64,000 bases of DNA from a virus (lineage: Duplodnaviria; Heunggongvirae; Uroviricota; Caudoviricetes). Made by a program: the position numbers and the translations under genes. Below are positions 1 through 64,000 of this stretch, in pieces. The stretch spans positions 2,432-66,431 of the IMG/VR virus record IMGVR_UViG_3300044878_000087; one strand, given 5' to 3'. Positions within the stretch are counted from its first letter, which is position 1. Every line of letters starts with the position of its first letter. Below the pieces are notes generated by a model, which saw only the letters and a list, made by a program, of their open reading frames with translations, was not told the origin of the DNA and did not search any database.

Positions 1-1
1 C

Positions 2-280
2 TTCAGGTTTCGAGACGTCTGTAAGTTCCTCTACCAACTGAGCAACATCACTACCGAACATATCTTCGATGTGGTCACGTTTGGTTTTGGTATCTTCGAT
101 TACATCATGCAGTACAGCTGCGCACCGCATGTCATCATCGACGTTGTCCGCTTGGTTCAAGATGAACAGCACATTGAGTGGATGTTCATGATAATCAGTA
201 AGCACGTATTTACGCAGTTGCCCAACCGCAGTATGGGCACCAACGCAGAATGCTTTTGCAAGGTCTACTTTGTTGTACAT
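2..280 (-). CDS. HD-domain (p)ppGpp hydrolase-like protein (small alarmone hydrolase/MESH1 type), 3' end outside window
   Basis: Not in ORF track. Manual translation: MYNKVDLAKAFCVGAHTAVGQLRKY...YHEHPLNV...AAVLHDVIEDT...MFGSDVAQLVEELTD, which has the AH-Q-RK, Y-x-x-HP, LHDxxEDT and FG-x-x-VA-x-LV-x-x-LT motifs of RelA/SpoT hydrolase domains. Confidence 0.85.
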   Translation of the reverse strand, partial: MYNKVDLAKAFCVGAHTAVGQLRKYVLTDYHEHPLNVLFILNQADNVDDDMRCAAVLHDVIEDTKTKRDHIEDMFGSDVAQLVEELTDVSKPE

Positions 281-326
281 TCGGTTCTACTCTAAAGGGA
301 TACATAAACTATCCCCCAGCGTAGTT

Positions 327-800
327 TTAACCTTTATACGGTTCCATGTAATCCAGGAACCCGTGTGCCTTACGAATCTTCTTGACCAGTTCCCGATAAT
401 ACGGGACACCAAGATCAAGGATGCGACGGCGTGATTCCGCAGTCAAGGGACTACTTAATCCTTTCGTTACCATCAGGTGATGGTGCAGTGTTGCGTGTGG
501 ATAAATCTCCATGTTGATGATGCTGATTAGGCGATCACTAACTCCAGGACGAATTTTAATTTTGGCGTGTGCATGTTTGGCTACGATGCACATGAAGTCA
601 CCTGTGGAGGTGTAACGCTTTTCATCGAGGAAAGACTCCAAGAGATTAGCTGCCTCCATTGCACACATTGCATCAGGATACCTAACCCAAAGCTTTTCAC
701 GCTTGGCTTCGTACTTTGCTTTCATACGACGCTTTTTGAGATCACGCATGAACTCATTGAATGCATTACGGCATTTACCAAATACAGCTAAACCTTTCAT
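327..800 (-). CDS. hypothetical protein
   Basis: 157 aa ORF, GGGAGA SD upstream, tightly packed with neighbours. Confidence 0.7.
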   Translation of the reverse strand: MKGLAVFGKCRNAFNEFMRDLKKRRMKAKYEAKREKLWVRYPDAMCAMEAANLLESFLDEKRYTSTGDFMCIVAKHAHAKIKIRPGVSDRLISIINMEIYPHATLHHHLMVTKGLSSPLTAESRRRILDLGVPYYRELVKKIRKAHGFLDYMEPYKG

Positions 801-809
801 TGTTCTCCC

Positions 810-1142
810 TTAGTCCATCATGGACAAGCGATAGTGTGCATCAGCACGCCAATAGATCGTTTCATCCGCTACGTGCCGAGCGTACTCGGCCACGATATGT
901 TCAACTACCGAGAAAGCCTCACGATAGCCCTGAGCGATCATCCGAACACCGTGTTGTACAGCATTCAGATTGATCGGCTCAGTTTCCCAACCACGTATGC
1001 CACGAAAACCCATGATACAACGAGCCCTGTGAATCAGGGCTTTCTCCAGTGCTTCCAGCGAGGAAAACTCAACTACGTTAAAGTCCTCCTTCGCTTTCGA
1101 CTCATGGATGTAAAATCCACTTACATGCATTTGGGCATTCAT
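810..1142 (-). CDS. hypothetical protein
   Basis: 110 aa ORF abutting upstream stop. Confidence 0.7.
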   Translation of the reverse strand: MNAQMHVSGFYIHESKAKEDFNVVEFSSLEALEKALIHRARCIMGFRGIRGWETEPINLNAVQHGVRMIAQGYREAFSVVEHIVAEYARHVADETIYWRADAHYRLSMMD

Positions 1143-1143
1143 G

Positions 1144-1833
1144 TCACACTCTCTTTGGCATTCCTATAATCAGATCGTGTCCTTCGCGGCTAACGCTGCC
1201 CCAGACGACGTTCCATCCTTTTGAACGCATATCGACAATCACACGTTCTTGTACTGCTGGATCAACAGTACCGATGAAGTTCAGGCTCCAGAAGTAGGAG
1301 AACTCATCGGACTGACGCAACTCGTGAACATTTGGGCTATCGAACAGTTCCTTGACTTTGTGCATCACATCTTCATAGGTAACTGTGGTCAACCCCGAAG
1401 CCCGACGATAGTAATCCATCGAAGGGATATCGTTGAGTGCATTTTCTTGCTTGTGCAAAGAACCATTTACATCTGGATTCAGCTGAACATGTTGTTTCAG
1501 CCAGATCGATTTCTCAATGCGGTTGCTACCATACAGGCAAACGTTAACACAGAGAGTTTCAGGATCGAAGATGTTACGTACTTCATCAATTGCTAGTACA
1601 CTTGCTACCAGTGTACGCAACGCTTGATCCCAGTGAGATCCCTCTTTGAGAGGAATAACCATCAGACGTTTCGGGTCCATGTGCTGGTCGAGGTGACCAT
1701 CAATGGTTACATAACGAACGTGGCCTTGATCACAGATTGCGATGTAGACACAATTGTCATGTTGCACCCGGCTATCCGTAGCCGGCATAGTTGGCCCACT
1801 GAACGCAGGCGAGTGCTGTACTGCATTGTCCAT
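1144..1833 (-). CDS. hypothetical protein
   Basis: ORF 1144..1893; start moved to MDNAVQ, which has a TAGGAG SD. Confidence 0.7.
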   Translation of the reverse strand: MDNAVQHSPAFSGPTMPATDSRVQHDNCVYIAICDQGHVRYVTIDGHLDQHMDPKRLMVIPLKEGSHWDQALRTLVASVLAIDEVRNIFDPETLCVNVCLYGSNRIEKSIWLKQHVQLNPDVNGSLHKQENALNDIPSMDYYRRASGLTTVTYEDVMHKVKELFDSPNVHELRQSDEFSYFWSLNFIGTVDPAVQERVIVDMRSKGWNVVWGSVSREGHDLIIGMPKRV

Positions 1834-2004
1834 GTTGAAGCTCCTACTTAGGATTGGCTGATTATTTGCTACGGCTTGCTTCGGGCGAAACAAAACAAAT
1901 GTTGTATTAGAGCTGAATGCTCTAATACTAGTTAATACGATAAAAAGCCCCCTCCTATGCTCTTAGTCACTGACCTTCACATTAGGTAGGGGACACACGT
2001 ACTT

Positions 2005-2247
2005 TTACTTTGCGATGGCTTGAAAGTCCACATAGACCATCATGACACAGCAAACGAATGCTGTCATAAACGGTACAGCCCAACAGAATACCGATGCCAC
2101 TGTACCGAAGTACTTCACTTGTGCATCAGTACACTGAAGCTCACGGAGACGCTCCATCAACTTAGCCATGTGGAATGCAGCGATACCGAATAACACGATA
2201 TAGAACAGGGCTATAACGCCCCAGACCTGAGATACAGTTAACGTCAT
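2005..2247 (-). CDS. small two-TM membrane protein
   Basis: Two hydrophobic stretches; ATGA overlap with upstream stop. Confidence 0.65.
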   Translation of the reverse strand: MTLTVSQVWGVIALFYIVLFGIAAFHMAKLMERLRELQCTDAQVKYFGTVASVFCWAVPFMTAFVCCVMMVYVDFQAIAK

Positions 2248-2741
2248 TCGCAATCACACTCGTACGGGTTGTGGTTCTCACGCAGATAGCGCAGATGCTT
2301 ATGGATCTCCTTGACGAGATCTTCCAGGAATACGACCGTGTAATGGCCGATTCGTTTATGTCCATCACACACCAGGTTGGTGTAGTTGAACTGGATGATC
2401 CCTAGCTTGCGCTCGACAGAGCGACGAGTGCACAACACTTCCAGATTCCAATCTGTGTTGGTCTTGAAAGTGTAGTTGTCAAGGAGCTCTGCCGTGAAGC
2501 AATTCAACAGAGAATCATCAGCGATCCGTTGTGGGAACCAAGCTTGTGGATCGTTGTAATTCCGTTGCCAGTTACTCCAAGCATGGGACTCACGAATAGC
2601 ACGCATGGTGCAAGGCAGAATACCTTCCGCCATCTCCATAGTTGCTCGCAGAATATCAGTGTAGTTCTGCTTAGCAGTTGAGAGTTCCCAGCAGCGAAAG
2701 AACATTTGTTCTAACGCCATTCGTAGGACTGCATCATTCAT
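2244..2741 (-). CDS. hypothetical protein
   Basis: ORF 2244..2765; likely start MNDAVLR. Confidence 0.65.
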   Translation of the reverse strand: MNDAVLRMALEQMFFRCWELSTAKQNYTDILRATMEMAEGILPCTMRAIRESHAWSNWQRNYNDPQAWFPQRIADDSLLNCFTAELLDNYTFKTNTDWNLEVLCTRRSVERKLGIIQFNYTNLVCDGHKRIGHYTVVFLEDLVKEIHKHLRYLRENHNPYECDCE

Positions 2742-2742
2742 T

Positions 2743-2937
2743 TCATGGCCCCTTGAGATAACCAAGACAGATAAGGATCAACAACACCTCAGGTGCCATC
2801 AATCCCGTTAACCACCACAACCGATGAGACCGATATGCCGGCTCACCGAATACGGCACAGATACCCGCTGCGAGTGTACAAGCCAGCATGAACAACATCG
2901 TGCTGGCTATCCATATTGCTGTTGATACGTACATCAC
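2743..2937 (-). CDS. small two-TM membrane protein
   Basis: 64 aa, two hydrophobic segments, operon packing. Confidence 0.55.
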   Translation of the reverse strand: MMYVSTAIWIASTMLFMLACTLAAGICAVFGEPAYRSHRLWWLTGLMAPEVLLILICLGYLKGP

Positions 2938-2943
2938 TTACCC

Positions 2944-3255
2944 TTAAGCCAACCGGCCATCCGTACTACGGTAAATCGAGTTCATGGTTTCTACCAGGCC
3001 ATTCACGTGATCCACACGAATGACTTTGGAAGTACGAGTTGCATGCCAACCACCATGGCAGTACATCTCACCCATAGCAACCACGACATCGGCCACGTCA
3101 GTACGATCAGGCCAGATCTTGATACCATCGACCAAATGCAAACCACGCATGCTGTAAACCAGCTTGGCAGTTGCCGGATCTTTGACAGGTTCGTATTTGA
3201 CGTCATCGAACTCAACGACCTTTACACCACAACCTTTTTCGGCTACATGTGACAT
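2944..3255 (-). CDS. hypothetical protein
   Basis: 103 aa, GGGAG SD upstream. Confidence 0.7.
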   Translation of the reverse strand: MSHVAEKGCGVKVVEFDDVKYEPVKDPATAKLVYSMRGLHLVDGIKIWPDRTDVADVVVAMGEMYCHGGWHATRTSKVIRVDHVNGLVETMNSIYRSTDGRLA

Positions 3256-3467
3256 TTTACTCTCCCCGTAGACTGATCTACTTTACGAGTGATTACTCGC
3301 CCACAGAAAACACACTGACTAGTAAATAGTTCGTGTGTAAAGAATTTACCCGCATTATCGATTGATGTGAACGTACTACCCGACCGAGACTTAATGCGTT
3401 CCCGCGAGATTAATTTGTATTGATGACGACAGCCACCTACAATCAACCGCCAGAGCCATAGTAACAT
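3243..3467 (-). CDS. small Cys/His protein (C-x-H ... CxxC), possible zinc ribbon
   Basis: GCRHQY...CVFCG. Confidence 0.55.
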   Translation of the reverse strand: MLLWLWRLIVGGCRHQYKLISRERIKSRSGSTFTSIDNAGKFFTHELFTSQCVFCGRVITRKVDQSTGRVKCHM

Positions 3468-3476
3468 GATTGACCC

Positions 3477-3977
3477 TTATTGAACGGTGAGTATTTCAGT
3501 GATTGCCTCTTGCACGCTCACGCCAATACCAGAAGGCTTGGTAGTGCGATCGAAAGCTACCCGAACAGTCAGAGCATTTTGAATCTCTTCAATTCGGCGT
3601 GGATCGAAGTATTCGGTAGCATGACCCGCGAAGGTATCACCGAACAGCGAGACGTAGCACAGTTCAGTAAGCGTGTGCTCACCGTCAATGCCAACCCACT
3701 TGGACTTCTGTGTTTTGATGAACCAGTATGACTGGCAGCCTTCGAGCTGGAACTTCATGCCGAGGCGGAACAGATGTGCACGAATGCGGTTCCAGTCCTC
3801 GATGTCGTCTTCCCGAGTTACATTAGGCTGCACGAGTTCAAGCCCTTCTCGCCACTCAGGATGGTTAGCGTCTAGGTAATCGCAGAACTTGGTCACACGG
3901 TACCACCACGACTTGATACCGTAGCGCCCAGGAATTTCAGTGAACAGCTGCAGTGCCGAAGGTGCTAATACTAACAT
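3477..3977 (-). CDS. hypothetical protein
   Basis: 166 aa ORF, operon packing. Confidence 0.7.
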   Translation of the reverse strand: MLVLAPSALQLFTEIPGRYGIKSWWYRVTKFCDYLDANHPEWREGLELVQPNVTREDDIEDWNRIRAHLFRLGMKFQLEGCQSYWFIKTQKSKWVGIDGEHTLTELCYVSLFGDTFAGHATEYFDPRRIEEIQNALTVRVAFDRTTKPSGIGVSVQEAITEILTVQ

Positions 3978-4314
3978 CTTGTTTCCCCGTATTGAACCAC
4001 TCGCTTATCACGATGGTTGTTCTATGCTTATTTTCTTTAGTGCGATACTTCAGCCGAATGACTTTCCACCCTGCATTGTGCAACGCAGTGAATACCTCAC
4101 CGAGTTCTTCAGCAACGTAATGTCGATCTAACCGAATGTTGAAACCACGTACACCAGGCTCTACCAGTGGATCAGTACCCATGGAAACCCAGGAGTTATC
4201 CATATCTGGAAAGAGCAGTTGTTGTGCAACTTGATTCATCAACCGTTCATCCCGCTTTTTCGCTCGGCGAGAGAATGTAATGTCAGGGGAGGGTAGCGTA
4301 TGAAACAGTGGCAT
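3937..4314 (-). CDS. hypothetical protein
   Basis: 125 aa ORF with GAGGT SD. Confidence 0.65.
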   Translation of the reverse strand: MPLFHTLPSPDITFSRRAKKRDERLMNQVAQQLLFPDMDNSWVSMGTDPLVEPGVRGFNIRLDRHYVAEELGEVFTALHNAGWKVIRLKYRTKENKHRTTIVISEWFNTGKQDVSISTFGTAAVH

Positions 4315-4471
4315 CCTTTACCTCGTAAGTTACACTGACGCAAGGCCTCTCAGGGCGCTTACAGTACATTTCTGACACAGACCCTACCGGTTGGGTCACT
4401 TCCCATACAGCCTGCCCTGCGCCCAACACACAGGCGCAGAGACAGATGATTCCAATTGCTATTTTACGCAT
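4283..4471 (-). CDS. small protein with N-terminal signal/TM helix
   Basis: MRKIAIGIICLCACVLGAG. Confidence 0.6.
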   Translation of the reverse strand: MRKIAIGIICLCACVLGAGQAVWEVTQPVGSVSEMYCKRPERPCVSVTYEVKDATVSYATLP

Positions 4472-4474
4472 AGT

Positions 4475-4810
4475 TTAGATCCACCGTGTGGCATGAGGGT
4501 ATTCTTTACGAATACGGTTAGCGATGTAACGATGATGGTCAGGATAAGATGTCGACAGGTTTACCCACATGATGCGAGCAGGCCCATTGTGCATTTCTTC
4601 CAACCATTCGCCACGCTTGATTTTCCCTTGTGCCAGACGATCATTGATTCCTTGGCGAGTTTTTCCTTCGTTCCACTCTTTCTTGAGTCGAGCGATTTCA
4701 CTTTCGATGTCACGCATTGGTTTGGCGACATGGCACATTGCAAAGTATCCGGCGGCAATCACCACCTTGGTAGCAACACGGCCAGCCACGTAGAGTCTGA
4801 AGTCGATCAT
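4475..4810 (-). CDS. membrane-anchored helical protein, local paralog family A
   Basis: Start MIDFRLY with AGGGG SD; RDIESEIARLKKEWNEGKTRQ aligns with 11242..11562. Confidence 0.7.
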   Translation of the reverse strand: MIDFRLYVAGRVATKVVIAAGYFAMCHVAKPMRDIESEIARLKKEWNEGKTRQGINDRLAQGKIKRGEWLEEMHNGPARIMWVNLSTSYPDHHRYIANRIRKEYPHATRWI

Positions 4811-4853
4811 TGTGTTAACCCCTAGATTGAATAAAATAAATTCTTGCTGTATA

Positions 4854-4896
4854 AAAAAGAAAAGGTTGGGTGGGGAAGCTTCCGCCTCCCCGCCCG
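4854..4896 (-). terminator. intrinsic terminator
   Basis: GGGCGGGGAGGC-GGAA-GCTTCCCCACCC followed by T-rich tail on minus strand. Confidence 0.7.
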
Positions 4897-4899
4897 GCA

Positions 4900-5184
4900 T
4901 CAGTCAGGAATCGACTCGATGTAGATCTCGACGTTCTTGCGTAACTCATGGAGTGAGTCCACGTAAGTAACTTTGCTTTCGTACTTGTCGAGCAGTTCGC
5001 GGGACTCGACCTTTACGTGTGCACGCACGGTTCCATTCCGTGACTTGTCGGCTCGGACACGATCCGTGATCGCATCCAGTTCTACATAGAGGTCTTCGAT
5101 TTGATAGCGATCCCAGAATCGCTGGCAAACCACCACGGCGCAGCTAACGACGCCGACCTTGAAAAGTGTTCCGAGCACGGACAT
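4900..5184 (-). CDS. membrane-anchored helical protein, family A-like
   Basis: N-terminal hydrophobic helix followed by charged helical region. Confidence 0.7.
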   Translation of the reverse strand: MSVLGTLFKVGVVSCAVVVCQRFWDRYQIEDLYVELDAITDRVRADKSRNGTVRAHVKVESRELLDKYESKVTYVDSLHELRKNVEIYIESIPD

Positions 5185-5189
5185 ATTTG

Positions 5190-5369
5190 TTACTCCATAA
5201 CCGTTGGGCTTGGTGGCATCTCACCACCTTCAGGCGGGGTAGGGCCATTGACGACATCGTCAGCGATTTCCACAGCATCAGCCGAGATTTCATCCCAGCT
5301 TCGCCCAACTTGAAAGGCCACATAACCGAGGGCAGCGATAGCGGTAATTTTCAGCAAGTTTTTAAACAT
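5190..5369 (-). CDS. 59 aa membrane peptide
   Basis: Manual: MFKNLLKITAIAALGYVAFQVGRSWDEISADAVEIADDVVNGPTPPEGGEMPPSPTVME; AAGGA SD. Confidence 0.7.
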   Translation of the reverse strand: MFKNLLKITAIAALGYVAFQVGRSWDEISADAVEIADDVVNGPTPPEGGEMPPSPTVME

Positions 5370-5424
5370 GGCATATTTCCTTCTATTGCTTTGGGTAATG
5401 GCCCCACACGAGGCCGGTGTGGGA

Positions 5425-5559
5425 TCACTGTGCTTTTGCAGCTTTGTTCATCTTCACGGTATCAGCGATATGATTCGCACATGCCCGTACAGTCGACACA
5501 GTCATGCAGATAACAACAAGCTTACCGAAGACACCCATTTCTTTGAATGCGTTTACCAT
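5425..5559 (-). CDS. 44 aa hydrophobic/basic peptide
   Basis: Manual: MVNAFKEMGVFGKLVVICMTVSTVRACANHIADTVKMNKAAKAQ; GGAG SD; hairpin 5403-5423 follows the stop. Confidence 0.65.
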   Translation of the reverse strand: MVNAFKEMGVFGKLVVICMTVSTVRACANHIADTVKMNKAAKAQ

Positions 5560-5604
5560 GATAGAACTCCGTAAATTAGTTAAGAGGTTTTGTAACAGCC
5601 GAGA

Positions 5605-5721
5605 TTACTTAGTCTCAGGTGCTTTAGGATTTGGACGGCATGCGTCAGAAACGGATTCAACAACTTGTTGGATGCAGCCCAGGACAACTGCAGTCACGAT
5701 AATCTTAGCGAAAGTACCCAT
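5605..5721 (-). CDS. 38 aa hydrophobic peptide
   Basis: Manual: MGTFAKIIVTAVVLGCIQQVVESVSDACRPNPKAPETK; AAGGA SD; first gene after promoter motif. Confidence 0.65.
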   Translation of the reverse strand: MGTFAKIIVTAVVLGCIQQVVESVSDACRPNPKAPETK

Positions 5722-5750
5722 GATCGATTCCTTTTAAAATTCGTGCTATA

Positions 5751-5787
5751 TTCAAGATTGTAATATAGCTCTTCAATTGTTTTAAAT
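5751..5787 (-). promoter_or_regulatory. phiKZ-type early (virion RNAP) promoter
   Basis: Minus strand ATTTAAA-N12-CTATATTAC-AATCTTGAA; TATATTAC is the phiKZ early consensus; repeated in window. Confidence 0.8.
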
Positions 5788-5791
5788 GCTT

Positions 5792-5989
5792 TTAGTCGCT
5801 TACGATTGCAGTAGTTACTGCAGTCAAGCCAGCTGCTACACACAGAACACCACCACCCATCAGGATAGTAACATCCCGGCGAGCATGACGCTTTTGCGAA
5901 TTATCGATACCTGCCTTAAGCATGATGCCACCGAGACCGATAGCAGTGCCTGCAGCAAGACCAATAGCCAAACGGTTCAGTAGGCCCAT
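5792..5989 (-). CDS. 65 aa two-helix Gly/Ala-rich membrane peptide
   Basis: LAIGLAAGTAIGLGG ... GGGVLCVAAGLTAV. Confidence 0.7.
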   Translation of the reverse strand: MGLLNRLAIGLAAGTAIGLGGIMLKAGIDNSQKRHARRDVTILMGGGVLCVAAGLTAVTTAIVSD

Positions 5990-5991
5990 GA

Positions 5992-6198
5992 TTATTTTCC
6001 TTTAGCGATATCAGTGAGAGTTTGGATGGCGCAGGTAGCACCAACAGCCATCAGAAAAGCACCAAAGCCGACCAGTACGACCTGATCAACTTCTTTTTCT
6101 TCCTTGGGTGGTTTTACGGCAGTCTTGATCAAGCGCAGACCGATACCAAGAGCCACACCAGCACACGAGCAATTTGCGATAGTTTTGAGCATTGCCAT
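5992..6198 (-). CDS. 68 aa two-helix membrane peptide
   Basis: AGVALGIGL ... VVLVGFGAFLMAVGA; same architecture as 5792..5989. Confidence 0.7.
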   Translation of the reverse strand: MAMLKTIANCSCAGVALGIGLRLIKTAVKPPKEEKEVDQVVLVGFGAFLMAVGATCAIQTLTDIAKGK

Positions 6199-6227
6199 AA
6201 TTGAATTCCTTTTTACTTAGATTGGGA

Positions 6228-6410
6228 TTAGCGAGTGACCAGCATTTCAGAACCCATAGGGCCGATGCGGTGACCAAGAATGATTTCTTTCTTTACAGAT
6301 GCAACTTCTTCAGTGTGACGTGGGCCACCCATAGTGCTGAGTTGCTGCAAACCGAACGAACCGATAGTCAGGCCGATCAGGAAGTAAACAGTTTGGAATT
6401 TGATTTTCAT
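6228..6410 (-). CDS. 60 aa peptide with N-terminal TM helix
   Basis: AAGGATTACACC leader; hydrophobic N-terminus. Confidence 0.6.
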   Translation of the reverse strand: MKIKFQTVYFLIGLTIGSFGLQQLSTMGGPRHTEEVASVKKEIILGHRIGPMGSEMLVTR

Positions 6411-6477
6411 GGTGTAATCCTTAATGTGGGTATAGCTTATTTTTCATGGATCGAAACAATCCATCAAGGATAAGCTA

Positions 6478-6495
6478 TGGGGACCGAAGTCCCCA
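6478..6495 (-). terminator. UUCG-loop hairpin
   Basis: TGGGGAC-TTCG-GTCCCCA just after the stop of 6501..6779. Confidence 0.65.
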
Positions 6496-6500
6496 CGCTA

Positions 6501-6779
6501 TTACTGCTCTACAACAGGCCAAACTTGTTTCAGATGCGCGTAGTCAGGCAAGCCAATCACAGCTCGCTTGGCATTGGTAGGGTCAGGTTTATGCAGGCCA
6601 CGAGGACCGACATTCTGAGCACTGCCTGAGCGAAGAGCAATCATCTCCAACCGAATCGCCTGGAGTGACCGTTCTTCGATTTCCCGTGCCTGGTATTCCA
6701 GGTTATGCTCTTCAGCCAGTTCACGTTTTTGTTGTGCCCGTGGCTTGAAGGCATGTTCCCAACGACCATCTACTTTCAT
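6501..6779 (-). CDS. hypothetical protein
   Basis: 92 aa ORF, GGGG SD. Confidence 0.65.
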   Translation of the reverse strand: MKVDGRWEHAFKPRAQQKRELAEEHNLEYQAREIEERSLQAIRLEMIALRSGSAQNVGPRGLHKPDPTNAKRAVIGLPDYAHLKQVWPVVEQ

Positions 6780-6791
6780 GCAGCCCCCGAA

Positions 6792-7217
6792 TCAGTTGAT
6801 TGCTTTTTCTACGAGCTGGCGTTCCACTTCCTCACGGAAGAAGTTGCGAAGCAAACCACCGTTAGAGTGACTATGACTTTCGCCATCGACTTCGATTCCA
6901 CCGATACCGAATACTGCTACATCGGTTACGGACTCGCCGAAGATCATGAGGTTGAAACGTTGGCAGATATATTTCTGCACTGGACATTCATTGAAGCGTA
7001 CAACTTCGCAGGCAGAGAATGTTTTGCCATTCACGAAGTATTCGATGTTATAGGCAGCCTCGTGGGCTTCCATGGTGCAACGAATTTGGGAGATCTGTTG
7101 GCCAGTTGTGCAACGCTTAGCCAGTGGCGATCTCGGACCGAAGGTGAATGCTGCTTGCAGCACCTGGTGAGTCAGGTGGGTGCGGAAGGTAATCAACTCT
7201 GCTTCTGTAGGTGCCAT
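6792..7217 (-). CDS. hypothetical protein
   Basis: ORF 6792..7364; start moved to MAPTEAE, which has an AAGGA SD. Confidence 0.7.
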   Translation of the reverse strand: MAPTEAELITFRTHLTHQVLQAAFTFGPRSPLAKRCTTGQQISQIRCTMEAHEAAYNIEYFVNGKTFSACEVVRFNECPVQKYICQRFNLMIFGESVTDVAVFGIGGIEVDGESHSHSNGGLLRNFFREEVERQLVEKAIN

Positions 7218-7242
7218 CTTTGAAATCCTTTTGCTACTTAGT

Positions 7243-7419
7243 TTATTTAGCTTGTTGTTGAGACAGCTTAGGAGGCTGGGTATTAGCCTGAGCCTCCTTG
7301 ATAGCTTTGGTACCAAAGCTATACAGACAACCTTCACGCAGACTGCGGTAAATGCTGTTACCAATGATACCTACTGCTACAACACTGGCAACAATACCGA
7401 CAGTTTTCATAGTGCTCAT
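7243..7419 (-). CDS. 58 aa membrane peptide
   Basis: Manual: MSTMKTVGIVASVVAVGIIGNSIYRSLREGCLYSFGTKAIKEAQANTQPPKLSQQQAK; AAGGAG SD. Confidence 0.7.
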   Translation of the reverse strand: MSTMKTVGIVASVVAVGIIGNSIYRSLREGCLYSFGTKAIKEAQANTQPPKLSQQQAK

Positions 7420-7428
7420 GATTGCTCC

Positions 7429-7710
7429 TTAAAGACCGTTAGAGGCCGCTTTCATTTGTTTGTTGAGTTCAGCTACGAATTGCTCACGATGGGACTCCAC
7501 AGCGATACGCAGACATTCCCAGGCGGTGAACCAATTCAGTTCAGATTCCAGTTCAGCGAAGGTTGGCTTGAAGGTGTACTTCGTGCACGCTTCTTTGATC
7601 GCTTCCGGAATCTTGCGCATGGCATCGTTACGATGCAAGCGGGACTCGTTCCAATAGCAAGCACCAGAAGCAGCGATGACACCAACAATACCGAGGATAG
7701 CGTTGCGCAT
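7429..7710 (-). CDS. membrane-anchored helical protein, family A-like
   Basis: MRNAILGIVGVIAASGACYW then helical region; AGGAGTTACACC leader. Confidence 0.75.
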   Translation of the reverse strand: MRNAILGIVGVIAASGACYWNESRLHRNDAMRKIPEAIKEACTKYTFKPTFAELESELNWFTAWECLRIAVESHREQFVAELNKQMKAASNGL

Positions 7711-7735
7711 GGTGTAACTCCTAAGAGTGGGATTA

Positions 7736-7772
7736 TTCAGGATAGTGATATAGGGGTTTAAAAGTTTTGATT
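7736..7772 (-). promoter_or_regulatory. early promoter variant
   Basis: AATCAAA-N12-CTATATCAC-TATCCTGAA, same spacing as the other copies. Confidence 0.7.
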
Positions 7773-8109
7773 ACATTTCGGACAGGGTGTTCAAGTGCGC
7801 TTTGACTTCAGCTACACCATGCGGTGGGAAAGAAGCACGACTTGCTTCACGGCCATCGACGGTGGTGACTACCTGGAAGCCTTGGAGCTCACGGTAGAAC
7901 ACTTCGATGGTATCTTTGTCCTTGCCATAGGTGCCCTTCATATAAGCGGTACCGAGGATGTAGGTGTACACGAAGTCGAAATCGTTTTTCTCTTGTTGGG
8001 TAAGATAGAATACCCGCTCGTTCTTCTTGTATTTCGATGGGTCCCAAGTGTGAGTTGGGTTGGTGATGTAGTCGACGAACTGATTGATTTCATTTGCCTT
8101 GTTGCGCAT
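7771..8109 (-). CDS. hypothetical protein
   Basis: 112 aa ORF, GGGAG SD. Confidence 0.7.
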   Translation of the reverse strand: MRNKANEINQFVDYITNPTHTWDPSKYKKNERVFYLTQQEKNDFDFVYTYILGTAYMKGTYGKDKDTIEVFYRELQGFQVVTTVDGREASRASFPPHGVAEVKAHLNTLSEM

Positions 8110-8147
8110 AGCTCTACTCCCTAGTTTCTCAATGTCACGGCATAAAG

Positions 8148-8166
8148 GCTACCCACAATGGGTAGC
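8148..8166. terminator. hairpin flanked by TATG motifs on both strands
   Basis: GCTACCCA-CAA-TGGGTAGC with cggcataaag and gcttatggcg flanks. Confidence 0.6.
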
Positions 8167-8178
8167 GCTTATGGCGTA

Positions 8179-8655
8179 TCACTGGTTACCGCTCATCCAA
8201 GGTGGATAGACAACTACCACCTTGTTTGGAATCTTTAATGAAGCTTCTTCGATCATCTCTGAAACGATATCAAAGTCTAGACCACCATTACCACAACCCA
8301 GTGGCGGTAGTACGAGTTTCCAGGCAGGATTGATTTGGTCTTCTTCTTCCCCGATGTTATCTACCAACCATTGTAAACCCATAGCGACGTATTCATAAGT
8401 CGATGGATTCTTCCAGTTCTCTTTGGTCGGGAACATTAGGTACTTCTTACCATCAGTGCCTTCATATAAAGCTGGATGTCCGATACTGATGCAATGCATC
8501 TTGCAATCGTGTTTGTATCGGAGGAACAGATCATGATGATTTTCTGCGAATGATTTAGCGACACCTGCGCCCATCACTCCGATTGTGTTTACTGTGACGA
8601 CGTAAAGATCTCCAGGTTCTTTGAAGACATCTTTACCGATTATAAATTCAGCCAT
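8179..8655 (-). CDS. macrodomain ADP-ribosyl hydrolase (TARG1/DarG/Poa1p-like)
   Basis: GKDVF, VNTIGVMGAGVAKSF, FPTKENWKNPS and PPLGCGNGGLDF motifs. Confidence 0.88.
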   Translation of the reverse strand: MAEFIIGKDVFKEPGDLYVVTVNTIGVMGAGVAKSFAENHHDLFLRYKHDCKMHCISIGHPALYEGTDGKKYLMFPTKENWKNPSTYEYVAMGLQWLVDNIGEEEDQINPAWKLVLPPLGCGNGGLDFDIVSEMIEEASLKIPNKVVVVYPPWMSGNQ

Positions 8656-8724
8656 TGAACCGGCTCCCATGAAAGTTGAGTTAATGGAGGGACCGGAGCG
8701 ATCCCTCTCATTAGATTGAGTTGA

Positions 8725-8895
8725 TTATTTTTTCAACTCATTCGCCAACTTCAGAGAACCCAGCGCAATGGCCAGTCCAACGGTAACAATGCTACCTGCA
8801 GCAGCTACGAACTTCAAACGAGAGGTCTGAAGATCGATGTCTTTTGCAGACATTGCTTTCTTTGGGTTGTTGGTGAAGATGCCTGCGATGTTCAT
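8725..8895 (-). CDS. 56 aa peptide with C-terminal TM helix
   Basis: Manual: MNIAGIFTNNPKKAMSAKDIDLQTSRLKFVAAAGSIVTVGLAIALGSLKLANELKK; ATGA overlap. Confidence 0.65.
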   Translation of the reverse strand: MNIAGIFTNNPKKAMSAKDIDLQTSRLKFVAAAGSIVTVGLAIALGSLKLANELKK

Positions 8896-9281
8896 TGGTG
8901 TGCCTTAAGCTCGTTGCGTTGTTGGTTGAGGATACGGATCACACGGTCAGGACCGACAAACCGTGCATGACCCAGCGAACCGACCATGCCTTGGATACGG
9001 AGACGGCATTGACGTACGTGACGCAGACAAGCCTGCTGCTGTATCCAGATCAGATCACGTATTTCCCGATCGGTCATATCCAGATCAAATTGTTCCAGAT
9101 CAGCTGCAGCCTTGTTGGCGACAGCCATAACACCTTTGGTGAAGCGGGTTGCTTTCTTACGAATGCGATCGCTTTTGGTACGCTCAGCGATTTTAAGCAT
9201 GGTACCGTAGCGACGGGCCAGACGGAACTGTTGCTTAACTTCCATACGCTCAACTGCTTGTTCACGATTAATGTAAGCCAT
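8892..9281 (-). CDS. basic helical hypothetical protein
   Basis: ORF 8892..9296; likely start MAYINRE. Confidence 0.7.
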   Translation of the reverse strand: MAYINREQAVERMEVKQQFRLARRYGTMLKIAERTKSDRIRKKATRFTKGVMAVANKAAADLEQFDLDMTDREIRDLIWIQQQACLRHVRQCRLRIQGMVGSLGHARFVGPDRVIRILNQQRNELKAHQ

Positions 9282-9361
9282 GTCGGTATTCCCCAAAAAG
9301 AAATCAGATCTAGTTTAGTTACCAGGGGTCCACGATCCTTAGACCATGAACCCTGAAGCGC

Positions 9362-9490
9362 TTACTTGCGCTTCTTAGCTTTAGCTTTTTGTTCAGCTTC
9401 CACAATGGCCTTAGCGGCATAGTGCGAGATTACACCGACGGCGGTGGCGATGGCAATACGTTTCGCCAGATCAATAACTGTATCTTTCAT
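9362..9490 (-). CDS. 42 aa cationic amphipathic peptide
   Basis: MKDTVIDLAKRIAIATAVGVISHYAAKAIVEAEQKAKAKKRK; AGGAG SD. Confidence 0.7.
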   Translation of the reverse strand: MKDTVIDLAKRIAIATAVGVISHYAAKAIVEAEQKAKAKKRK

Positions 9491-9515
9491 TGTGGAAACT
9501 CCTAAGCTGGGTGGA

Positions 9516-9680
9516 TTACTTCTTGAGGATGGTAGCGATACCGATGGCGCACAGGGCAACGATGCCACCGCTCACAGCCATCTGGGCTACGTCTTTCTTT
9601 TCAGCACGCGCTTCGTCGTACAGACCTTTAGCGTGAGCAGCACCGATCAAACCAAGAGCAGCGAGGCGAATAGCATTCAT
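9516..9680 (-). CDS. 54 aa two-helix membrane peptide
   Basis: Manual: MNAIRLAALGLIGAAHAKGLYDEARAEKKDVAQMAVSGGIVALCAIGIATILKK; GGAG SD. Confidence 0.7.
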   Translation of the reverse strand: MNAIRLAALGLIGAAHAKGLYDEARAEKKDVAQMAVSGGIVALCAIGIATILKK

Positions 9681-9712
9681 GATGTAACTCCATAACTTGA
9701 GGGGGGTGGTTT

Positions 9713-9749
9713 AGCACGTTTGTAATATAGCGGTTAAATCCGTTTCAAT
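9713..9749 (-). promoter_or_regulatory. early promoter
   Basis: ATTGAAA-N12-CTATATTAC-AAACGTGCT. Confidence 0.78.
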
Positions 9750-10129
9750 CAAGCCATGCGTTCAACAAGAACGCCTTCCGAGATTTCAACGTAGTTCTTT
9801 ACTGGAATGGTATTGTTCAGGAAACGCAACTGATGGCTATAGCCGATGAGTTGCATAGCCTTAGGAGCTTCTTCAAGCGTGATCATGCGACGTTTGAAAG
9901 CAGCCCGGTACACAGGCAGCCAACGGAATTCGAATTCGAGGGTAGAGCTTGCAGCAGTGTACGGCTTGTACGGGTTGAAGAACACCGGAGCCGAATCAGA
10001 GATCTTGCTGATGATGTTTGCAACTTCACGGTCAATGCGATCTTCTTCAGCACGGCGACCGCGGTTTGCGTATGCACGGTGAGCGAAATAAACAGCAGCG
10101 AGCAATACGCAGACGGCGATGATATTCAT
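9749..10129 (-). CDS. membrane-anchored protein, family A-like architecture
   Basis: MNIIAVCVLLAAVYFAH then charged helix. Confidence 0.7.
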   Translation of the reverse strand: MNIIAVCVLLAAVYFAHRAYANRGRRAEEDRIDREVANIISKISDSAPVFFNPYKPYTAASSTLEFEFRWLPVYRAAFKRRMITLEEAPKAMQLIGYSHQLRFLNNTIPVKNYVEISEGVLVERMA

Positions 10130-10164
10130 GTGTATCCCTTATCTTTAAATTTAATGTGTGCAGC

Positions 10165-10284
10165 TTACTTGATTTGCTTTTGTTTTGCAACCTGGGTGTC
10201 GATGGTTTTGATCACGGCTTTGGTGAGGTAGTGCGAAGCCGCAGTGATCAAGATTGCACGACCAATGGCGATAGCGAGTGGCAT
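10165..10284 (-). CDS. 39 aa cationic amphipathic peptide (paralog of 9362..9490)
   Basis: Manual: MPLAIAIGRAILITAASHYLTKAVIKTIDTQVAKQKQIK; AAGGAG SD. Confidence 0.7.
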   Translation of the reverse strand: MPLAIAIGRAILITAASHYLTKAVIKTIDTQVAKQKQIK

Positions 10285-10311
10285 TGTGTTGCTCCTTAGC
10301 TTGGGTAGAGA

Positions 10312-10461
10312 TTACTTGGCGTTACGTTTGGCATCTTGCTTGGCGCAGCGTTTTGCGGCATATTCGTTGGACCACATGCGCTTACCGATTTCATTGTTGA
10401 TCACCAGGATCACGCCGAATACAGCAACTGCTTTAGCCAGACCGATCAATTCGTTTTTCAT
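10312..10461 (-). CDS. 49 aa membrane peptide with basic tail
   Basis: Manual: MKNELIGLAKAVAVFGVILVINNEIGKRMWSNEYAAKRCAKQDAKRNAK; AAGGA SD. Confidence 0.7.
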   Translation of the reverse strand: MKNELIGLAKAVAVFGVILVINNEIGKRMWSNEYAAKRCAKQDAKRNAK

Positions 10462-10470
10462 GGGAGTTCC

Positions 10471-10665
10471 TTATGCGTTATTGGCGCTGATGGCTTTGAC
10501 GATAGTGAGGACACCGGCGAAGGTGATACCCATACCAACAGTTTCCACCACAATTGGGGGAACAGGTTTACCACATACTTTAACATCCACAACACCGGCA
10601 AAGAGAGTTTGGCCAGTATAAACAGCGGCAGCACCGATTGCAAGTTTGGTCATGAATGAAAGCAT
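10471..10665 (-). CDS. 64 aa two-helix membrane peptide
   Basis: AAGGAG SD; two hydrophobic segments. Confidence 0.7.
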   Translation of the reverse strand: MLSFMTKLAIGAAAVYTGQTLFAGVVDVKVCGKPVPPIVVETVGMGITFAGVLTIVKAISANNA

Positions 10666-10700
10666 AATGGAACTCCTTAGATTGTTTTATTGGGGGCTAT

Positions 10701-10737
10701 GTCACGATTGTAATATAGCCCTATAATTGTTTTAAAT
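10701..10737 (-). promoter_or_regulatory. early promoter
   Basis: ATTTAAA-N12-CTATATTAC-AATCGTGAC. Confidence 0.8.
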
Positions 10738-11054
10738 CATACTTCCGCAAGTATGATTAAGTGGCGATGTATAGCGTACATCTGTTTTAACCACTGACTC
10801 GATCGTTCTTGGTTGAACGATACGCGCAGATACCGGCGCTCTATGCGCTTGTGGGCAACACTGAGTTCTTCCAGAGCTTCGGTACGGGTGATCGTCTTAT
10901 TAAGCTGACGCTCACGAATGTCGTCGAACACCTGGGTGTATTCTTCAATGCACTTACCACACTCAGTTACCCGCATGCCGAGCTTTGCCATACCCCAAAC
11001 AAACAGAGCAGACAAACCGACTGTTGCGAGAACCATTGAATTATTCGTAGCCAT
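10737..11054 (-). CDS. membrane-anchored helical protein, family A
   Basis: N-terminal TM followed by helical domain; AAGGAG SD. Confidence 0.72.
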   Translation of the reverse strand: MATNNSMVLATVGLSALFVWGMAKLGMRVTECGKCIEEYTQVFDDIRERQLNKTITRTEALEELSVAHKRIERRYLRVSFNQERSSQWLKQMYAIHRHLIILAEV

Positions 11055-11080
11055 TTAAAGCTCCTTCGCCCACAGGCGGA

Positions 11081-11245
11081 TTAAAAGCCAAGCACTACAA
11101 AGGACATAACCAGGCTTGCTCCGAAGAGCAAGCCCAGTCGCTGAGGTGTAATCCAGAGAATATCTTTTTGTTGTGGCTCAGGTTCTTTGCCCTCAGCCAT
11201 GTTACGGTACCGATCGTTCAACGAATCATCGATGACATCGTTCAT
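11081..11245 (-). CDS. 54 aa tail-anchored peptide
   Basis: Manual: MNDVIDDSLNDRYRNMAEGKEPEPQQKDILWITPQRLGLLFGASLVMSFVVLGF; ATGA overlap with upstream stop; contains a hairpin. Confidence 0.5.
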   Translation of the reverse strand: MNDVIDDSLNDRYRNMAEGKEPEPQQKDILWITPQRLGLLFGASLVMSFVVLGF

Positions 11246-11562
11246 TCCGAATACCCCAGCAGTTTCTTCATACCGACACGATGTGCTTCAAAGAACGCCT
11301 GCTGTTCCTTTTTATCGGACAGACAGTAGTTCATATAAGCAGCCTGGAAACGATCGATAGCTACATCGATTTGTTTCTCAGCTTGTTGGCGGGACGAATC
11401 GCCATCCTGGAACTGTTTCTTGATCCGAGCCATTTCATCTTCCATGTCACGGAGGATGTCCGCGGCATGCTTGGAACGATAGTGGAGGCGGAAGCACGAA
11501 GCTGCGCACACCGTTACAACACTACCTACAAAACCAAGCACAACTTTCGATGCAATATCCAT
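11242..11562 (-). CDS. membrane-anchored helical protein, family A
   Basis: TM then RDMEDEMARIKKQFQDGDSSRQ. Confidence 0.75.
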   Translation of the reverse strand: MDIASKVVLGFVGSVVTVCAASCFRLHYRSKHAADILRDMEDEMARIKKQFQDGDSSRQQAEKQIDVAIDRFQAAYMNYCLSDKKEQQAFFEAHRVGMKKLLGYSE

Positions 11563-11587
11563 AAATCGATCCTTTTAGATGCGTAGA

Positions 11588-11624
11588 TTCACGTTCGTAA
11601 TATAGGCCTTTAAATGGTTTAAAT
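11588..11624 (-). promoter_or_regulatory. early promoter
   Basis: ATTTAAA-N12-CTATATTAC-GAACGTGAA. Confidence 0.8.
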
Positions 11625-12062
11625 CTACGTTTCGAACACGAAGCCTTCTATATCACCAGCGTCTGTGGTAATCGTAGTGCATTTAATAATGCTAGCTGGG
11701 ATCTGTGCTAGTGCTGGAGAAATGATCCGAAAGATGTTCTCGTAGTAATACAGGATGTGATCTGCGGGTACTGAATACCGTCCATCGAAATGATCACGGA
11801 GTTGGTGCATGAACCAATTGTACTGTTGATTGTTCTGTGTCAGATGAAAGTTGTGTCGTGCCATCAAATAAGCAGCAACCTTTGTGAAGAGATCATTGAT
11901 CACATGCATGTCAATAGAGACCAGTTCTTTAAGGCTACCCACCATGTTGTACGACCATACTTGTTCAATACGAACAAAGTGATTGATACCTAACATTCTA
12001 ATACCTGTCATAACTGCCTCCCCAACGGGAGGCGTTATGTCGTCAATTCGTTTTAGGGGCAT
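11625..12062 (-). CDS. conserved hypothetical protein at end of structural operon
   Basis: 145 aa, overlaps upstream gene. Confidence 0.7.
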   Translation of the reverse strand: MPLKRIDDITPPVGEAVMTGIRMLGINHFVRIEQVWSYNMVGSLKELVSIDMHVINDLFTKVAAYLMARHNFHLTQNNQQYNWFMHQLRDHFDGRYSVPADHILYYYENIFRIISPALAQIPASIIKCTTITTDAGDIEGFVFET

Positions 12063-13440
12063 CTGGATCTACAATGACCGGATCACCTTCTTTACGGTTA
12101 ATGAACACACCGAGGGTTACGATACCAACGTGAGATGATACTTCCACGTTAGAGTCTTGTTGTCCTCGCTGCTCGTCTACACCTAATAATACACCATTGT
12201 AAGTTTCTACAAGGTTATCATTAATAGTCATAAACTTAACCGGCATTCCAGGGAACAGTAAATCAGAATCACCATGATACCACTGCAACTTCAGAAACAT
12301 CCCACGTCTACGTGCCATCTCTGAGTAATGCTTGAACGGGTTAGACGTAGCTCGATCGTAAGCCCACCGAACGTTGTTCATACCCGATTCCAATAACCCA
12401 GTCGATACCTCGAATATGTTACTGGCTCGGTCTACTAGTGTACGGTTATCCTTAGCTGTGCCAAAGCCCCCCATAAGCTTGTTGACGTCACCAAACCGTA
12501 AACCGTTACCTTGTTTCAGGTTATCGGCTAAACCGTTGTCTAGCGAGCTTGCATCGCCTGTAGCGAGTACTGTGACGTGTTGCTCATCTACTTTAAAGGT
12601 TCGCTCAGCACCTTGATACCGATCGTTAGGAACGTTGATCAGTTTCAGTACCTTGGCATTCTTCTTGTAACGGGTAGAATCGTACAGTGGATAGATGTAC
12701 CAGTATTGATTTTGGAGATAACGACCGAAGCCTGTAGGGTAAACCCCACCTTCTTCTTCCTGGATGTAATGGGGAACGTCTTTCAACATTATCCCATCGG
12801 GGAAGTCCATCACCGTACGGATCTCTTGGTTATAACCTTCCACGAAGTTGATACCTTTAATGCGCTTGGCATCTTGAGTACCGACATCACCCATCGTTGA
12901 CGCTAACACTTCTTGGATAGCCATCATCGTAGTACATTGACGCAAGCCATTACCATAAGACATCATGTTCACACGGAAAGCAGATTCTTCAATGAGCTGT
13001 ACCGCTACGGACATCATCCCGAGTTGGTTCAACGATTCACGAGAGCTGGTTTGTGCGTTCTTGTTGGTTACGGAGTTGTTGAACTGTGTCATTAACACAG
13101 CTCGGTAACGTTTGACTTCAGACTTGCGTGTGGTGTCCATGGAGTTCGAGTTATACTTCAAAGGAACGTATACGACTTCGCACATCAGGTTATCCCGATT
13201 AGGTACAACGTCGTATTGGAAATCCCCTTGCTGCATCATGAACTGAAGCATGCGACGATCAGAGAACTGCTGTGGGTCAGCGTAGTTTCGACTCAGTGAT
13301 TCGAACTCGATCTTCTGTGGTTTGATCCAGGTTGTTTCTTTAACGATCAGTTGAGCATCGATGCGCCATCCCGAGTTACCTTCACCGTTATCTCGGATGT
13401 CATCCACTTCTCGCATGAGTAGCGTATTATCAACAGACAT
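12043..13440 (-). CDS. virion structural protein, probable baseplate hub (phiKZ gp101-like)
   Basis: 465 aa; C-terminal GDSDLLFPGMPVKF resembles hub/late-control-D proteins; synteny. Confidence 0.6.
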   Translation of the reverse strand: MSVDNTLLMREVDDIRDNGEGNSGWRIDAQLIVKETTWIKPQKIEFESLSRNYADPQQFSDRRMLQFMMQQGDFQYDVVPNRDNLMCEVVYVPLKYNSNSMDTTRKSEVKRYRAVLMTQFNNSVTNKNAQTSSRESLNQLGMMSVAVQLIEESAFRVNMMSYGNGLRQCTTMMAIQEVLASTMGDVGTQDAKRIKGINFVEGYNQEIRTVMDFPDGIMLKDVPHYIQEEEGGVYPTGFGRYLQNQYWYIYPLYDSTRYKKNAKVLKLINVPNDRYQGAERTFKVDEQHVTVLATGDASSLDNGLADNLKQGNGLRFGDVNKLMGGFGTAKDNRTLVDRASNIFEVSTGLLESGMNNVRWAYDRATSNPFKHYSEMARRRGMFLKLQWYHGDSDLLFPGMPVKFMTINDNLVETYNGVLLGVDEQRGQQDSNVEVSSHVGIVTLGVFINRKEGDPVIVDPDAPKTN

Positions 13441-13444
13441 TTAA

Positions 13445-14020
13445 TTACTCCAACATGTATCGTTCAATTTGGTCAACCATCGAATTGTAAGGCTTGAGCT
13501 GACCACCCTGTTGCATACGTTCACGAGCTTGCTTATCAGCACCAGCCAAGTTACGACGACGGTTCATACGAGCGATACCATCAAAGATACGAGAAGCTTG
13601 TTCACGATCCTTAGGCGATAACCGTTGTGCTTCGGAGTGCATCTCCAGTGCTACACGTTCTAACAAACGCATGTCTTCGATTGGAGGGAATGCGTCTGAT
13701 GGATAACCACCATAAGTCATGTCCAACCAATTACGAAAGTGCTCCTGGATATCTGAGTACATCTGGACACAGTCCCAACGATTCAGAATAGTGAACGAAT
13801 AGCCCTCATCGATAATCATCGCTAACCCAGCACATGTCTGTTTAACATCCACGAGTTGGTTCATGCGAAGCTTGTCGAGTTTCTTATCCCCGGAGATACC
13901 TACGTAGTTCGTACGGAGATATTCAGCGGAGTATTGAGCGAGGGTTGGGATCTGTACATGGAACCTTAAGTTCCAAATCCGCCAAGCGGCGGTGTTACGG
14001 GTGATCAGTGCCTTTTCCAT
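13445..14020 (-). CDS. conserved phiKZ-like protein (gp100-like)
   Basis: 191 aa; synteny. Confidence 0.6.
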   Translation of the reverse strand: MEKALITRNTAAWRIWNLRFHVQIPTLAQYSAEYLRTNYVGISGDKKLDKLRMNQLVDVKQTCAGLAMIIDEGYSFTILNRWDCVQMYSDIQEHFRNWLDMTYGGYPSDAFPPIEDMRLLERVALEMHSEAQRLSPKDREQASRIFDGIARMNRRRNLAGADKQARERMQQGGQLKPYNSMVDQIERYMLE

Positions 14021-14027
14021 GATTTAC

Positions 14028-15455
14028 CTACATTGCGTACTTCAGCAATGCGATGACCACCGGGTAGTAGTAGAACCGTTCTAGGTTGTCCCAATACCGG
14101 ATGTTCTCCAGCAATGCATCAAATTGTTTTTTATCGATCTCTTCGCCACGAATCATTGTTGTTGTAACCATCTCCAGTTTAGACTGTAGGTGTGTATCAC
14201 AACGATAGAACGATTCTGTAAAGACGTAGAAGTTGTCACGAACGACAGGATGAATGTCAGCAGGGATTCGATACTCTTGCCCTACGTAATTCCGTTCGTC
14301 TTCTGGTTTAACCCGACGGAACCATTCTAAGTCTCGTTCGAGTTGTGTTTGGTGTGGACCTGGTAGTGGACGTCGTGGTTGACCTTCGTGGAATGGAATC
14401 CCCCAAGGACGTGCACGGTCTTCTCCATCGTACTGTGAATCTACATCAGTCGGTGCTTCCATAGGGAATACAAACCGTGGGATACCTGAGTAACCGATTG
14501 CTTGCAGTTCTGGCCGCCACCGAGAGATTTTAGTGGACACTAGTTGACACCGTTCAGTAGAGTCAGTGATCTTATCCATATCGTGACGGACAATAGCATC
14601 CCAGATAGTCGGTTGAGACATCACAGGCTCAGACATTACGTTAAGCAGTTTCACTTTACGCATACGACCATCAGTTTGCGTATCGACCATCTGAACGAAT
14701 GCTTTGGTTACCCAATGGTCATACGTCTTGTACAGTTGATCTGGTACGAGGAACGTGGAGTGTTCCTTAGAGAAGAAGTCAGTGATATAACGATCTACCA
14801 ACGTACGGAGTAACTTACCGTACATCGTGCTACGGGCTTGTTCTTCGTTCGATACGAAAGGACCACAACCGGAGTTAGCCGAAGCAGCAGAGAACCAATA
14901 CTCTTCTTCAGACTTACGCTTCAAGTCATTGTATCGTTCTTCTGTCAGCTCACTGACTTGTTTCCATTCAATAGCGAAAGTAGATCCGCTTTGAATAGTT
15001 ACACGCTTAGCCGAAGTAACTGTGAACAGACCAGTCCGACCATTACCGATGCCAGCAGCAAACATGTCACCCTGGTTAGGAGTCATGAAGCCGTAAGTGT
15101 GACCACCACCCGTCCGTGTCCAAACGTTGATCGTATCATCCGAGCTACCATCCAGAGTCTGGTTAACTTTAATCGGAATACGTTTCAACCAGCGGTACTG
15201 TTGTGCGTGTGGTTCACGGTTGACGTTCTGCGGCGTAGGTTCTTGGTTAGGCTTCAGGATCTGAGACCAATAGTCCACGATCCAATTGGAACCAGAAGTC
15301 CATTGCATTAGGTGTGAAGGAGGAGCGTACTCCTTATCGATAGTGATACCCCGGAATACTTCCGCTTCAATACGGACAGCATCCTTCGGGACCTCACCCT
15401 GCCCAGGCTCATAACAGATCTCACCTGGGTCTTTGATTTGTTCTACGATAGGCAT
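14028..15455 (-). CDS. virion structural protein (phiKZ gp99-like)
   Basis: Start MPIVEQ with GAGG SD; C-terminal LERFYYYP; synteny. Confidence 0.65.
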   Translation of the reverse strand: MPIVEQIKDPGEICYEPGQGEVPKDAVRIEAEVFRGITIDKEYAPPSHLMQWTSGSNWIVDYWSQILKPNQEPTPQNVNREPHAQQYRWLKRIPIKVNQTLDGSSDDTINVWTRTGGGHTYGFMTPNQGDMFAAGIGNGRTGLFTVTSAKRVTIQSGSTFAIEWKQVSELTEERYNDLKRKSEEEYWFSAASANSGCGPFVSNEEQARSTMYGKLLRTLVDRYITDFFSKEHSTFLVPDQLYKTYDHWVTKAFVQMVDTQTDGRMRKVKLLNVMSEPVMSQPTIWDAIVRHDMDKITDSTERCQLVSTKISRWRPELQAIGYSGIPRFVFPMEAPTDVDSQYDGEDRARPWGIPFHEGQPRRPLPGPHQTQLERDLEWFRRVKPEDERNYVGQEYRIPADIHPVVRDNFYVFTESFYRCDTHLQSKLEMVTTTMIRGEEIDKKQFDALLENIRYWDNLERFYYYPVVIALLKYAM

Positions 15456-15457
15456 TG

Positions 15458-17080
15458 CTATTTCCTCGTTGTTACGATATCGCCACACAGAATGATCATG
15501 ATACCGTTCCGATTACCTTTGAACCATGGACCACCACGGAGTTCCATTTCCCGTCGAGCACGGGTTACGTCTTCTAGCTTCACCACACCCGTCTTAAAGA
15601 CTGGAACGTCCTTAGTCCACGCGGATGTACCCTCACCAGGACAACCATCCATAGGGACCCTTTGAGGGAGCTTCAATCCTAATAGTTTCATCTGGTCTAT
15701 TGGCTTACGCCCAACACTTACGCTGAACAGATTACACACAGTCCAGAACACTGTCGGATAATAGCGCAGACATTCCCAGACACTATCGTGAACAGCCCAC
15801 CAGTTCCGATCAATCGAAATCTCGATGTGATAGTATTTAGTTGGGTCTAGATCAAATGGAGCTTTAAGCATCGTAGTACCCGGTTCGAGTTCGAGCTGTA
15901 GATCCATCCACTCATTGTTCCGATACAGTCGGAAGTTAAACAACCCACCAGGACGCAAGATACACTTAGTACCAAGATCCGTCAGGTATTCCATGAAGTG
16001 TTCGGTAAACTTCCAATCTCCGATGTTCTTTAGATCCAACAGACTACGACGATCGTCCTTTTCAATACTAACCAGTCCTGTGTAGAACGTGAAAGCATCG
16101 TAAGGTTTCTGTGTAGTTGTCCAATCGTTAACTGTCGGGTATTGGATATAAGGAACATGCTTAGGTCGGGGTGCAACAAACCGTTGATCTAATGGACCCC
16201 GTAGATAAGATTGCTTCCGCTCTACTTGTTGGTAGCGCTTAGGTTGTACCTTTGGCCAGAACATGTTTGGGATTGGATTCTGGTGGCAGATCAGTGGATA
16301 ACGAACATACACGTGGGTTGGTTGTTCAAACCGCACAGTGAACGTTACAGACACTGTGTAGGCACCAGCCTTGTCACCGTTAGCTGCAGGTGTATCAGGC
16401 GTACCTGTATAGTCGAACCAACCGACTACATCCAATTGACGCTCACGGATTGCAGGTTGCTCATGTTGCAGTGACAATGTAGCTACGTGAGTATGGGATT
16501 GCCAGAAGTATTTATCCAGATATTCCTGGAAGGTTTCTTCGATAGGCCAATCACTGCATTGAATCGTATCGTAGCATCCACGCAACAAAGCCTGTAAAGG
16601 ACGAGGTAGCATGTAATAGTAGTCAAGCTTGAGGGTGAGTTCAGCACCACCTCGTGATACACGGGCACGCTGCTCATCTAGCCAACGCTTGGCAGTAACG
16701 ATCCCTTCGGATTGATACTCGATGTCAACACGGAAGTCTAACATACGCCGAACAGGACAGATCTGGATATCCCGAATCGGGTCTTCCCAAATAGGCAAGT
16801 TCTTAAATGTGTTTACTGCTGTAGGCAAAGCAAAGTTATCGTCAGCAATATCCTGATAACGAATGGTTACTCGTGCCTCAGGGTCATAAACGATATCTGT
16901 CGAGCAACAAGCACCAAACCCGCCTTTGTCCAACGGAACCTTATCAGAGTTACCTGGAAGGAACACGTGGGTGTCTTTGGGGATATCGATGATGTTAGAC
17001 AGTTGTTCTGTCAGATCTACTGCAACACGACGGATAACAGACTCGTACGTATCGGGTAAGACCATTAGTGCATGAGGCAT
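15458..17080 (-). CDS. virion structural protein (phiKZ gp98-like)
   Basis: ORF to 17122; start MPHALMV has GAGGGG SD; synteny. Confidence 0.65.
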   Translation of the reverse strand: MPHALMVLPDTYESVIRRVAVDLTEQLSNIIDIPKDTHVFLPGNSDKVPLDKGGFGACCSTDIVYDPEARVTIRYQDIADDNFALPTAVNTFKNLPIWEDPIRDIQICPVRRMLDFRVDIEYQSEGIVTAKRWLDEQRARVSRGGAELTLKLDYYYMLPRPLQALLRGCYDTIQCSDWPIEETFQEYLDKYFWQSHTHVATLSLQHEQPAIRERQLDVVGWFDYTGTPDTPAANGDKAGAYTVSVTFTVRFEQPTHVYVRYPLICHQNPIPNMFWPKVQPKRYQQVERKQSYLRGPLDQRFVAPRPKHVPYIQYPTVNDWTTTQKPYDAFTFYTGLVSIEKDDRRSLLDLKNIGDWKFTEHFMEYLTDLGTKCILRPGGLFNFRLYRNNEWMDLQLELEPGTTMLKAPFDLDPTKYYHIEISIDRNWWAVHDSVWECLRYYPTVFWTVCNLFSVSVGRKPIDQMKLLGLKLPQRVPMDGCPGEGTSAWTKDVPVFKTGVVKLEDVTRARREMELRGGPWFKGNRNGIMIILCGDIVTTRK

Positions 17081-17125
17081 GTGAATCCCCTCGTTAGTTT
17101 TGAAAGTCATAAGATTCGGCATAAA

Positions 17126-17145
17126 GCCTTCCCCGGAGGGAAGGC
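17126..17145 (-). terminator. hairpin followed by TTTATG
   Basis: GCCTTCCC-N4-GGGAAGGC then TTTATGCCG on minus strand. Confidence 0.7.
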
Positions 17146-17152
17146 ATCTATG

Positions 17153-19339
17153 TTATTTGACTTTCTGTACCAGATGAACCAGGTTATCCGCCAGCAGAAT
17201 CAAGTGCCATTGGAAGTGGCCGTAGTTGTCAGTCGAAGTCTGCATTGCAGTCCAGAACTGAGTAACCAGTTGGTTGAGTGCTTTATCAGCACCAGCAACA
17301 TCGGCCTTGTCACCAGTCTTGTCAGTTTGGTTACGGGTAGACTTAGCTTGGTTAACAGTATTGATCGAATCGATAATACCTTTACCAGCTGCGGCAGCAG
17401 TACCACGAGACAGACCGATCAGAACTTTAGCCAACTGAAGCATTTTAACCAGATCGGTTTTCTTCAGGTCAGCAGTTTCAGGACCAGTGCCTACACCGCT
17501 ATCATTCTGACGACCTTCTGGGATAGCACGCTCAGCCAGGTTAGCCATGTCTTGTGCCATGGAACCAGTAGCTTTCTTCTCTACCTTATCAAAGGCAAAG
17601 TTAGCCAGCTTGGAAGGAGTGTATACCGAGGCAGGGTAGGACTTAACAGGCAGGGAAACTTTCAGTGCCTTGTTAACGATACCGGATGCTTTAGTCGAGT
17701 CACCTTCTTTAGCGGCTTGCGACAGCAGGCTAGCGAGAGATTCCAGGAACTTACGGTCGTGTGCGAAGATACCAGCAACTTCACCTAGCCATTGGATCTC
17801 TGCAGTCACAGCTTTAACCGGGCCACCTTCACCACGGAGAACAGCAGGAACTTTAACCTTGGCAGTTGCTTCCAGTTTCAGATCTTTGACACGAACGATT
17901 TGAACGTCGAGTGCTTTGTTGATTGCAGCGACCTGAGTCTCTACTGCCTTCAAGTGCATCTTCTCGTTCATGTTCTTGGCAAAGCTATCCAGGAACGAGT
18001 CACGGACATGTTTGATCTTCTTCAAGAAGGTAGCGAAAGATTCCAGCGAGTTGGTGTAGTACTCACCCAGGTTCTTCACGGAATAGTCTTCCATCGAAGG
18101 AATCACTGGAGATTCAGATTCCCACTTAGCGGAAAGCTTCTGCAGTTGTGATTGAGCCAGAGCTACAGTTTGTGCCGAGAAGGTTTTGGTACGGATACCA
18201 TGTTGCAGTACGCCGATGAACTCTTCTACAGAGACTTCGTCTTCTTCCAGTTCAGCAACCGATTTCGAAGTATCAACGATTTCTTCATCGAGCTCTTCGT
18301 CAGTAGCAACAGCTTCGTCTGCTTCTTCTTCAGCTTCGACAACATCGTCTTCGGTGGTTTCAGTATCTACGTCGGGAATATCGAGCTCCACCCCGTCATC
18401 TTCATCACCTTCATCGGTTTCTTCACCACTGGTTTCAGAACCTTCTTCTTCGCTGGTTTCAGCTTCTTCGCCTTCACCTTCGGTTTCGTCACCTTCAGTG
18501 GACTCTTCTTCGCCGGTGCTTTCTTCTTCACCTTGCGCTTCGCTGGTTTCTTCTTCACCGGTTTCTTCGCTACCGGCTTCGGAATCACCTTCAGTGGTGT
18601 CCCCCAGACCATCTTCGCCACCTTCTTCCGCACCACCGGTTTCGTCACCGAGGCCGTCTTCTTCTAGTTCAGGTTCTTCGGCAGACTCGGCTTCACCCAG
18701 GTCATCGCCTGTGGCTTCTTCACCGCCAGTCTCACCAGCATCACCTTCGGTACCTTCTGCGCCAGCATCACCCAGATCACCTAGGTCGTCACCAGTTTCT
18801 GCAGCTTCGCCTTCAGACGCACCCAGGTCCGCTTCGCCTGCGCCACTATCGCCCAGCTCATCACCACCAGCACCAGCATCGCCGCCCAGCTCGCCGTCAG
18901 TAGCAGCACTGTCACCGCCAATATCGCTTGCGCCAGTGTCGTCACCCAGATCGGTGGATTCCGCATCAGTAGTACCTTCTTCAGCTGGAGGAGTTGCATC
19001 ACCACCAGCGGTCTCAGCTGGGGCAACAGGAGCTTGTTCGATTACAGCAGCTTCAGCATCACTAGCTTGTTGAGCAGCAGCTTCAGCTTCGGAGTGACCT
19101 GGATCTTCTACGACAGCAGCAGCTTGTACTTCGTCAGCAGAAGCGATCAGTGCAGGGCCAGCAGTCTCTGGGATTTCCAGGCTATCGGCAGGTGCTTCAG
19201 TTGTAGTGGGTGCACCAACAGCTCCGACTGGGCCAGTTTCACCAACAGGACCAGTGGAGTTATGTGCCAGTTGATCAGCACCAACAGGTGCATCAACGAA
19301 ATCCTCAAACGAAGGAGTGAGGTAGTTCAGAATATTCAT
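17153..19339 (-). CDS. internal head (ejection/inner body) protein with very long acidic propeptide (gp97-like)
   Basis: About 360-residue E/D/G/A/T-rich N-terminus; SFE, SME and SLE prohead-protease-type sites. Confidence 0.75.
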   Translation of the reverse strand: MNILNYLTPSFEDFVDAPVGADQLAHNSTGPVGETGPVGAVGAPTTTEAPADSLEIPETAGPALIASADEVQAAAVVEDPGHSEAEAAAQQASDAEAAVIEQAPVAPAETAGGDATPPAEEGTTDAESTDLGDDTGASDIGGDSAATDGELGGDAGAGGDELGDSGAGEADLGASEGEAAETGDDLGDLGDAGAEGTEGDAGETGGEEATGDDLGEAESAEEPELEEDGLGDETGGAEEGGEDGLGDTTEGDSEAGSEETGEEETSEAQGEEESTGEEESTEGDETEGEGEEAETSEEEGSETSGEETDEGDEDDGVELDIPDVDTETTEDDVVEAEEEADEAVATDEELDEEIVDTSKSVAELEEDEVSVEEFIGVLQHGIRTKTFSAQTVALAQSQLQKLSAKWESESPVIPSMEDYSVKNLGEYYTNSLESFATFLKKIKHVRDSFLDSFAKNMNEKMHLKAVETQVAAINKALDVQIVRVKDLKLEATAKVKVPAVLRGEGGPVKAVTAEIQWLGEVAGIFAHDRKFLESLASLLSQAAKEGDSTKASGIVNKALKVSLPVKSYPASVYTPSKLANFAFDKVEKKATGSMAQDMANLAERAIPEGRQNDSGVGTGPETADLKKTDLVKMLQLAKVLIGLSRGTAAAAGKGIIDSINTVNQAKSTRNQTDKTGDKADVAGADKALNQLVTQFWTAMQTSTDNYGHFQWHLILLADNLVHLVQKVK

Positions 19340-19438
19340 GTTCTTTACCTGTACAGGATTAATTTGTGGCCATGCCGTTCGTCCGTGGCACAGCCCGACA
19401 ATTTTGGACGAAACGTCGTTTCACAAGATTGCGCAAAA

Positions 19439-20602
19439 CTAAGCAATGTTGGCTTCGCATACGTTTAGGGCGGCACGCACATTACGAAGCACGTATGCAT
19501 AGAAAGAAGTATAAGGATCAGCAATCCAAGAGATGTAAGACTCCAGCACTGCAACCACTCTACGGGCTTCTTCTTCATCGCGAATACCATTACGCTGGAC
19601 TTCTTCGTTAACACGCTCTACAGCGCTCAGAAGAGTCTTCAGCGCTTGTCTACGTGCATGACGGTGTGGGCCATCGTTGGAGTCAGCCAACACATTCAAA
19701 ATAGCATCACATTTGATCAGCAGTGCTTCCATCATGTTGTTGTCGAAGTATTCAAAGCTCACTTGGTATGGAGCTTCTACTGGTGTCAGTTGTGAAGGGA
19801 CCAACTTAACACGAATACCTTGCGCACGTTCTGTGGAGTTATCAGCATTAGCATTGTCATCGGTAATAACAAACCGATGGTTGCCCATCAAGTGCGGAGA
19901 TTCAACATGTTGGTCTTGTTTACGGAACACGCCCATGTGTGAGATCTTCATTGGGCTAGCTGCTGACATTATATCCGCCAGAGCATCTGCAGACTTCTGT
20001 TCAGTGACGCTACTAACAACTTGGTTAACTTGAGACAGTACGTGTTCAGAGTGTCCTTTGAAATAACCGTCAGCTACTGCCTTCAATACAGTCAGCGCAT
20101 TCAACAGGTTAATCGAGTTGTTGATCGGCTTATAGTTGACCGATAAGTTTACGATCCGTGTTTGGACGCTAAACGCTGATGAACTTTTCGGCTTACGCGA
20201 TGTAGCGCGCATGTTAGTGCGAATATTTTCCAGCGAATGGCCATGTAGTGCAGTGTGTAACGAAAGTTTGAACTCAGCATCTGCTAACACCTTAATCCAA
20301 CGTTTGATAAAAGCAATGATTCGATCGAATATACGAACGACTGTATCACTGATACTTTCCATCCCAGTAAAGAAGAATGGGGCGTCACCGATTGATTCAT
20401 AGGGCTTGTAGTGCTCTAGCCCACCGATCAGGTCAATGACTTCTTCAGTCACGTTAGCATCGGAGTCAGCGAGAATATTAGTCAAGCGCAAGAGTTCTTC
20501 GTTGGCATCACCACCGGACTCTTTATAGAACTTAGACATCCATTCGCCACTGGTCTCACCACGACGCTCTTCTAATCGAGCTAGTCTTTGTTTCATGTCC
20601 AT
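19439..20602 (-). CDS. internal head protein (gp96-like)
   Basis: GLE/GME sites followed by amphipathic helix; synteny. Confidence 0.65.
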   Translation of the reverse strand: MDMKQRLARLEERRGETSGEWMSKFYKESGGDANEELLRLTNILADSDANVTEEVIDLIGGLEHYKPYESIGDAPFFFTGMESISDTVVRIFDRIIAFIKRWIKVLADAEFKLSLHTALHGHSLENIRTNMRATSRKPKSSSAFSVQTRIVNLSVNYKPINNSINLLNALTVLKAVADGYFKGHSEHVLSQVNQVVSSVTEQKSADALADIMSAASPMKISHMGVFRKQDQHVESPHLMGNHRFVITDDNANADNSTERAQGIRVKLVPSQLTPVEAPYQVSFEYFDNNMMEALLIKCDAILNVLADSNDGPHRHARRQALKTLLSAVERVNEEVQRNGIRDEEEARRVVAVLESYISWIADPYTSFYAYVLRNVRAALNVCEANIA

Positions 20603-20649
20603 AGGGACTCCCTAACATAAGACGAGGCACTAGGCCCCGTCTATTTGTC

Positions 20650-22137
20650 TTAAGCTACAGCGACTTCTTTACTAGGACCGCCGTCAACTTTCAGCTCAGC
20701 CAGAATAACATCGGCGTAAGCAGAAGTGGTACGAGCCAGATAACGAACGATTTCGTTTGCACGTGGGTTAGCAGCATGCAGCAACTTACCAGCAGCCGAA
20801 GCGATTTCTTCAGCAGTACCAGCAGCGCTGTCTTCCATACCTTCACCAGCGGAAGCTTTCTTCAGACGTTCCAGAGCTTGACCAACTTTAGCAGCGGCAG
20901 CAGCCATGGACTCGTGACGCTTACCATAACCTTTCAGACCTTCCAGTACAGCAAACATGGCAGTCAGATCAGAAGTGATGGTCGAACCAGAACGAGCTTG
21001 AGCAGTAGTATCAGCTACGTCAGCAGACTCGCCTTCTTTGATACCGTAAGAGATACCAGATTCGGATACGTCGAGTTTCACGCCACCAGGCAGATCGGCA
21101 TCGGATGCTTGGATATCGGCCAGAACTTCTTTAGCCTTTTCCAGCAGACCCATTACTTCGCCTTTGTCACCGGAGGCAACATCGAAGTTACCGATAGCGG
21201 AAGCAACGGCGTTATAGAACTGAGTCATGCGCTCTGGATAAGTATTGGTACCCAGGTGCGATACAGCTTTCAGTTCGTTAGGGAAACCGATGTTCACTTT
21301 ACCAGCGATGGCGATACGGCCAGGGTTAGGAACCTTGAACTCACCACCTGCCTTAGAACCAGCTTTCTCTGCAGCAGCTTTTGCTTTGTTCAGCTTACGT
21401 TCCAGACCAACAACGCCTTGCAACAATTGAGTTACGAAGTTCTTGGATTTCTCCCACAGACCTTTCAACCATTCCCAAACTTTGGCAGCAGCTTCTTTGA
21501 TCTTCGAACCGAGGGTATCGGACTTCAGTTTCGACGGCAGCAGATGTTGTTTCTCGCCTTCACCCATGTCTTCCATAGAAGCAATGAGTTTGGACAGATC
21601 AACGTGACCGTCGTGTTGGAACTGTTCAAGGCCTACACGCATGAAGCCAGCAGCTTGACGGGAGATACCATCTGGACCTGCTTGACGCAGTAACTTCTGA
21701 TAGCACTCCAACGCAGTTTGAACTTCAACTACTTCCGACAGCTCATTAGCCATAGCGGTGGATTCAACGATGGTTTGATCCATCATGTCCATGGTGTTAT
21801 CGTGATCCATTGGGGATTCGATAACCAGTTCACCAGACATTGCAGGTGGTGCGCCTTCTGGCAACGGGGTCAAGCCTTCACCTTCGATGGCCGCAGGGAC
21901 CTCAGCAATAGGTGCAGCAATAACCGGAGCTTCTTCGATGATTGGCAGCGGAGATACTTCTGGGATACCGGCAGGCATTTCGCCAGCATCAGGGATTGTG
22001 GAAGGTTCGTTTACTGGAGCGGCAGCGTCAACGATCTGCGGGTCGACAGTATTACCTTCGGCTACGGCGGCAAGAGATTCTGGAATCGGAGCTTCCTCGA
22101 AGTTCTCCAGGGCAGCCATAAGTTTTTTGAGTTTCAT
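20650..22137 (-). CDS. internal head protein, gp93-gp95-type paralog
   Basis: ALECYQKLLRQAGPDGISRQAAGFM...SMED...GSKIKEAAAKVWEWLK. Confidence 0.75.
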   Translation of the reverse strand: MKLKKLMAALENFEEAPIPESLAAVAEGNTVDPQIVDAAAPVNEPSTIPDAGEMPAGIPEVSPLPIIEEAPVIAAPIAEVPAAIEGEGLTPLPEGAPPAMSGELVIESPMDHDNTMDMMDQTIVESTAMANELSEVVEVQTALECYQKLLRQAGPDGISRQAAGFMRVGLEQFQHDGHVDLSKLIASMEDMGEGEKQHLLPSKLKSDTLGSKIKEAAAKVWEWLKGLWEKSKNFVTQLLQGVVGLERKLNKAKAAAEKAGSKAGGEFKVPNPGRIAIAGKVNIGFPNELKAVSHLGTNTYPERMTQFYNAVASAIGNFDVASGDKGEVMGLLEKAKEVLADIQASDADLPGGVKLDVSESGISYGIKEGESADVADTTAQARSGSTITSDLTAMFAVLEGLKGYGKRHESMAAAAAKVGQALERLKKASAGEGMEDSAAGTAEEIASAAGKLLHAANPRANEIVRYLARTTSAYADVILAELKVDGGPSKEVAVA

Positions 22138-22205
22138 GTTTTTTCCTCAAGGAGTGAATGCTGAGCTAATTGCAATTAACATAGCATTGGGTAGATCGAA
22201 ATAAA

Positions 22206-22223
22206 GGGAGCCCGAAGGCTCCC
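22206..22223 (-). terminator. intrinsic terminator
   Basis: GGGAGCC-TTCG-GGCTCCC-TTTATTT. Confidence 0.75.
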
Positions 22224-22229
22224 GTCTAT

Positions 22230-24662
22230 TTACGCTTTGCCTTTTGCACGAGCTGCAATCATGGCATCCAGTACTTCTGTACGAGCAGCGAAGGTACTAG
22301 CGAACATGGTACCCATCTGACCAACAGCGTTCAGGCCCATGAAGCGGTTAACAGTACCGTAGAACTTACCAATACCATCAGCACGAGCATCATCTGCCGA
22401 GTCGATTGCTTTATCGGTAGCACGTTCGAATTGATCACGCAGTTTGTTGATCTCTTCGAATACACGTTGTGCTTGTTCCAGTCCTTTATAGACTTTCTTC
22501 TGACGGGACAGTGCTTGTTGGATCTGACGTTTGTTCAGAGCTTTGATTGGTTCTGGTTCAGACTTCTCACCGTGGTCGAAGGAGAAGCAAATACCGCCTT
22601 GAGAACTGGAGTTCAACAAGAGCTGAGTACCGCCTGGGAATTCACCAACTGGAGCACCTTCCATTACTTTACGACCCATGCCTTCAATGACCTTGCCCCA
22701 TGCATCGGAGGCAGTTGCATCAAAGTCACTTTGAACGTAGCTGATCAGATCACGCCACATTTTGATAAGTGCTGGGTTGTATTGGTTTTGGAACCAAGTA
22801 ACGTAAGTCTCTTCGATGGTAGGCTCGAAAGCGTAACCATTGGACAACTTCAGTTTCACCGAGCTAGGAACCAGTACATGACCAGCAGGTACGTTCGACA
22901 CTTCTGGTTCTACAACTTCAGGCTCTACTGGAGCAGCTTCAGCCGGAGCAGCCGATGGACCACCCAGTTGACGAGCAGCAGCAACAGATTTCAAACCAGT
23001 GCCTGGTGGCAGAGCTGGAGGAGTACCCGATACAGCAGCACCATTCTCAGGAACGTATTCGTTCATCAGCAACAGCATGCCAGTTTGTTTCTCACCGCCG
23101 AACAACTTAGCCCAGACGCGAGCAACCCACTCACGGAATTGTTTCCACAGGTTAGTGAAGAACTCTTTTGTTTTAATCCAGCCTTGTTTGACTGCACTAC
23201 CCATCCGAGAACCCAGACCAGGTTGAGCTACTGCACCACTCGAAGGCAGAGCCAGGTAGTCTTCTTGGGAAACGGTGTTACCTTTACCCAAGTGATGGGT
23301 CAGGAAGAAGTCACATGCCTTGACGGAACGAACGTTAATACGATCCAACCACGACAGTGCTTTGATAGCACCACTATCCAGAGAACCTGTGCCGCCTTGA
23401 TTCAGTGCACGGCTCATTGCTTGACCGAGCTCTGCAGCTTTCTCTTGACCAATCTTGCTTTCCAGTTTCTCAGCAACATTCATCATGTTTTCGCCAGCTG
23501 CCTGATATTTCTCAGCTACAGCAATACCCTGTTCAACATCTTTATCCAGAACCTGTTTAACATCGCTCAGGAACTTCTTGATTTCGTCGAGAGATGGCAG
23601 TTGTACATCGACGGCATCGGTCGCTTCTTTTTGTTCAGTAACGATAATGCCTTCAGCAGTACGTTCTACGGACATACCGTGAATTTCCCACTTAGCTGCT
23701 TTACCACCCATGTGCTGTTTAAACAGATCACTGATGGTGTCAGCAACTTCTTCGCCAGTCGTTTCTTTTGACCAACCTTGCAGAGACGAGGTAACTGCAT
23801 TGATCAGTTGGGTAGCATCGGCAAAGAATGCGATAACGCCTTTGGAACGGAACTCGTGTTCAGCAGTCATGCTCAGGTCGAGCTTACCATTCTTGGTGAC
23901 GAATGGAACGATAGCTGCAGGCAGGTTGATGGACTTCTGAACAGGTGCACGTTTATCTTCACCGTGGATAGCATCCAGTACTTGAGAAACGCTCAACCCG
24001 CTAGGTGCAGGCAGACCTTTCACTTTAGCTGGGTTACCCGATTGAACAGCTTCAGTAGCAGCCAACAGATAAACAACTTGTTCTTTCGTAGGCTTCAGAG
24101 CCTCACGCAGTTTGGTGTACAGACCTTTCAACTTAGCGTATTGTGCTTTCAGCCATTCCCAAACTTTAGCGCCAGCCGCTTTCAGCTTAGAACCGATACC
24201 TTCTTTGTCAACGTTGGCCTTTTGCATAGCCATGACTTGGGTACCAGATGATTCGTTTTCCAGGCCGATGTTAGTAACACCAAGCAGACGGTTAGCTCGC
24301 GCCATACCGATAGCCATGAAAGCTGCAGATTGACGAGTCATGTTGCTACCTGAAGAACGCAGCAGCTTACCGTAACCTTCCAGGGCAATTTGTGCACCCA
24401 TCAGTTGGCCAGCTTCAGCATCCAGGTTCTCAGCAATTACAGCTTCTTGAACGATCGGTGCTTCCAGTGGTTGCAGAGGAGTCGGATCGAGTTCAGGTGG
24501 GAGTTCTACAACGGATTGTTCTACCGGCAGAGGCATACCCTCGACAGGTTCAACATATTCAGCAACAGGAGCTGCTGGGGGTACATCGCCATCCATCAGT
24601 GGGGACGGAATAGCATCACCGAAATCTTCATTCGATGGGATATAGTTGCCGAGGTTCAGCAT
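22230..24662 (-). CDS. internal head protein with duplicated mature domain
   Basis: ALEGYGKLLR..MTRQSAAFM motif; two GSK/R..W..W amphipathic starts. Confidence 0.75.
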   Translation of the reverse strand: MLNLGNYIPSNEDFGDAIPSPLMDGDVPPAAPVAEYVEPVEGMPLPVEQSVVELPPELDPTPLQPLEAPIVQEAVIAENLDAEAGQLMGAQIALEGYGKLLRSSGSNMTRQSAAFMAIGMARANRLLGVTNIGLENESSGTQVMAMQKANVDKEGIGSKLKAAGAKVWEWLKAQYAKLKGLYTKLREALKPTKEQVVYLLAATEAVQSGNPAKVKGLPAPSGLSVSQVLDAIHGEDKRAPVQKSINLPAAIVPFVTKNGKLDLSMTAEHEFRSKGVIAFFADATQLINAVTSSLQGWSKETTGEEVADTISDLFKQHMGGKAAKWEIHGMSVERTAEGIIVTEQKEATDAVDVQLPSLDEIKKFLSDVKQVLDKDVEQGIAVAEKYQAAGENMMNVAEKLESKIGQEKAAELGQAMSRALNQGGTGSLDSGAIKALSWLDRINVRSVKACDFFLTHHLGKGNTVSQEDYLALPSSGAVAQPGLGSRMGSAVKQGWIKTKEFFTNLWKQFREWVARVWAKLFGGEKQTGMLLLMNEYVPENGAAVSGTPPALPPGTGLKSVAAARQLGGPSAAPAEAAPVEPEVVEPEVSNVPAGHVLVPSSVKLKLSNGYAFEPTIEETYVTWFQNQYNPALIKMWRDLISYVQSDFDATASDAWGKVIEGMGRKVMEGAPVGEFPGGTQLLLNSSSQGGICFSFDHGEKSEPEPIKALNKRQIQQALSRQKKVYKGLEQAQRVFEEINKLRDQFERATDKAIDSADDARADGIGKFYGTVNRFMGLNAVGQMGTMFASTFAARTEVLDAMIAARAKGKA

Positions 24663-24673
24663 GTGGGGATTCC

Positions 24674-26290
24674 TTAAAAGGTATTGTGTTGAATGGTGGC
24701 GGCTGCTACCTGGTCCATAAACTGGATACGGTATTTGACACGAGTTTCGATGGAGTAAAGCGTACGACCGATATCGTTGATGTTACATGCACGTGCTACA
24801 GTACCGACATGTGCCTGAGCTTCCCAGTTGTCTTTGCCGAGCTTTTGATGCAATGCTTCAAACTTACCTACATAGCTTTCGATTTTACTAGCAATCGGTT
24901 TCAGTGTTTCCAACTTAGCTAATACTTTCTCGTTTGCTTTGCCAGCAATCTTGGCATTTGGATCATTTGCTTTGATGCCGAACTTAGCATCATTCTTTTC
25001 AGCAGTATCGCGGATAGCCCAGCCCAAGTGTTCTGGGACTGGATGGAATGTGCAATTACCAGCGGTCTGAATTGTTGGGGTCGGGTATTGGGAGAATACT
25101 TCGCCATCGAGTACCTTTAAGAAACCTTCTTTGATTTCTTTTGGTGCTCCATTAACCATGCTTTCACATAGCACATAGAGACGTTCGATCGCAGGAATCC
25201 ATGACTTCTCAATGTAGCCTAAGACGTCCAGTTCACCTGACCCATCAAAAGATAGTTCATTGTTTTCACCAATGACAAATGGCATCCGCGGCAGAGTGGA
25301 ATATTCCTTCCCTGAAGCTTCGGGATCAGGCTTCGCATCCTTCTCCATTTGCTCCTTCCATTCTTTTGCACGTTGTTGTGCCGCCTTCATTTTCTTGAAG
25401 CGTGCAATGGCTTCACCAGCCTTGAAAGGTTTACGTGCAGGTGATGCTGGCGGCTCTGGAACTTTATCAACAGCTTCTGGACCATTCTCTGCTGCGGTCA
25501 ATACCGTCAGCAAATAAGTGTTCTCTTCTTTCTTCTCTTCAACGCGGTTGAAGATGCTGCTAACCCAGCCTACCAGTTTTTTCCACAGTTCAACGATTTT
25601 AGCCCAAGCTGCTTTACCAGCTTCTTTGACTTTCTCGCCAAAGGCTTCCGTTGCAAAGACCATGCGTGTAGCACTTGGTCCCTCTACAAAGTCTTCGTTA
25701 GAGATAGTGGTGATGCCAAGCTGGCGTTGAATACGAGCTAGACCAATTTGCATGAAAGCTGCAGACTGATGTGTCAGTTGGTTATTGGCATGGCGTAGTA
25801 GAGTCGAGTAAGATTCGATAGCGACTTGAATGTCTTTAGTCTCTTCCTCCTCTTCTTCATCTGGTGCTTCGCCATCAGCTTCGTCTTCAGTACCATCCGT
25901 AGGTGGTTCTTCAGCAGGTTCACCATCCGATACGGAGTCTTCGTCTTGGCCTTCAACGGGTTCATCTGTACCAGCGTCTAGATCACCACCACCGATGTCT
26001 GATCCAGTGGATTCAGAATCATCGTCTTTGTGCTCTTCATCGAATTTCTTTTCTTCCGACTCTTCGAAAGCTTCTTCGGTGTCTTCAGCCTTCTTCTGCT
26101 TTTGCAGCATATTGGTGATTACACCATCGTCCTCGTTCCCCTGTTCGGAGCCTTCGGCGGGTTTGATTAATTCTTCTGGGATACCTGCGACGTAAGTGTT
26201 TTCACCATCGGTGGTGATGTCATCTCTCAGGGTATCTGGTAGACTATCGAAGTCTTCCATAGAAGGTAAGTATGCTCTGACATTCAACAT
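24674..26290 (-). CDS. internal head protein paralog with acidic propeptide
   Basis: AIESYSTLLR..LTHQSAAFMQIGLARI..ISNED. Confidence 0.75.
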   Translation of the reverse strand: MLNVRAYLPSMEDFDSLPDTLRDDITTDGENTYVAGIPEELIKPAEGSEQGNEDDGVITNMLQKQKKAEDTEEAFEESEEKKFDEEHKDDDSESTGSDIGGGDLDAGTDEPVEGQDEDSVSDGEPAEEPPTDGTEDEADGEAPDEEEEEETKDIQVAIESYSTLLRHANNQLTHQSAAFMQIGLARIQRQLGITTISNEDFVEGPSATRMVFATEAFGEKVKEAGKAAWAKIVELWKKLVGWVSSIFNRVEEKKEENTYLLTVLTAAENGPEAVDKVPEPPASPARKPFKAGEAIARFKKMKAAQQRAKEWKEQMEKDAKPDPEASGKEYSTLPRMPFVIGENNELSFDGSGELDVLGYIEKSWIPAIERLYVLCESMVNGAPKEIKEGFLKVLDGEVFSQYPTPTIQTAGNCTFHPVPEHLGWAIRDTAEKNDAKFGIKANDPNAKIAGKANEKVLAKLETLKPIASKIESYVGKFEALHQKLGKDNWEAQAHVGTVARACNINDIGRTLYSIETRVKYRIQFMDQVAAATIQHNTF

Positions 26291-26318
26291 GGCAGGTCCT
26301 CAGGTTAAAAGATACATA

Positions 26319-26341
26319 AGATCGGGGACAAGCCCCGATCT
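26319..26341 (-). terminator. hairpin followed by TATG
   Basis: AGATCGGGG-N5-CCCCGATCT then TATG on minus strand. Confidence 0.65.
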
Positions 26342-26345
26342 AGTA

Positions 26346-27503
26346 TTATTTCACGGCTTGGTCTGTTTCTAAACCAGCAAGACGAGTCTGCTGTAGGTTT
26401 GCCATTGAAGCAACACGTTCCAGTGCTGTAACGGCACCAGCGGCATTGGAGAATGCAGTGGTTACACGCACTAGGTTACGCCAGGCATCTGCTTCATGCA
26501 GTTGACTACTGGTACCCATTACGTCTTCCATGTCCTTCATCAGTTTACCCATGATGGATTTTTCATTGATCTTACCCTCAATGAATTCACAGTTAGTGAT
26601 AACTTCTTCCATGGCTTTAACAATGGCTCGTTTGTCGCGTACTTTGTGCGACACAGTGGCATTAGAGTCACCACTGTATTTAGGTGATGGATAACCACTA
26701 CCATCATCTTCGACAGTCCAGCCGTCTGGAAGAACACCAGTGAATTCCAAGAAGGTTTTAGTTTCAGGAAATTCGCTATTGCTATCGGCTGCTTTCTTAA
26801 CTTGTTCGAATTGCTGCTGGAGGAATGCCGGATAGTCCATAAAGGCAAACTTAATGAATGGCAGTAGTTCACTAGGGGCCATCACTTTGCCATCCTTAAA
26901 GACTACCGAAGCAATGGGACCAGGGACGTCGACCTTACGGCCACCAGTAGGGCCATTAGGGCCAGCCCAGGTCTTAATGTCTTCACCGACCTTGACAGCC
27001 TTTTCTTTAGCTTCTTTAACTTTGCTAGTAAAGAACTCCCAAGCTTTCTTGAGCTTAGCCATCAGCTTGGCAACCAGCTCTTTCAACTTTTCCCACAGTT
27101 GTTTACCACGACCATTAATAGCTTCACTATCAACGCCTTCAGCTTTAACCATTTTATTACGGTTGGTGGTTTCAGCCAGATCGTTGTCTTCCATCGAAGC
27201 AACCAACGCAGAGCGCTGACCCAGTTGACGGTCAATACGAGCCAAGCCAATGTACATAGCTGCAGCAGTCTGACGAGTAATGCCATCAGGACCAGCTTGT
27301 TGCAGGAACTTGTCGTAAGCTTCCAATGAAGCACGAGCATCTTCTACAACTTCCAGCTCATGCTGGATCTCACCGAGTTCAGCGCCGAGCATATCGATCG
27401 GCACCATATCTTTCTTTTCTTCAGTCACTGCATCAACTGTACCAAATACTTCTTCGGTACCGGTGATACCTTTAACCTGGAGGAAATCTTGTTCAAATGT
27501 CAT
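26346..27503 (-). CDS. internal head protein paralog
   Basis: SLEAYDKFLQQAGPDGITRQTAAAMYIGLARI...SMED. Confidence 0.75.
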   Translation of the reverse strand: MTFEQDFLQVKGITGTEEVFGTVDAVTEEKKDMVPIDMLGAELGEIQHELEVVEDARASLEAYDKFLQQAGPDGITRQTAAAMYIGLARIDRQLGQRSALVASMEDNDLAETTNRNKMVKAEGVDSEAINGRGKQLWEKLKELVAKLMAKLKKAWEFFTSKVKEAKEKAVKVGEDIKTWAGPNGPTGGRKVDVPGPIASVVFKDGKVMAPSELLPFIKFAFMDYPAFLQQQFEQVKKAADSNSEFPETKTFLEFTGVLPDGWTVEDDGSGYPSPKYSGDSNATVSHKVRDKRAIVKAMEEVITNCEFIEGKINEKSIMGKLMKDMEDVMGTSSQLHEADAWRNLVRVTTAFSNAAGAVTALERVASMANLQQTRLAGLETDQAVK

Positions 27504-27505
27504 GT

Positions 27506-28597
27506 TTATGCTCGCTGTGCATTAGTTGCGGTTTTAACTTCGTGTTCGATGATAGTCAAGTGTGCATTCAACACACGACCGATGTAACGGATGATCCCTG
27601 CACTGTTGGCATCTACTTTAGAGGTAGTTGATAATACAGTGGAGATCATAGAGCTGGCATTCTTCTGACGTTCTTCATCGCCTTCTTTAGTTTTGGCTTC
27701 CAGTTCGTCAGTAGCTTCGACAACTTTGTTGACTGAGGTTTCGATACGTACAGAAACTTCTTCAAGCTTCTCAGCAATATCGATGATCTTAATGATCTCA
27801 TTCAAGTCATGGGATAGTTCAGTAGAACTACGGGCCTTGCGGACAACATCTTCTTCAATGACGCGAGCTTCAACTTCAGCGATCGTGTAGTTATAGCCTG
27901 AGTCATCATGCACAACCATCACGTTACCAGGATAAGTCGAGTTGTCTGTGTTAGAGAAGTTCAATGGAGTCAGAGTTTCTTCAATAGCAGAAACCATACC
28001 GCTGGCATCTTGACCAGGGTCGAAGTTCTTAACTACGCTTGCCAGTTCCAGATAGAAGTCATTGATTGCATCTGGATAAGCAACCGCACCAAACGTTGCT
28101 ACTTCACGAAGCTCAGCAAAGTTACCATCGCCCATGTCACCAGAGATAGCTACTTGGTTCGCTAGCTTGGCAGGGATGTGAACTTCAGTCTGTCCATCAG
28201 GTACGCTTTTAACAGAACCTTTCAAGGCTTCGACTTTAGCACGCAGCTTGGAGAACGATGTCAACAGTGCACCGACCTGATCTTTGATCATGCTGTACAT
28301 CTCTTTCAACCACTCTTTAAACTTACCAACAGCTGCACCAATGCGTGAACCGATGGTATCGGCATCTTCTAGGCTGAGGGCATGCGATAGAGCGTTCTTC
28401 AGATCAGCGTGGTGCTCCAATGCAACCGTATCCCCACCGATGTGGCGGGTAATGCGTAAGACGTCTTGTGCGACTACTGCAGCAGCTTGTTTGGTCAAGC
28501 CATTAACAGCCAGTTCCCGGTATTGTTCCAGAGAGACCAGCATTTCACCAAGAGTCTTCAATTTCTTCTGAAGCTTAATTTGTTCGAGGTGTTTCAT
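27506..28597 (-). CDS. internal head protein paralog (gp93-like)
   Basis: SLEQY...GLTKQAAA...ALE/SLED...GSRIGAAVGKFKEWLK; start MKHLEQ has SD. Confidence 0.72.
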   Translation of the reverse strand: MKHLEQIKLQKKLKTLGEMLVSLEQYRELAVNGLTKQAAAVVAQDVLRITRHIGGDTVALEHHADLKNALSHALSLEDADTIGSRIGAAVGKFKEWLKEMYSMIKDQVGALLTSFSKLRAKVEALKGSVKSVPDGQTEVHIPAKLANQVAISGDMGDGNFAELREVATFGAVAYPDAINDFYLELASVVKNFDPGQDASGMVSAIEETLTPLNFSNTDNSTYPGNVMVVHDDSGYNYTIAEVEARVIEEDVVRKARSSTELSHDLNEIIKIIDIAEKLEEVSVRIETSVNKVVEATDELEAKTKEGDEERQKNASSMISTVLSTTSKVDANSAGIIRYIGRVLNAHLTIIEHEVKTATNAQRA

Positions 28598-29918
28598 TCG
28601 ACTTCCCTTCGATTTCATTAGGAGTAGGTTTTCGGAGTGGGGGTTGATAAGCTCTCAACTCCAATTCAGCAACATACGTTAAACCACCCAGAGTTCTTAA
28701 AACTCCAGCCAGTGCGTTGTTGTAATCGGTAACCATCCGAGCGACGTTATTGATCATCAAAGTGACCGATTGGATAATGTCCGAAATAGCGGGACGTCCT
28801 TTAATCGGTGTTTCCTTTTGCTCATCTTTGGTAATCTGTTTGTCAGCTTCATCTGGCTCTACTTTGAACTGACCAGCCTTAGTCCGAATCTTTTCCCCAG
28901 AGATCTGGATTCTGCGCAAAGCTTGAGCTAGCTTAGATTCATATCCCTTCCGAGATTGGAACCGTTTAGCGATAGCCAGCAGTTGTGCTAACCGTTGTGA
29001 GATTGCATTCATCTGATCGACTTCAACAACCAATGCATCTTGGCCTGGACCCTTGAGTTCTTTGACTGTGTAATAACGGAAAGAAAAGTCTCGTACGGTG
29101 TTAACCATAAAAGCCCAGTTCTTTTGTTCTTCGTTATCAGATTCAATCGGACCCGAAGCATACAAAGCTTTGTTGCCTTGGATAGCAGGAGTACGGAACA
29201 GCGGTGAAGCAATACGGAAACGATCATCGCCTTCTACGGATTCAGCTTTGGCCATCCACGACGTAGGAACAAACTTAGAGAAGTCTACTCCAGCTTCTTC
29301 TGCAAAGTCATGGTCGAAAGAAAGCTTCTCAAATGTCTTCGATACTTCTTCCATGAACTGCAGGAACACTTTGTCATAGAAAGCAAACGCTGAATTCGCT
29401 AGCGAGATAATCCGGGTGATGTCTTTCGGTTCATACCGACCATCGATATTGAACTTCTTAGGAGACTTCAAAGTAAACTCCGATTTGTACGGAGGATTCT
29501 TAATCGCCTGAGCTTGGTTGTACAGCATGTTGGTTCGTTCAACCAACCGATCACTACCCACGTTAATCACACGGGCATATTCGATCGTTTCAGATTGGAG
29601 CTTCTTGAGAGACTCCACTGATTTGTCCCAGACTTTCTTAGATGCATTTGAGATGTCCTCTAAAGAGAGATACTCATTCGGAGCTACATCTGAATACTTT
29701 TCTAAGGCATATTGGAACATTGACTCATCGGGATCAAACCGTTGAGCTTCCAACGCAACACCGAAGGACAAACTTTGTGCTAGCTTTCGTAGCGTTGCCT
29801 CTGTGCGTTCTTCCAGAGATTCGAACTGATGTTCGAGCGAGGCGATCATATCGACGGGTTCTACCCCGTCGACTGATTTAGGGGTCTCTGGAGCAATCGC
29901 ATTGGTTGCACCAACCAT
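28575..29918 (-). CDS. head protein (gp92-like)
   Basis: Multiple SLE/ALE sites in N-terminus; synteny. Confidence 0.68.
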   Translation of the reverse strand: MVGATNAIAPETPKSVDGVEPVDMIASLEHQFESLEERTEATLRKLAQSLSFGVALEAQRFDPDESMFQYALEKYSDVAPNEYLSLEDISNASKKVWDKSVESLKKLQSETIEYARVINVGSDRLVERTNMLYNQAQAIKNPPYKSEFTLKSPKKFNIDGRYEPKDITRIISLANSAFAFYDKVFLQFMEEVSKTFEKLSFDHDFAEEAGVDFSKFVPTSWMAKAESVEGDDRFRIASPLFRTPAIQGNKALYASGPIESDNEEQKNWAFMVNTVRDFSFRYYTVKELKGPGQDALVVEVDQMNAISQRLAQLLAIAKRFQSRKGYESKLAQALRRIQISGEKIRTKAGQFKVEPDEADKQITKDEQKETPIKGRPAISDIIQSVTLMINNVARMVTDYNNALAGVLRTLGGLTYVAELELRAYQPPLRKPTPNEIEGKSNETPRTN

Positions 29919-29926
29919 GTTGACTC

Positions 29927-30448
29927 CTATTTGATTTTGACAGTAGCCTTACCGAACAACATGTGCAGGGTAAACATCATGTCATCAAAACCACGAGGCT
30001 GCATGCACCACTTCTGGATCATTGCTTCGATCGAAGTGCTGAGGGCCAGTTGTTTGAAAAGATCTTGAACATCACTACGACCACCGATGAGTTGCAAACC
30101 AGTTGGTGGTTCGTCACTCAGCATCATTGGCCAACTATGAATGCTCAGCTCACGACGACCGGTCGCAATGAAGCGAATGGTGTCGAGCAGGAACTTATAG
30201 TTCCAATCAACGCGTTGGGCATTGGTGTCTTGCAGGATGAACCAGTTATAGTTACCACCTAGCAGACGCATTGCTTCAGCGACTACGCGCTTACGGAAAT
30301 CCCAATGGACAGTGCGTGTGGGGAAAGCTGTGTACTCTTGGAACAGGTCTAGAACACGTTCGTCGCGTACACTTGTGATGTAGCGACGTTGTGCTTGGGC
30401 CTGACCGCCAGAGTAGTCGTTATTCATTTTCACTGAATTCGTACCCAT
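29927..30448 (-). CDS. conserved virion-region protein (gp91-like)
   Basis: 173 aa; synteny. Confidence 0.62.
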   Translation of the reverse strand: MGTNSVKMNNDYSGGQAQAQRRYITSVRDERVLDLFQEYTAFPTRTVHWDFRKRVVAEAMRLLGGNYNWFILQDTNAQRVDWNYKFLLDTIRFIATGRRELSIHSWPMMLSDEPPTGLQLIGGRSDVQDLFKQLALSTSIEAMIQKWCMQPRGFDDMMFTLHMLFGKATVKIK

Positions 30449-30461
30449 GGGTCAGATTCCT

Positions 30462-31355
30462 TTATAGACGAGCTTTAGCTTCAGTCGAGCTAATGTCGTA
30501 TTCGTACTCAGACAGACGCTCTTCGTACATCTTGATTTGTTTCTGCAGAACTGGCGAAGCAGGGTTGCCTTGCAGTTGTTCACGCAGCTCCAACAGACGA
30601 TGTTGCAGAGCGTTGTATTCTTCTTGAGCAGCTTTGTAACGAGCTACCTTCCACTCAGCTACATATTTGCCGAGGGTCAAGAATGGGTTCTGTTGAGGAG
30701 AGAAGCCAGACATCCGCATTGGGTCCATCTTAGCGTCACCCAACGAGCGGGTAGCCAGATCGTAAGTCTCTGCATTGATCTCTGCATCTGAAGCTTGAGA
30801 GAACTTTTGTTTCAGTTCGTTCGGGCTCAGGATCATTGCTGGATACAGACCAACGAATTGATCCATGTTCGATTGTACCCAATCGATTTCAGCCGGTGCC
30901 CAGTGGGACGGAGCAGCTTTACCACGAGCCTGCGATTCTTGGGTAACCAGGAACAACATGAACTTACGACCCCAACGGATGTAGAAGCTCAGGGCGTCTA
31001 CATACTTCAGGATGTTAGCACGGTTGATGGTAAGGTTAGTGTTGGTGAACTGGAATGCGAACAGACGACGGATTTCCTGTACAACCATGCCCAGGTTACC
31101 GCGTACGGTTTCCATGGATTGGAAGAACAGTTCCATGAAGTTGCCACGGTAGTTCACAGCACGCTGCATGGTACTGGTATACTTCTGACCAATCTGCGAC
31201 TTGACTTCTAAGGACAGAATCAGATCACGGACTTCAGGCAATAGGGGTGCGACCGTAGTGTCATATTCTTCTTCTAGGTCGGCGATTTGGTTAAGCAGTT
31301 CCTTACGCTCTTTGAATGGCGCTAAGGAACCCACGTATTCGAGTAGTGAACTCAT
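30462..31355 (-). CDS. inner-body/head protein (gp90-like)
   Basis: 297 aa, helical with C-terminal coiled coil; synteny. Confidence 0.7.
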   Translation of the reverse strand: MSSLLEYVGSLAPFKERKELLNQIADLEEEYDTTVAPLLPEVRDLILSLEVKSQIGQKYTSTMQRAVNYRGNFMELFFQSMETVRGNLGMVVQEIRRLFAFQFTNTNLTINRANILKYVDALSFYIRWGRKFMLFLVTQESQARGKAAPSHWAPAEIDWVQSNMDQFVGLYPAMILSPNELKQKFSQASDAEINAETYDLATRSLGDAKMDPMRMSGFSPQQNPFLTLGKYVAEWKVARYKAAQEEYNALQHRLLELREQLQGNPASPVLQKQIKMYEERLSEYEYDISSTEAKARL

Positions 31356-31370
31356 TGTGACTGTCCTTTA

Positions 31371-32639
31371 TTACAAATTGGTTTGCATGGAGCGGCTGAA
31401 CATCTTGAACATTTCAGTGATGTCTGGGCCTTTCGATTTCTCGCTACGTTCGATCTCGTCGAACTTATGGCTGGTCGACAGATCAACACCACGGTGCCAG
31501 ATCTGTACACGCTGCCAGCGTTCGTCAACAACGATCAGCATCAGCAGGTAGCTGTTGTCGAAGATTGCTTTACGTACGGATTCTTGTTCGATCTTACCGA
31601 ACAACTTGCCAGTAGCCATCTTCAGGGTATCAGCAGAAACGATTGCGATGTTCGATGCATCAGCAACAGATACACGGCCAGTCTGCAGAGCTTTCTGAGA
31701 GTTGTTACGACGACGATCAGTGATCATCTTGAATACGCCGGACTTGTCATTCATCAGAGCACGGAAGTGTTCATCGATCATATCTTGACCGAGAACGAAG
31801 TCACGCCAGAATTTGATCTGACCAGTTTGTACCATGAACAGACGCTGAGCCCAGCTATCGCGCCCACCAGCACTAAACATATGAACCATCGACTGAGGTG
31901 GAACGGCTGCCGGGATCAAACGGATCAGTACTGGAAGTTTAGCTTTCTTGTCGCCATCCGAAATTTCTACGTTCAGAAGTTTACCAACAGCCAAGCTTTC
32001 TACTTCGTGGATCTTGTTATCGCCAGATGACATATCTCGAGCGGAATCACCAGTTGTACCCCAACCATCCTCGGTCAGTTTCTTACCGATGGCAGAGTTA
32101 CCAATGTCTTCTTCGATCTTACGACCAACCATTCCTGCTTCACCGGCAGGATCTACAGATTCCATGGATGCGAACAGTAGAGATGGACGGATACGGCGAG
32201 AGAAGCTTTCCAGTGATGGCAAACCGTTTGCATAGACACTTGGGTCATATGCAGCTGCGGCGTAGCATTCGTTACTAGACTTAGTAGCCATGCGGTTGTA
32301 ATCAAAACCGAGCGACCGGTCAGGGTTCAGGGAATCCAATACCTTCAGGGTATCGATTCGACCTACACCCAGAATCATGTTTACGGCTTGCAGGTAGTAT
32401 CCTGCGAAGTTCGAGGTTGCCAGCTTCAGCAGGGGAACCATGTACGGCTGATCGACCAACGTTGAGTCGATAATAGCCAGAGGTTCTACGCGAGCAGGCT
32501 TGGTTAGATCGGCAAGCGAAGAAACTTGCAGGCCGTTCTTGGCCAGGTTGAATACAGTCTGCATCAGCGCCTGACCAGCGACTTGAGCAGCGGTTGACGC
32601 AGCGGCTGCACCTGCAGCAGCGATAACTGGAGCTACCAT
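31371..32639 (-). CDS. inner-body/head protein (gp89-like)
   Basis: Start MVAPV with AAGGAAG SD; SSLADLTKPARVEP, internal SLE/SME sites, LAVGKLLNV. Confidence 0.72.
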   Translation of the reverse strand: MVAPVIAAAGAAAASTAAQVAGQALMQTVFNLAKNGLQVSSLADLTKPARVEPLAIIDSTLVDQPYMVPLLKLATSNFAGYYLQAVNMILGVGRIDTLKVLDSLNPDRSLGFDYNRMATKSSNECYAAAAYDPSVYANGLPSLESFSRRIRPSLLFASMESVDPAGEAGMVGRKIEEDIGNSAIGKKLTEDGWGTTGDSARDMSSGDNKIHEVESLAVGKLLNVEISDGDKKAKLPVLIRLIPAAVPPQSMVHMFSAGGRDSWAQRLFMVQTGQIKFWRDFVLGQDMIDEHFRALMNDKSGVFKMITDRRRNNSQKALQTGRVSVADASNIAIVSADTLKMATGKLFGKIEQESVRKAIFDNSYLLMLIVVDERWQRVQIWHRGVDLSTSHKFDEIERSEKSKGPDITEMFKMFSRSMQTNL

Positions 32640-32674
32640 GTGTCTCTTCCTTTTAGAAAATAGAGAGTTTAAAA

Positions 32675-33760
32675 ATGTCAGTAAATAGTTACATCGAGAA
32701 AATTGCACAAAATATTGGGCGTACTCCTCGCAACCACGCACTGAGCAACGCGGCGTTCGGCATCAACATCTTAGGTCGAAATGCCCCGGTTCCTCAGAAC
32801 ACTGAGAACCATGGTTATACGTTCTTTACGAAACCGCTGTTCAATTTATCATACGATAACTGCATGGTGGACCGAAGGTTGTCTATGTTGTTGCGGGAAG
32901 ACAAAGATTGCCTAGAGCGCTGGGCACGGGTAACACTAGATCCGTGGTCTGCTACACAAGTTGAAAACGCATTAAAGTCATCATTGAATGATCCATTGTC
33001 GCCATTCATTCCGATGCTGTCGAACAACCTTATTTCGTTGAACGGTTGGCCAGACTTCACTATTAACATGTCTACAACGACGTCAGGTATCTACCGTGAC
33101 TCGATGGCTTATGTAGATGACGTACCATACCAGTACGAGACTTACACGCTCCAGGCAACCTATCGGAACATTGAAGGTGATCCGATTACCATGCTGCATT
33201 TCATGTGGTTGTTGGCACAGGGCTTGGGTAAAGAAGGTCGTACCATGCCTTACCCAGAATTGGTATTGATGAACGAACGTGATTACGATACTCGGATCTA
33301 CCGACTGGTTATGGACCAGACTCGTACTTACGTTACACGTATCTTTGCATGTGGGGCAGCTACCCCCGAGAACGCACCCACTGGTGAGATCGCTAACTTT
33401 ACGGGTGACGGTTCGGAAACTGGTTCACAAGTAATTGCTAGCCAGTTGAACTTTTCATATCGCTGTAACGGTGTGACTACCTACGATCATATTTTAATCT
33501 ACGAGTTTAATGATCTGCAACAAGACTTTAACTCGATGATGAAAGACGATGTACGCGATAGCGCGATGCATTTGCTGTACCCGTGGGAGAAAGACTATTT
33601 CAACTATAGAGCTTACCCACGTATCAATCCAATCAACATGGAATTGGAATGGTGGGTACCGAAGGAAGAGTACGAAGCTATTAAGGCTGGTAACATCAAA
33701 CAGACTCCTACTCCGACAACTACCCAAGATCCAAATCAAATGCTTCCTGAGGCAAACTAA
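32675..33760 (+). CDS. tail/baseplate structural protein (gp88-like)
   Basis: GYTFFTKP..NLSYDN; NPINMELEWW; synteny. Confidence 0.65.
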   Translation: MSVNSYIEKIAQNIGRTPRNHALSNAAFGINILGRNAPVPQNTENHGYTFFTKPLFNLSYDNCMVDRRLSMLLREDKDCLERWARVTLDPWSATQVENALKSSLNDPLSPFIPMLSNNLISLNGWPDFTINMSTTTSGIYRDSMAYVDDVPYQYETYTLQATYRNIEGDPITMLHFMWLLAQGLGKEGRTMPYPELVLMNERDYDTRIYRLVMDQTRTYVTRIFACGAATPENAPTGEIANFTGDGSETGSQVIASQLNFSYRCNGVTTYDHILIYEFNDLQQDFNSMMKDDVRDSAMHLLYPWEKDYFNYRAYPRINPINMELEWWVPKEEYEAIKAGNIKQTPTPTTTQDPNQMLPEAN

Positions 33761-36663
33761 TGAGTCAATTTAAAGAACGGATTTATAACGCTCGTCGAAA
33801 CCCTAGCCAGATGCAACAGATTGCTCTGGAGGAACTCGATCAGCAACTACAGGGTCGTGGTCTATACGACATCCCTGATGCGACAATCCCATTCGTAGCT
33901 TCTATGGAATGCGGTACCCTCGGTGTATCCATGGCGATCACTGAGATGGAAGCCCAGATGCGTAAGCTGAACGGGCGGATGGCTTTGACTCAAGAAGAAG
34001 TCTACTACCACATGTCCTCGGTGGATTACCTGGGTCGGTTCTCTACTCCGGCTACTACGGAGTTCCATCTGTACCTGGGCTATGAAGAGATCATTCAGAA
34101 GGCTGTTCCTTATGGCGATCAAGGTGCACGTAAACTCGTGATCCCTCGTCTGACTCAGTTCTTGGGTGGTGTTACACCTTTCACAATGCAATACCCGATT
34201 GAACTGCGGGTGTTGCGTCATGGTGGGTTGCAGATCGTTTACGATGCTACTGACATATCTCCTGTGGAAACGTTGAAGACTAACCAAGTATCGTGGGACA
34301 TGCTACGGATGGCTCGTAACCGAGTAGTTCGTCTAAAGATCCCAGTGCGTCAGTTCCGTATTGAAACGAACACCGATGCTCTGTCGCCATCAACTCTTTT
34401 CGAACACTCGTATGCTTTCCAAGACAAGTTCTATTATGCTCGAGTGTATCTGAATGATGGTGGTACCAATTCACCTTGGGTTGAGATCAAAACGACTCAC
34501 ACTGATCAGGTCTATGATCCACTCAATGTAACGGCCGTTCTGCGTGTAGTAGGCCAGTCTTTGCAAGTAGCGATCCCGACTATCTATACCAATACCGGTA
34601 AAGCCTCCGGTAAGATCCGTGTAGACGTTTACACTACATTAGGTGCCATCGATATCTCCATGGCTGATTTCCGTCCTGAGCAGTTCCAGGCGAAGTTTAA
34701 CGCTATCGACGATGACACGACTTATGTGTCTCCCCTCAACACGTTTAGTATCAAACAAGCACTGAACGTATCCCGTGTCTCTGGAGGCGCAAATGCCATC
34801 GATCTGGTTACCCTTCGCAATCGTGTTATTGATAACACAATGGGCGATGCTGACATTCCGATCACTGATGTACAGCTGGAAGCGAAGCTCGATCAACGTG
34901 GCTATACGCTGGTATCGAATATCGATAACATCACTGATCGACAGTTCCTTGCCTCTCGCCGGTTGGGTACTCCGAAGTCTCTCGATGTTGTAAGTGGTGC
35001 TGGTTGTGTAATGTCGCAACTACGGATCAACATGGAATCCATTGCTGCTTCTACTCACACAGCCGACAACGGTGAACGGATCACAATCCTGCCATCGATG
35101 CTGTATCGTTTCTCCAACGGTAAAGTAACGGCTGTGCCTGACAGTGAACTAGCTGGTATCTTGGCTGCTGATCCTGAAGATATCTCACGTCGTGCTAACG
35201 AATCGCGTTTCGTGTATTCGCCATTTCACTACGTGATGGATGCTACGGACGATAACTTCGACTTCCGTCCTTACTACTTGGACAATCCAATCATCACCGA
35301 GAAAACATTCGTTGGTGAGAACGACACTTCTAACTTGCAAGCTTCAGTAGATGCTTACGAGATCGAACGTGTTAAGGATGGTTACAAAGTTAGGATTCGT
35401 TTGAGTTCCTCACAGAACTTCAAGAACCTGGATGAGTCACAAGTTGCTTGTCAGATCGGTTATCGCCCTACCGGTGAAGATATCTTCGCTTCGGTTAACG
35501 GTACACAGATCGCACTGGAGAATGGTGAACGCGTATTTGAGTTTGCTATCAAGACCAACTACGACCTGGATTCCACAGGTGAGCTGTTCACTACAAACAT
35601 GTCGATCTTCTCGTCAGCTCAAACTAACTTCAAGACCAAACTAGAAAACGAATTCGATATCTCGATTCTGGTTGTTAACGCTATCACTCCTGGGTACATG
35701 CCTAACGAGATTGATGCCATGGTTGAATCGCATCTATTACCAAACCAATGGATGCTGGTTACCCGTGAACGTCTAGAAGTAACCCTGGGCTACGACATGA
35801 CTCGTATCTGGCGTCGTAACCGTTCTGTGCTGGGCGAAGAAGACTATCAGAAGTGGACCACTAACGTTCCTAAGGTATGGACTGAAAACGTCTATGAAAC
35901 AGATGAGAACGGCAACATCATTATCGACATCGGTCCTAATGGTGAAGTCCTCATGAATCTGATTCATGCCAAAGACTCTCCGGTACTCGATGCACAAGGT
36001 GAACAAACTTGGCTACACCTGAAGAACGATCCAGTTATCGTTGATGGGAAACCTGTGTTGGTAGCTCCACGTAAATTGCTGCGTGAAGTTACTATCCTGA
36101 TGATCGATGGTTTGTTCTACTTCGCTACTGAAGCATCGGCTGTTGAATACCAGAAAGAAATCCCTATGGAATTTGTAAGCTGGTTGAAATCAGATATCGA
36201 TGACATTGGTGATCGGTTGCTGGAGAAAGCTGAGCTGTACGTATACCCAACTCAAACCTTCGGTGATACAACCGTTAGCGTGCGGGATGGACAGCGTGCA
36301 ACTATCACGATCGATCAATCGTTCGCGATTACTCATTGGCTCAAGCCTGCTGCTTATACCAACTCGACTATCCGTCCTTCGCTCATCGACAACGATAAGC
36401 AAGTGCTGGATGACAAGATCTCCATGAAGACTGTATCCCGTTCCGATATCGTTTCGCAACTGGGTGTTACTTCTGGTGATGATGTATTGGCTAACGAAGT
36501 CAGTGGGCTGGGTGGTGATGAGAACTATCCGATCCTCACGGTTGAAGACGATGCTGTACGGTTGTCTATCCGTAAGAAAATGGTGGTACTGGCTAACCAA
36601 CTGTTGACGATTGAAGATGACGTAACTGTTAACTTCCTACCGCACGAAGTTGTTGAAGACTAA
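33760..36663 (+). CDS. large baseplate structural protein (gp87-like)
   Basis: 967 aa; SGGANAIDLVTLRNRV resembles wedge-protein GG...LR motif; synteny. Confidence 0.65.
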   Translation: MSQFKERIYNARRNPSQMQQIALEELDQQLQGRGLYDIPDATIPFVASMECGTLGVSMAITEMEAQMRKLNGRMALTQEEVYYHMSSVDYLGRFSTPATTEFHLYLGYEEIIQKAVPYGDQGARKLVIPRLTQFLGGVTPFTMQYPIELRVLRHGGLQIVYDATDISPVETLKTNQVSWDMLRMARNRVVRLKIPVRQFRIETNTDALSPSTLFEHSYAFQDKFYYARVYLNDGGTNSPWVEIKTTHTDQVYDPLNVTAVLRVVGQSLQVAIPTIYTNTGKASGKIRVDVYTTLGAIDISMADFRPEQFQAKFNAIDDDTTYVSPLNTFSIKQALNVSRVSGGANAIDLVTLRNRVIDNTMGDADIPITDVQLEAKLDQRGYTLVSNIDNITDRQFLASRRLGTPKSLDVVSGAGCVMSQLRINMESIAASTHTADNGERITILPSMLYRFSNGKVTAVPDSELAGILAADPEDISRRANESRFVYSPFHYVMDATDDNFDFRPYYLDNPIITEKTFVGENDTSNLQASVDAYEIERVKDGYKVRIRLSSSQNFKNLDESQVACQIGYRPTGEDIFASVNGTQIALENGERVFEFAIKTNYDLDSTGELFTTNMSIFSSAQTNFKTKLENEFDISILVVNAITPGYMPNEIDAMVESHLLPNQWMLVTRERLEVTLGYDMTRIWRRNRSVLGEEDYQKWTTNVPKVWTENVYETDENGNIIIDIGPNGEVLMNLIHAKDSPVLDAQGEQTWLHLKNDPVIVDGKPVLVAPRKLLREVTILMIDGLFYFATEASAVEYQKEIPMEFVSWLKSDIDDIGDRLLEKAELYVYPTQTFGDTTVSVRDGQRATITIDQSFAITHWLKPAAYTNSTIRPSLIDNDKQVLDDKISMKTVSRSDIVSQLGVTSGDDVLANEVSGLGGDENYPILTVEDDAVRLSIRKKMVVLANQLLTIEDDVTVNFLPHEVVED

Positions 36664-36674
36664 CACGGCATATT

Positions 36675-36694
36675 GGCTTCCCCTAGGGGAAGCC
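36675..36694. terminator. bidirectional terminator between convergent genes
   Basis: Perfect palindrome GGCTTCCCCTAGGGGAAGCC. Confidence 0.75.
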
Positions 36695-36701
36695 GTTTAT
36701 G

Positions 36702-38006
36702 TCATTTCAGCTTTTGCAGTTCTGCAATAAGATTCTTCATCTCTTTCACAGTCTGAGAAGCTGGGTTCTTCGACTTGAAGTCCAGCATCAGAATTTCGAT
36801 AGCACTGGAGTAGTACTCGCGATAAGTCTTAGCTGCAGCAATCTGTGCCTGAGCAGCACGGTTGAAGAAACCAACAATCTTGTTCAGATGATCTACTGCT
36901 TTGGTGATCGAATCAATTACGACTTGAGCACGTTCAGCTTGGTGTTCATCTTCGAGCTTGATAGAGCGAATACGCCCAAGAGCATCAGCAGCAGAGCCGT
37001 AGTGTTTAACGAGTTGATCAAAGTCGATCACTTGTACTTTACGGAAGCCTTCTACTTTATCCCAGAAGTCTGCACCCAGTTCTTTCAGCAGGAATTCATC
37101 ATCGTCAGAGAACACAGTCAGTTCATCAACGGTCTGTGCTACAGCAGCCAGATCACGGGCGGCATCAGAAGCATCATCGGATGGAATCTCTTTGCTATCC
37201 AGCAACATAGCCAGAACGTTTACACGACCAGCCGTAGCTTCAGCGGTAGACAGTGCTTCAGTATAAAGAGCTTTGACAGACTTGGTAGCTGTTTCCTGAG
37301 AGAAGCCGTATAGTGTTACTCGGTTACGATCCAGCTTAGAAGCAATCAACGCCGATTCACTGAGTTCGTTCAGAGTCTTAGCCGCTTCTGCACCCATTAC
37401 CCCATTGAGGGTTTTCATCTTGATGTAGATCTTACGAACTTCAATCAGTACATCACGGGCTTTCACCAGTTGAGCATCCAACACAACGTGCTTTTGCTTT
37501 AGACCCTTAACCCAACGATAACCCTGCATCACGATTTCGATCAGCTTGCGAATCCAAGCTTTGACTGTTTCGATAATTACCTTACCGATGTTCTCTAGGC
37601 TAGGACGTTGGTTCAGCAAAGAACGTTCTGGGGTATAGAAACCTTCGAACTCTTCCAGACCTGTTTGTGGCAGAGCAATGTTGTTATCGAGCATGCGTTT
37701 CTGAATAGCTTTCAATCCAGACATGTCATGAGAGCTAACGCCTTTAGCTTTGATCGTGGCATGTAGATCCAATAGATCGTTAATGCCCTCTACGGCTACC
37801 AGCAGTTCGTCTTGCAGTGTGTCCAGACTTGCAGTACCTTCGATCACGTCAACGGTCTGTGGAGCTGGTTCTTCTACCAGAGCTACCATCTCGGCTTGGT
37901 TATCGATAGGGTAGTCAATAGGGCTTTCCAACAGATCAGGAGAGACTTCCACATCTGGCGGAGTTGTAGGCTGTTCATTCAGTTGTGGCTCAAGTTCTTG
38001 ATCCAT
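36702..38006 (-). CDS. internal head protein (gp86-like)
   Basis: Acidic N-terminus; GLE/SLE then amphipathic helix KVIIETVKAWIRK. Confidence 0.68.
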   Translation of the reverse strand: MDQELEPQLNEQPTTPPDVEVSPDLLESPIDYPIDNQAEMVALVEEPAPQTVDVIEGTASLDTLQDELLVAVEGINDLLDLHATIKAKGVSSHDMSGLKAIQKRMLDNNIALPQTGLEEFEGFYTPERSLLNQRPSLENIGKVIIETVKAWIRKLIEIVMQGYRWVKGLKQKHVVLDAQLVKARDVLIEVRKIYIKMKTLNGVMGAEAAKTLNELSESALIASKLDRNRVTLYGFSQETATKSVKALYTEALSTAEATAGRVNVLAMLLDSKEIPSDDASDAARDLAAVAQTVDELTVFSDDDEFLLKELGADFWDKVEGFRKVQVIDFDQLVKHYGSAADALGRIRSIKLEDEHQAERAQVVIDSITKAVDHLNKIVGFFNRAAQAQIAAAKTYREYYSSAIEILMLDFKSKNPASQTVKEMKNLIAELQKLK

Positions 38007-38292
38007 TTTCTTTTTCCTTCTTGGCTTCGTAGATACGCTGCCGCTGTAAGTAGTGCTCGTATTTGATGATTTCTTTCAACACTTTACGACGGGCCACAGA
38101 TCGACCCTTGATCGGGTCGAATTGTTGGTCTGCGCCACAAGTGGCAGATTCGGTAATGGTCTGCTCGTTAATCAAACGGACGGAACAAATCGTCGTACGT
38201 GTTTCACTGATGTATCGCACATGCTCATCAACGATCAGTCCCTCGACATGTGCTTTAGTAATGCGAGGGATTCCGTTTGGATCAGCCATCAT
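37990..38292 (-). CDS. N4 gp49/Sf6 gp66 family protein (Acb4-like nucleotide sponge candidate)
   Basis: RIT..HVEGLI...TTICSVRLIN....ES..C....FD...GRSVAR......IKYEHYL matches the recalled family pattern. Confidence 0.65.
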   Translation of the reverse strand: MMADPNGIPRITKAHVEGLIVDEHVRYISETRTTICSVRLINEQTITESATCGADQQFDPIKGRSVARRKVLKEIIKYEHYLQRQRIYEAKKEKENGSRT

Positions 38293-38732
38293 CAACTCTC
38301 AGCGGTAGACTGTTTCAGTACGTCAGCGATTTCGAGTTGGCAACGAATGAAGTCAGGGCGAGATGCTAGCCACTCAGACATGGCGAACTCTTGACGAGTC
38401 AAACCATCTTCCATAGTAGAAGAGCACAGAGCAGCTTGAACGATCTGAGGATCGATTACACCCTGTACCAGTTCGAAACGGATACGGATGATTTCACGGA
38501 ACACGTCTTGGGCTTTCTTGGTATCGAGAGCAATGTTCTCGTTAACCGAACCACAAATGTCACGGAAGAATTTCATGTGGGCATCAGCACACTCGGATGC
38601 GGTCTTTTCCAGCATCAGAGGTACATGGAAGCCAACGGCGTTAGCAACGAACATAGCACGTGCCAGACGATCGTTGTTGGATGGTGCGCTCAGTTCTTTC
38701 ATGATGCGCGCGATAAGGAAACCAGTTCTCAT
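38292..38732 (-). CDS. conserved virion-region protein (gp85-like)
   Basis: 146 aa; synteny. Confidence 0.6.
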   Translation of the reverse strand: MRTGFLIARIMKELSAPSNNDRLARAMFVANAVGFHVPLMLEKTASECADAHMKFFRDICGSVNENIALDTKKAQDVFREIIRIRFELVQGVIDPQIVQAALCSSTMEDGLTRQEFAMSEWLASRPDFIRCQLEIADVLKQSTAES

Positions 38733-38743
38733 TTTCTTTTACC

Positions 38744-39982
38744 TTAGGCTTTGAATCGGTGGGCTTCAACGAACAGAGAGTTGTTGAGTAGGGCTTCGAG
38801 GTTTTCCTCGTGGGTAAGCAAACGTTTCTCACGACGGAGTTTCGGCGATGCTAGTTCAGCCATGTAATCGTAAAGGTTACGACCAGTGTGGTATTCTTTC
38901 AGCAGCTCGTCGAGAATATCGATGTCAGCTTGAATAGGGCTGATCAGTGTACGGTCTTTGATCGTCTTGAGTTGGTTGATCAGATCCATACGAATCTTCA
39001 GAACGCGTTCTTTCGGATCATCATAACGACCAGCGAAGTTCCAGTCATTGTCGCCGCTAACGGTCAGCAACCACAGAATAGTGAATGGTAGGAATACCAG
39101 AGCGGCTGCCATACGGAGCAAGTTACCCAGGAACGTTGGACGCTGATCGGTCTCAAAGCCGTAAGCTTTATACATCCGATGCAGCCCAGTAGCTACATGA
39201 CGACCATAACCCAAACGGGTAGCGAACAGGTCAGCCATTTGCTCTTCACGTTTGTGAGCCGAGGTAGGGTTATCGAACAGATAGTGGCGTGGGGCTTTCT
39301 TGTACGTGGACAAAATAGCACGACGGACTTTATCAGGCGAAGGACTGTTAACGAACTCTTCACGTTGGTCAGCTGGGATGTTCTTCTCAAGCCAAGTATG
39401 GTCGAGAACTTCCAGGTTGTATTCGTTTCGTTTATTACCCAGGGCAACATCGATACCATCAGTCAACGCGTAGTTGAGGAAGATGTAATCACCCAGTGTT
39501 ACGAACAGGTTAAAGGCATGACCACATTCATGCAGGATGATACCAGTGATTTCTTCATCGGTATAACCGTTGGCAGGAACAAAGAAAGCTTGAGAACAGT
39601 TCGACTTGAACTTGAGTTCATCAACCATCGGACCTTTAGCTGTCAGGTTCTTCAGGTCAACTTTGGTAACGTATTTCAGACCATCTTTAGAAGTGATCTT
39701 TTCGGTAGGGATGTACTTAGACCACGTGGTACCTTGGTGGCCCCAGTATTGGAAAGTCATCATCCACGCATCAGGGTGATCCCCTGGAGTAGAAATGAAT
39801 TCCACATTAAGACCGGTCATCTTAACGATATCACTGAGGCCTTTCAGTGTATCTTCAGAGACCGTACCACTGATCTCATATGACTTGCGCATTTTCGCGA
39901 CTTGTCCCTGGACTAGTTTGCCCAGATCACGAGATACATCAACAGAGATGACCTCATTGGAAACGGTGAATTGTTGTAGCAT
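38744..39982 (-). CDS. head protein with zincin HExxH motif, M48-like (gp84-like)
   Basis: IILHECGH, EEQMADLFATRLGYG, one TM-like segment, N-terminal VSNE. Confidence 0.65.
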   Translation of the reverse strand: MLQQFTVSNEVISVDVSRDLGKLVQGQVAKMRKSYEISGTVSEDTLKGLSDIVKMTGLNVEFISTPGDHPDAWMMTFQYWGHQGTTWSKYIPTEKITSKDGLKYVTKVDLKNLTAKGPMVDELKFKSNCSQAFFVPANGYTDEEITGIILHECGHAFNLFVTLGDYIFLNYALTDGIDVALGNKRNEYNLEVLDHTWLEKNIPADQREEFVNSPSPDKVRRAILSTYKKAPRHYLFDNPTSAHKREEQMADLFATRLGYGRHVATGLHRMYKAYGFETDQRPTFLGNLLRMAAALVFLPFTILWLLTVSGDNDWNFAGRYDDPKERVLKIRMDLINQLKTIKDRTLISPIQADIDILDELLKEYHTGRNLYDYMAELASPKLRREKRLLTHEENLEALLNNSLFVEAHRFKA

Positions 39983-40086
39983 GACATGCTTCCCATGGTT
40001 AGCTGATTAATCATAAAGATAAGGCTTTGGAGAAATACTGACGTTCCTAATCCTACGTGTTCAACCCATCTTAAAAGGAGTGTCTA

Positions 40087-42039
40087 ATGTCGACTATTGA
40101 ATTTAGTCCAGAGGACGTAATCGGTCGTGAAGCAAAGCATATCACGTACGTCCCAGATCAATTCGGTAAACAGCATGATGCTCACTTTGTAAAAGAAGTA
40201 TTGCATTTAAAGGGCGGCAAAACTGTTAGCCGTCTGGTGAAGTGGGAGGACTATGAGCGTAGCTACTACATTACGCAGAAAGGTCGTCGTAACCACACCG
40301 AGAAAAAAGATTATGAGGTCCTTGAGAATCTGCAGAAGTACAAAGCAACTCAGGTAAATCTCGCACGCAGCATCGCTAAGACTCTGGGTGACTATTCACA
40401 AGGTCCTAACCCGCGTCTCCGTAACTTGGCACGTAGTCCATATCTGTACGGCTCTGACGTCAGCTCGACTTGCTGCTTGAAGAACGATTACCAATCTCGT
40501 TATCCTGGTCTGATCTCACGGAACACGGTAGCTGGTGGTGACATCGAAACAAACGTATATGAATCTGACAAAGACGGTCAGATCATCTGTATGTCCGTAA
40601 CGCATAAAGAGAACGTGTATCTGGCGTATCTCGGTGATTGGGTTCACGACATCAAAGATCCGGTAGGTGAGACTTATCGTGAGATGGAATCGTTGCCAGA
40701 GCTGAAGGCTTTGATGCACGGTCGTAATTTGAAGATTGAAGTTGAAGTTGTTAAGACTCCAGCTGATATCGTGATCCAATGCTTCAAGCGTTTGCATGAA
40801 TGGAAACCAGACTTCTTTGCTTTCTGGAACATCGAGTTCGACATGACTCGAATCCTGAAGACTCTCGATGACTATGGCATTGATCCGAAAGATGTATTCT
40901 CGGATGCTTCGGTGCCAGCGAATTATCGTCATTTCCATTTCAAGAAAGACTCGGCAATGATGACTACAGCTTCGGGTGTTTCGAAGTCTCGTGGTCCTCA
41001 GGATCAGTGGCACTGGATTACAGCTCCGGCTACGTTCCAATGTATCGACTCGATGTCAACGTATCGTGTAACGCGTCTGGCGAAGGGTAAGGAACCTTCT
41101 TATGCTCTGAACTACATTCTGGGTAAAGAACTCAGTGTGAATGAAGAGACCGAGCTCAAGGGTCCTGATGATCTGTTGAAGTTCTTGAAGAAGTGCGAGA
41201 AGAGGCTGAATGAAACTCCAGGTTCGTTTCCGCATTGGTTCATTAACGAAGTGTCAGTTCACAACTTGGATAATGCCAAGGTCGGTGATACGGTTTGTCT
41301 GAAAGTAGACTTCGGTAAGTTGGACTTCGAAGCAGTCGCTAACCTCAACGGTATCGAATGGCACCGTGAGATGCAAACGAAGCACAAGATCAAATACGGT
41401 CTATACAACATCATCGACAGCATGCGTCTGGAACAACTCGATGAGAAGATCAATGACCTAGCACGTTCGATTACTTTGTTCTCTAAGTCTTCTGACTATA
41501 AGAACTTCTCGTCTAACCCTAAGCGTCTGGTTGACGACATGCACTTCTGGTATTTGAAGCGCGGTCAAGTAATCGGTTCGTCTTCGGATCAGATGGTTCA
41601 TGAACTCGATCAGTATGTCGTATCGCACCGTGACTGGATTGTTACGTTGCCTTCGTATATGGCGGGCCAGCATGGTATTCGTTGTGTCAAGGACTTACCG
41701 AACTATCACACGCTGATTTATGTTCACGTAGCTGACTTAGACATTGTATCGACTTATCCTAACGTATCGCAGATTCTGAACATTGCCCGTGAAACCACGG
41801 TAATGGAATTCTCTGCAATTCAAGGTGTGTCGGAACTATGGCGTCGTGAAGCGGGGGTTAACTTAACGGCTGGTCGGGTGAACTCGGTAGAGATCACACA
41901 GAAGCTGATGTCTGCTCCTCGTTTGGATACTGTGTTGTTGGCGTTCATGGAACACATCGGCATGGCTGAACCTACGTTGGATCAAGCTGTAGCTGCGGTA
42001 CCTGTTGAAAAGAAGGACGTATCAGTGGAAGCGGCATGA
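40087..42039 (+). CDS. split family B DNA polymerase, exonuclease plus motif A subunit (phiKZ gp82-like)
   Basis: ExoI DIET, ExoII FWNIEFD, ExoIII YNIIDS, motif A DLDIVSTYP; motifs B and C not seen. Confidence 0.85.
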   Translation: MSTIEFSPEDVIGREAKHITYVPDQFGKQHDAHFVKEVLHLKGGKTVSRLVKWEDYERSYYITQKGRRNHTEKKDYEVLENLQKYKATQVNLARSIAKTLGDYSQGPNPRLRNLARSPYLYGSDVSSTCCLKNDYQSRYPGLISRNTVAGGDIETNVYESDKDGQIICMSVTHKENVYLAYLGDWVHDIKDPVGETYREMESLPELKALMHGRNLKIEVEVVKTPADIVIQCFKRLHEWKPDFFAFWNIEFDMTRILKTLDDYGIDPKDVFSDASVPANYRHFHFKKDSAMMTTASGVSKSRGPQDQWHWITAPATFQCIDSMSTYRVTRLAKGKEPSYALNYILGKELSVNEETELKGPDDLLKFLKKCEKRLNETPGSFPHWFINEVSVHNLDNAKVGDTVCLKVDFGKLDFEAVANLNGIEWHREMQTKHKIKYGLYNIIDSMRLEQLDEKINDLARSITLFSKSSDYKNFSSNPKRLVDDMHFWYLKRGQVIGSSSDQMVHELDQYVVSHRDWIVTLPSYMAGQHGIRCVKDLPNYHTLIYVHVADLDIVSTYPNVSQILNIARETTVMEFSAIQGVSELWRREAGVNLTAGRVNSVEITQKLMSAPRLDTVLLAFMEHIGMAEPTLDQAVAAVPVEKKDVSVEAA

Positions 42040-42385
42040 TGGGTATGAATGCTCATCGCAGGGAGACAAACGATTCTCTGCGATGTTCGCCCTCATGCCT
42101 GATGGACGCACCATCGAGGCTCATTACCAATGTGACGTTAAAGGAATAGCTCCTGGCTCCAGTGATTGGCGGTTAGGTAAAGGAAAGCCCCCTGTGGACA
42201 AGTCTATTGACTCCTGGGGCGAATACAAGAAGCTATGGACCATCTGGGCGGATCTAAACCCAGACCTCATGCGTGAGCTCTCAGAAGCTTGTGCATTGAT
42301 GGACTACACATTGTCAGATAAGTTTGCTAACACTGATATTTCTCAAGCACGTGCGTTGTGTGAGTTACTAAATGAAAGATTTTGA
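42005..42385 (+). CDS. conserved phage protein, possibly NADAR/YbiA-related
   Basis: GYECSSQGDKRFSAMFA...RTIEAHYQ...K...SQARAL. Confidence 0.5.
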   Translation: MKRRTYQWKRHDGYECSSQGDKRFSAMFALMPDGRTIEAHYQCDVKGIAPGSSDWRLGKGKPPVDKSIDSWGEYKKLWTIWADLNPDLMRELSEACALMDYTLSDKFANTDISQARALCELLNERF

Positions 42386-42674
42386 TATGACGTTTGGAGA
42401 CCTGTTAGACTTTGCTTCTTATGTTGGTTGGGATGGACATAGTGCTTGCGCTGTTGTCCATCATTCCAGAGAGAAAGCAAAGGAGTTGTATAACAGCTAT
42501 AAACTGTACAACCGTGAATGCGAGATGTCTTTACAGACTAATGGCATGATTACATTACATGCTCCATGCTTACATGGACGTATGGAAATTACAGTAGACG
42601 TCGATGTTTATTACGTTGACATCTATTGTGAGACCCTGAAGAAAAACATCTTGGATATGTCGGTAAAGTACTGA
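42372..42674 (+). CDS. hypothetical protein
   Basis: 100 aa, overlaps upstream gene, ends at terminator. Confidence 0.6.
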   Translation: MKDFDMTFGDLLDFASYVGWDGHSACAVVHHSREKAKELYNSYKLYNRECEMSLQTNGMITLHAPCLHGRMEITVDVDVYYVDIYCETLKKNILDMSVKY

Positions 42675-42685
42675 GACAACATATT

Positions 42686-42707
42686 AGCCTTCCCCTAGGG
42701 GAAGGCT
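42686..42707. terminator. bidirectional terminator
   Basis: Palindrome AGCCTTCCCCTAGGGGAAGGCT between convergent genes. Confidence 0.75.
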
Positions 42708-42715
42708 TTATGCCG

Positions 42716-44800
42716 TTATGGGTTGTACTTCCAAGCTTGAGCGCCTGCGGCACCATTACCACCGAAGATGTAGAACGATTCACCAACTTTAACAGTTGCT
42801 GGGTTCTCACCGACAGTGTATGGAATTGTGCCAAGTGTTTCGTACAGGTTTGTTTCTGGTCTGTACCGAACAACTTTCGTCGCATCTGCTGGAGTAGCGG
42901 TATTACCACCGATCAGATACACGCCTAGCTTCGCATAGAAGCTCGAATGACTGTATCGGGCACTAGACATTGGTGCACGTGCAAGACTTGCGCCAGTTGC
43001 TAGGGTTAGCTCCGTCATTGCTGCACTTGCTGCACCAACGTAACCACCAGAGTAATAGATTTTGCCATATCCATTTTCTGCCAAGCCGTAGATAGAACCG
43101 GCTACTGACCCAGATACAGTCGTGACCGCACCAGTGATGGTATCAATGCGTTGAATTGCAGTAACCGCTGTACCACCTGTAGTCAAACCACCGATGATCA
43201 AGAAGCCAGTACCATCCTTCACCATTTTGTGGCGAGCACGAGCAGTCAATGTACCACCGGTCTGCGTCAGTGTGGACCAAGTATTCGCAACCGGATCATA
43301 CACCTGAACACTGTTCAAATAAAGCGAACCACCATCCAAGCCACCGAAGACGTACATCTTACCACCGATGACAACTGCGTCGTGGAATGATCTTGCAGAA
43401 GTGGATGCTTTAGCAGTGAACGTTTTAGCTACTGGATCGAATACATGCAATGTACCTTGTTGTACAGTTGATTCGTTATAACCACCATGTAGGTAAACCA
43501 ATCCATCGATCTCAGCACCAGCCCAACGAGAACGTTGCATTGGCATTGTACCTTGGTTTTCCCATGTATCTACATAAGCTGGTGGTACATCAATCAACTC
43601 CAGCACTGGACGCCAGCCGTAAGCTGGGTCTGCACCTGCAGCGACGATCTGATACCATGCGCCCATCATTCCAGGGTAACCACAGAGTGCCCAGTTTCCA
43701 TCGCCATGCTTATCCCAGACATGCGTCATACCACCGTTCATTGGGTAAGGTCCACCCAGGTCAGCCGATGAATAGCTCGCCCATGTACCATCGGTCAAGT
43801 TGGTCATCCATCTTATCCATTCGCCACCGGCGGTGCTACTTACAGCAGTATCACGACCAGTCATCAATCGAACTTTATATTGCTTACCACCGAAGGTGAT
43901 TAGCTTACTGCCATCAACAACACCGGCTGCGTTCAATTGTTCACGTGTCATTGAGATGGAGAGAGGAACTTTAGGGAAATAATAAGTCTTACCGTTCTCA
44001 ACAATCATCATCCATGGTGGTGAACCATTCTGCGTACCGATTGTTGCACCGACTGCAGTTTGTAGATCAGCAAAAGTAATAAGGTTAGATTGTGCGATCT
44101 CACCACGGAATGGCGTTACTGGTGCTTCTGGGATAGTTGACTTCCGTCGTAATACAGGGCGCCAGCCGTAGTGGTTAGCGGTCTCTGCGGCATATTGAAA
44201 CCAACATCCAACTACGTTAGCATTACCTGCAGACGAATATCCACGTGTAGCATGTTGGTTACTGGCATCGCCTTCTAGGCACAGTGTTTGTGCGCCAGGA
44301 GATGACTCCATTCGCGTTGGCCCAAGACCTAAGTCAGTGACAGTGTACATCGCCCATTGTGGGGCAGTCGGGAATTTCTCAGCACGACCATCGCCCGTGT
44401 AGATCGGGTAGATCAACTCGTTCCATTCACCACCAGCGTTGGCTTCACCAAATGCCGTACGTGGTTTCAATGAACTTATCCAGCCTGGTACATAGACTTC
44501 GCCACCAATGGTGATTTCCTTATCTTTCTGCGCATTCTCAACAGTAGACCACAGAATATTAGCTCGGCAACACTTACGATAAATGTAAATGTCCGTGCCA
44601 TCTGTTTTGTTGTAATGTAGCCAGCCTGCATCTCGGTTAAGAGAAGTTGTTCCTGTAGTCACTAGTCCAATTTGTGCTTCAAGTTCATCTGGACTAATGA
44701 ACTGGGCGTTACTCACCCAGCCTTTAAACACGGTATTGTCTAACACCGTCGGGGGTACCCACCCTGGTCCGAATCGCGTGGTCATCATTAATTCAAACAT
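42716..44800 (-). CDS. virion protein with two phiKZ tail-family domains and C-terminal Kelch propeller
   Basis: Duplicated GGEW...W..Y...DLG...GWRPVL; Kelch repeats (YLHGG, YVFGG, LIIGG, YYSGG, YLIGG, YIFGG). Confidence 0.75.
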   Translation of the reverse strand: MFELMMTTRFGPGWVPPTVLDNTVFKGWVSNAQFISPDELEAQIGLVTTGTTSLNRDAGWLHYNKTDGTDIYIYRKCCRANILWSTVENAQKDKEITIGGEVYVPGWISSLKPRTAFGEANAGGEWNELIYPIYTGDGRAEKFPTAPQWAMYTVTDLGLGPTRMESSPGAQTLCLEGDASNQHATRGYSSAGNANVVGCWFQYAAETANHYGWRPVLRRKSTIPEAPVTPFRGEIAQSNLITFADLQTAVGATIGTQNGSPPWMMIVENGKTYYFPKVPLSISMTREQLNAAGVVDGSKLITFGGKQYKVRLMTGRDTAVSSTAGGEWIRWMTNLTDGTWASYSSADLGGPYPMNGGMTHVWDKHGDGNWALCGYPGMMGAWYQIVAAGADPAYGWRPVLELIDVPPAYVDTWENQGTMPMQRSRWAGAEIDGLVYLHGGYNESTVQQGTLHVFDPVAKTFTAKASTSARSFHDAVVIGGKMYVFGGLDGGSLYLNSVQVYDPVANTWSTLTQTGGTLTARARHKMVKDGTGFLIIGGLTTGGTAVTAIQRIDTITGAVTTVSGSVAGSIYGLAENGYGKIYYSGGYVGAASAAMTELTLATGASLARAPMSSARYSHSSFYAKLGVYLIGGNTATPADATKVVRYRPETNLYETLGTIPYTVGENPATVKVGESFYIFGGNGAAGAQAWKYNP

Positions 44801-44895
44801 TTTATTCTCCGCTATTAAGAGGTGTACTTCCTTGCAGCCATTTGGCTAGCGGTCACCAGGTGTTATTTGTTTCTTACACATAATTACGTCATAAA

Positions 44896-44913
44896 GCCTA
44901 CCCGAAGGTAGGC
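44896..44913 (-). terminator. hairpin followed by TTTATG
   Basis: GCCTACC-TTCG-GGTAGGC-TTTATG. Confidence 0.72.
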
Positions 44914-44920
44914 CCTAGGA

Positions 44921-46468
44921 TTAGCAGTAGCGTTGGAAGAATTCCAGCAGCCAGCCTTGACGGTTGGATGGGAACTTACGCAGCAGGAATGGAAGGTCCA
45001 CTTGCTTACGCGCAGCTTTGTCTGGATCGGTGTAGACGTGGAAGATCGCCAGCAGGTTAATGTGGGTTTCTTGCAGATCACCTTCGGTACGCAGGGTACC
45101 AGTAAAACGACCAGCGTAGGTAGGTTCGAACAAACCATCACGATGCTTCTTGTAGAAGTCACGGAAGTAAGTCATTGCAGAACCGAAGCCAGCTGGGTCT
45201 TCGAGTTTCAGGATGTAACGGAACAGGTTGTCAAGTTCGCGTTGTTCTTTGGCACCGATCTCAGCAGTAATAGCTACGCCAGGCGCACATGCTTTCAGGT
45301 AACGTTCAGTTTGGGTTCGCAGATATGCGGCATTCATTGCAGTCAGCCCTTGTGGGATTACAGTTTCTGTTTGCACGACCGGCTCAGCGATCGTCGGTTC
45401 AGGAGTTGCAGCAGTAGGTTGTACACCAACTACTTTCACAGAATTGCTCTGCATTTTCTTGTAAGCACGAATGACATCATCCGCACGGTTAGATTGTGCA
45501 CACAGATCCAGACGCTTGTTCATTTCAGTAGCGACTTTCTGATCATTGGTTTCACCGACAGCACGGATCTCGCCCAGAGCCCAAGCAACCAGTTCTTGAG
45601 TAGTCCACTCATTGGCAGGACGACGAGCACGGGTTACGTCATTACGCCATGCACCGTTCGAAGTCTTTGGTGGTTCCAGACCTTGGGTCAAGAAGTCGAT
45701 CAGGTCACGTACGGACCAAGCCGCATCTACGGATACCAGTTGACGATAAGCTTTTGCCAGGGCACCGTATTGGTTCTCACCAATGTCTACCAGGAAACCA
45801 TTGAAGCCATCCAGGATTTCATCAACACCCCAGGTAGCGATGTCACGTTCTTTACGGGTTACGTCATTGACGATGGAACCCCGTTCAGTATGTTCGATGA
45901 GGTTTCCACCACCGGCGATCCACTGGTCGATGTGTTCGTCATTCCAGCTGTCGGGGATTCCGTGACTAGCCCGGAAAGCAGCGTAGTCAAATTCATTTGC
46001 CTGTTCCGTAGCGCTGAGATCAGCGGCTTGTTCCACTGCGACGATGTCATCGCTGCTGGTTTCAATGCTTTCATCTTTTACGTCCGCTTCGTTCATTTGT
46101 TCTACTTCTTCATTGGCCTTGTGGGCACGGTATTGATTGATGATCAGGTCTACGGCATCTTCGATATCTTGGCCGGTAAAGTCTGCACCAGTGATGGAAA
46201 GTTCTGTTTTGGTAAAGCTGTCGTAAACGTATCCCTCAGGATTGTCGTTCACATATCGGAACCAACGGTCCACTAGGTCTTGGTCGCCCTGCATGAACCA
46301 TGTCAATGCTAGGTTTACTTCACTTGGTCCATCAGCTGTCCAGGTTGTTTCCATGATCTCTTTAACAGCATCTGTGTTCAGGTCCGTTTGAAGAGGGATT
46401 GCAGTTGGAGCCATTGGTTGTACTGGAATAGATCCATCAGCTTGACGGAATGATTTGCGCTTAGACAT
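44921..46468 (-). CDS. conserved hypothetical protein with internal repeat
   Basis: 515 aa; two NDVTR..R....W repeats. Confidence 0.7.
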   Translation of the reverse strand: MSKRKSFRQADGSIPVQPMAPTAIPLQTDLNTDAVKEIMETTWTADGPSEVNLALTWFMQGDQDLVDRWFRYVNDNPEGYVYDSFTKTELSITGADFTGQDIEDAVDLIINQYRAHKANEEVEQMNEADVKDESIETSSDDIVAVEQAADLSATEQANEFDYAAFRASHGIPDSWNDEHIDQWIAGGGNLIEHTERGSIVNDVTRKERDIATWGVDEILDGFNGFLVDIGENQYGALAKAYRQLVSVDAAWSVRDLIDFLTQGLEPPKTSNGAWRNDVTRARRPANEWTTQELVAWALGEIRAVGETNDQKVATEMNKRLDLCAQSNRADDVIRAYKKMQSNSVKVVGVQPTAATPEPTIAEPVVQTETVIPQGLTAMNAAYLRTQTERYLKACAPGVAITAEIGAKEQRELDNLFRYILKLEDPAGFGSAMTYFRDFYKKHRDGLFEPTYAGRFTGTLRTEGDLQETHINLLAIFHVYTDPDKAARKQVDLPFLLRKFPSNRQGWLLEFFQRYC

Positions 46469-46520
46469 TAGAAATCCTTGTTAGCTATAGTTCAAAACAT
46501 AAGGGACTCAAGTAATAAAG

Positions 46521-46556
46521 AAAAAAAAAATAAGGGGTGAGGAGCCCGAAGGCTCC
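46521..46556 (-). terminator. intrinsic terminator
   Basis: GGAGCC-TTCG-GGCTCC then poly-T on minus strand. Confidence 0.7.
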
Positions 46557-46557
46557 G

Positions 46558-47301
46558 TCACAGATAATGAATTCCAATTTTGGAATCCTTACGTAGTCGT
46601 CGATACAGTACTTTGAATGGTATCTGTGTAATGATCCCCGCTACTATGATAGATCCATACACGATCCCATCAATGACTACTGGTCTAGCTAATGGGTTCA
46701 TTGGTTGACATCCCATCAAAGCATCTTGACAGTCTGGTGTTTGATGTCGTTCCCACATTACATTCAGAAACTTAGGGTATCTACAGTATCGCTGATACGC
46801 TTCATCATAAGTACCCTTGAGTAATCGGAAAGTATATTCCCCGTGGTTATGTTCCCAGACTTGCTGTAAGTAGACATTCGGATGACGGCCTAACCCGAGC
46901 TTCCACTCAGCTATGGTAATTGCTTTGTGAATATCTTGCGAACGCCAGAGAAACACAAACCCATCAGCAAACTTAATTCGAAATACACCAGAGTTCCGTA
47001 TCAATGAAGAGTGCATTTCATTTAAAGATAGCTGCTGTTTTCGGGCGTCCCTGATTCTTAACAATAGAACATGTTGCGCTTGCATTAAGTCTTGCGTGAC
47101 TTCTATATCAAAAGCAAAGTCTTTAGGATCATCAGTAAGATTATAAAGCTCTTGGCAACGACGGGACTTATGCAATCGTTCACATAACAACGCATAGTGC
47201 CAGTCTTGTTGCTTCTGAAAGTTATTGGTCTTACCGGAATAGACTTGCCCACTAGCAATATGGCGTAAGTGAAATACACCAGGTACAGGCTTTATTGACA
47301 T
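46558..47301 (-). CDS. degenerate tandem GIY-YIG homing-endonuclease-like protein with NUMOD-type tail
   Basis: PGVFHL...VYSGKTNN; second SGVFRI...RHPNVYLQ; C-terminal PVVIDGIVYGSI...LYRRL; GGAGGT SD. Confidence 0.6.
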   Translation of the reverse strand: MSIKPVPGVFHLRHIASGQVYSGKTNNFQKQQDWHYALLCERLHKSRRCQELYNLTDDPKDFAFDIEVTQDLMQAQHVLLLRIRDARKQQLSLNEMHSSLIRNSGVFRIKFADGFVFLWRSQDIHKAITIAEWKLGLGRHPNVYLQQVWEHNHGEYTFRLLKGTYDEAYQRYCRYPKFLNVMWERHQTPDCQDALMGCQPMNPLARPVVIDGIVYGSIIVAGIITQIPFKVLYRRLRKDSKIGIHYL

Positions 47302-47342
47302 ATCACCTCCAGACGGCATAATACAGGGACTGTTATATCCCT

Positions 47343-47370
47343 GTAATATAGTTTTGAAGTTTGATCGAAT
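47343..47370 (-). promoter_or_regulatory. early-promoter-like motif
   Basis: ATTCGAT-N12-CTATATTAC directly after the RNAP stop codon. Confidence 0.55.
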
Positions 47371-48731
47371 CAAGTGATACGTGTACGCATGTCCCACTCT
47401 ACTGTTCGCAGTACCGTGGCGTGCATCTTTGCCAAGAACAACGAAAGGAAGCGACCACCTACACCGGCAGCTGCCGCAGGAATACCGTTAGGGTTTTCTG
47501 CCAGGGAAGTACCAGCACACACAGCACAGATGTTCTTACCTTTACCCAGAATACCTTTGTCAACATCCCGACCAGTCTTACATGACATTGGTCCACGGAC
47601 TTCGATTGTTTGACCAATCAATGACTGTAGGATCTCTGCTGTCAGGATCGTAGTCTTGCCATTCTTAACCATACCGTAACCGACCAGGTCTTTAGCAACG
47701 AATGGATACAGGATCGTTGGGATACCGATATGCGAACCACAATCGTGTTCGACAATTCGAGCAGTACCAACCATCCGATAAATCGTTTTAGTCGATTCAC
47801 CACCGAGAGCAGTTTGTTTACCCCGGTTATAAGAACCAGCTCGTAGGGAGTTAAACATGACCGGAAGCTTATCCATGTCAATCCCTTCTTCCAGGGACTT
47901 GGCAATCAGCTCTACTTTCGTACCGTCAGAGAACGCAGACTCACCACCGAACATGTAGTGTACTTTCTTACGAGCACCTTCCAGTTTCTTCTTCGACTTA
48001 TAGAACTGTTCTGATTCGTCCCCTTCCAGGTATTCATCATCGAGTTTCTTCAGTACGTTCGATAGTTCTGCCACTGCAGCCGGGTCAGTTAGTCGATCCG
48101 GGTTATCCGCAATCCACTTATCCCGAACTTTGTTTCGATCTGGAGAAGCCATCAAAGACTTCTTGGTGGTAGCTGTTACGATACCATCAGAGTAAGCAGG
48201 GATCGTGAGGATGTGTTCAGCAAACATCAAGTACTGACGGACGTACAACTTACCATCAGGTGCTTTCAGATTCGGATCATCGTTGTCGGGTGGATCATCG
48301 ATCATTCGTTTGAGGATCTCAGTTTCCAATCGCCCTAGGTCAAACAACCCAACTTGGAAATCAAAGATATCTCCGAACGGTAATACCAAACAAAGGTGGT
48401 TAACGAACATGTTGCCGTAGCAAGTCCGTACCGGCTTATCGCCTTTGTAGTTTAGGATTTCACCAGGCTGAAGGATGAACTCATCGCGGAAGTGCAGCAA
48501 TGCCACATCTTCTTGATAGCCTTCAATGTATTCCTTCTGATTGCCAGAACCAGGTACGAAAAAGAATAGTCCTTGCTCGTCCTTATATAAACGATAGTCG
48601 TAGTGCTGCTCGTAGTCATTTAGGTTATACACCACGGAGAACAAACAGTTCATCCATTGTCGTTTCTTGTGAAGGCCATGTTCCAGGCCCTTTAGAAAGT
48701 ACTCACGAATTTGCATCTTCTTTGTACTCAT
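47370..48731 (-). CDS. virion RNA polymerase beta' middle fragment (phiKZ gp80-like)
   Basis: SLEEG, RAGSYNRGKQTALGG bridge helix, DCG, RGPMSC, CAVCAG zinc site, trigger loop LAKMH. Confidence 0.85.
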   Translation of the reverse strand: MSTKKMQIREYFLKGLEHGLHKKRQWMNCLFSVVYNLNDYEQHYDYRLYKDEQGLFFFVPGSGNQKEYIEGYQEDVALLHFRDEFILQPGEILNYKGDKPVRTCYGNMFVNHLCLVLPFGDIFDFQVGLFDLGRLETEILKRMIDDPPDNDDPNLKAPDGKLYVRQYLMFAEHILTIPAYSDGIVTATTKKSLMASPDRNKVRDKWIADNPDRLTDPAAVAELSNVLKKLDDEYLEGDESEQFYKSKKKLEGARKKVHYMFGGESAFSDGTKVELIAKSLEEGIDMDKLPVMFNSLRAGSYNRGKQTALGGESTKTIYRMVGTARIVEHDCGSHIGIPTILYPFVAKDLVGYGMVKNGKTTILTAEILQSLIGQTIEVRGPMSCKTGRDVDKGILGKGKNICAVCAGTSLAENPNGIPAAAAGVGGRFLSLFLAKMHATVLRTVEWDMRTRIT

Positions 48732-49563
48732 CGAGTAGAACTACCAAAGGCTTGATAGTTTCAAGCATCCGGGAGTTGTCTATGTTGTTGTCAGTAAAGT
48801 CTCCGATCAGATCTCGGACCTTACGAGGAATCTCTTCGATTGGAGTATCGGACAGCAATACCAAACCGAACAGTTCCAATGCAGCGTGTTCTGGTTCTTT
48901 GCGATCCAATGCTTCCAACGATTGTTGTAGCAACGGGCCAATCTCTCGTGTACCAATCCGTACCCCATTCTGAGATAGGTCTAACAGCATAGAGAATGTT
49001 TCTGCACCGAATGTACGGATGTAGTCGTTCACCATCTTAACACGACGTAGTGGAGTCGGGTCTGCATCTTGCAATCCACGATAACGAACTTGACGTTCGA
49101 TCTCTTCTTTCATGGTAGCTAACAGGCGTGGTGATACGCCTTTGATCTCTGGCCATGCTTCATCAGTCTTTACTTCTGTAAAGAGCTGGCACATATGGGC
49201 TAAGATCTCTTCGGGCATGAATGCACCTTCGAACAACAGTAACAGTTGATCCGGAATTACATACTTGTCGAAGTTAGATAATACTTCTACGATCGATTGA
49301 CGGACTTCTTGACTTGCTTCTGCTGAGACTTGTACTTCATGAGTTTTGAAGATAGTCTCATGTGCATTCCAGATCACGTCATCAATACGAGATACCAACA
49401 TGTGGTTGTCCACAGTACCATCTGACATCTCTACAACTTGGTGGAGCTCATCCAGTGCAGCCTGGTAGTCCAGTGACTCCAATGACGCTACACAGCTCAG
49501 GATTACCTCCTTTCGCTCTTCTGTGATCAGTGGAGTTAATACACTGTCTATAATGAATTGCAT
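48703..49563 (-). CDS. conserved protein (gp79-like)
   Basis: Start MQFIID with GAGGG SD; synteny. Confidence 0.65.
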   Translation of the reverse strand: MQFIIDSVLTPLITEERKEVILSCVASLESLDYQAALDELHQVVEMSDGTVDNHMLVSRIDDVIWNAHETIFKTHEVQVSAEASQEVRQSIVEVLSNFDKYVIPDQLLLLFEGAFMPEEILAHMCQLFTEVKTDEAWPEIKGVSPRLLATMKEEIERQVRYRGLQDADPTPLRRVKMVNDYIRTFGAETFSMLLDLSQNGVRIGTREIGPLLQQSLEALDRKEPEHAALELFGLVLLSDTPIEEIPRKVRDLIGDFTDNNIDNSRMLETIKPLVVLLDEYKEDANS

Positions 49564-49691
49564 TAAAAAGCCCTCTTCCTTTGATTTTAGTAACATACTG
49601 TTGCGTTATAAGTCAAACTTTACTCTGTGGTAAATTACTGAGAGGGTGATACTATGTTAACAATCCGCAAATTTGCACACAAGGAACCAAC

Positions 49692-50309
49692 ATGAATCTC
49701 CCAACCAAAACCACTACTGCTCTGGCCTCCACTCTCCAACTGGCTGAAGTAATTGCCGAAGCACGCAGCGTTACCCGTGAAGGCAATACTGTTCAAGTTG
49801 TACATGGTGCAGAAGACAACGTCGCTCCTGAGATGTCTCGTGAAATGGCTGTTGCAGTTCAATCCTCTGTAGCAGACAAACTGCTGCAAGCAAAAGGCTG
49901 GGATATCCTGAAACAACTGTTTCTGATCACCAGTGAATTGCTGCAAACCACCCAACTGTTCGTATACCCAGTGATCGCTGAGATCGAACTGGTAAAAGAA
50001 AAGATGGGTGAACATTTCGAGGCATTCGACAAAGACTTCACAGCTTTGAAAGAAGATCTCGCAACCATGTCTGGTGCTCTGGTTGCCCTGTCTAAACAAC
50101 ATGAAGGCAAAGAAGGCACAGTGCATGCTGACGATCACATGTTGGTCGTTGAGCTTGCTAGTGGTTACAGCAATCTACAAACTCAAATGGAAACCAAAGT
50201 CGGCCCAGAGCTGATGAAACAAATGTCTCTCCTGGAAGCTGCTGGAGTTGGCGCAGACGTTCTGTTTGCAGCCCTCGAGAAAAGCCTGGAGGAATCGGAG
50301 CCTAAGTAA
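49692..50309 (+). CDS. helical hypothetical protein (gp78-like)
   Basis: AAGGA SD; TAATG coupling to next gene. Confidence 0.7.
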   Translation: MNLPTKTTTALASTLQLAEVIAEARSVTREGNTVQVVHGAEDNVAPEMSREMAVAVQSSVADKLLQAKGWDILKQLFLITSELLQTTQLFVYPVIAEIELVKEKMGEHFEAFDKDFTALKEDLATMSGALVALSKQHEGKEGTVHADDHMLVVELASGYSNLQTQMETKVGPELMKQMSLLEAAGVGADVLFAALEKSLEESEPK

Positions 50310-51994
50310 TGAATCACAACATTCAAGATGATGACGAATACCAAGAGATTGATCCTGCACTAGCTGTGCATTTCGAACAGTCTCTTCCAGCACCGACTTA
50401 TGAAGTTGCTGATGAACCAGAACCAGCAATGGGGGCTACCGAAATGGTAGCTTCCGATGCACCACTGGAAGCTGGTCCTACCAAAGATCTTAACTTCCAC
50501 CAGATGGTTGAGAAACTGGCTGCTGAAGATGAAGAGTATCAGGAAACTTCGGAAGAAGACAAACCTGTGCCTTTCACTCCGAATCAGAAGAAGGTCAACT
50601 TCACTATCGGTCGTCCGGTAGACTCGGAAAAGATTCCTGCTGCAGCTGCAGTGATTTCATTCATGCGTGAAAACCCAGAGACCTTTGAAAAGATCCTGGA
50701 AGTACACCAACGTTTCTTCTCTGACGTAGAAGGCGGTGAGATCACCACAGAGCAACGAGACCTGGAATGGTTGGAAACCCTGCAGAACGCAATCGAACAC
50801 GTCGACATGAACGCTACACCGCGTCGTGCTACGTATCGTGAAGGTTCTGATTGGGTTCAGTTCTTTGAACACAACGGTCGTAAGATCGGTCCATCCCGTC
50901 CTAAGATCAAACTGTCTGATAAACCAGCTAAGTCTGATCTGTTGGCTTACCTTACTCGTAAATCGGGTATGGGTGCTACTCACGAATTCCCTATGCCTCA
51001 CACGGGTATCTGGATTCGGCTACGTACTCCGACTAACACGGAAGTAGCAAACATGATTCAACGTCTGCAGAACATCGCAGTACGTTTGGGTCGTGCTACC
51101 AAAGGTCAAGGTTTCTCTAACCGGATTGCTGTATACAACAACGCGTTGACAGACCTGGCTCTGCAGTGCATCACTCACACGAACATGCATGCTACCACTC
51201 CTGGTGATATCGAGCATCGTCTGAGTGCATTGGATGAACCTATCCTGCATCACGCTTTGGCTTCGACAATGTTCCCTGGTGGGTTCAACTATCGCCATAC
51301 CTGCATTGCTGATCCATCCAAGTGCAACCACGTAGAAGAAGCTAAGCTGGACATGTTCTCGCTGACCTGGTTCGACGTAACGCAATTGGTAGATCGTCAA
51401 AAGGATCTGTTGCATTCACGCTTCAGTCGTCAACTACGGGCAGAGGAGCTCGATCAATATGCACAAGACACCACTCTGGGTCGAAAGCCTATCAAGTGGT
51501 TTGATGATATTGGCATTCGTCTGCGTGTACCTTCGGTTGCTGAAAGACGGGATTCTGGAAACCGGTGGATTGACGGCGTAGTAGAAGCTTCGCACAGTGC
51601 ATTCAACGAAGCACCAGGTGATGCTAACCGTAACGCTTACATCGATCGTCTGGGTGCCATCACTGGCGCACGTCAGTATTCACATTGGGTAGACGCAATC
51701 TATCAGCGTGAAGATGAACATTCAGCTGAAGAGCTGTTGACTGAAGACGAAGAAGTTATCGACGAATATTTGTCCAACGTAATGTCGGATAAGAAGTACG
51801 CCTCTGCTTTCGAAGCAGCCGTACTGCAATTCATCGATGACACTATTCTGTGCATGGTAGCTATCCCTTCGTGGAACTGCACTGCATGTGATAGTCCAAT
51901 GGCCGAGAAGTTCCATGAACGTTTCGCGCACTTGATTCCTCTCGACGTAGTATCGACATTTTTTACCTTGGCGGGCCAGAAAGTCAACCAGTAG
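50309..51994 (+). CDS. probable baseplate-hub/tail assembly chaperone (T4 gp26-like pattern)
   Basis: IRLRTPT and IRLRVPS strands, CTAC, C-terminal TFF encoded by TTT TTT. Confidence 0.5.
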   Translation: MNHNIQDDDEYQEIDPALAVHFEQSLPAPTYEVADEPEPAMGATEMVASDAPLEAGPTKDLNFHQMVEKLAAEDEEYQETSEEDKPVPFTPNQKKVNFTIGRPVDSEKIPAAAAVISFMRENPETFEKILEVHQRFFSDVEGGEITTEQRDLEWLETLQNAIEHVDMNATPRRATYREGSDWVQFFEHNGRKIGPSRPKIKLSDKPAKSDLLAYLTRKSGMGATHEFPMPHTGIWIRLRTPTNTEVANMIQRLQNIAVRLGRATKGQGFSNRIAVYNNALTDLALQCITHTNMHATTPGDIEHRLSALDEPILHHALASTMFPGGFNYRHTCIADPSKCNHVEEAKLDMFSLTWFDVTQLVDRQKDLLHSRFSRQLRAEELDQYAQDTTLGRKPIKWFDDIGIRLRVPSVAERRDSGNRWIDGVVEASHSAFNEAPGDANRNAYIDRLGAITGARQYSHWVDAIYQREDEHSAEELLTEDEEVIDEYLSNVMSDKKYASAFEAAVLQFIDDTILCMVAIPSWNCTACDSPMAEKFHERFAHLIPLDVVSTFFTLAGQKVNQ

Positions 51995-52017
51995 GTCATA
52001 GCAACAAAGACCCACAG

Positions 52018-52482
52018 ATGACACGCCTGTCAGTCGATCTAATGGACCCACAGGGACACGTAACGAACTACTCGTTCGGTAAGCGTCGTCCTCGTGGGGG
52101 CCACTTAGATAAGCTTTATGCCGAGATGGGTGCCGTAAGACCATCAACTGCAGAGATCATGCTGCGAGAAGCCTACCTAGACGACTACACCATTCGTCCT
52201 GACCACCACACCCGACATCCTCTGGACGTTGTGCGTATGTTCGATAAGGAAGATACAGTCGAAGGTGGTGCAGTTCGTTCCATGATGCGGAAATACATCC
52301 GATACAATATCAAAGAACAATGGGGCATGTCATATAACGAGTTCATGGAACTGCCGTATGACGAAGCCATGTTTATCTTAGAGATTGGTGAAACGGATAT
52401 GATGCGCAAGGTAGATGACCAAGGTCGGATCAAGCGTGACATGGAAAGAGAACTCCGTGACATGCAGCGCCAACCGAAGTAA
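52018..52482 (+). CDS. probable chaperone C-terminal partner (possible -1 frameshift extension)
   Basis: WGMSYNEFMELPYDE motif; no clear SD; frame open from 51919. Confidence 0.55.
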   Translation: MTRLSVDLMDPQGHVTNYSFGKRRPRGGHLDKLYAEMGAVRPSTAEIMLREAYLDDYTIRPDHHTRHPLDVVRMFDKEDTVEGGAVRSMMRKYIRYNIKEQWGMSYNEFMELPYDEAMFILEIGETDMMRKVDDQGRIKRDMERELRDMQRQPK

Positions 52483-52499
52483 AAAAAATACAGCATAGC

Positions 52500-52519
52500 G
52501 CCTCTCCGCAAGGAGAGGC
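52500..52519. terminator. bidirectional terminator
   Basis: GCCTCTCC-GCAA-GGAGAGGC-TTTATG between convergent genes. Confidence 0.72.
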
Positions 52520-52529
52520 TTTATGTCGT

Positions 52530-52805
52530 TTATTGCTGCTGCATAGTGGATTGGATTTCTCGGATGTCATCATTCAGTCTTTCTTGTATCTGAGTGATTT
52601 CGTAGAGCACTATACCCAAAGAGATGATGATAGTAGCCATCAGACCGAGTATAGTGATCATCAGAGGCTTTCGCCACTTAGTGCACCACTCTGGCTCACG
52701 TTGATCTTTAAAGACCAGCCACGCGAGTCCTGGAGGGGAACCAACCAACAACACAGTAAGAATGAAGGTTGCGATATTCAGTAGCATTACATTACCCGAT
52801 AGCAA
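52530..52805 (-). CDS. two-TM membrane protein
   Basis: Two long hydrophobic helices and a coiled C-terminus. Confidence 0.65.
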   Translation of the reverse strand: MLSGNVMLLNIATFILTVLLVGSPPGLAWLVFKDQREPEWCTKWRKPLMITILGLMATIIISLGIVLYEITQIQERLNDDIREIQSTMQQQ

Positions 52806-53029
52806 ACGAGCGTTGAACGAATGAAGCAGAGTGTTGGGAAGCCTATGAACAAAACCGCTAGTCCCAACATCGTACCAATGTAAACCATTGCAATTGGTTC
52901 ATACCACCGATCTGCTGTATTGTAGTGCCTTGCATGCATTACAAAGCACAACATCAAAGCAGCGATAATGAGCAGCAACATGCCACCCATACCAAAGAAG
53001 TATCTAACTACTGACAGGTAATCGTCCAC
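52787..53029 (-). CDS. two-TM membrane protein
   Basis: GTG start with AAGGAG SD; two hydrophobic helices. Confidence 0.62.
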   Translation of the reverse strand: MDDYLSVVRYFFGMGGMLLLIIAALMLCFVMHARHYNTADRWYEPIAMVYIGTMLGLAVLFIGFPTLCFIRSTLVCYRVM

Positions 53030-53252
53030 AGCTGTTCTCCTTTTGTACTGGGGGCTCGTTGAGCCATTTAGGTGGAGGTAACGCCTCGGTCATTGCAAGC
53101 CATAAGCCGACCAACATTACTGCAAGTAATACGAGTATAAAAGGTACTCCATCAAACCACTTAGGTAAACGGTTTACGAAGTACCCCTGCAGATATTGGA
53201 ACAAGCCATAGGTTGCAGCAACAGCCATGACCAAGCCAAGCAAAATCAACAT
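53004..53252 (-). CDS. two-TM membrane protein
   Basis: AAGGA SD; two hydrophobic helices. Confidence 0.65.
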   Translation of the reverse strand: MLILLGLVMAVAATYGLFQYLQGYFVNRLPKWFDGVPFILVLLAVMLVGLWLAMTEALPPPKWLNEPPVQKENSCGRLPVSS

Positions 53253-53261
53253 GCGTAATCC

Positions 53262-53438
53262 TTAGGTTAATTTCGAAATCAAAGTAATGAAAGCATAACC
53301 AGCCAGCAGTACCATTGCACCACCAGCGAAGAGTTTAAGCGATGCAGCTGCACCAGAACGAGAGTTACCAGCACTGGCGAGTGTCATTACACCACCAACC
53401 AATACTGCAAGAATAGGAAGAATCAGGGCGACCCACAT
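53262..53438 (-). CDS. 58 aa two-TM peptide
   Basis: Manual: MWVALILPILAVLVGGVMTLASAGNSRSGAAASLKLFAGGAMVLLAGYAFITLISKLT; AAGGAG SD. Confidence 0.7.
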   Translation of the reverse strand: MWVALILPILAVLVGGVMTLASAGNSRSGAAASLKLFAGGAMVLLAGYAFITLISKLT

Positions 53439-53464
53439 GTCTATCTCCTTAACTGAGGGCTATA

Positions 53465-53501
53465 TTCACAAAAGTAATATAGTCCCCAGGAAAGTTTAAA
53501 T
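53465..53501 (-). promoter_or_regulatory. early promoter
   Basis: ATTTAAA-N12-CTATATTAC-TTTTGTGAA. Confidence 0.8.
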
Positions 53502-53509
53502 CACATTCA

Positions 53510-53713
53510 TTAGAACTGATCCTTAAAGTACAACCAGAGCATTACGACTAACCCAGTGATTGTAATGAAGAACGATACCAAAGCAACTTGATGTGGCCAT
53601 GAGTTCTTCCAAGACAGATATGGGATCAGTGTTGGGTACTTATGATCGCGATACCATACAGCCAGTACCGTGATGATTGTTGCAATGATCCACACAGCCA
53701 TTGCGTATTTCAT
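53510..53713 (-). CDS. two-TM membrane protein
   Basis: Start MKYAMAVW with AGGAGG SD. Confidence 0.68.
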   Translation of the reverse strand: MKYAMAVWIIATIITVLAVWYRDHKYPTLIPYLSWKNSWPHQVALVSFFITITGLVVMLWLYFKDQF

Positions 53714-53734
53714 ATTGCCTCCTAGCGAAATAAA

Positions 53735-53752
53735 GCTACCCCGAAGGGTAGC
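53735..53752 (-). terminator. intrinsic terminator
   Basis: GCTACCC-TTCG-GGGTAGC-TTTATTT after helicase stop. Confidence 0.75.
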
Positions 53753-53755
53753 CAA

Positions 53756-55282
53756 TTAAGAGATCTTTCTCATTACCATGTTCAAGGCTTTACCCATGAA
53801 ATGGTCTTTCTTATTACGGGCATACTTACAGTGCTGCGGAATGTGTTGGCACACGAGGTACGTCAATCGTGGCGTTACATCAGGAAACAGTTTCAACTTA
53901 CGTAACCGACCCAAGATTTGGATGTTATCCTTCTTAGAGTCTGTAGCCTGTAGCAAGAATACCTCACGCAAGTTAGGGATGTCAACACCAGTACCCGAAG
54001 ACTTAATAGTCGACACGGTAATGTCATTCAACATCAATCGAGCGTATGGCGATCCTGCAATATGTTCGTTGATCTGGAGATCAGGGTATTTAACCTTCAA
54101 GAACTTTACAAGCTGATCGATGAATGCTGTAGTCGCACACAACACCAGAGCTTTCTGCTCTTGAATCCGATCGGCAATGTACTGCCCGTAGATAATCTTA
54201 CCGACCATCTGGTTATACAACTCCAGACGTTTCTTCGATTTCATCATCTGCGTTTCGTAACGCGCATGGTTATACGTGTTCTTAAACGGAGTCAGGTAAT
54301 CACGCGATTGGATTTGTGGTTCGCTATACAGCACACCAACCACGTTGATATACGAATCGTAGTCAGGCAATCGGCAACATGTCTCTGGAGGGAGCATCAA
54401 GTCGATCATCTTCGTAACGTAGTCGTTACCAGTGAAAGGAGTAGCAGACAAGTAAATCTGTTTTGCAACGTTGGTGTACATGTCAGTACGGAACAATAAT
54501 CCTGGATCTTCCTGGATCTCATCGTTGATCTGCAAACCTGCCTTCAGAGCTTCGTGGAAGCGCGGTGGCGGGGCGTTGTAGCCAACGGTGTGGATCTGGT
54601 CGCCCAGACGTTCGAATGCATCTATATACGAACGGTACGTGATGTTCGAAACGAGGATAACATCAATGCCTTCTAAGTCATCCTCAATGCCACGGTTAAT
54701 GATCATCTGCAATTCAGCAGAACCACTCACCCGAACGAAACGTAGATCAATGTCTTCGTACACATCTTTCAAGGCTTCTTCCCAGATACCGAAGTACTTA
54801 GGTGGAACCATGATGACAGTACGGCAACCTAGTGCTGCTTGTGCCTCTAGACTCGTGTAAGTCTTACCTTTACCAGTCTGTAAGTCTACCCGTGCCGAAT
54901 GAAGATGTGGCCGTAGGATATCTTCCAGAATGGTCTCTTGGTAATCCCGCATCGAGAACTTCTCCTTTACCTTGAACACAGCCGGAGCTGCGGTAGGTAC
55001 AGGGATGTCGATGATCTTGATACGATCCTCAGGAACTTGAACGTTCGCTAAGTGTTTGATCAATGCGGGAAACGAATTCCGGTGGATGAAGATGCTGCGA
55101 TTGTCTTCCGTTATGCCGTAGTACTTCTTCTTCGTGACCATGACCATACGGCCTTGGACTTTAGTCGGTTCCCGTAGCAACAACGTTTCCAAGAAGCGCT
55201 GCATTTTATACAACGTATCCCTGGAATAACCGGTGAGTCGTACCCCATGGGTATAACGCTCGGCTGTAATCAGTGGTTCCAT
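53756..55282 (-). CDS. SF2 (UvsW/Rad25-type) helicase (phiKZ gp75-like)
   Basis: MRDYQ, QTGKGKT, NDEIQ, LSATP, GTGVDIP, QILGRLR; start MEPLIT chosen because upstream codons span a hairpin. Confidence 0.88.
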   Translation of the reverse strand: MEPLITAERYTHGVRLTGYSRDTLYKMQRFLETLLLREPTKVQGRMVMVTKKKYYGITEDNRSIFIHRNSFPALIKHLANVQVPEDRIKIIDIPVPTAAPAVFKVKEKFSMRDYQETILEDILRPHLHSARVDLQTGKGKTYTSLEAQAALGCRTVIMVPPKYFGIWEEALKDVYEDIDLRFVRVSGSAELQMIINRGIEDDLEGIDVILVSNITYRSYIDAFERLGDQIHTVGYNAPPPRFHEALKAGLQINDEIQEDPGLLFRTDMYTNVAKQIYLSATPFTGNDYVTKMIDLMLPPETCCRLPDYDSYINVVGVLYSEPQIQSRDYLTPFKNTYNHARYETQMMKSKKRLELYNQMVGKIIYGQYIADRIQEQKALVLCATTAFIDQLVKFLKVKYPDLQINEHIAGSPYARLMLNDITVSTIKSSGTGVDIPNLREVFLLQATDSKKDNIQILGRLRKLKLFPDVTPRLTYLVCQHIPQHCKYARNKKDHFMGKALNMVMRKIS

Positions 55283-55301
55283 AAAAAAATTAAACGAGTA
55301 G

Positions 55302-55319
55302 GGAGGGCCGAAGCCCTCC
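55302..55319 (-). terminator. UUCG hairpin after RNAP gene
   Basis: GGAGGGC-TTCG-GCCCTCC then T-rich run. Confidence 0.65.
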
Positions 55320-55335
55320 ACACTTCGTCCTCCGC

Positions 55336-57312
55336 TTAGGACATGCAACCTCCCATGACTGCAGTGTCATATGGGTGGTCGTTCCTGTTTTTATACAAGA
55401 AGCTGCCTGGGTTATTGAGTGGCTCGTGCTGCTTCTCGAATGCGAGTTTACCCGACAGACTACGGTTATCCATCAGCTTGTTATACTTCTCAAACTGACC
55501 CGTGATCCCAGGTACCGGCAAACGATAGTCTTTGGCAGACGCCGATACGATCATCATAGCGTATACCAGAACTTCGCAATGAACGATGTTCAGTCGGATC
55601 TTTTCATTGATCAGACTTGCGAATGCAGCGAGAGCATCGACTGGATCTTTGTAGTTCTTCAGATAAGTCTTGCTGGTGAAACCCACCTTATCTGAGGACA
55701 ACTTCGAACCATCACCGTTGTCACCGGAGTGCAGGAACGATTGTACGCGTTTCATGAACTCGTACATGTTCACGTGCTTATACGGCAACGTCAGGAATGG
55801 TTGGGAGAAGTCGAAACCGTTCAGATCAATCACGATGTTATCGCGGTTGTCTGTGATCCAACCTACGCGTTGTACGTGACAGAGCAATTCCGTGGACAGA
55901 CTAGACTTCCGGTTATACAGCGACACCGGAAGAATATCACCATGATCTTCACCATCATCGGACGTACGAATCAGACCGATATGAGTAAGCTCAGATGCAC
56001 TCTCAGCAGGATATGCAGAGAGATCTTTAATCATCAATACGTCTGCTAGAGATTGCGCTTCAGCAGACTTGATGACTAGCCTATATCCTTGGTTAGCCAA
56101 GTTACTTTTCAAATACAACGTTTCACTCTGATCCCCTTCACGGAGATACCGGGCTACAGCACCGGCGATTTGGAACTGTTCTACAGCAGAAGTCGCATCA
56201 GTGTGCTTCGTCGACAATACCGATGAAGTAATCTTGTCACCCATCGATACAGCAGAAACTTGTCCGATGTTCGTACCACGCATGATCGAGAATGACAACC
56301 GACCATAGCACCGAGAACATACACCAGCTGGGTCTGGATGAGTACAACCCAGTACCGAACGCATCTTGATCATTTTACCGATCAGATGATCTTCGTTACC
56401 ACGCATCCAATCCATTACACCGTCTTCGCGCATGTAATACTTACCACGCAACGCTTTCACTGTACTCTTCAATACCGGGAAATCGATCAGGATCGGTGTA
56501 CCACAATCGCCTTTGTGAAGACGCTGTACATACTGAGCGATCAGCTGAGACTTCCGGTTGAAGTATTCGGTAACCCGCAGCAGCTCTTTGTTATAGAGCA
56601 AGGCTTTGGTACCCGAACGAGATTCGATCATGGAACCATACAGATCCCAGATGCCATCTACATAACCAACTGTTACCGGGTGCGCGAAGATGTCCGAGTT
56701 GATATCAGTCGGATAGCCTCGTGGGCCAAACGCCTGGAGCAACTGTTCCAACTTCTGAGTACCAGACCGATACCCTTCAATGATAGAGTTCCCACGGAAC
56801 TGCGTCGGATCGTCGAATGCAGCAGCGATCTTTTTGTACGCAACCCCTTCGATACCATGCGTTGATTCCTCTACGTTTTCGTTTGCTTCACGAATGGCTG
56901 GATGGTTATAGACCTGAGCGATGTCGAACATCGACAGAGTCGCTACATAAGGAGACAGTGCAACAGTCGCCTCGTTATACAACCAGTTTACGGTTTCGAT
57001 TGCCAACCGAGCCAGATGCTCAGGATCAGCTTCTTCATTGGTGTGGTCGTGAATACCCCAGATGACTTTGTTCAGATAGGTGATGAGTGACTTTGCAGTC
57101 ACTCGCTTCGAGCCTATGTGATAATCCTTCAGGATCGGTACATCTGGATACGCTTTCAGCGGATACCAGTTCAGGACGGACAGCTTAGTGATCCGGTCCC
57201 GAGCCAGCAGCTTTTGTCCATCATCAAACTCAATGACGTGCCATTCTGAGGGAAGTGCCCACAGCTGTTCATACGACAGATTCAGCAAGTCACGGGCTTT
57301 GTAATGATTCAT
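55336..57312 (-). CDS. non-virion RNA polymerase beta' C-terminal subunit (phiKZ gp74-like)
   Basis: ESRSGTKAL, EYFNRK, DCG, RSVLGC...CSRCYG, LSTKH, LAFEKQ. Confidence 0.88.
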   Translation of the reverse strand: MNHYKARDLLNLSYEQLWALPSEWHVIEFDDGQKLLARDRITKLSVLNWYPLKAYPDVPILKDYHIGSKRVTAKSLITYLNKVIWGIHDHTNEEADPEHLARLAIETVNWLYNEATVALSPYVATLSMFDIAQVYNHPAIREANENVEESTHGIEGVAYKKIAAAFDDPTQFRGNSIIEGYRSGTQKLEQLLQAFGPRGYPTDINSDIFAHPVTVGYVDGIWDLYGSMIESRSGTKALLYNKELLRVTEYFNRKSQLIAQYVQRLHKGDCGTPILIDFPVLKSTVKALRGKYYMREDGVMDWMRGNEDHLIGKMIKMRSVLGCTHPDPAGVCSRCYGRLSFSIMRGTNIGQVSAVSMGDKITSSVLSTKHTDATSAVEQFQIAGAVARYLREGDQSETLYLKSNLANQGYRLVIKSAEAQSLADVLMIKDLSAYPAESASELTHIGLIRTSDDGEDHGDILPVSLYNRKSSLSTELLCHVQRVGWITDNRDNIVIDLNGFDFSQPFLTLPYKHVNMYEFMKRVQSFLHSGDNGDGSKLSSDKVGFTSKTYLKNYKDPVDALAAFASLINEKIRLNIVHCEVLVYAMMIVSASAKDYRLPVPGITGQFEKYNKLMDNRSLSGKLAFEKQHEPLNNPGSFLYKNRNDHPYDTAVMGGCMS

Positions 57313-57319
57313 TAGTACC

Positions 57320-59464
57320 TCAAGCAGCGTAACGAATTTCGGAGTCAGGTTTGTAGCGCAAACGCAAGCCGCGACATTCCAGCAAGTGGTTCAGCAATGC
57401 AACTGGACGAGAGTTACCGAACGGAATTACTTTCCGGTCAACTGCTCGTGGGATGTTCGTTGGTTTATCCGCAGTCATGATGGAATTCACAACAGCGATG
57501 TGGGCTTGAGGGTTGTTGGTTTGGTCGATCAATTCGTTAGTCGGTTCTGGACCAACTACCGAGTTATACGAACGGGTTTCAGATTCACCACAGGATCGAA
57601 TTGCAGTCTCTCGACCAGGAGTGGATGCACGGTCTGAGTTATTCAGCTTCGAAGGCAGACCGAACGGCTGAGTCTTCACGGATGCTACAGCGGACCAGTC
57701 TTCACCAATCTTTTCTAGGAGCATGATGTACAGATAACCGGACAGGATATTATCCTTGGTGGTTACGATACGACCAGCTTGGTCACGATAGGTCATAGGA
57801 CCGAAGTTCGGACAGAACCGCGAGTTGATCACTTTGTTCACAGATTCAATCAAGCTGACTTGGTCTGTTACCGGAGTGAACAGATAATACTGATCACGCA
57901 TTACGTGATACACGTGCTGATATGGATCTGGGTTGGCCAACAGGATCGGTGGCATCGATGGAGCTACGATTTCATAGAACTCGATGAGCTCGTTGAATGC
58001 ATAATCCACGAAAGCTTTATCCGACAATGCTGCTTTCAGACTAGCTTCATCTGGAGTAGCATGACGATCCAATCCTTTCTCTACACGCAGACGTTGTACC
58101 AGGTCACGAGCTGCAGCACCAAGGCCTTGCTCATACAGACGACCATAGTTCGACCGACGCATAGTGGAACCACCGAAGATGACTACGTCAGCTCGGTTAC
58201 CCCATTCATCCACAGGCATGTCTTGCCATGGCTTCACTTCACAAACTACGCCTTTACCACCGTGCCAGTCAGTTGCCTTATAAGCACCGCCAGGCATTTT
58301 GATAGCTTCGTAAGTGATGCTTACACGCCATTCATCCAGAGGCTCAAGGCGATACATCCGGCTGAGCTTCCGCTGGTCTTGTTTGACCGGCAGATGGATC
58401 TGTGCTTCTACTACCAATTGGTGAAGTGCCGGGCTTACCCTGAGTTGGTCTTTCCAACGACCATACAGCTGTTGATACACTTTCAGGATTTCACGATAGT
58501 AGTTCGACAGAGCAGTGTGATACTTGACGAGCTGTCCATCCATACCGAGTGGCGTATGCGATGGGTTAACCCGATCATCACGATAGATGTTGATATCAAC
58601 CACAGTTGCACCTGGGATACCGATTGTAGCCCGATCGAATGTTCGGTCGAGTGTCATCAGTGCCCGAGCAGTCATGTCTGCTGGAGACAGATCTGGATCG
58701 AGATCCCGTAGAGCGAACACCACACCGTCAGGACGAATCTTCTCGCCAATATCCGGGAATGGTTTGTAGTTGTTCTCATCACCATACATGTTCAGGAAGA
58801 ACGCTTTACGACCAGCGTTACCGATTGCATCGTTATAGATCCGAGGACTGAGCTTCTCCAGCGCAGTATCAGCGAAGATGAATCCGTCTTCAATAGTACC
58901 AGGCATGGACATGAACACAGCATTCATGTTTACACCACCGCCCCACATTCCGTTCTCACGAACAGCACGGGTTTGTGCGATGACTGTACCTTTAGGGAAC
59001 ATATGGCCCGGGACCAAGTTCTCCATTACCTTTTGGTTCTTTTCGAGTTTGAAACCGAAGTCCTGGTGCAACGAACAATAGTCACTGATATGCAGGACGT
59101 CTTTCGTCTTGTGCTTATCGTAATAATGTTCGAAGATGATGGTAGTCACCGGGTTACGTCGAATCGCAGAACCCATACCCGAGGTAGGATACTTACGAAT
59201 AACGTTCAGGATCACACAGTCTACTGGGAACTTCACGTCAAACGTGTATTCACCAAACTGCATTTCCATACCGGCCTGGAATCGGCGAGGTTCACAACCT
59301 TCAGACTCTGGAGATTGGCCAATGTGCGATAGGAACATCGCGCCGCGTGCAGACGATGTCGTTCCATAAAACGGATCGAGACACGCGTTGCCCAATAGTG
59401 TTTCGTCAATATTGCGGGTGCGCAATTTTTGTTGGTACTGTTCAGAGACTTGATACAAGTTCAC
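57320..59464 (-). CDS. non-virion RNA polymerase beta C-terminal subunit (phiKZ gp71-73-like, uninterrupted)
   Basis: TIEDGF, YKATDWHGGKGVV, DMPVDEWGNRAD, YIMLLEK, RSCGESE. Confidence 0.9.
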   Translation of the reverse strand: MNLYQVSEQYQQKLRTRNIDETLLGNACLDPFYGTTSSARGAMFLSHIGQSPESEGCEPRRFQAGMEMQFGEYTFDVKFPVDCVILNVIRKYPTSGMGSAIRRNPVTTIIFEHYYDKHKTKDVLHISDYCSLHQDFGFKLEKNQKVMENLVPGHMFPKGTVIAQTRAVRENGMWGGGVNMNAVFMSMPGTIEDGFIFADTALEKLSPRIYNDAIGNAGRKAFFLNMYGDENNYKPFPDIGEKIRPDGVVFALRDLDPDLSPADMTARALMTLDRTFDRATIGIPGATVVDINIYRDDRVNPSHTPLGMDGQLVKYHTALSNYYREILKVYQQLYGRWKDQLRVSPALHQLVVEAQIHLPVKQDQRKLSRMYRLEPLDEWRVSITYEAIKMPGGAYKATDWHGGKGVVCEVKPWQDMPVDEWGNRADVVIFGGSTMRRSNYGRLYEQGLGAAARDLVQRLRVEKGLDRHATPDEASLKAALSDKAFVDYAFNELIEFYEIVAPSMPPILLANPDPYQHVYHVMRDQYYLFTPVTDQVSLIESVNKVINSRFCPNFGPMTYRDQAGRIVTTKDNILSGYLYIMLLEKIGEDWSAVASVKTQPFGLPSKLNNSDRASTPGRETAIRSCGESETRSYNSVVGPEPTNELIDQTNNPQAHIAVVNSIMTADKPTNIPRAVDRKVIPFGNSRPVALLNHLLECRGLRLRYKPDSEIRYAA

Positions 59465-59530
59465 AGAGCTCCTATTTGGTTAGCCTAGTTATCATATAGA
59501 TTTGAAATCCAATGCAATAGGACCGACTAC

Positions 59531-59896
59531 ATGGCATTTACAATTTTAAACAAGATGGCTAAACCTGGCGACGAAATTTATTACGATCCAGATTTCCGAC
59601 TAGTGTTAGAGACGCATCTCAATCTACTAATCGCAAACGCAGCAGCACGTGAAGAGATCCCGTTGGACCTCTTCTATCAATACGAGGGTGACTTCTATGG
59701 TTACCTGGTAGAACGTAGTATCCCACCAGAGTACCACTACATTCACCTACGAATGAATGGTATGACAAATCCAAATCAATTCGCAAAAGAAATGCGCGAT
59801 CCGTCCAACCCATTAGTCCGTCCGATTTTAATCAGACCGAACCAAAACCAGATCGATGGGATCGTTCGACTCTATATGAGCAGAAAATTTAAATGA
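59531..59896 (+). CDS. small conserved protein, possibly baseplate wedge gp53/LysM-like
   Basis: GDFYGYL...HLRMNGMTNP; TAGGA SD. Confidence 0.5.
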   Translation: MAFTILNKMAKPGDEIYYDPDFRLVLETHLNLLIANAAAREEIPLDLFYQYEGDFYGYLVERSIPPEYHYIHLRMNGMTNPNQFAKEMRDPSNPLVRPILIRPNQNQIDGIVRLYMSRKFK

Positions 59897-59901
59897 ATAT
59901 C

Positions 59902-59919
59902 GGGAGGCCGAAGCCTCCC
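59902..59919. terminator. bidirectional terminator
   Basis: GGGAGGC-CGAA-GCCTCCC between convergent genes. Confidence 0.72.
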
Positions 59920-59928
59920 AATATGTCG

Positions 59929-61338
59929 TTACAGTCCGGCGCTACCGTACTGTACCATTTGTTGCTGTGGCATCTGTTGGTATTGCTGGAACTGATTACC
60001 GTAAGGAATCATCTGCTGCTGTGGTTGCTGTTGAGGTTGTTGGAAGACCTGCATGTACGGGTTCTGTGGCATCATTTGTTGCTGCTGTTGAGCAACCCAT
60101 GGGAGCTGAACCTGGCCACCGGTTTGCATTTGAGGCATCATCGGCTGCTGGATGATCTGACCGTATTGGTTGACCATCTGCTGCTGAGGATATTGCTGCA
60201 TCATCTGCGGTTGTTGATACATCGGCATTTGAGACATCTGTGGCTGAGAACCAGCCAGCAGTTGTGCTACGGTTTGTTTTGGCTTTTGGTTCTGTGGTGC
60301 AGAAGCCGAAGCTGGACGTTGTGCTTGCGGTGCAGTCGTTTGCTGATGGGTGAACATGTTTGCCATAGCAGGCATGTTACCAGTCATTGCCGGCTGTACA
60401 GTTTGCTGACGTTGTACTTGTGGCTGAGCTGCTGCTGGAGTTGTTTGTGCATCAGCATCAACTTCATCAGTACCGCCATCATTGCCGTTAAGCGATGGGA
60501 TCTGATTGTAGATGCTTGGGAACTCGTCGATCCATTCCAGAGGGAATAGCTCGATTGGTTTCAGCGGCAGAGCCAGAGGACCAGCGAAGCGATTGATCGA
60601 TTGGTTCATGCGGGTAGCGATCTTGTGATACGCTTGCAGGAATGCCGTGAAGAATGGAGCTACTCGGCTGACAGTACCAGCGGAATATTCTTCAGGGCTA
60701 TCACCGAATGGAACGATCAGGCGCAGCAACCCGGAGATTACTTTGCGTTGCTTCGTTGGAACCTTAACGCCCAGGACCATGTCTTTGTCAGCATCATTGT
60801 CCAGTTCATCCAGGATCGGGAAACGGATTACAGCAATCCGGTTTACTTTCTGGCCTTGGAATGTACCTGGGCCTTTCAGATAAACCGTGATCAGTTTGTT
60901 CTGTTTGTGTGCAGCAGGGATCAGCTTGTCCAGAATCGCCTGGGTCTTATCCGTAACGCCAGTGAGCTTCATCAGCACATCGGACATTTCAGGAGGCAGG
61001 TCTTTATGGATTGCGGTGTCCAGGGACATCTTGACCAGAGCATCAGCCAAGTACGATACCAGGAAACCCAGGTGTTGCTTAACGCTACGTTGCATGTGTT
61101 GCAGAACTGGCGAAGTACCTTTACGGGAAAGGCTTTCGCAGAGCGGGTGATACGGTTGCAGGTCTTCCGAGAAGCCATCACGCAGACGCTTCTGTGTCGG
61201 AATAACCAAGCGAGCACCATTCACCTTGGCTTCAGCTTTGGTCCCTGTTGGGGTGAGGATACTCACCAATCCTGTTTCGTCCACGTCATACTGCATGGAC
61301 TTCAGGATACCTTCATAGACCTTCGAAAGAGATAGCAT
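59929..61338 (-). CDS. phiKZ gp70-like protein with Q/P/M-rich low-complexity C-terminus
   Basis: YHPLCES core; about 170 aa Q-rich tail; synteny. Confidence 0.65.
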   Translation of the reverse strand: MLSLSKVYEGILKSMQYDVDETGLVSILTPTGTKAEAKVNGARLVIPTQKRLRDGFSEDLQPYHPLCESLSRKGTSPVLQHMQRSVKQHLGFLVSYLADALVKMSLDTAIHKDLPPEMSDVLMKLTGVTDKTQAILDKLIPAAHKQNKLITVYLKGPGTFQGQKVNRIAVIRFPILDELDNDADKDMVLGVKVPTKQRKVISGLLRLIVPFGDSPEEYSAGTVSRVAPFFTAFLQAYHKIATRMNQSINRFAGPLALPLKPIELFPLEWIDEFPSIYNQIPSLNGNDGGTDEVDADAQTTPAAAQPQVQRQQTVQPAMTGNMPAMANMFTHQQTTAPQAQRPASASAPQNQKPKQTVAQLLAGSQPQMSQMPMYQQPQMMQQYPQQQMVNQYGQIIQQPMMPQMQTGGQVQLPWVAQQQQQMMPQNPYMQVFQQPQQQPQQQMIPYGNQFQQYQQMPQQQMVQYGSAGL

Positions 61339-62986
61339 TCAGTGCACCTTGTTGAACTTGAGTCGGGTTGTATTGAGCAGCAGGCATCGTCGGATGCATG
61401 TATGGGGTTACCATAAATGGATCGTGTTGCGGTACACCTTGTTGCATTGCCATCAGGGCAGATGCTTTCGGTGCATTCGGAACAACTTCCGATACCAGGA
61501 ACAGCATGTCGTTTGCGATCTTGCTAGCTTTCGCCGCATCGCGAGTGATGACCGGTGCAAACAGGCCATCAGTGAAAGTTGGAGCTACGAACCGAACAAC
61601 CGATTCACCGTTCAGGCTGATATCGATTACCGAGTCACCGGCCAGGTCAGAAGACATGGACAGCTGGAATTGCATTTGGTTGTTGAACGAGATCGTGTTC
61701 AAGCAATCTGTTGCCAGACGACGTTCGAACTCGATCAGATACGGACGCATGTCCACACCTTCCATGATAGACTTAACAGCTTCACCATGGAACTCGAAGC
61801 GATACTGACCAGGCAGATCACCATTGGTTACAGCAAAGCTTACATGACGCAGGAACGTATCCATCATCAGCGATGGAATAGTCTGAGCCAGTGTGGATGC
61901 AGCGATGGAAGTGGAGTCAGCACCGTGGAAGTGGTTGGACGATTCAGCGAAGTTTACCTTACGCAGAGAAGTACCATTGTCCATTGCCCACTGAGCGCAA
62001 CCGTGTTGCTGTACCAGTTCAGGGAACAGTGCACACAGTTCACCCCAGGTAACGAAACCGCGTTCCATGTAGTTCGCACGTTCTTTCAGGATAGCCAGGA
62101 AAGAGTTCGTGTGGATGTTCTGGTTTGCAGCGTATGCTTGAGCTTCGCCATACAGGTGCTCTTTCGAGTTTGCAGCTACGTTGCCATACTGATCATCGCC
62201 CAGCATGTCAGCTTCACGTACAGAATGCTGGAATGCACTCAGAGTGTTCGATACATACCGAACTGGAGAAGTGTCCTGACGATGCGAATACTGATAAGCA
62301 CCACATTCACCAACCATGGTACGGTGATCGTGCATGCGATTGATCTGACCATTGAACCTGCCGGAGTTTTGCAGACGTTCACAGATAGCAGTGGTTTGAC
62401 CGATCGAGAAGATATCTTCAGGACGGATCAGGTGAGACGATGCAGCGGAGAACAGGCCATTACCACCAGCCATCATATCCACTGGGGTTACGATTTGGTT
62501 TGCCGATACAACCTTAGCAAACTTCTGCAGACCCATCGGAGTATTCTTCACGGATTCCGCAATTACGGTTTCCGAGTTGAAGTACACGCGCATTTGTGGA
62601 TCGAGGCGATCAGTATAAGTTACGTCACACTGGTCAGTATAGATGAAGAAGATGCGTTGAGTTGCAGTGCCTTTCATCAGCGGGTGCTCTTCGTGCACAC
62701 GGATGAAGCCACGGAAACGACGCGAGCGCCAACCGTCACCACAGATGCCGATAACGCCTTCGGTCTGAGCTGCAGGTTGAACGATGGTACCAGCAATGTC
62801 TTGCACTGCGGATACACCCAGGTTCATGCCACCACGTGTTACGTTTTGCAATTGGTTGATCGCGTCGTTAGACACGTTCATGTTGAATGGACGAAGATGC
62901 TGCTCTTGATAAGTACCGGATTGAACCAGAACAAGATTACCGACACGGACTTGTGCATTACCCATACCGGACATGGCGTTGTACAT
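61313..62986 (-). CDS. PicA/Imp1-like phage-nucleus protein importer (phiKZ gp69-like)
   Basis: 557 aa; position between gp68-like and gp70/beta genes; SGTYQEQHLRPF, GWRSRRFR, HLIRPED; assignment mostly by synteny. Confidence 0.65.
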   Translation of the reverse strand: MYNAMSGMGNAQVRVGNLVLVQSGTYQEQHLRPFNMNVSNDAINQLQNVTRGGMNLGVSAVQDIAGTIVQPAAQTEGVIGICGDGWRSRRFRGFIRVHEEHPLMKGTATQRIFFIYTDQCDVTYTDRLDPQMRVYFNSETVIAESVKNTPMGLQKFAKVVSANQIVTPVDMMAGGNGLFSAASSHLIRPEDIFSIGQTTAICERLQNSGRFNGQINRMHDHRTMVGECGAYQYSHRQDTSPVRYVSNTLSAFQHSVREADMLGDDQYGNVAANSKEHLYGEAQAYAANQNIHTNSFLAILKERANYMERGFVTWGELCALFPELVQQHGCAQWAMDNGTSLRKVNFAESSNHFHGADSTSIAASTLAQTIPSLMMDTFLRHVSFAVTNGDLPGQYRFEFHGEAVKSIMEGVDMRPYLIEFERRLATDCLNTISFNNQMQFQLSMSSDLAGDSVIDISLNGESVVRFVAPTFTDGLFAPVITRDAAKASKIANDMLFLVSEVVPNAPKASALMAMQQGVPQHDPFMVTPYMHPTMPAAQYNPTQVQQGALNAISFEGL

Positions 62987-63001
62987 TGAACTACCTCTTA
63001 C

Positions 63002-64000
63002 TTACTTGTTGATACGACCTAGGTGCAGAACGAGTTCTGTCAGTGTTGCTTTGATTGTCTGCGGGATGACCAGGATATTGTTGCTAGTCGGTTGACCAGC
63101 TTCTTTATACAGTTCATCCGGTCCGCGATAGATCCAATTGGAAGCATGGATCGAAGCGGTGGCTGTGCTGATTGCAGTGGCAGCCATGTTCTCAATACGC
63201 ATTGGTACACCAGCGTTGGTATACTGTGGCGCTTTCTGGTGAGGGAACAACTCGTTCAACTCGTCTTTATAACGGTTGGGGATTCGAGAGTTCGTACGGG
63301 TAGAGCCCAGTTGGAACTGAGAACCCGATTCACCTTGCTTGAGGAGTTCTACTTGTTGGAACACAGCGATGTCCAAGAAGCCCCAATGCCACAACAGTGC
63401 TTGAGTCGTAGCCAGCATGTTGTTCGTAGCCATCTTGTTAGTATGGTAGAATGCTTTTGCTGGGAACGCCGGAGCCATTACCCATTGGGCAATTTTTACT
63501 TGGTGTGGATTGATTGCTACGTTGGATACGTTTTGGATTGCTTGCACGCAGAGCTGAAGCTTCTTCAAGCATACCGTCGGATCTACACGCTGTGCCAACT
63601 TAACATGATCGTAGGTATCCAGGTTGAATGCTTCGATGTCACCAGGTGGAACCCGATGTTTGGTTTTGTGTGCTTCGAGGAACGAGGTCTTCTCGTCTTC
63701 GTCGCCACCAGACTCTGGTTTCTTTTCATTGACGCGTTCAGCTGTGGTGCGCTCGTTTGGGTTGATGATGCTACGAACGTACCGATATGCGTTTGCTACG
63801 ATGGAGAACGATGTGATATCATCCAGTGGTACAATCGTCAGTCGACGCACCAATACCTTAGACCGCAAGTGTACTGGAACTTCTACCGAAGACATCCCAC
63901 GCCACAGTCGACCGAGAGTAGTTGGTTCATCTTCCACACAGAACTGCACATAGCCAGCCAGTTTGTCGAAAGCCGTATCGACTTCCTCGCCGTGTGGACC
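63002..64000 (-). CDS. non-virion RNAP specificity subunit (phiKZ gp68-like), 5' end outside window
   Basis: Frame open to window end; SIVANAYRYV, DEDEKTSFLE, QALLWHWG; synteny. Confidence 0.65.
   Translation of the reverse strand, partial: GPHGEEVDTAFDKLAGYVQFCVEDEPTTLGRLWRGMSSVEVPVHLRSKVLVRRLTIVPLDDITSFSIVANAYRYVRSIINPNERTTAERVNEKKPESGGDEDEKTSFLEAHKTKHRVPPGDIEAFNLDTYDHVKLAQRVDPTVCLKKLQLCVQAIQNVSNVAINPHQVKIAQWVMAPAFPAKAFYHTNKMATNNMLATTQALLWHWGFLDIAVFQQVELLKQGESGSQFQLGSTRTNSRIPNRYKDELNELFPHQKAPQYTNAGVPMRIENMAATAISTATASIHASNWIYRGPDELYKEAGQPTSNNILVIPQTIKATLTELVLHLGRINK

Follow-up and report, generated by a model that had tools for sequence, protein, structure and literature searches.

The minus strand of the window (the whole 64,000-nucleotide stretch of DNA analysed here) carries 26 co-oriented genes in the interval 4283-11624, which in our gene model run from g01, starting at 11562, to g26, ending at 4283. 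The source is a phiKZ-like (Tepukevirus-like) Pseudomonas jumbo phage, an affiliation already proposed in the preliminary description and borne out by a PHIKZ101 homologue with 45% identity and by the shell and PhuZ homologues that the close relative Psa21 encodes (PMC6544186). The gene for this PHIKZ101-like virion protein (12043-13440, minus strand) is a conserved anchor of the locus, a phiKZ gp102-like gene (11625-12011, minus strand; phrog_14431) forms the upstream boundary, and the array occupies the slot directly after these two gp101/gp102 homologues. Its genes, all on the minus strand, fall into three classes, and the numbers given earlier for the whole set and for the first two classes were reproduced by the gene model. 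The first class comprises 15 proteins of 38-68 aa. Among these, g02 (11081-11245; 54 aa) and g11 (8725-8895; 56 aa) encode tail-anchored peptides and each has an ATGA overlap, g11 lying immediately before the macrodomain gene g12 in the position of PS119XW gp111; g08 (9516-9680; 54 aa) encodes a hairpin or tail-anchored peptide. The Gly/Ala-rich two-helix hairpin of g04 (10471-10665; 64 aa) belongs to one family with the two-TM hairpins of g19 (5992-6198; 68 aa) and its paralogue g20 (5792-5989; 65 aa), all with conserved small-xxx-small motifs of the kind seen in helices that self-associate. Single TM helices are found in g05 (10312-10461; 49 aa; Lys/Arg tail), g15 (7243-7419; 58 aa; presence variable across the clade), g21 (5605-5721; 38 aa) and g22 (5425-5559; 44 aa; basic tail), while g06 (10165-10284; 39 aa) combines a weakly hydrophobic helix and g09 (9362-9490; 42 aa) a single helix with a Lys-rich tail; the start of g09 was set at the ATG preceded by AGGAG, and a GTG further upstream was not used. 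The remaining small genes are g18 (6228-6410; 60 aa; phrog_15989), with an N-terminal anchor and the conserved C-terminal motif ILGHRIGPxGxEMLV, g23 (5190-5369; 59 aa), with a weak N-terminal hydrophobic helix and an acidic Pro-rich tail, and g26 (4283-4471; 62 aa), whose product has a Sec-type signal peptide (AxA site) and two conserved Cys residues and is probably exported.

The second class consists of six proteins of 93-126 aa that carry a hydrophobic helix at the N-terminus. In g01 (11242-11562; 106 aa), g03 (10737-11054; 105 aa), g14 (7429-7710; 93 aa; weak TM helix) and g24 (4900-5184; 94 aa) this helix is followed by a helical domain, and in g25 (4475-4810; 111 aa) by three more helices; g24 ends in the invariant sequence EIYIESIPD and is the most conserved of the membrane genes. 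In g07 (9749-10129; 126 aa) it precedes an alpha/beta domain that was predicted confidently (pLDDT 82) and matches no known fold. The five genes of the third class lack a membrane segment: g10 (8892-9281; 129 aa) is soluble and basic (net +13) and is missing from part of the clade, g12 (8179-8655; 158 aa) is a macrodomain protein, g13 (7771-8109; 112 aa; phrog_25238) and the clade-conserved g16 (6792-7217; 141 aa) are soluble, and g17 (6501-6779; 92 aa) is soluble and charged and shows the lowest conservation in the array.

An SD-like sequence or an ATGA overlap was found for 24 of the 26 genes and intergenic gaps range from -4 to 90 nt, in agreement with the tight tiling noted before; the tiny peptides placed below the ORF-track cutoff likewise exist as genes, although ten and not nine of them are shorter than 60 aa. 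The plus strand opposite the array also has long antisense ORFs. This observation, and the ten ORFs of fewer than 60 codons, would be the case for regarding the small ORFs as products of chance in non-coding or antisense sequence, a reading to which we give practically no weight. It is contradicted by the SD sites and tiling. D6, Psa21, RVTF4 and relatives from IMG/VR or metagenomes, at least eight related genomes in all, also preserve gene order, gene lengths and the positions of the hydrophobic segments, and the same ORFs were annotated independently in D6, Psa21 and RVTF4. Furthermore, pN is far below pS in all array genes (pooled dN/dS about 0.18-0.33, with dS near saturation and with a bias toward low pN because the alignments were selected on protein similarity). 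Because of this conservation and the low pN, the ORFs are real genes, and the chance reading is refuted; the orthologue and dN/dS checks proposed at the outset thus came out in favour of the array.

Using the Kyte-Doolittle scale with a 15-residue window, a hydrophobic segment was detected in 21 of the 26 proteins, of which 16 reach the classical threshold of 1.6 with a 19-residue window; the weaker segments of the other five under the latter window (g06, g14, g18, g23 and g25) may correspond to amphipathic helices or to marginal TM helices. Against a rest-of-genome background taken from a crude gene call, small proteins with a TM segment are strongly enriched (21/24 in the array vs 29/132 elsewhere, Fisher p = 1e-9). 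Most products therefore look membrane-anchored, as had been claimed. Based on the positive-inside rule, the short hydrophilic parts of most membrane products are predicted to face the cytoplasm, while g26 would face the periplasm and the C-terminus of g18 probably does so. No functional match for the membrane proteins was obtained in family, fold or defence-library searches, and we infer their membrane insertion, their topology and any function from sequence.

The early-promoter core TATATTAC occurs six times in the window against one expected, and four of these sites lie on the minus strand inside the array, before g01 (11597-11604), g04 (10710-10717), g08 (9722-9729) and g21 (5760-5767). A fifth site, before g14 (7752-7745), reads TATATCAC and carries the same upstream TTTAAA element, so that the five early-promoter motifs reported previously comprise four exact copies and one variant, all in a phiKZ/201phi2-1 early context. 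Five of the 14 'ATTTAAA...TATATTAC...GTGA' sites of the whole genome fall in the island, and the island of the more distant relative L015 again has five such promoter sites. The motif agrees with the early-promoter consensus that PMC7058600 quotes for 201phi2-1 and phiKZ and fits the phiKZ sites upstream of gp102.1, gp105 and gp241. Candidate terminators on the minus strand are a stable hairpin after g09 (9326-9353; intergenic fold -26.5 kcal/mol), hairpins after g11 (8682-8713), g12 (8134-8181) and g22 (5399-5427), two hairpins after g17, the first with a TTCG loop (6432-6494), and, after g24 (4868-4897), a GC-rich hairpin that leads into a T-rich run and resembles the phiKZ terminator motif (PMC10914365). 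Promoters of the type read by the injected virion RNAP in phiKZ and 201phi2-1 would split the island into several short transcription units, and its products would accordingly be expected in the first minutes of infection, an early timing predicted from the promoter motif. That the array is a lysis-control cassette, its products setting the time of lysis or carrying it out as holins, antiholins or spanin-like proteins, is highly improbable given that these promoters are early-type and not late. Small one- and two-TM proteins do resemble holin classes, a gene annotated as 'holin' lies within the array of relatives (Psa21 gp129, RVTF4), and g08 has a match to Phage_holin_10, but this match is far below the Pfam threshold (E 0.09), the Psa21 gp129-type gene is absent from this whole genome, and in PS119XW the 'holin' gene lies outside the TM cassette. 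Nor is there a lytic enzyme nearby, the only SLT-domain match of the genome being about 210 kb distant, within a 2339-aa frame.

Comparison across the clade showed 86-96% identity for the structural genes on the flanks and 30-86% for island genes other than g12 and g24, which makes the island a divergence hot spot. Gene content differs between close relatives, with genes gained and lost. All-vs-all profile comparison of the array proteins, which had been suggested as a check, yielded at least four paralogue groups: g06-g09(-g05), g21-g22, g19-g20-g04 and g01-g03(-g25). Within these, hhalign gave 91% for g01/g03, 95% for g04/g19 and 96% each for g06/g09, g19/g20 and g21/g22, while unrelated TM proteins of phiKZ and PS119XW, used as a control, seldom exceeded 40%; g25 was linked to g01 by blastp (3e-6). 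These groups indicate that the island grew by tandem duplication followed by divergence. The island holds at least 12 unrelated families, and since genes also come and go between close relatives it is better described as a variable collection than as a fixed machine.

The same slot corresponds to gp102.1-gp108 in phiKZ (seven TM proteins plus gp104) and to gp110-gp124 in PS119XW (13 TM proteins plus gp112), and four genes serve as orthologue anchors: g02 (phiKZ gp102.1 and PS119XW gp110; hmmsearch 1e-4, hhalign 83%), g12 (phiKZ gp104 and PS119XW gp112), g18 (PS119XW gp119; 1.6e-13) and g26 (PS119XW gp124; 1e-9). All three slots share tail-anchored peptides, N-anchored proteins of about 100 aa, the macrodomain gene and TATATTAC promoters. 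With 21 membrane proteins against about seven, the island is three times larger than its phiKZ counterpart; most of its families have no detectable sequence similarity to positional counterparts in phiKZ or PS119XW, and the two-TM hairpin and Lys-tailed families expanded by duplication were not found in either slot. The claim of an undescribed stand-alone system therefore gives way to an expanded version of a slot already present in these phages. In phiKZ, gp104 is the one characterised gene of the slot; gp108 is produced in the course of infection and has been cross-linked close to the ribosome exit site (PMC10449902), and p32, gp103 and gp105, neighbours in the slot region, are dispensable (PMC13309987). 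g12, which is 57% identical to gp104 and matches PADLOC DarG (2e-36) and Pfam Macro, is on sequence grounds the orthologue of this anti-DarT factor, AdfM, a nuclear enzyme in phiKZ (PMC13309987). Because of g12 and the four further soluble genes, the island cannot be called a dedicated membrane toolkit.

The closest functional precedent, by analogy, would be phiKZ gp241, an early protein that has been reported at the EPI vesicle, is sensed by JukA and activates the Juk defence (PMC13434031, PMC13282480). This 109-aa protein has an N-terminal TM helix and is encoded directly behind a TATATTAC promoter. g01, g03, g07, g14, g24 and g25 resemble it in their length of about 100 aa, N-terminal TM helix and helical remainder, and as the C-terminal flank of the TM helix is the more basic one in gp241 and in its array counterparts, their C-termini are predicted to be cytoplasmic. 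The match is one of architecture and not of sequence: gp241 shows no significant sequence or profile similarity to island proteins, a search of this phage's genome found no gp241 homologue, and in phiKZ gp241 lies at a locus other than the gp102.1-gp108 slot. It nevertheless lends something to the idea that the proteins form a dedicated infection-vesicle toolkit, jointly maintaining or tethering the vesicle, opening it for exchange or passing the genome to the nascent nucleus, an idea to which the early-type promoters, the predicted cytoplasm-facing anchors and the small-xxx-small motifs also lend themselves, and the passage of material across the vesicle is still an open question (PMC13282480). 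We consider it unlikely. In the review literature the vesicle is described as forming at injection, with immediate transcription, before island genes could be expressed (PMC13282480), so vesicle building in particular is not expected of them. An essential organelle function would also not be expected to vary so much (identities of 30-60% vs 86-96% for structural genes) or to differ in gene content between close relatives, the phiKZ slot has only about seven such genes, with p32 and gp103 dispensable, and a nuclear enzyme and soluble proteins share the island.

Small membrane or exported proteins made early, such as T4 Imm and Sp and T5 Llp, mediate superinfection exclusion. Like these, the island products are small and would be early, non-essential envelope proteins of a large virulent phage. 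The array might accordingly serve as a superinfection-exclusion or envelope-protection block that shuts out other phages by obstructing receptors, pili, DNA entry or incoming lysozymes, and its early promoters, small inner-membrane proteins and one predicted exported Cys-containing peptide (g26), together with fast diversification and copy-number change as in a phage-phage arms race, are in keeping with this. As the main function of the peptides, however, it also seems doubtful: Pfam and PHROGs searches found no similarity to known exclusion proteins, including Imm, Sp and Llp, most hydrophilic parts are predicted to be cytoplasmic rather than periplasmic, where entry is blocked, and 21 proteins far exceed the known systems, Imm, Sp and Llp being single genes.

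Taken together, the data favour, with a probability of roughly 60%, a fast-evolving accessory island whose products include putative early inner-membrane proteins facing the cytoplasm, each acting on its own at the interface of phage and host. In such an accessory island, 21 of the 26 products would be held in the cytoplasmic membrane via one or two helices, and most likely they would serve as host-interface factors, singly or a few together, although a shared function could lie behind the clustering of the membrane proteins. As the early infection vesicle derives from the inner membrane, its cytoplasmic face would be a possible second site of action. Candidate roles for the island proteins are the exclusion of other phages, the blocking or evasion of membrane-associated defences, and changes to envelope functions of the host.

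The island lies on the minus strand of the window (4283-11624) in a virus record of 310,743 bp with terminal repeats, of which the window takes up bases 2432-66431. A gene model, in which the sequence was read and start codons were scored by Shine-Dalgarno match, gave 26 co-oriented genes, g01 to g26, running from 11562 down to 4283, with intergenic gaps of -4 to 90 nt and a Shine-Dalgarno-like sequence or an ATGA overlap at 24 of them. Peptides of 38-68 aa are the products of 15 genes, and six more (g01, g03, g07, g14, g24 and g25) encode proteins of 93-126 aa with a hydrophobic helix at the N-terminus, as the preliminary description had counted; its set of peptides below an ORF cutoff was also recovered, although there are ten products shorter than 60 aa and not nine. 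Kyte-Doolittle scoring placed a hydrophobic segment in 21 of the 26 products, those lacking one being g10, g12 (a macrodomain protein), g13, g16 and g17. With a 19-residue window 16 of the 21 segments reached the classical threshold of 1.6, and the segments of g06, g14, g18, g23 and g25 were weaker; therefore, some of these may be amphipathic or marginal transmembrane helices. By a crude whole-genome gene call, 12 of the 43 small hydrophobic proteins of the genome fall in the two 5-kb bins over the island, and proteins with a transmembrane segment are enriched there when the manual model is set against the crude background call (21/24 vs. 29/132, Fisher p = 1e-9).

The same small ORFs are annotated as hypothetical proteins in the nearest GenBank relatives, the Pseudomonas phages D6, Psa21 (Tepukevirus) and RVTF4, and at least five further genomes with the island were found among IMG/VR and metagenome contigs. 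Gene order, gene length (to a few residues) and the position of the hydrophobic segment are all kept across these relatives, and in all comparisons each gene had a pN far lower than its pS (pooled dN/dS 0.18-0.33, dS being nearly saturated), so that the conservation and dN/dS analysis proposed earlier came out in favor of the ORFs; the alignments were picked by protein similarity, which biases them to low pN, and the conservation of synteny and length is independent of this bias. The small ORFs of the island are genuine genes and their clustering is non-random. Across the clade the upstream structural genes are 86-96% identical vs. 30-86% for most island genes, and g04, g05, g10, g13, g15 and g17 are found in some clade genomes only; the island stands out as a hot spot of divergence. 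Downstream of g26 (window 1-4282) the hypervariable accessory region goes on with small soluble genes that are 30-88% identical across the clade, among them a PS119XW gp120 homologue at window 2944-3255. The g26 counterpart of D6 (L001:3001-3190) matched in two pieces with the signal peptide missing in one frame, and is probably broken or misassembled. In a more distant metagenomic relative (L015:1327-2013; also in L016 and L017) a GIY-YIG/I-TevI-like homing-endonuclease gene is inserted just after the g02 homologue.

The preliminary description had proposed the array as a candidate undescribed system, but it is not a new stand-alone locus. The gene upstream of the island (465 aa, window 12043-13440) is 45% identical to PHIKZ101, a homologue of which was matched in 290 phage records, and window 11625-12011 matches phiKZ gp102 and PS119XW gp109; the island lies directly downstream of these gp101 and gp102 homologues and is co-oriented with them. 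In phiKZ the corresponding slot contains the tail-anchored gp102.1 (41 aa) and gp106.1, the N-anchored gp103, gp106, gp107 and gp108 (105-130 aa), and, interspersed among these small membrane-protein genes, macrodomain gp104 and TATATTAC promoters, and the slot of PS119XW encodes 13 small hydrophobic proteins and macrodomain gp112. Orthology links g02 with phiKZ gp102.1 and PS119XW gp110 (1e-4; hhalign 83%), g12 with gp104 and gp112 (57-58% identity), g18 with PS119XW gp119 (1.6e-13) and g26 with PS119XW gp124 (1e-9). For most of the remaining members the two phages have only genes of similar build at the matching position, an example being the pair g11 and PS119XW gp111, both of about 55 aa, tail-anchored and directly before the macro gene. 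The island is thus a much enlarged version of a slot that phiKZ-like phages were already known to have. The C-terminal part of g18 (window 6228-6310) carries the motif ILGHRIGPxGxEMLV, a small conserved module (phrog_15989) present in 51 Pseudomonas jumbo-phage records, which in phiKZ-type genomes is at a different locus, at about 4.5 kb in KTN4 coordinates.

Among the members, g12 (window 8179-8655) is 57% identical to phiKZ gp104, matches DarG in PADLOC at 2e-36 and scores above the cut-off for Pfam Macro. Phage phiKZ gp104 is AdfM, a DarG2-like macrodomain that is imported into the phage nucleus and strips the ADP-ribose added by DarT2 off DNA (PMC13309987), and the source phage probably resists DarTG2 systems. 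In the phiKZ slot, gp108 has been detected during infection and cross-linked to L29, a ribosomal protein close to the exit site, a cross-link that according to its authors possibly reflects mere ongoing translation (PMC10449902), and transposon insertions are tolerated in the majority of the small genes of phiKZ (PMC12676376). With an AdfM orthologue among its products, the island does not serve membranes alone, contrary to what had been supposed, and under laboratory conditions phiKZ can do without at least some of its counterpart genes.

The all-against-all profile comparison suggested in the preliminary description was carried out on 26 orthologue alignments and gave four paralogue groups by hhalign probability: g06-g09 (96%, with g05 joined more weakly); g21-g22 (96%); a hairpin family of g19-g20 (96%) and g04-g19 (95%); and g01-g03 (91%), to which g25 is joined through g01 by blastp (3e-6). 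As a control, 17 hydrophobic phiKZ and PS119XW proteins yielded one real match (g02-gp102.1, 83%) and otherwise at most 40%; therefore, composition alone is ruled out as the cause of the high scores. Part of the growth of the island came from tandem duplication. The hairpin family keeps glycine at three columns and a small-xxx-small spacing in both helices, and its profile found only 11 proteins among 1.84 billion representatives; two more distant members, traced to their contigs, sit amid similar small genes, one of them in the same island of a relative. Against the 50,697 phage records, tblastn with g24, g25 and g26 matched only D6, Psa21 and RVTF4, and g24 and g11 met only the same clade in a collection of 5.8 billion proteins. 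When all 26 proteins were scanned against PHROGs, Pfam and PADLOC, only g12 (macro/DarG), g13 (phrog_25238) and g18 (phrog_15989) could be assigned to families; sub-threshold hits to InPase, BOFC_N, AbiEi, RmrA and Phage_holin_10 were rejected as noise. A role in superinfection exclusion is on balance unlikely, as no small membrane protein of the island other than g18 has a Pfam or PHROG family, T4 Imm- and Sp-type families included. AlphaFold2 models built on shallow alignments showed a long N-terminal helix and a confident alpha/beta domain for g07 (pLDDT 82) and four helices for g25 (pLDDT 79). Foldseek found no convincing solved relative of either in the PDB (best E 0.09), the best VIA-align Z scores (g07, 4.5; the helical g25, 6.4) are both inside the stated noise of the tool, and matches in BFVD were limited to the Psa21 orthologue and, weakly, Noxifer (E 1e-3).

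Nearly all N-terminal anchors are predicted to be N-out/C-in because more Lys and Arg lie on the C-terminal than on the N-terminal flank, the hairpins are predicted to have the loop inside because it is basic, and g02, g08 and g11 are predicted to be tail-anchored with the hydrophilic part inside. Taken together, these topologies suggest that the hydrophilic parts mostly face the cytoplasm. The basic N-terminus of g18 may place its conserved C-terminal motif on the periplasmic side. Only g26 starts with a classical signal peptide; its AxA site is conserved, and so are two Cys of the mature part.

The motif TATATTAC occurs six times in the window vs. one expected, and four of the six sites are in the island, all of them intergenic and on the strand of the genes; the others are at 47343-47350 and 53474-53481. 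A fifth island site, before g14, has TATATCAC in the same context, which makes up the five early-promoter motifs of the preliminary description. Genome-wide, TATAT[TC]AC occurs in two upstream contexts. Class A, 'GATTTAAA...TTAAAGGCC-TATATTAC-nnnCGTGA', has 14 sites, including all five in the island, and agrees with the consensus predicted for early promoters of 201phi2-1 and with the phiKZ core (both as tabulated in PMC7058600), with the AT-rich early motif of the two phages (PMC10914365, PMC11512511), and with the sequences before gp102.1, gp105 and gp241 in the phiKZ record. Class B, 'AATCTCAGATC-TATATTAC', is sharply conserved at about 12 sites, none in the island; those listed outside the window are at 67046, 73086, 100178, 142855, 166864, 203328, 217295, 218753, 243578, 297929 and 301403 of G000:C1. 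Its context differs from the 'ATTTAAA...GGCC-TATATTAC' of the island and may mark another class of promoters or a subset that depends on a factor. The slot has five early-type promoters here, three in phiKZ, three in PS119XW and five of class A in L015, and the conservation of the class A motif suggests early expression of the island. A generic sigma-70 scan was uninformative (10 promoter-like sites vs. 11.5 expected), and the companion terminator scan missed hairpins without T-runs; therefore, the intergenic regions were folded directly, which gave stable hairpins 3′ of g09, g11, g12, g17, g22 and g24. Three of the five island promoters are inside inverted repeats (window 11590-11640, GTAGATT...AATCTAC; 10695-10725, GGGCTAT...ATAGCCC; 5745-5770, GCTATATT...AATATAGC), which may either terminate transcripts reading through from the preceding unit or serve as operators.

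Early-type promoters also argue against lysis, in which the small proteins would act as holins or a lysis cassette. The one holin-like signal was g08 against PF23987 (E 0.09, 13 bits vs. a cut-off of 27), there was no PHROG holin match, PG_binding_1 and Phage_lysozyme were unmatched genome-wide, and no lytic enzyme is nearby, the sole SLT match being about 210 kb off in a 2339-aa frame. The relatives have within the array a highly conserved 3-TM gene related to PS119XW gp130 (D6, L001:4946-5266; Psa21, L002:5002-5325; RVTF4, L003:5468-5743) that is annotated 'holin' in Psa21 and RVTF4; the source phage has a 29-nt gap between g18 and g19 (window 6199-6227), and tblastn of its whole genome found no copy. 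On all these counts, a lysis role is highly improbable.

The nearest precedent in function is phiKZ gp241, an early protein that according to reviews is sensed by JukA at the early infection vesicle (PMC13434031, PMC13282480). In the phiKZ record gp241 has 109 aa, a hydrophobic helix at residues 3-23 with a more basic C-terminal flank, and the promoter 'TTTAAACAG-TATATTAC' 30 nt upstream. Its build, of about 100 aa with an N-terminal TM helix, a helical cytoplasmic part and an early promoter, is that of g01, g03, g07, g14, g24 and g25. The anchored island proteins reached only E 0.03 with gp241 by blastp in a nine-protein database and 27% by hhalign, over the TM helix only, and gp241 had no tblastn match in the source genome; the likeness is thus one of architecture only, with the island proteins outside the gp241 family.

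We consider it most probable (roughly 60%) that the locus is an accessory island that evolves fast and encodes early inner-membrane proteins, most of them facing the cytoplasm and each acting individually at the phage-host interface. The dedicated membrane-remodelling system first proposed is only partly supported: the cluster of small hydrophobic proteins stands, but an essential machine would not be expected to vary so much in its genes, a nuclear enzyme is among the products, and vesicle building is made unlikely by the vesicle forming at injection, before the island genes can be expressed (PMC13282480). Later association of the proteins with the vesicle surface is a tentative idea at best. 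It is similarly doubtful that some 20 cytoplasm-facing anchored proteins form a phage-made coat of the vesicle, with gp241 as the phiKZ example; such proteins would label the vesicle, bring ribosomes or nucleus-assembly factors to it, or conceal it from defences directed at the vesicle (Juk and Avs5 among them), the glycine-rich hairpins would be small channels, and the fast gene turnover would come from an arms race in which host sensors read the proteins themselves.

The roles of many small genes and the workings of the early infection vesicle are listed as open questions in jumbo-phage reviews (PMC13282480), and the island offers 21 candidate early membrane proteins within 7 kb. Its slot is common with the model phage phiKZ, for which Cas13 escape, TnSeq and antisense knock-down genetics exist, and six members share the build of gp241, which is alone among early vesicle-associated phage proteins in having been characterised. 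From this comparison comes a ranked shortlist of genes that could be tried for vesicle or inner-membrane localization, triggering or evasion of Juk-type defence, and exclusion. If the products are ordinary accessory factors, the value would be mainly in better annotation of Tepukevirus-like phages, which are used in Pseudomonas syringae biocontrol. The slot adjoining AdfM, the anti-DarT gene, is a hot spot of expansion, and the function of the island is directly testable in phiKZ.
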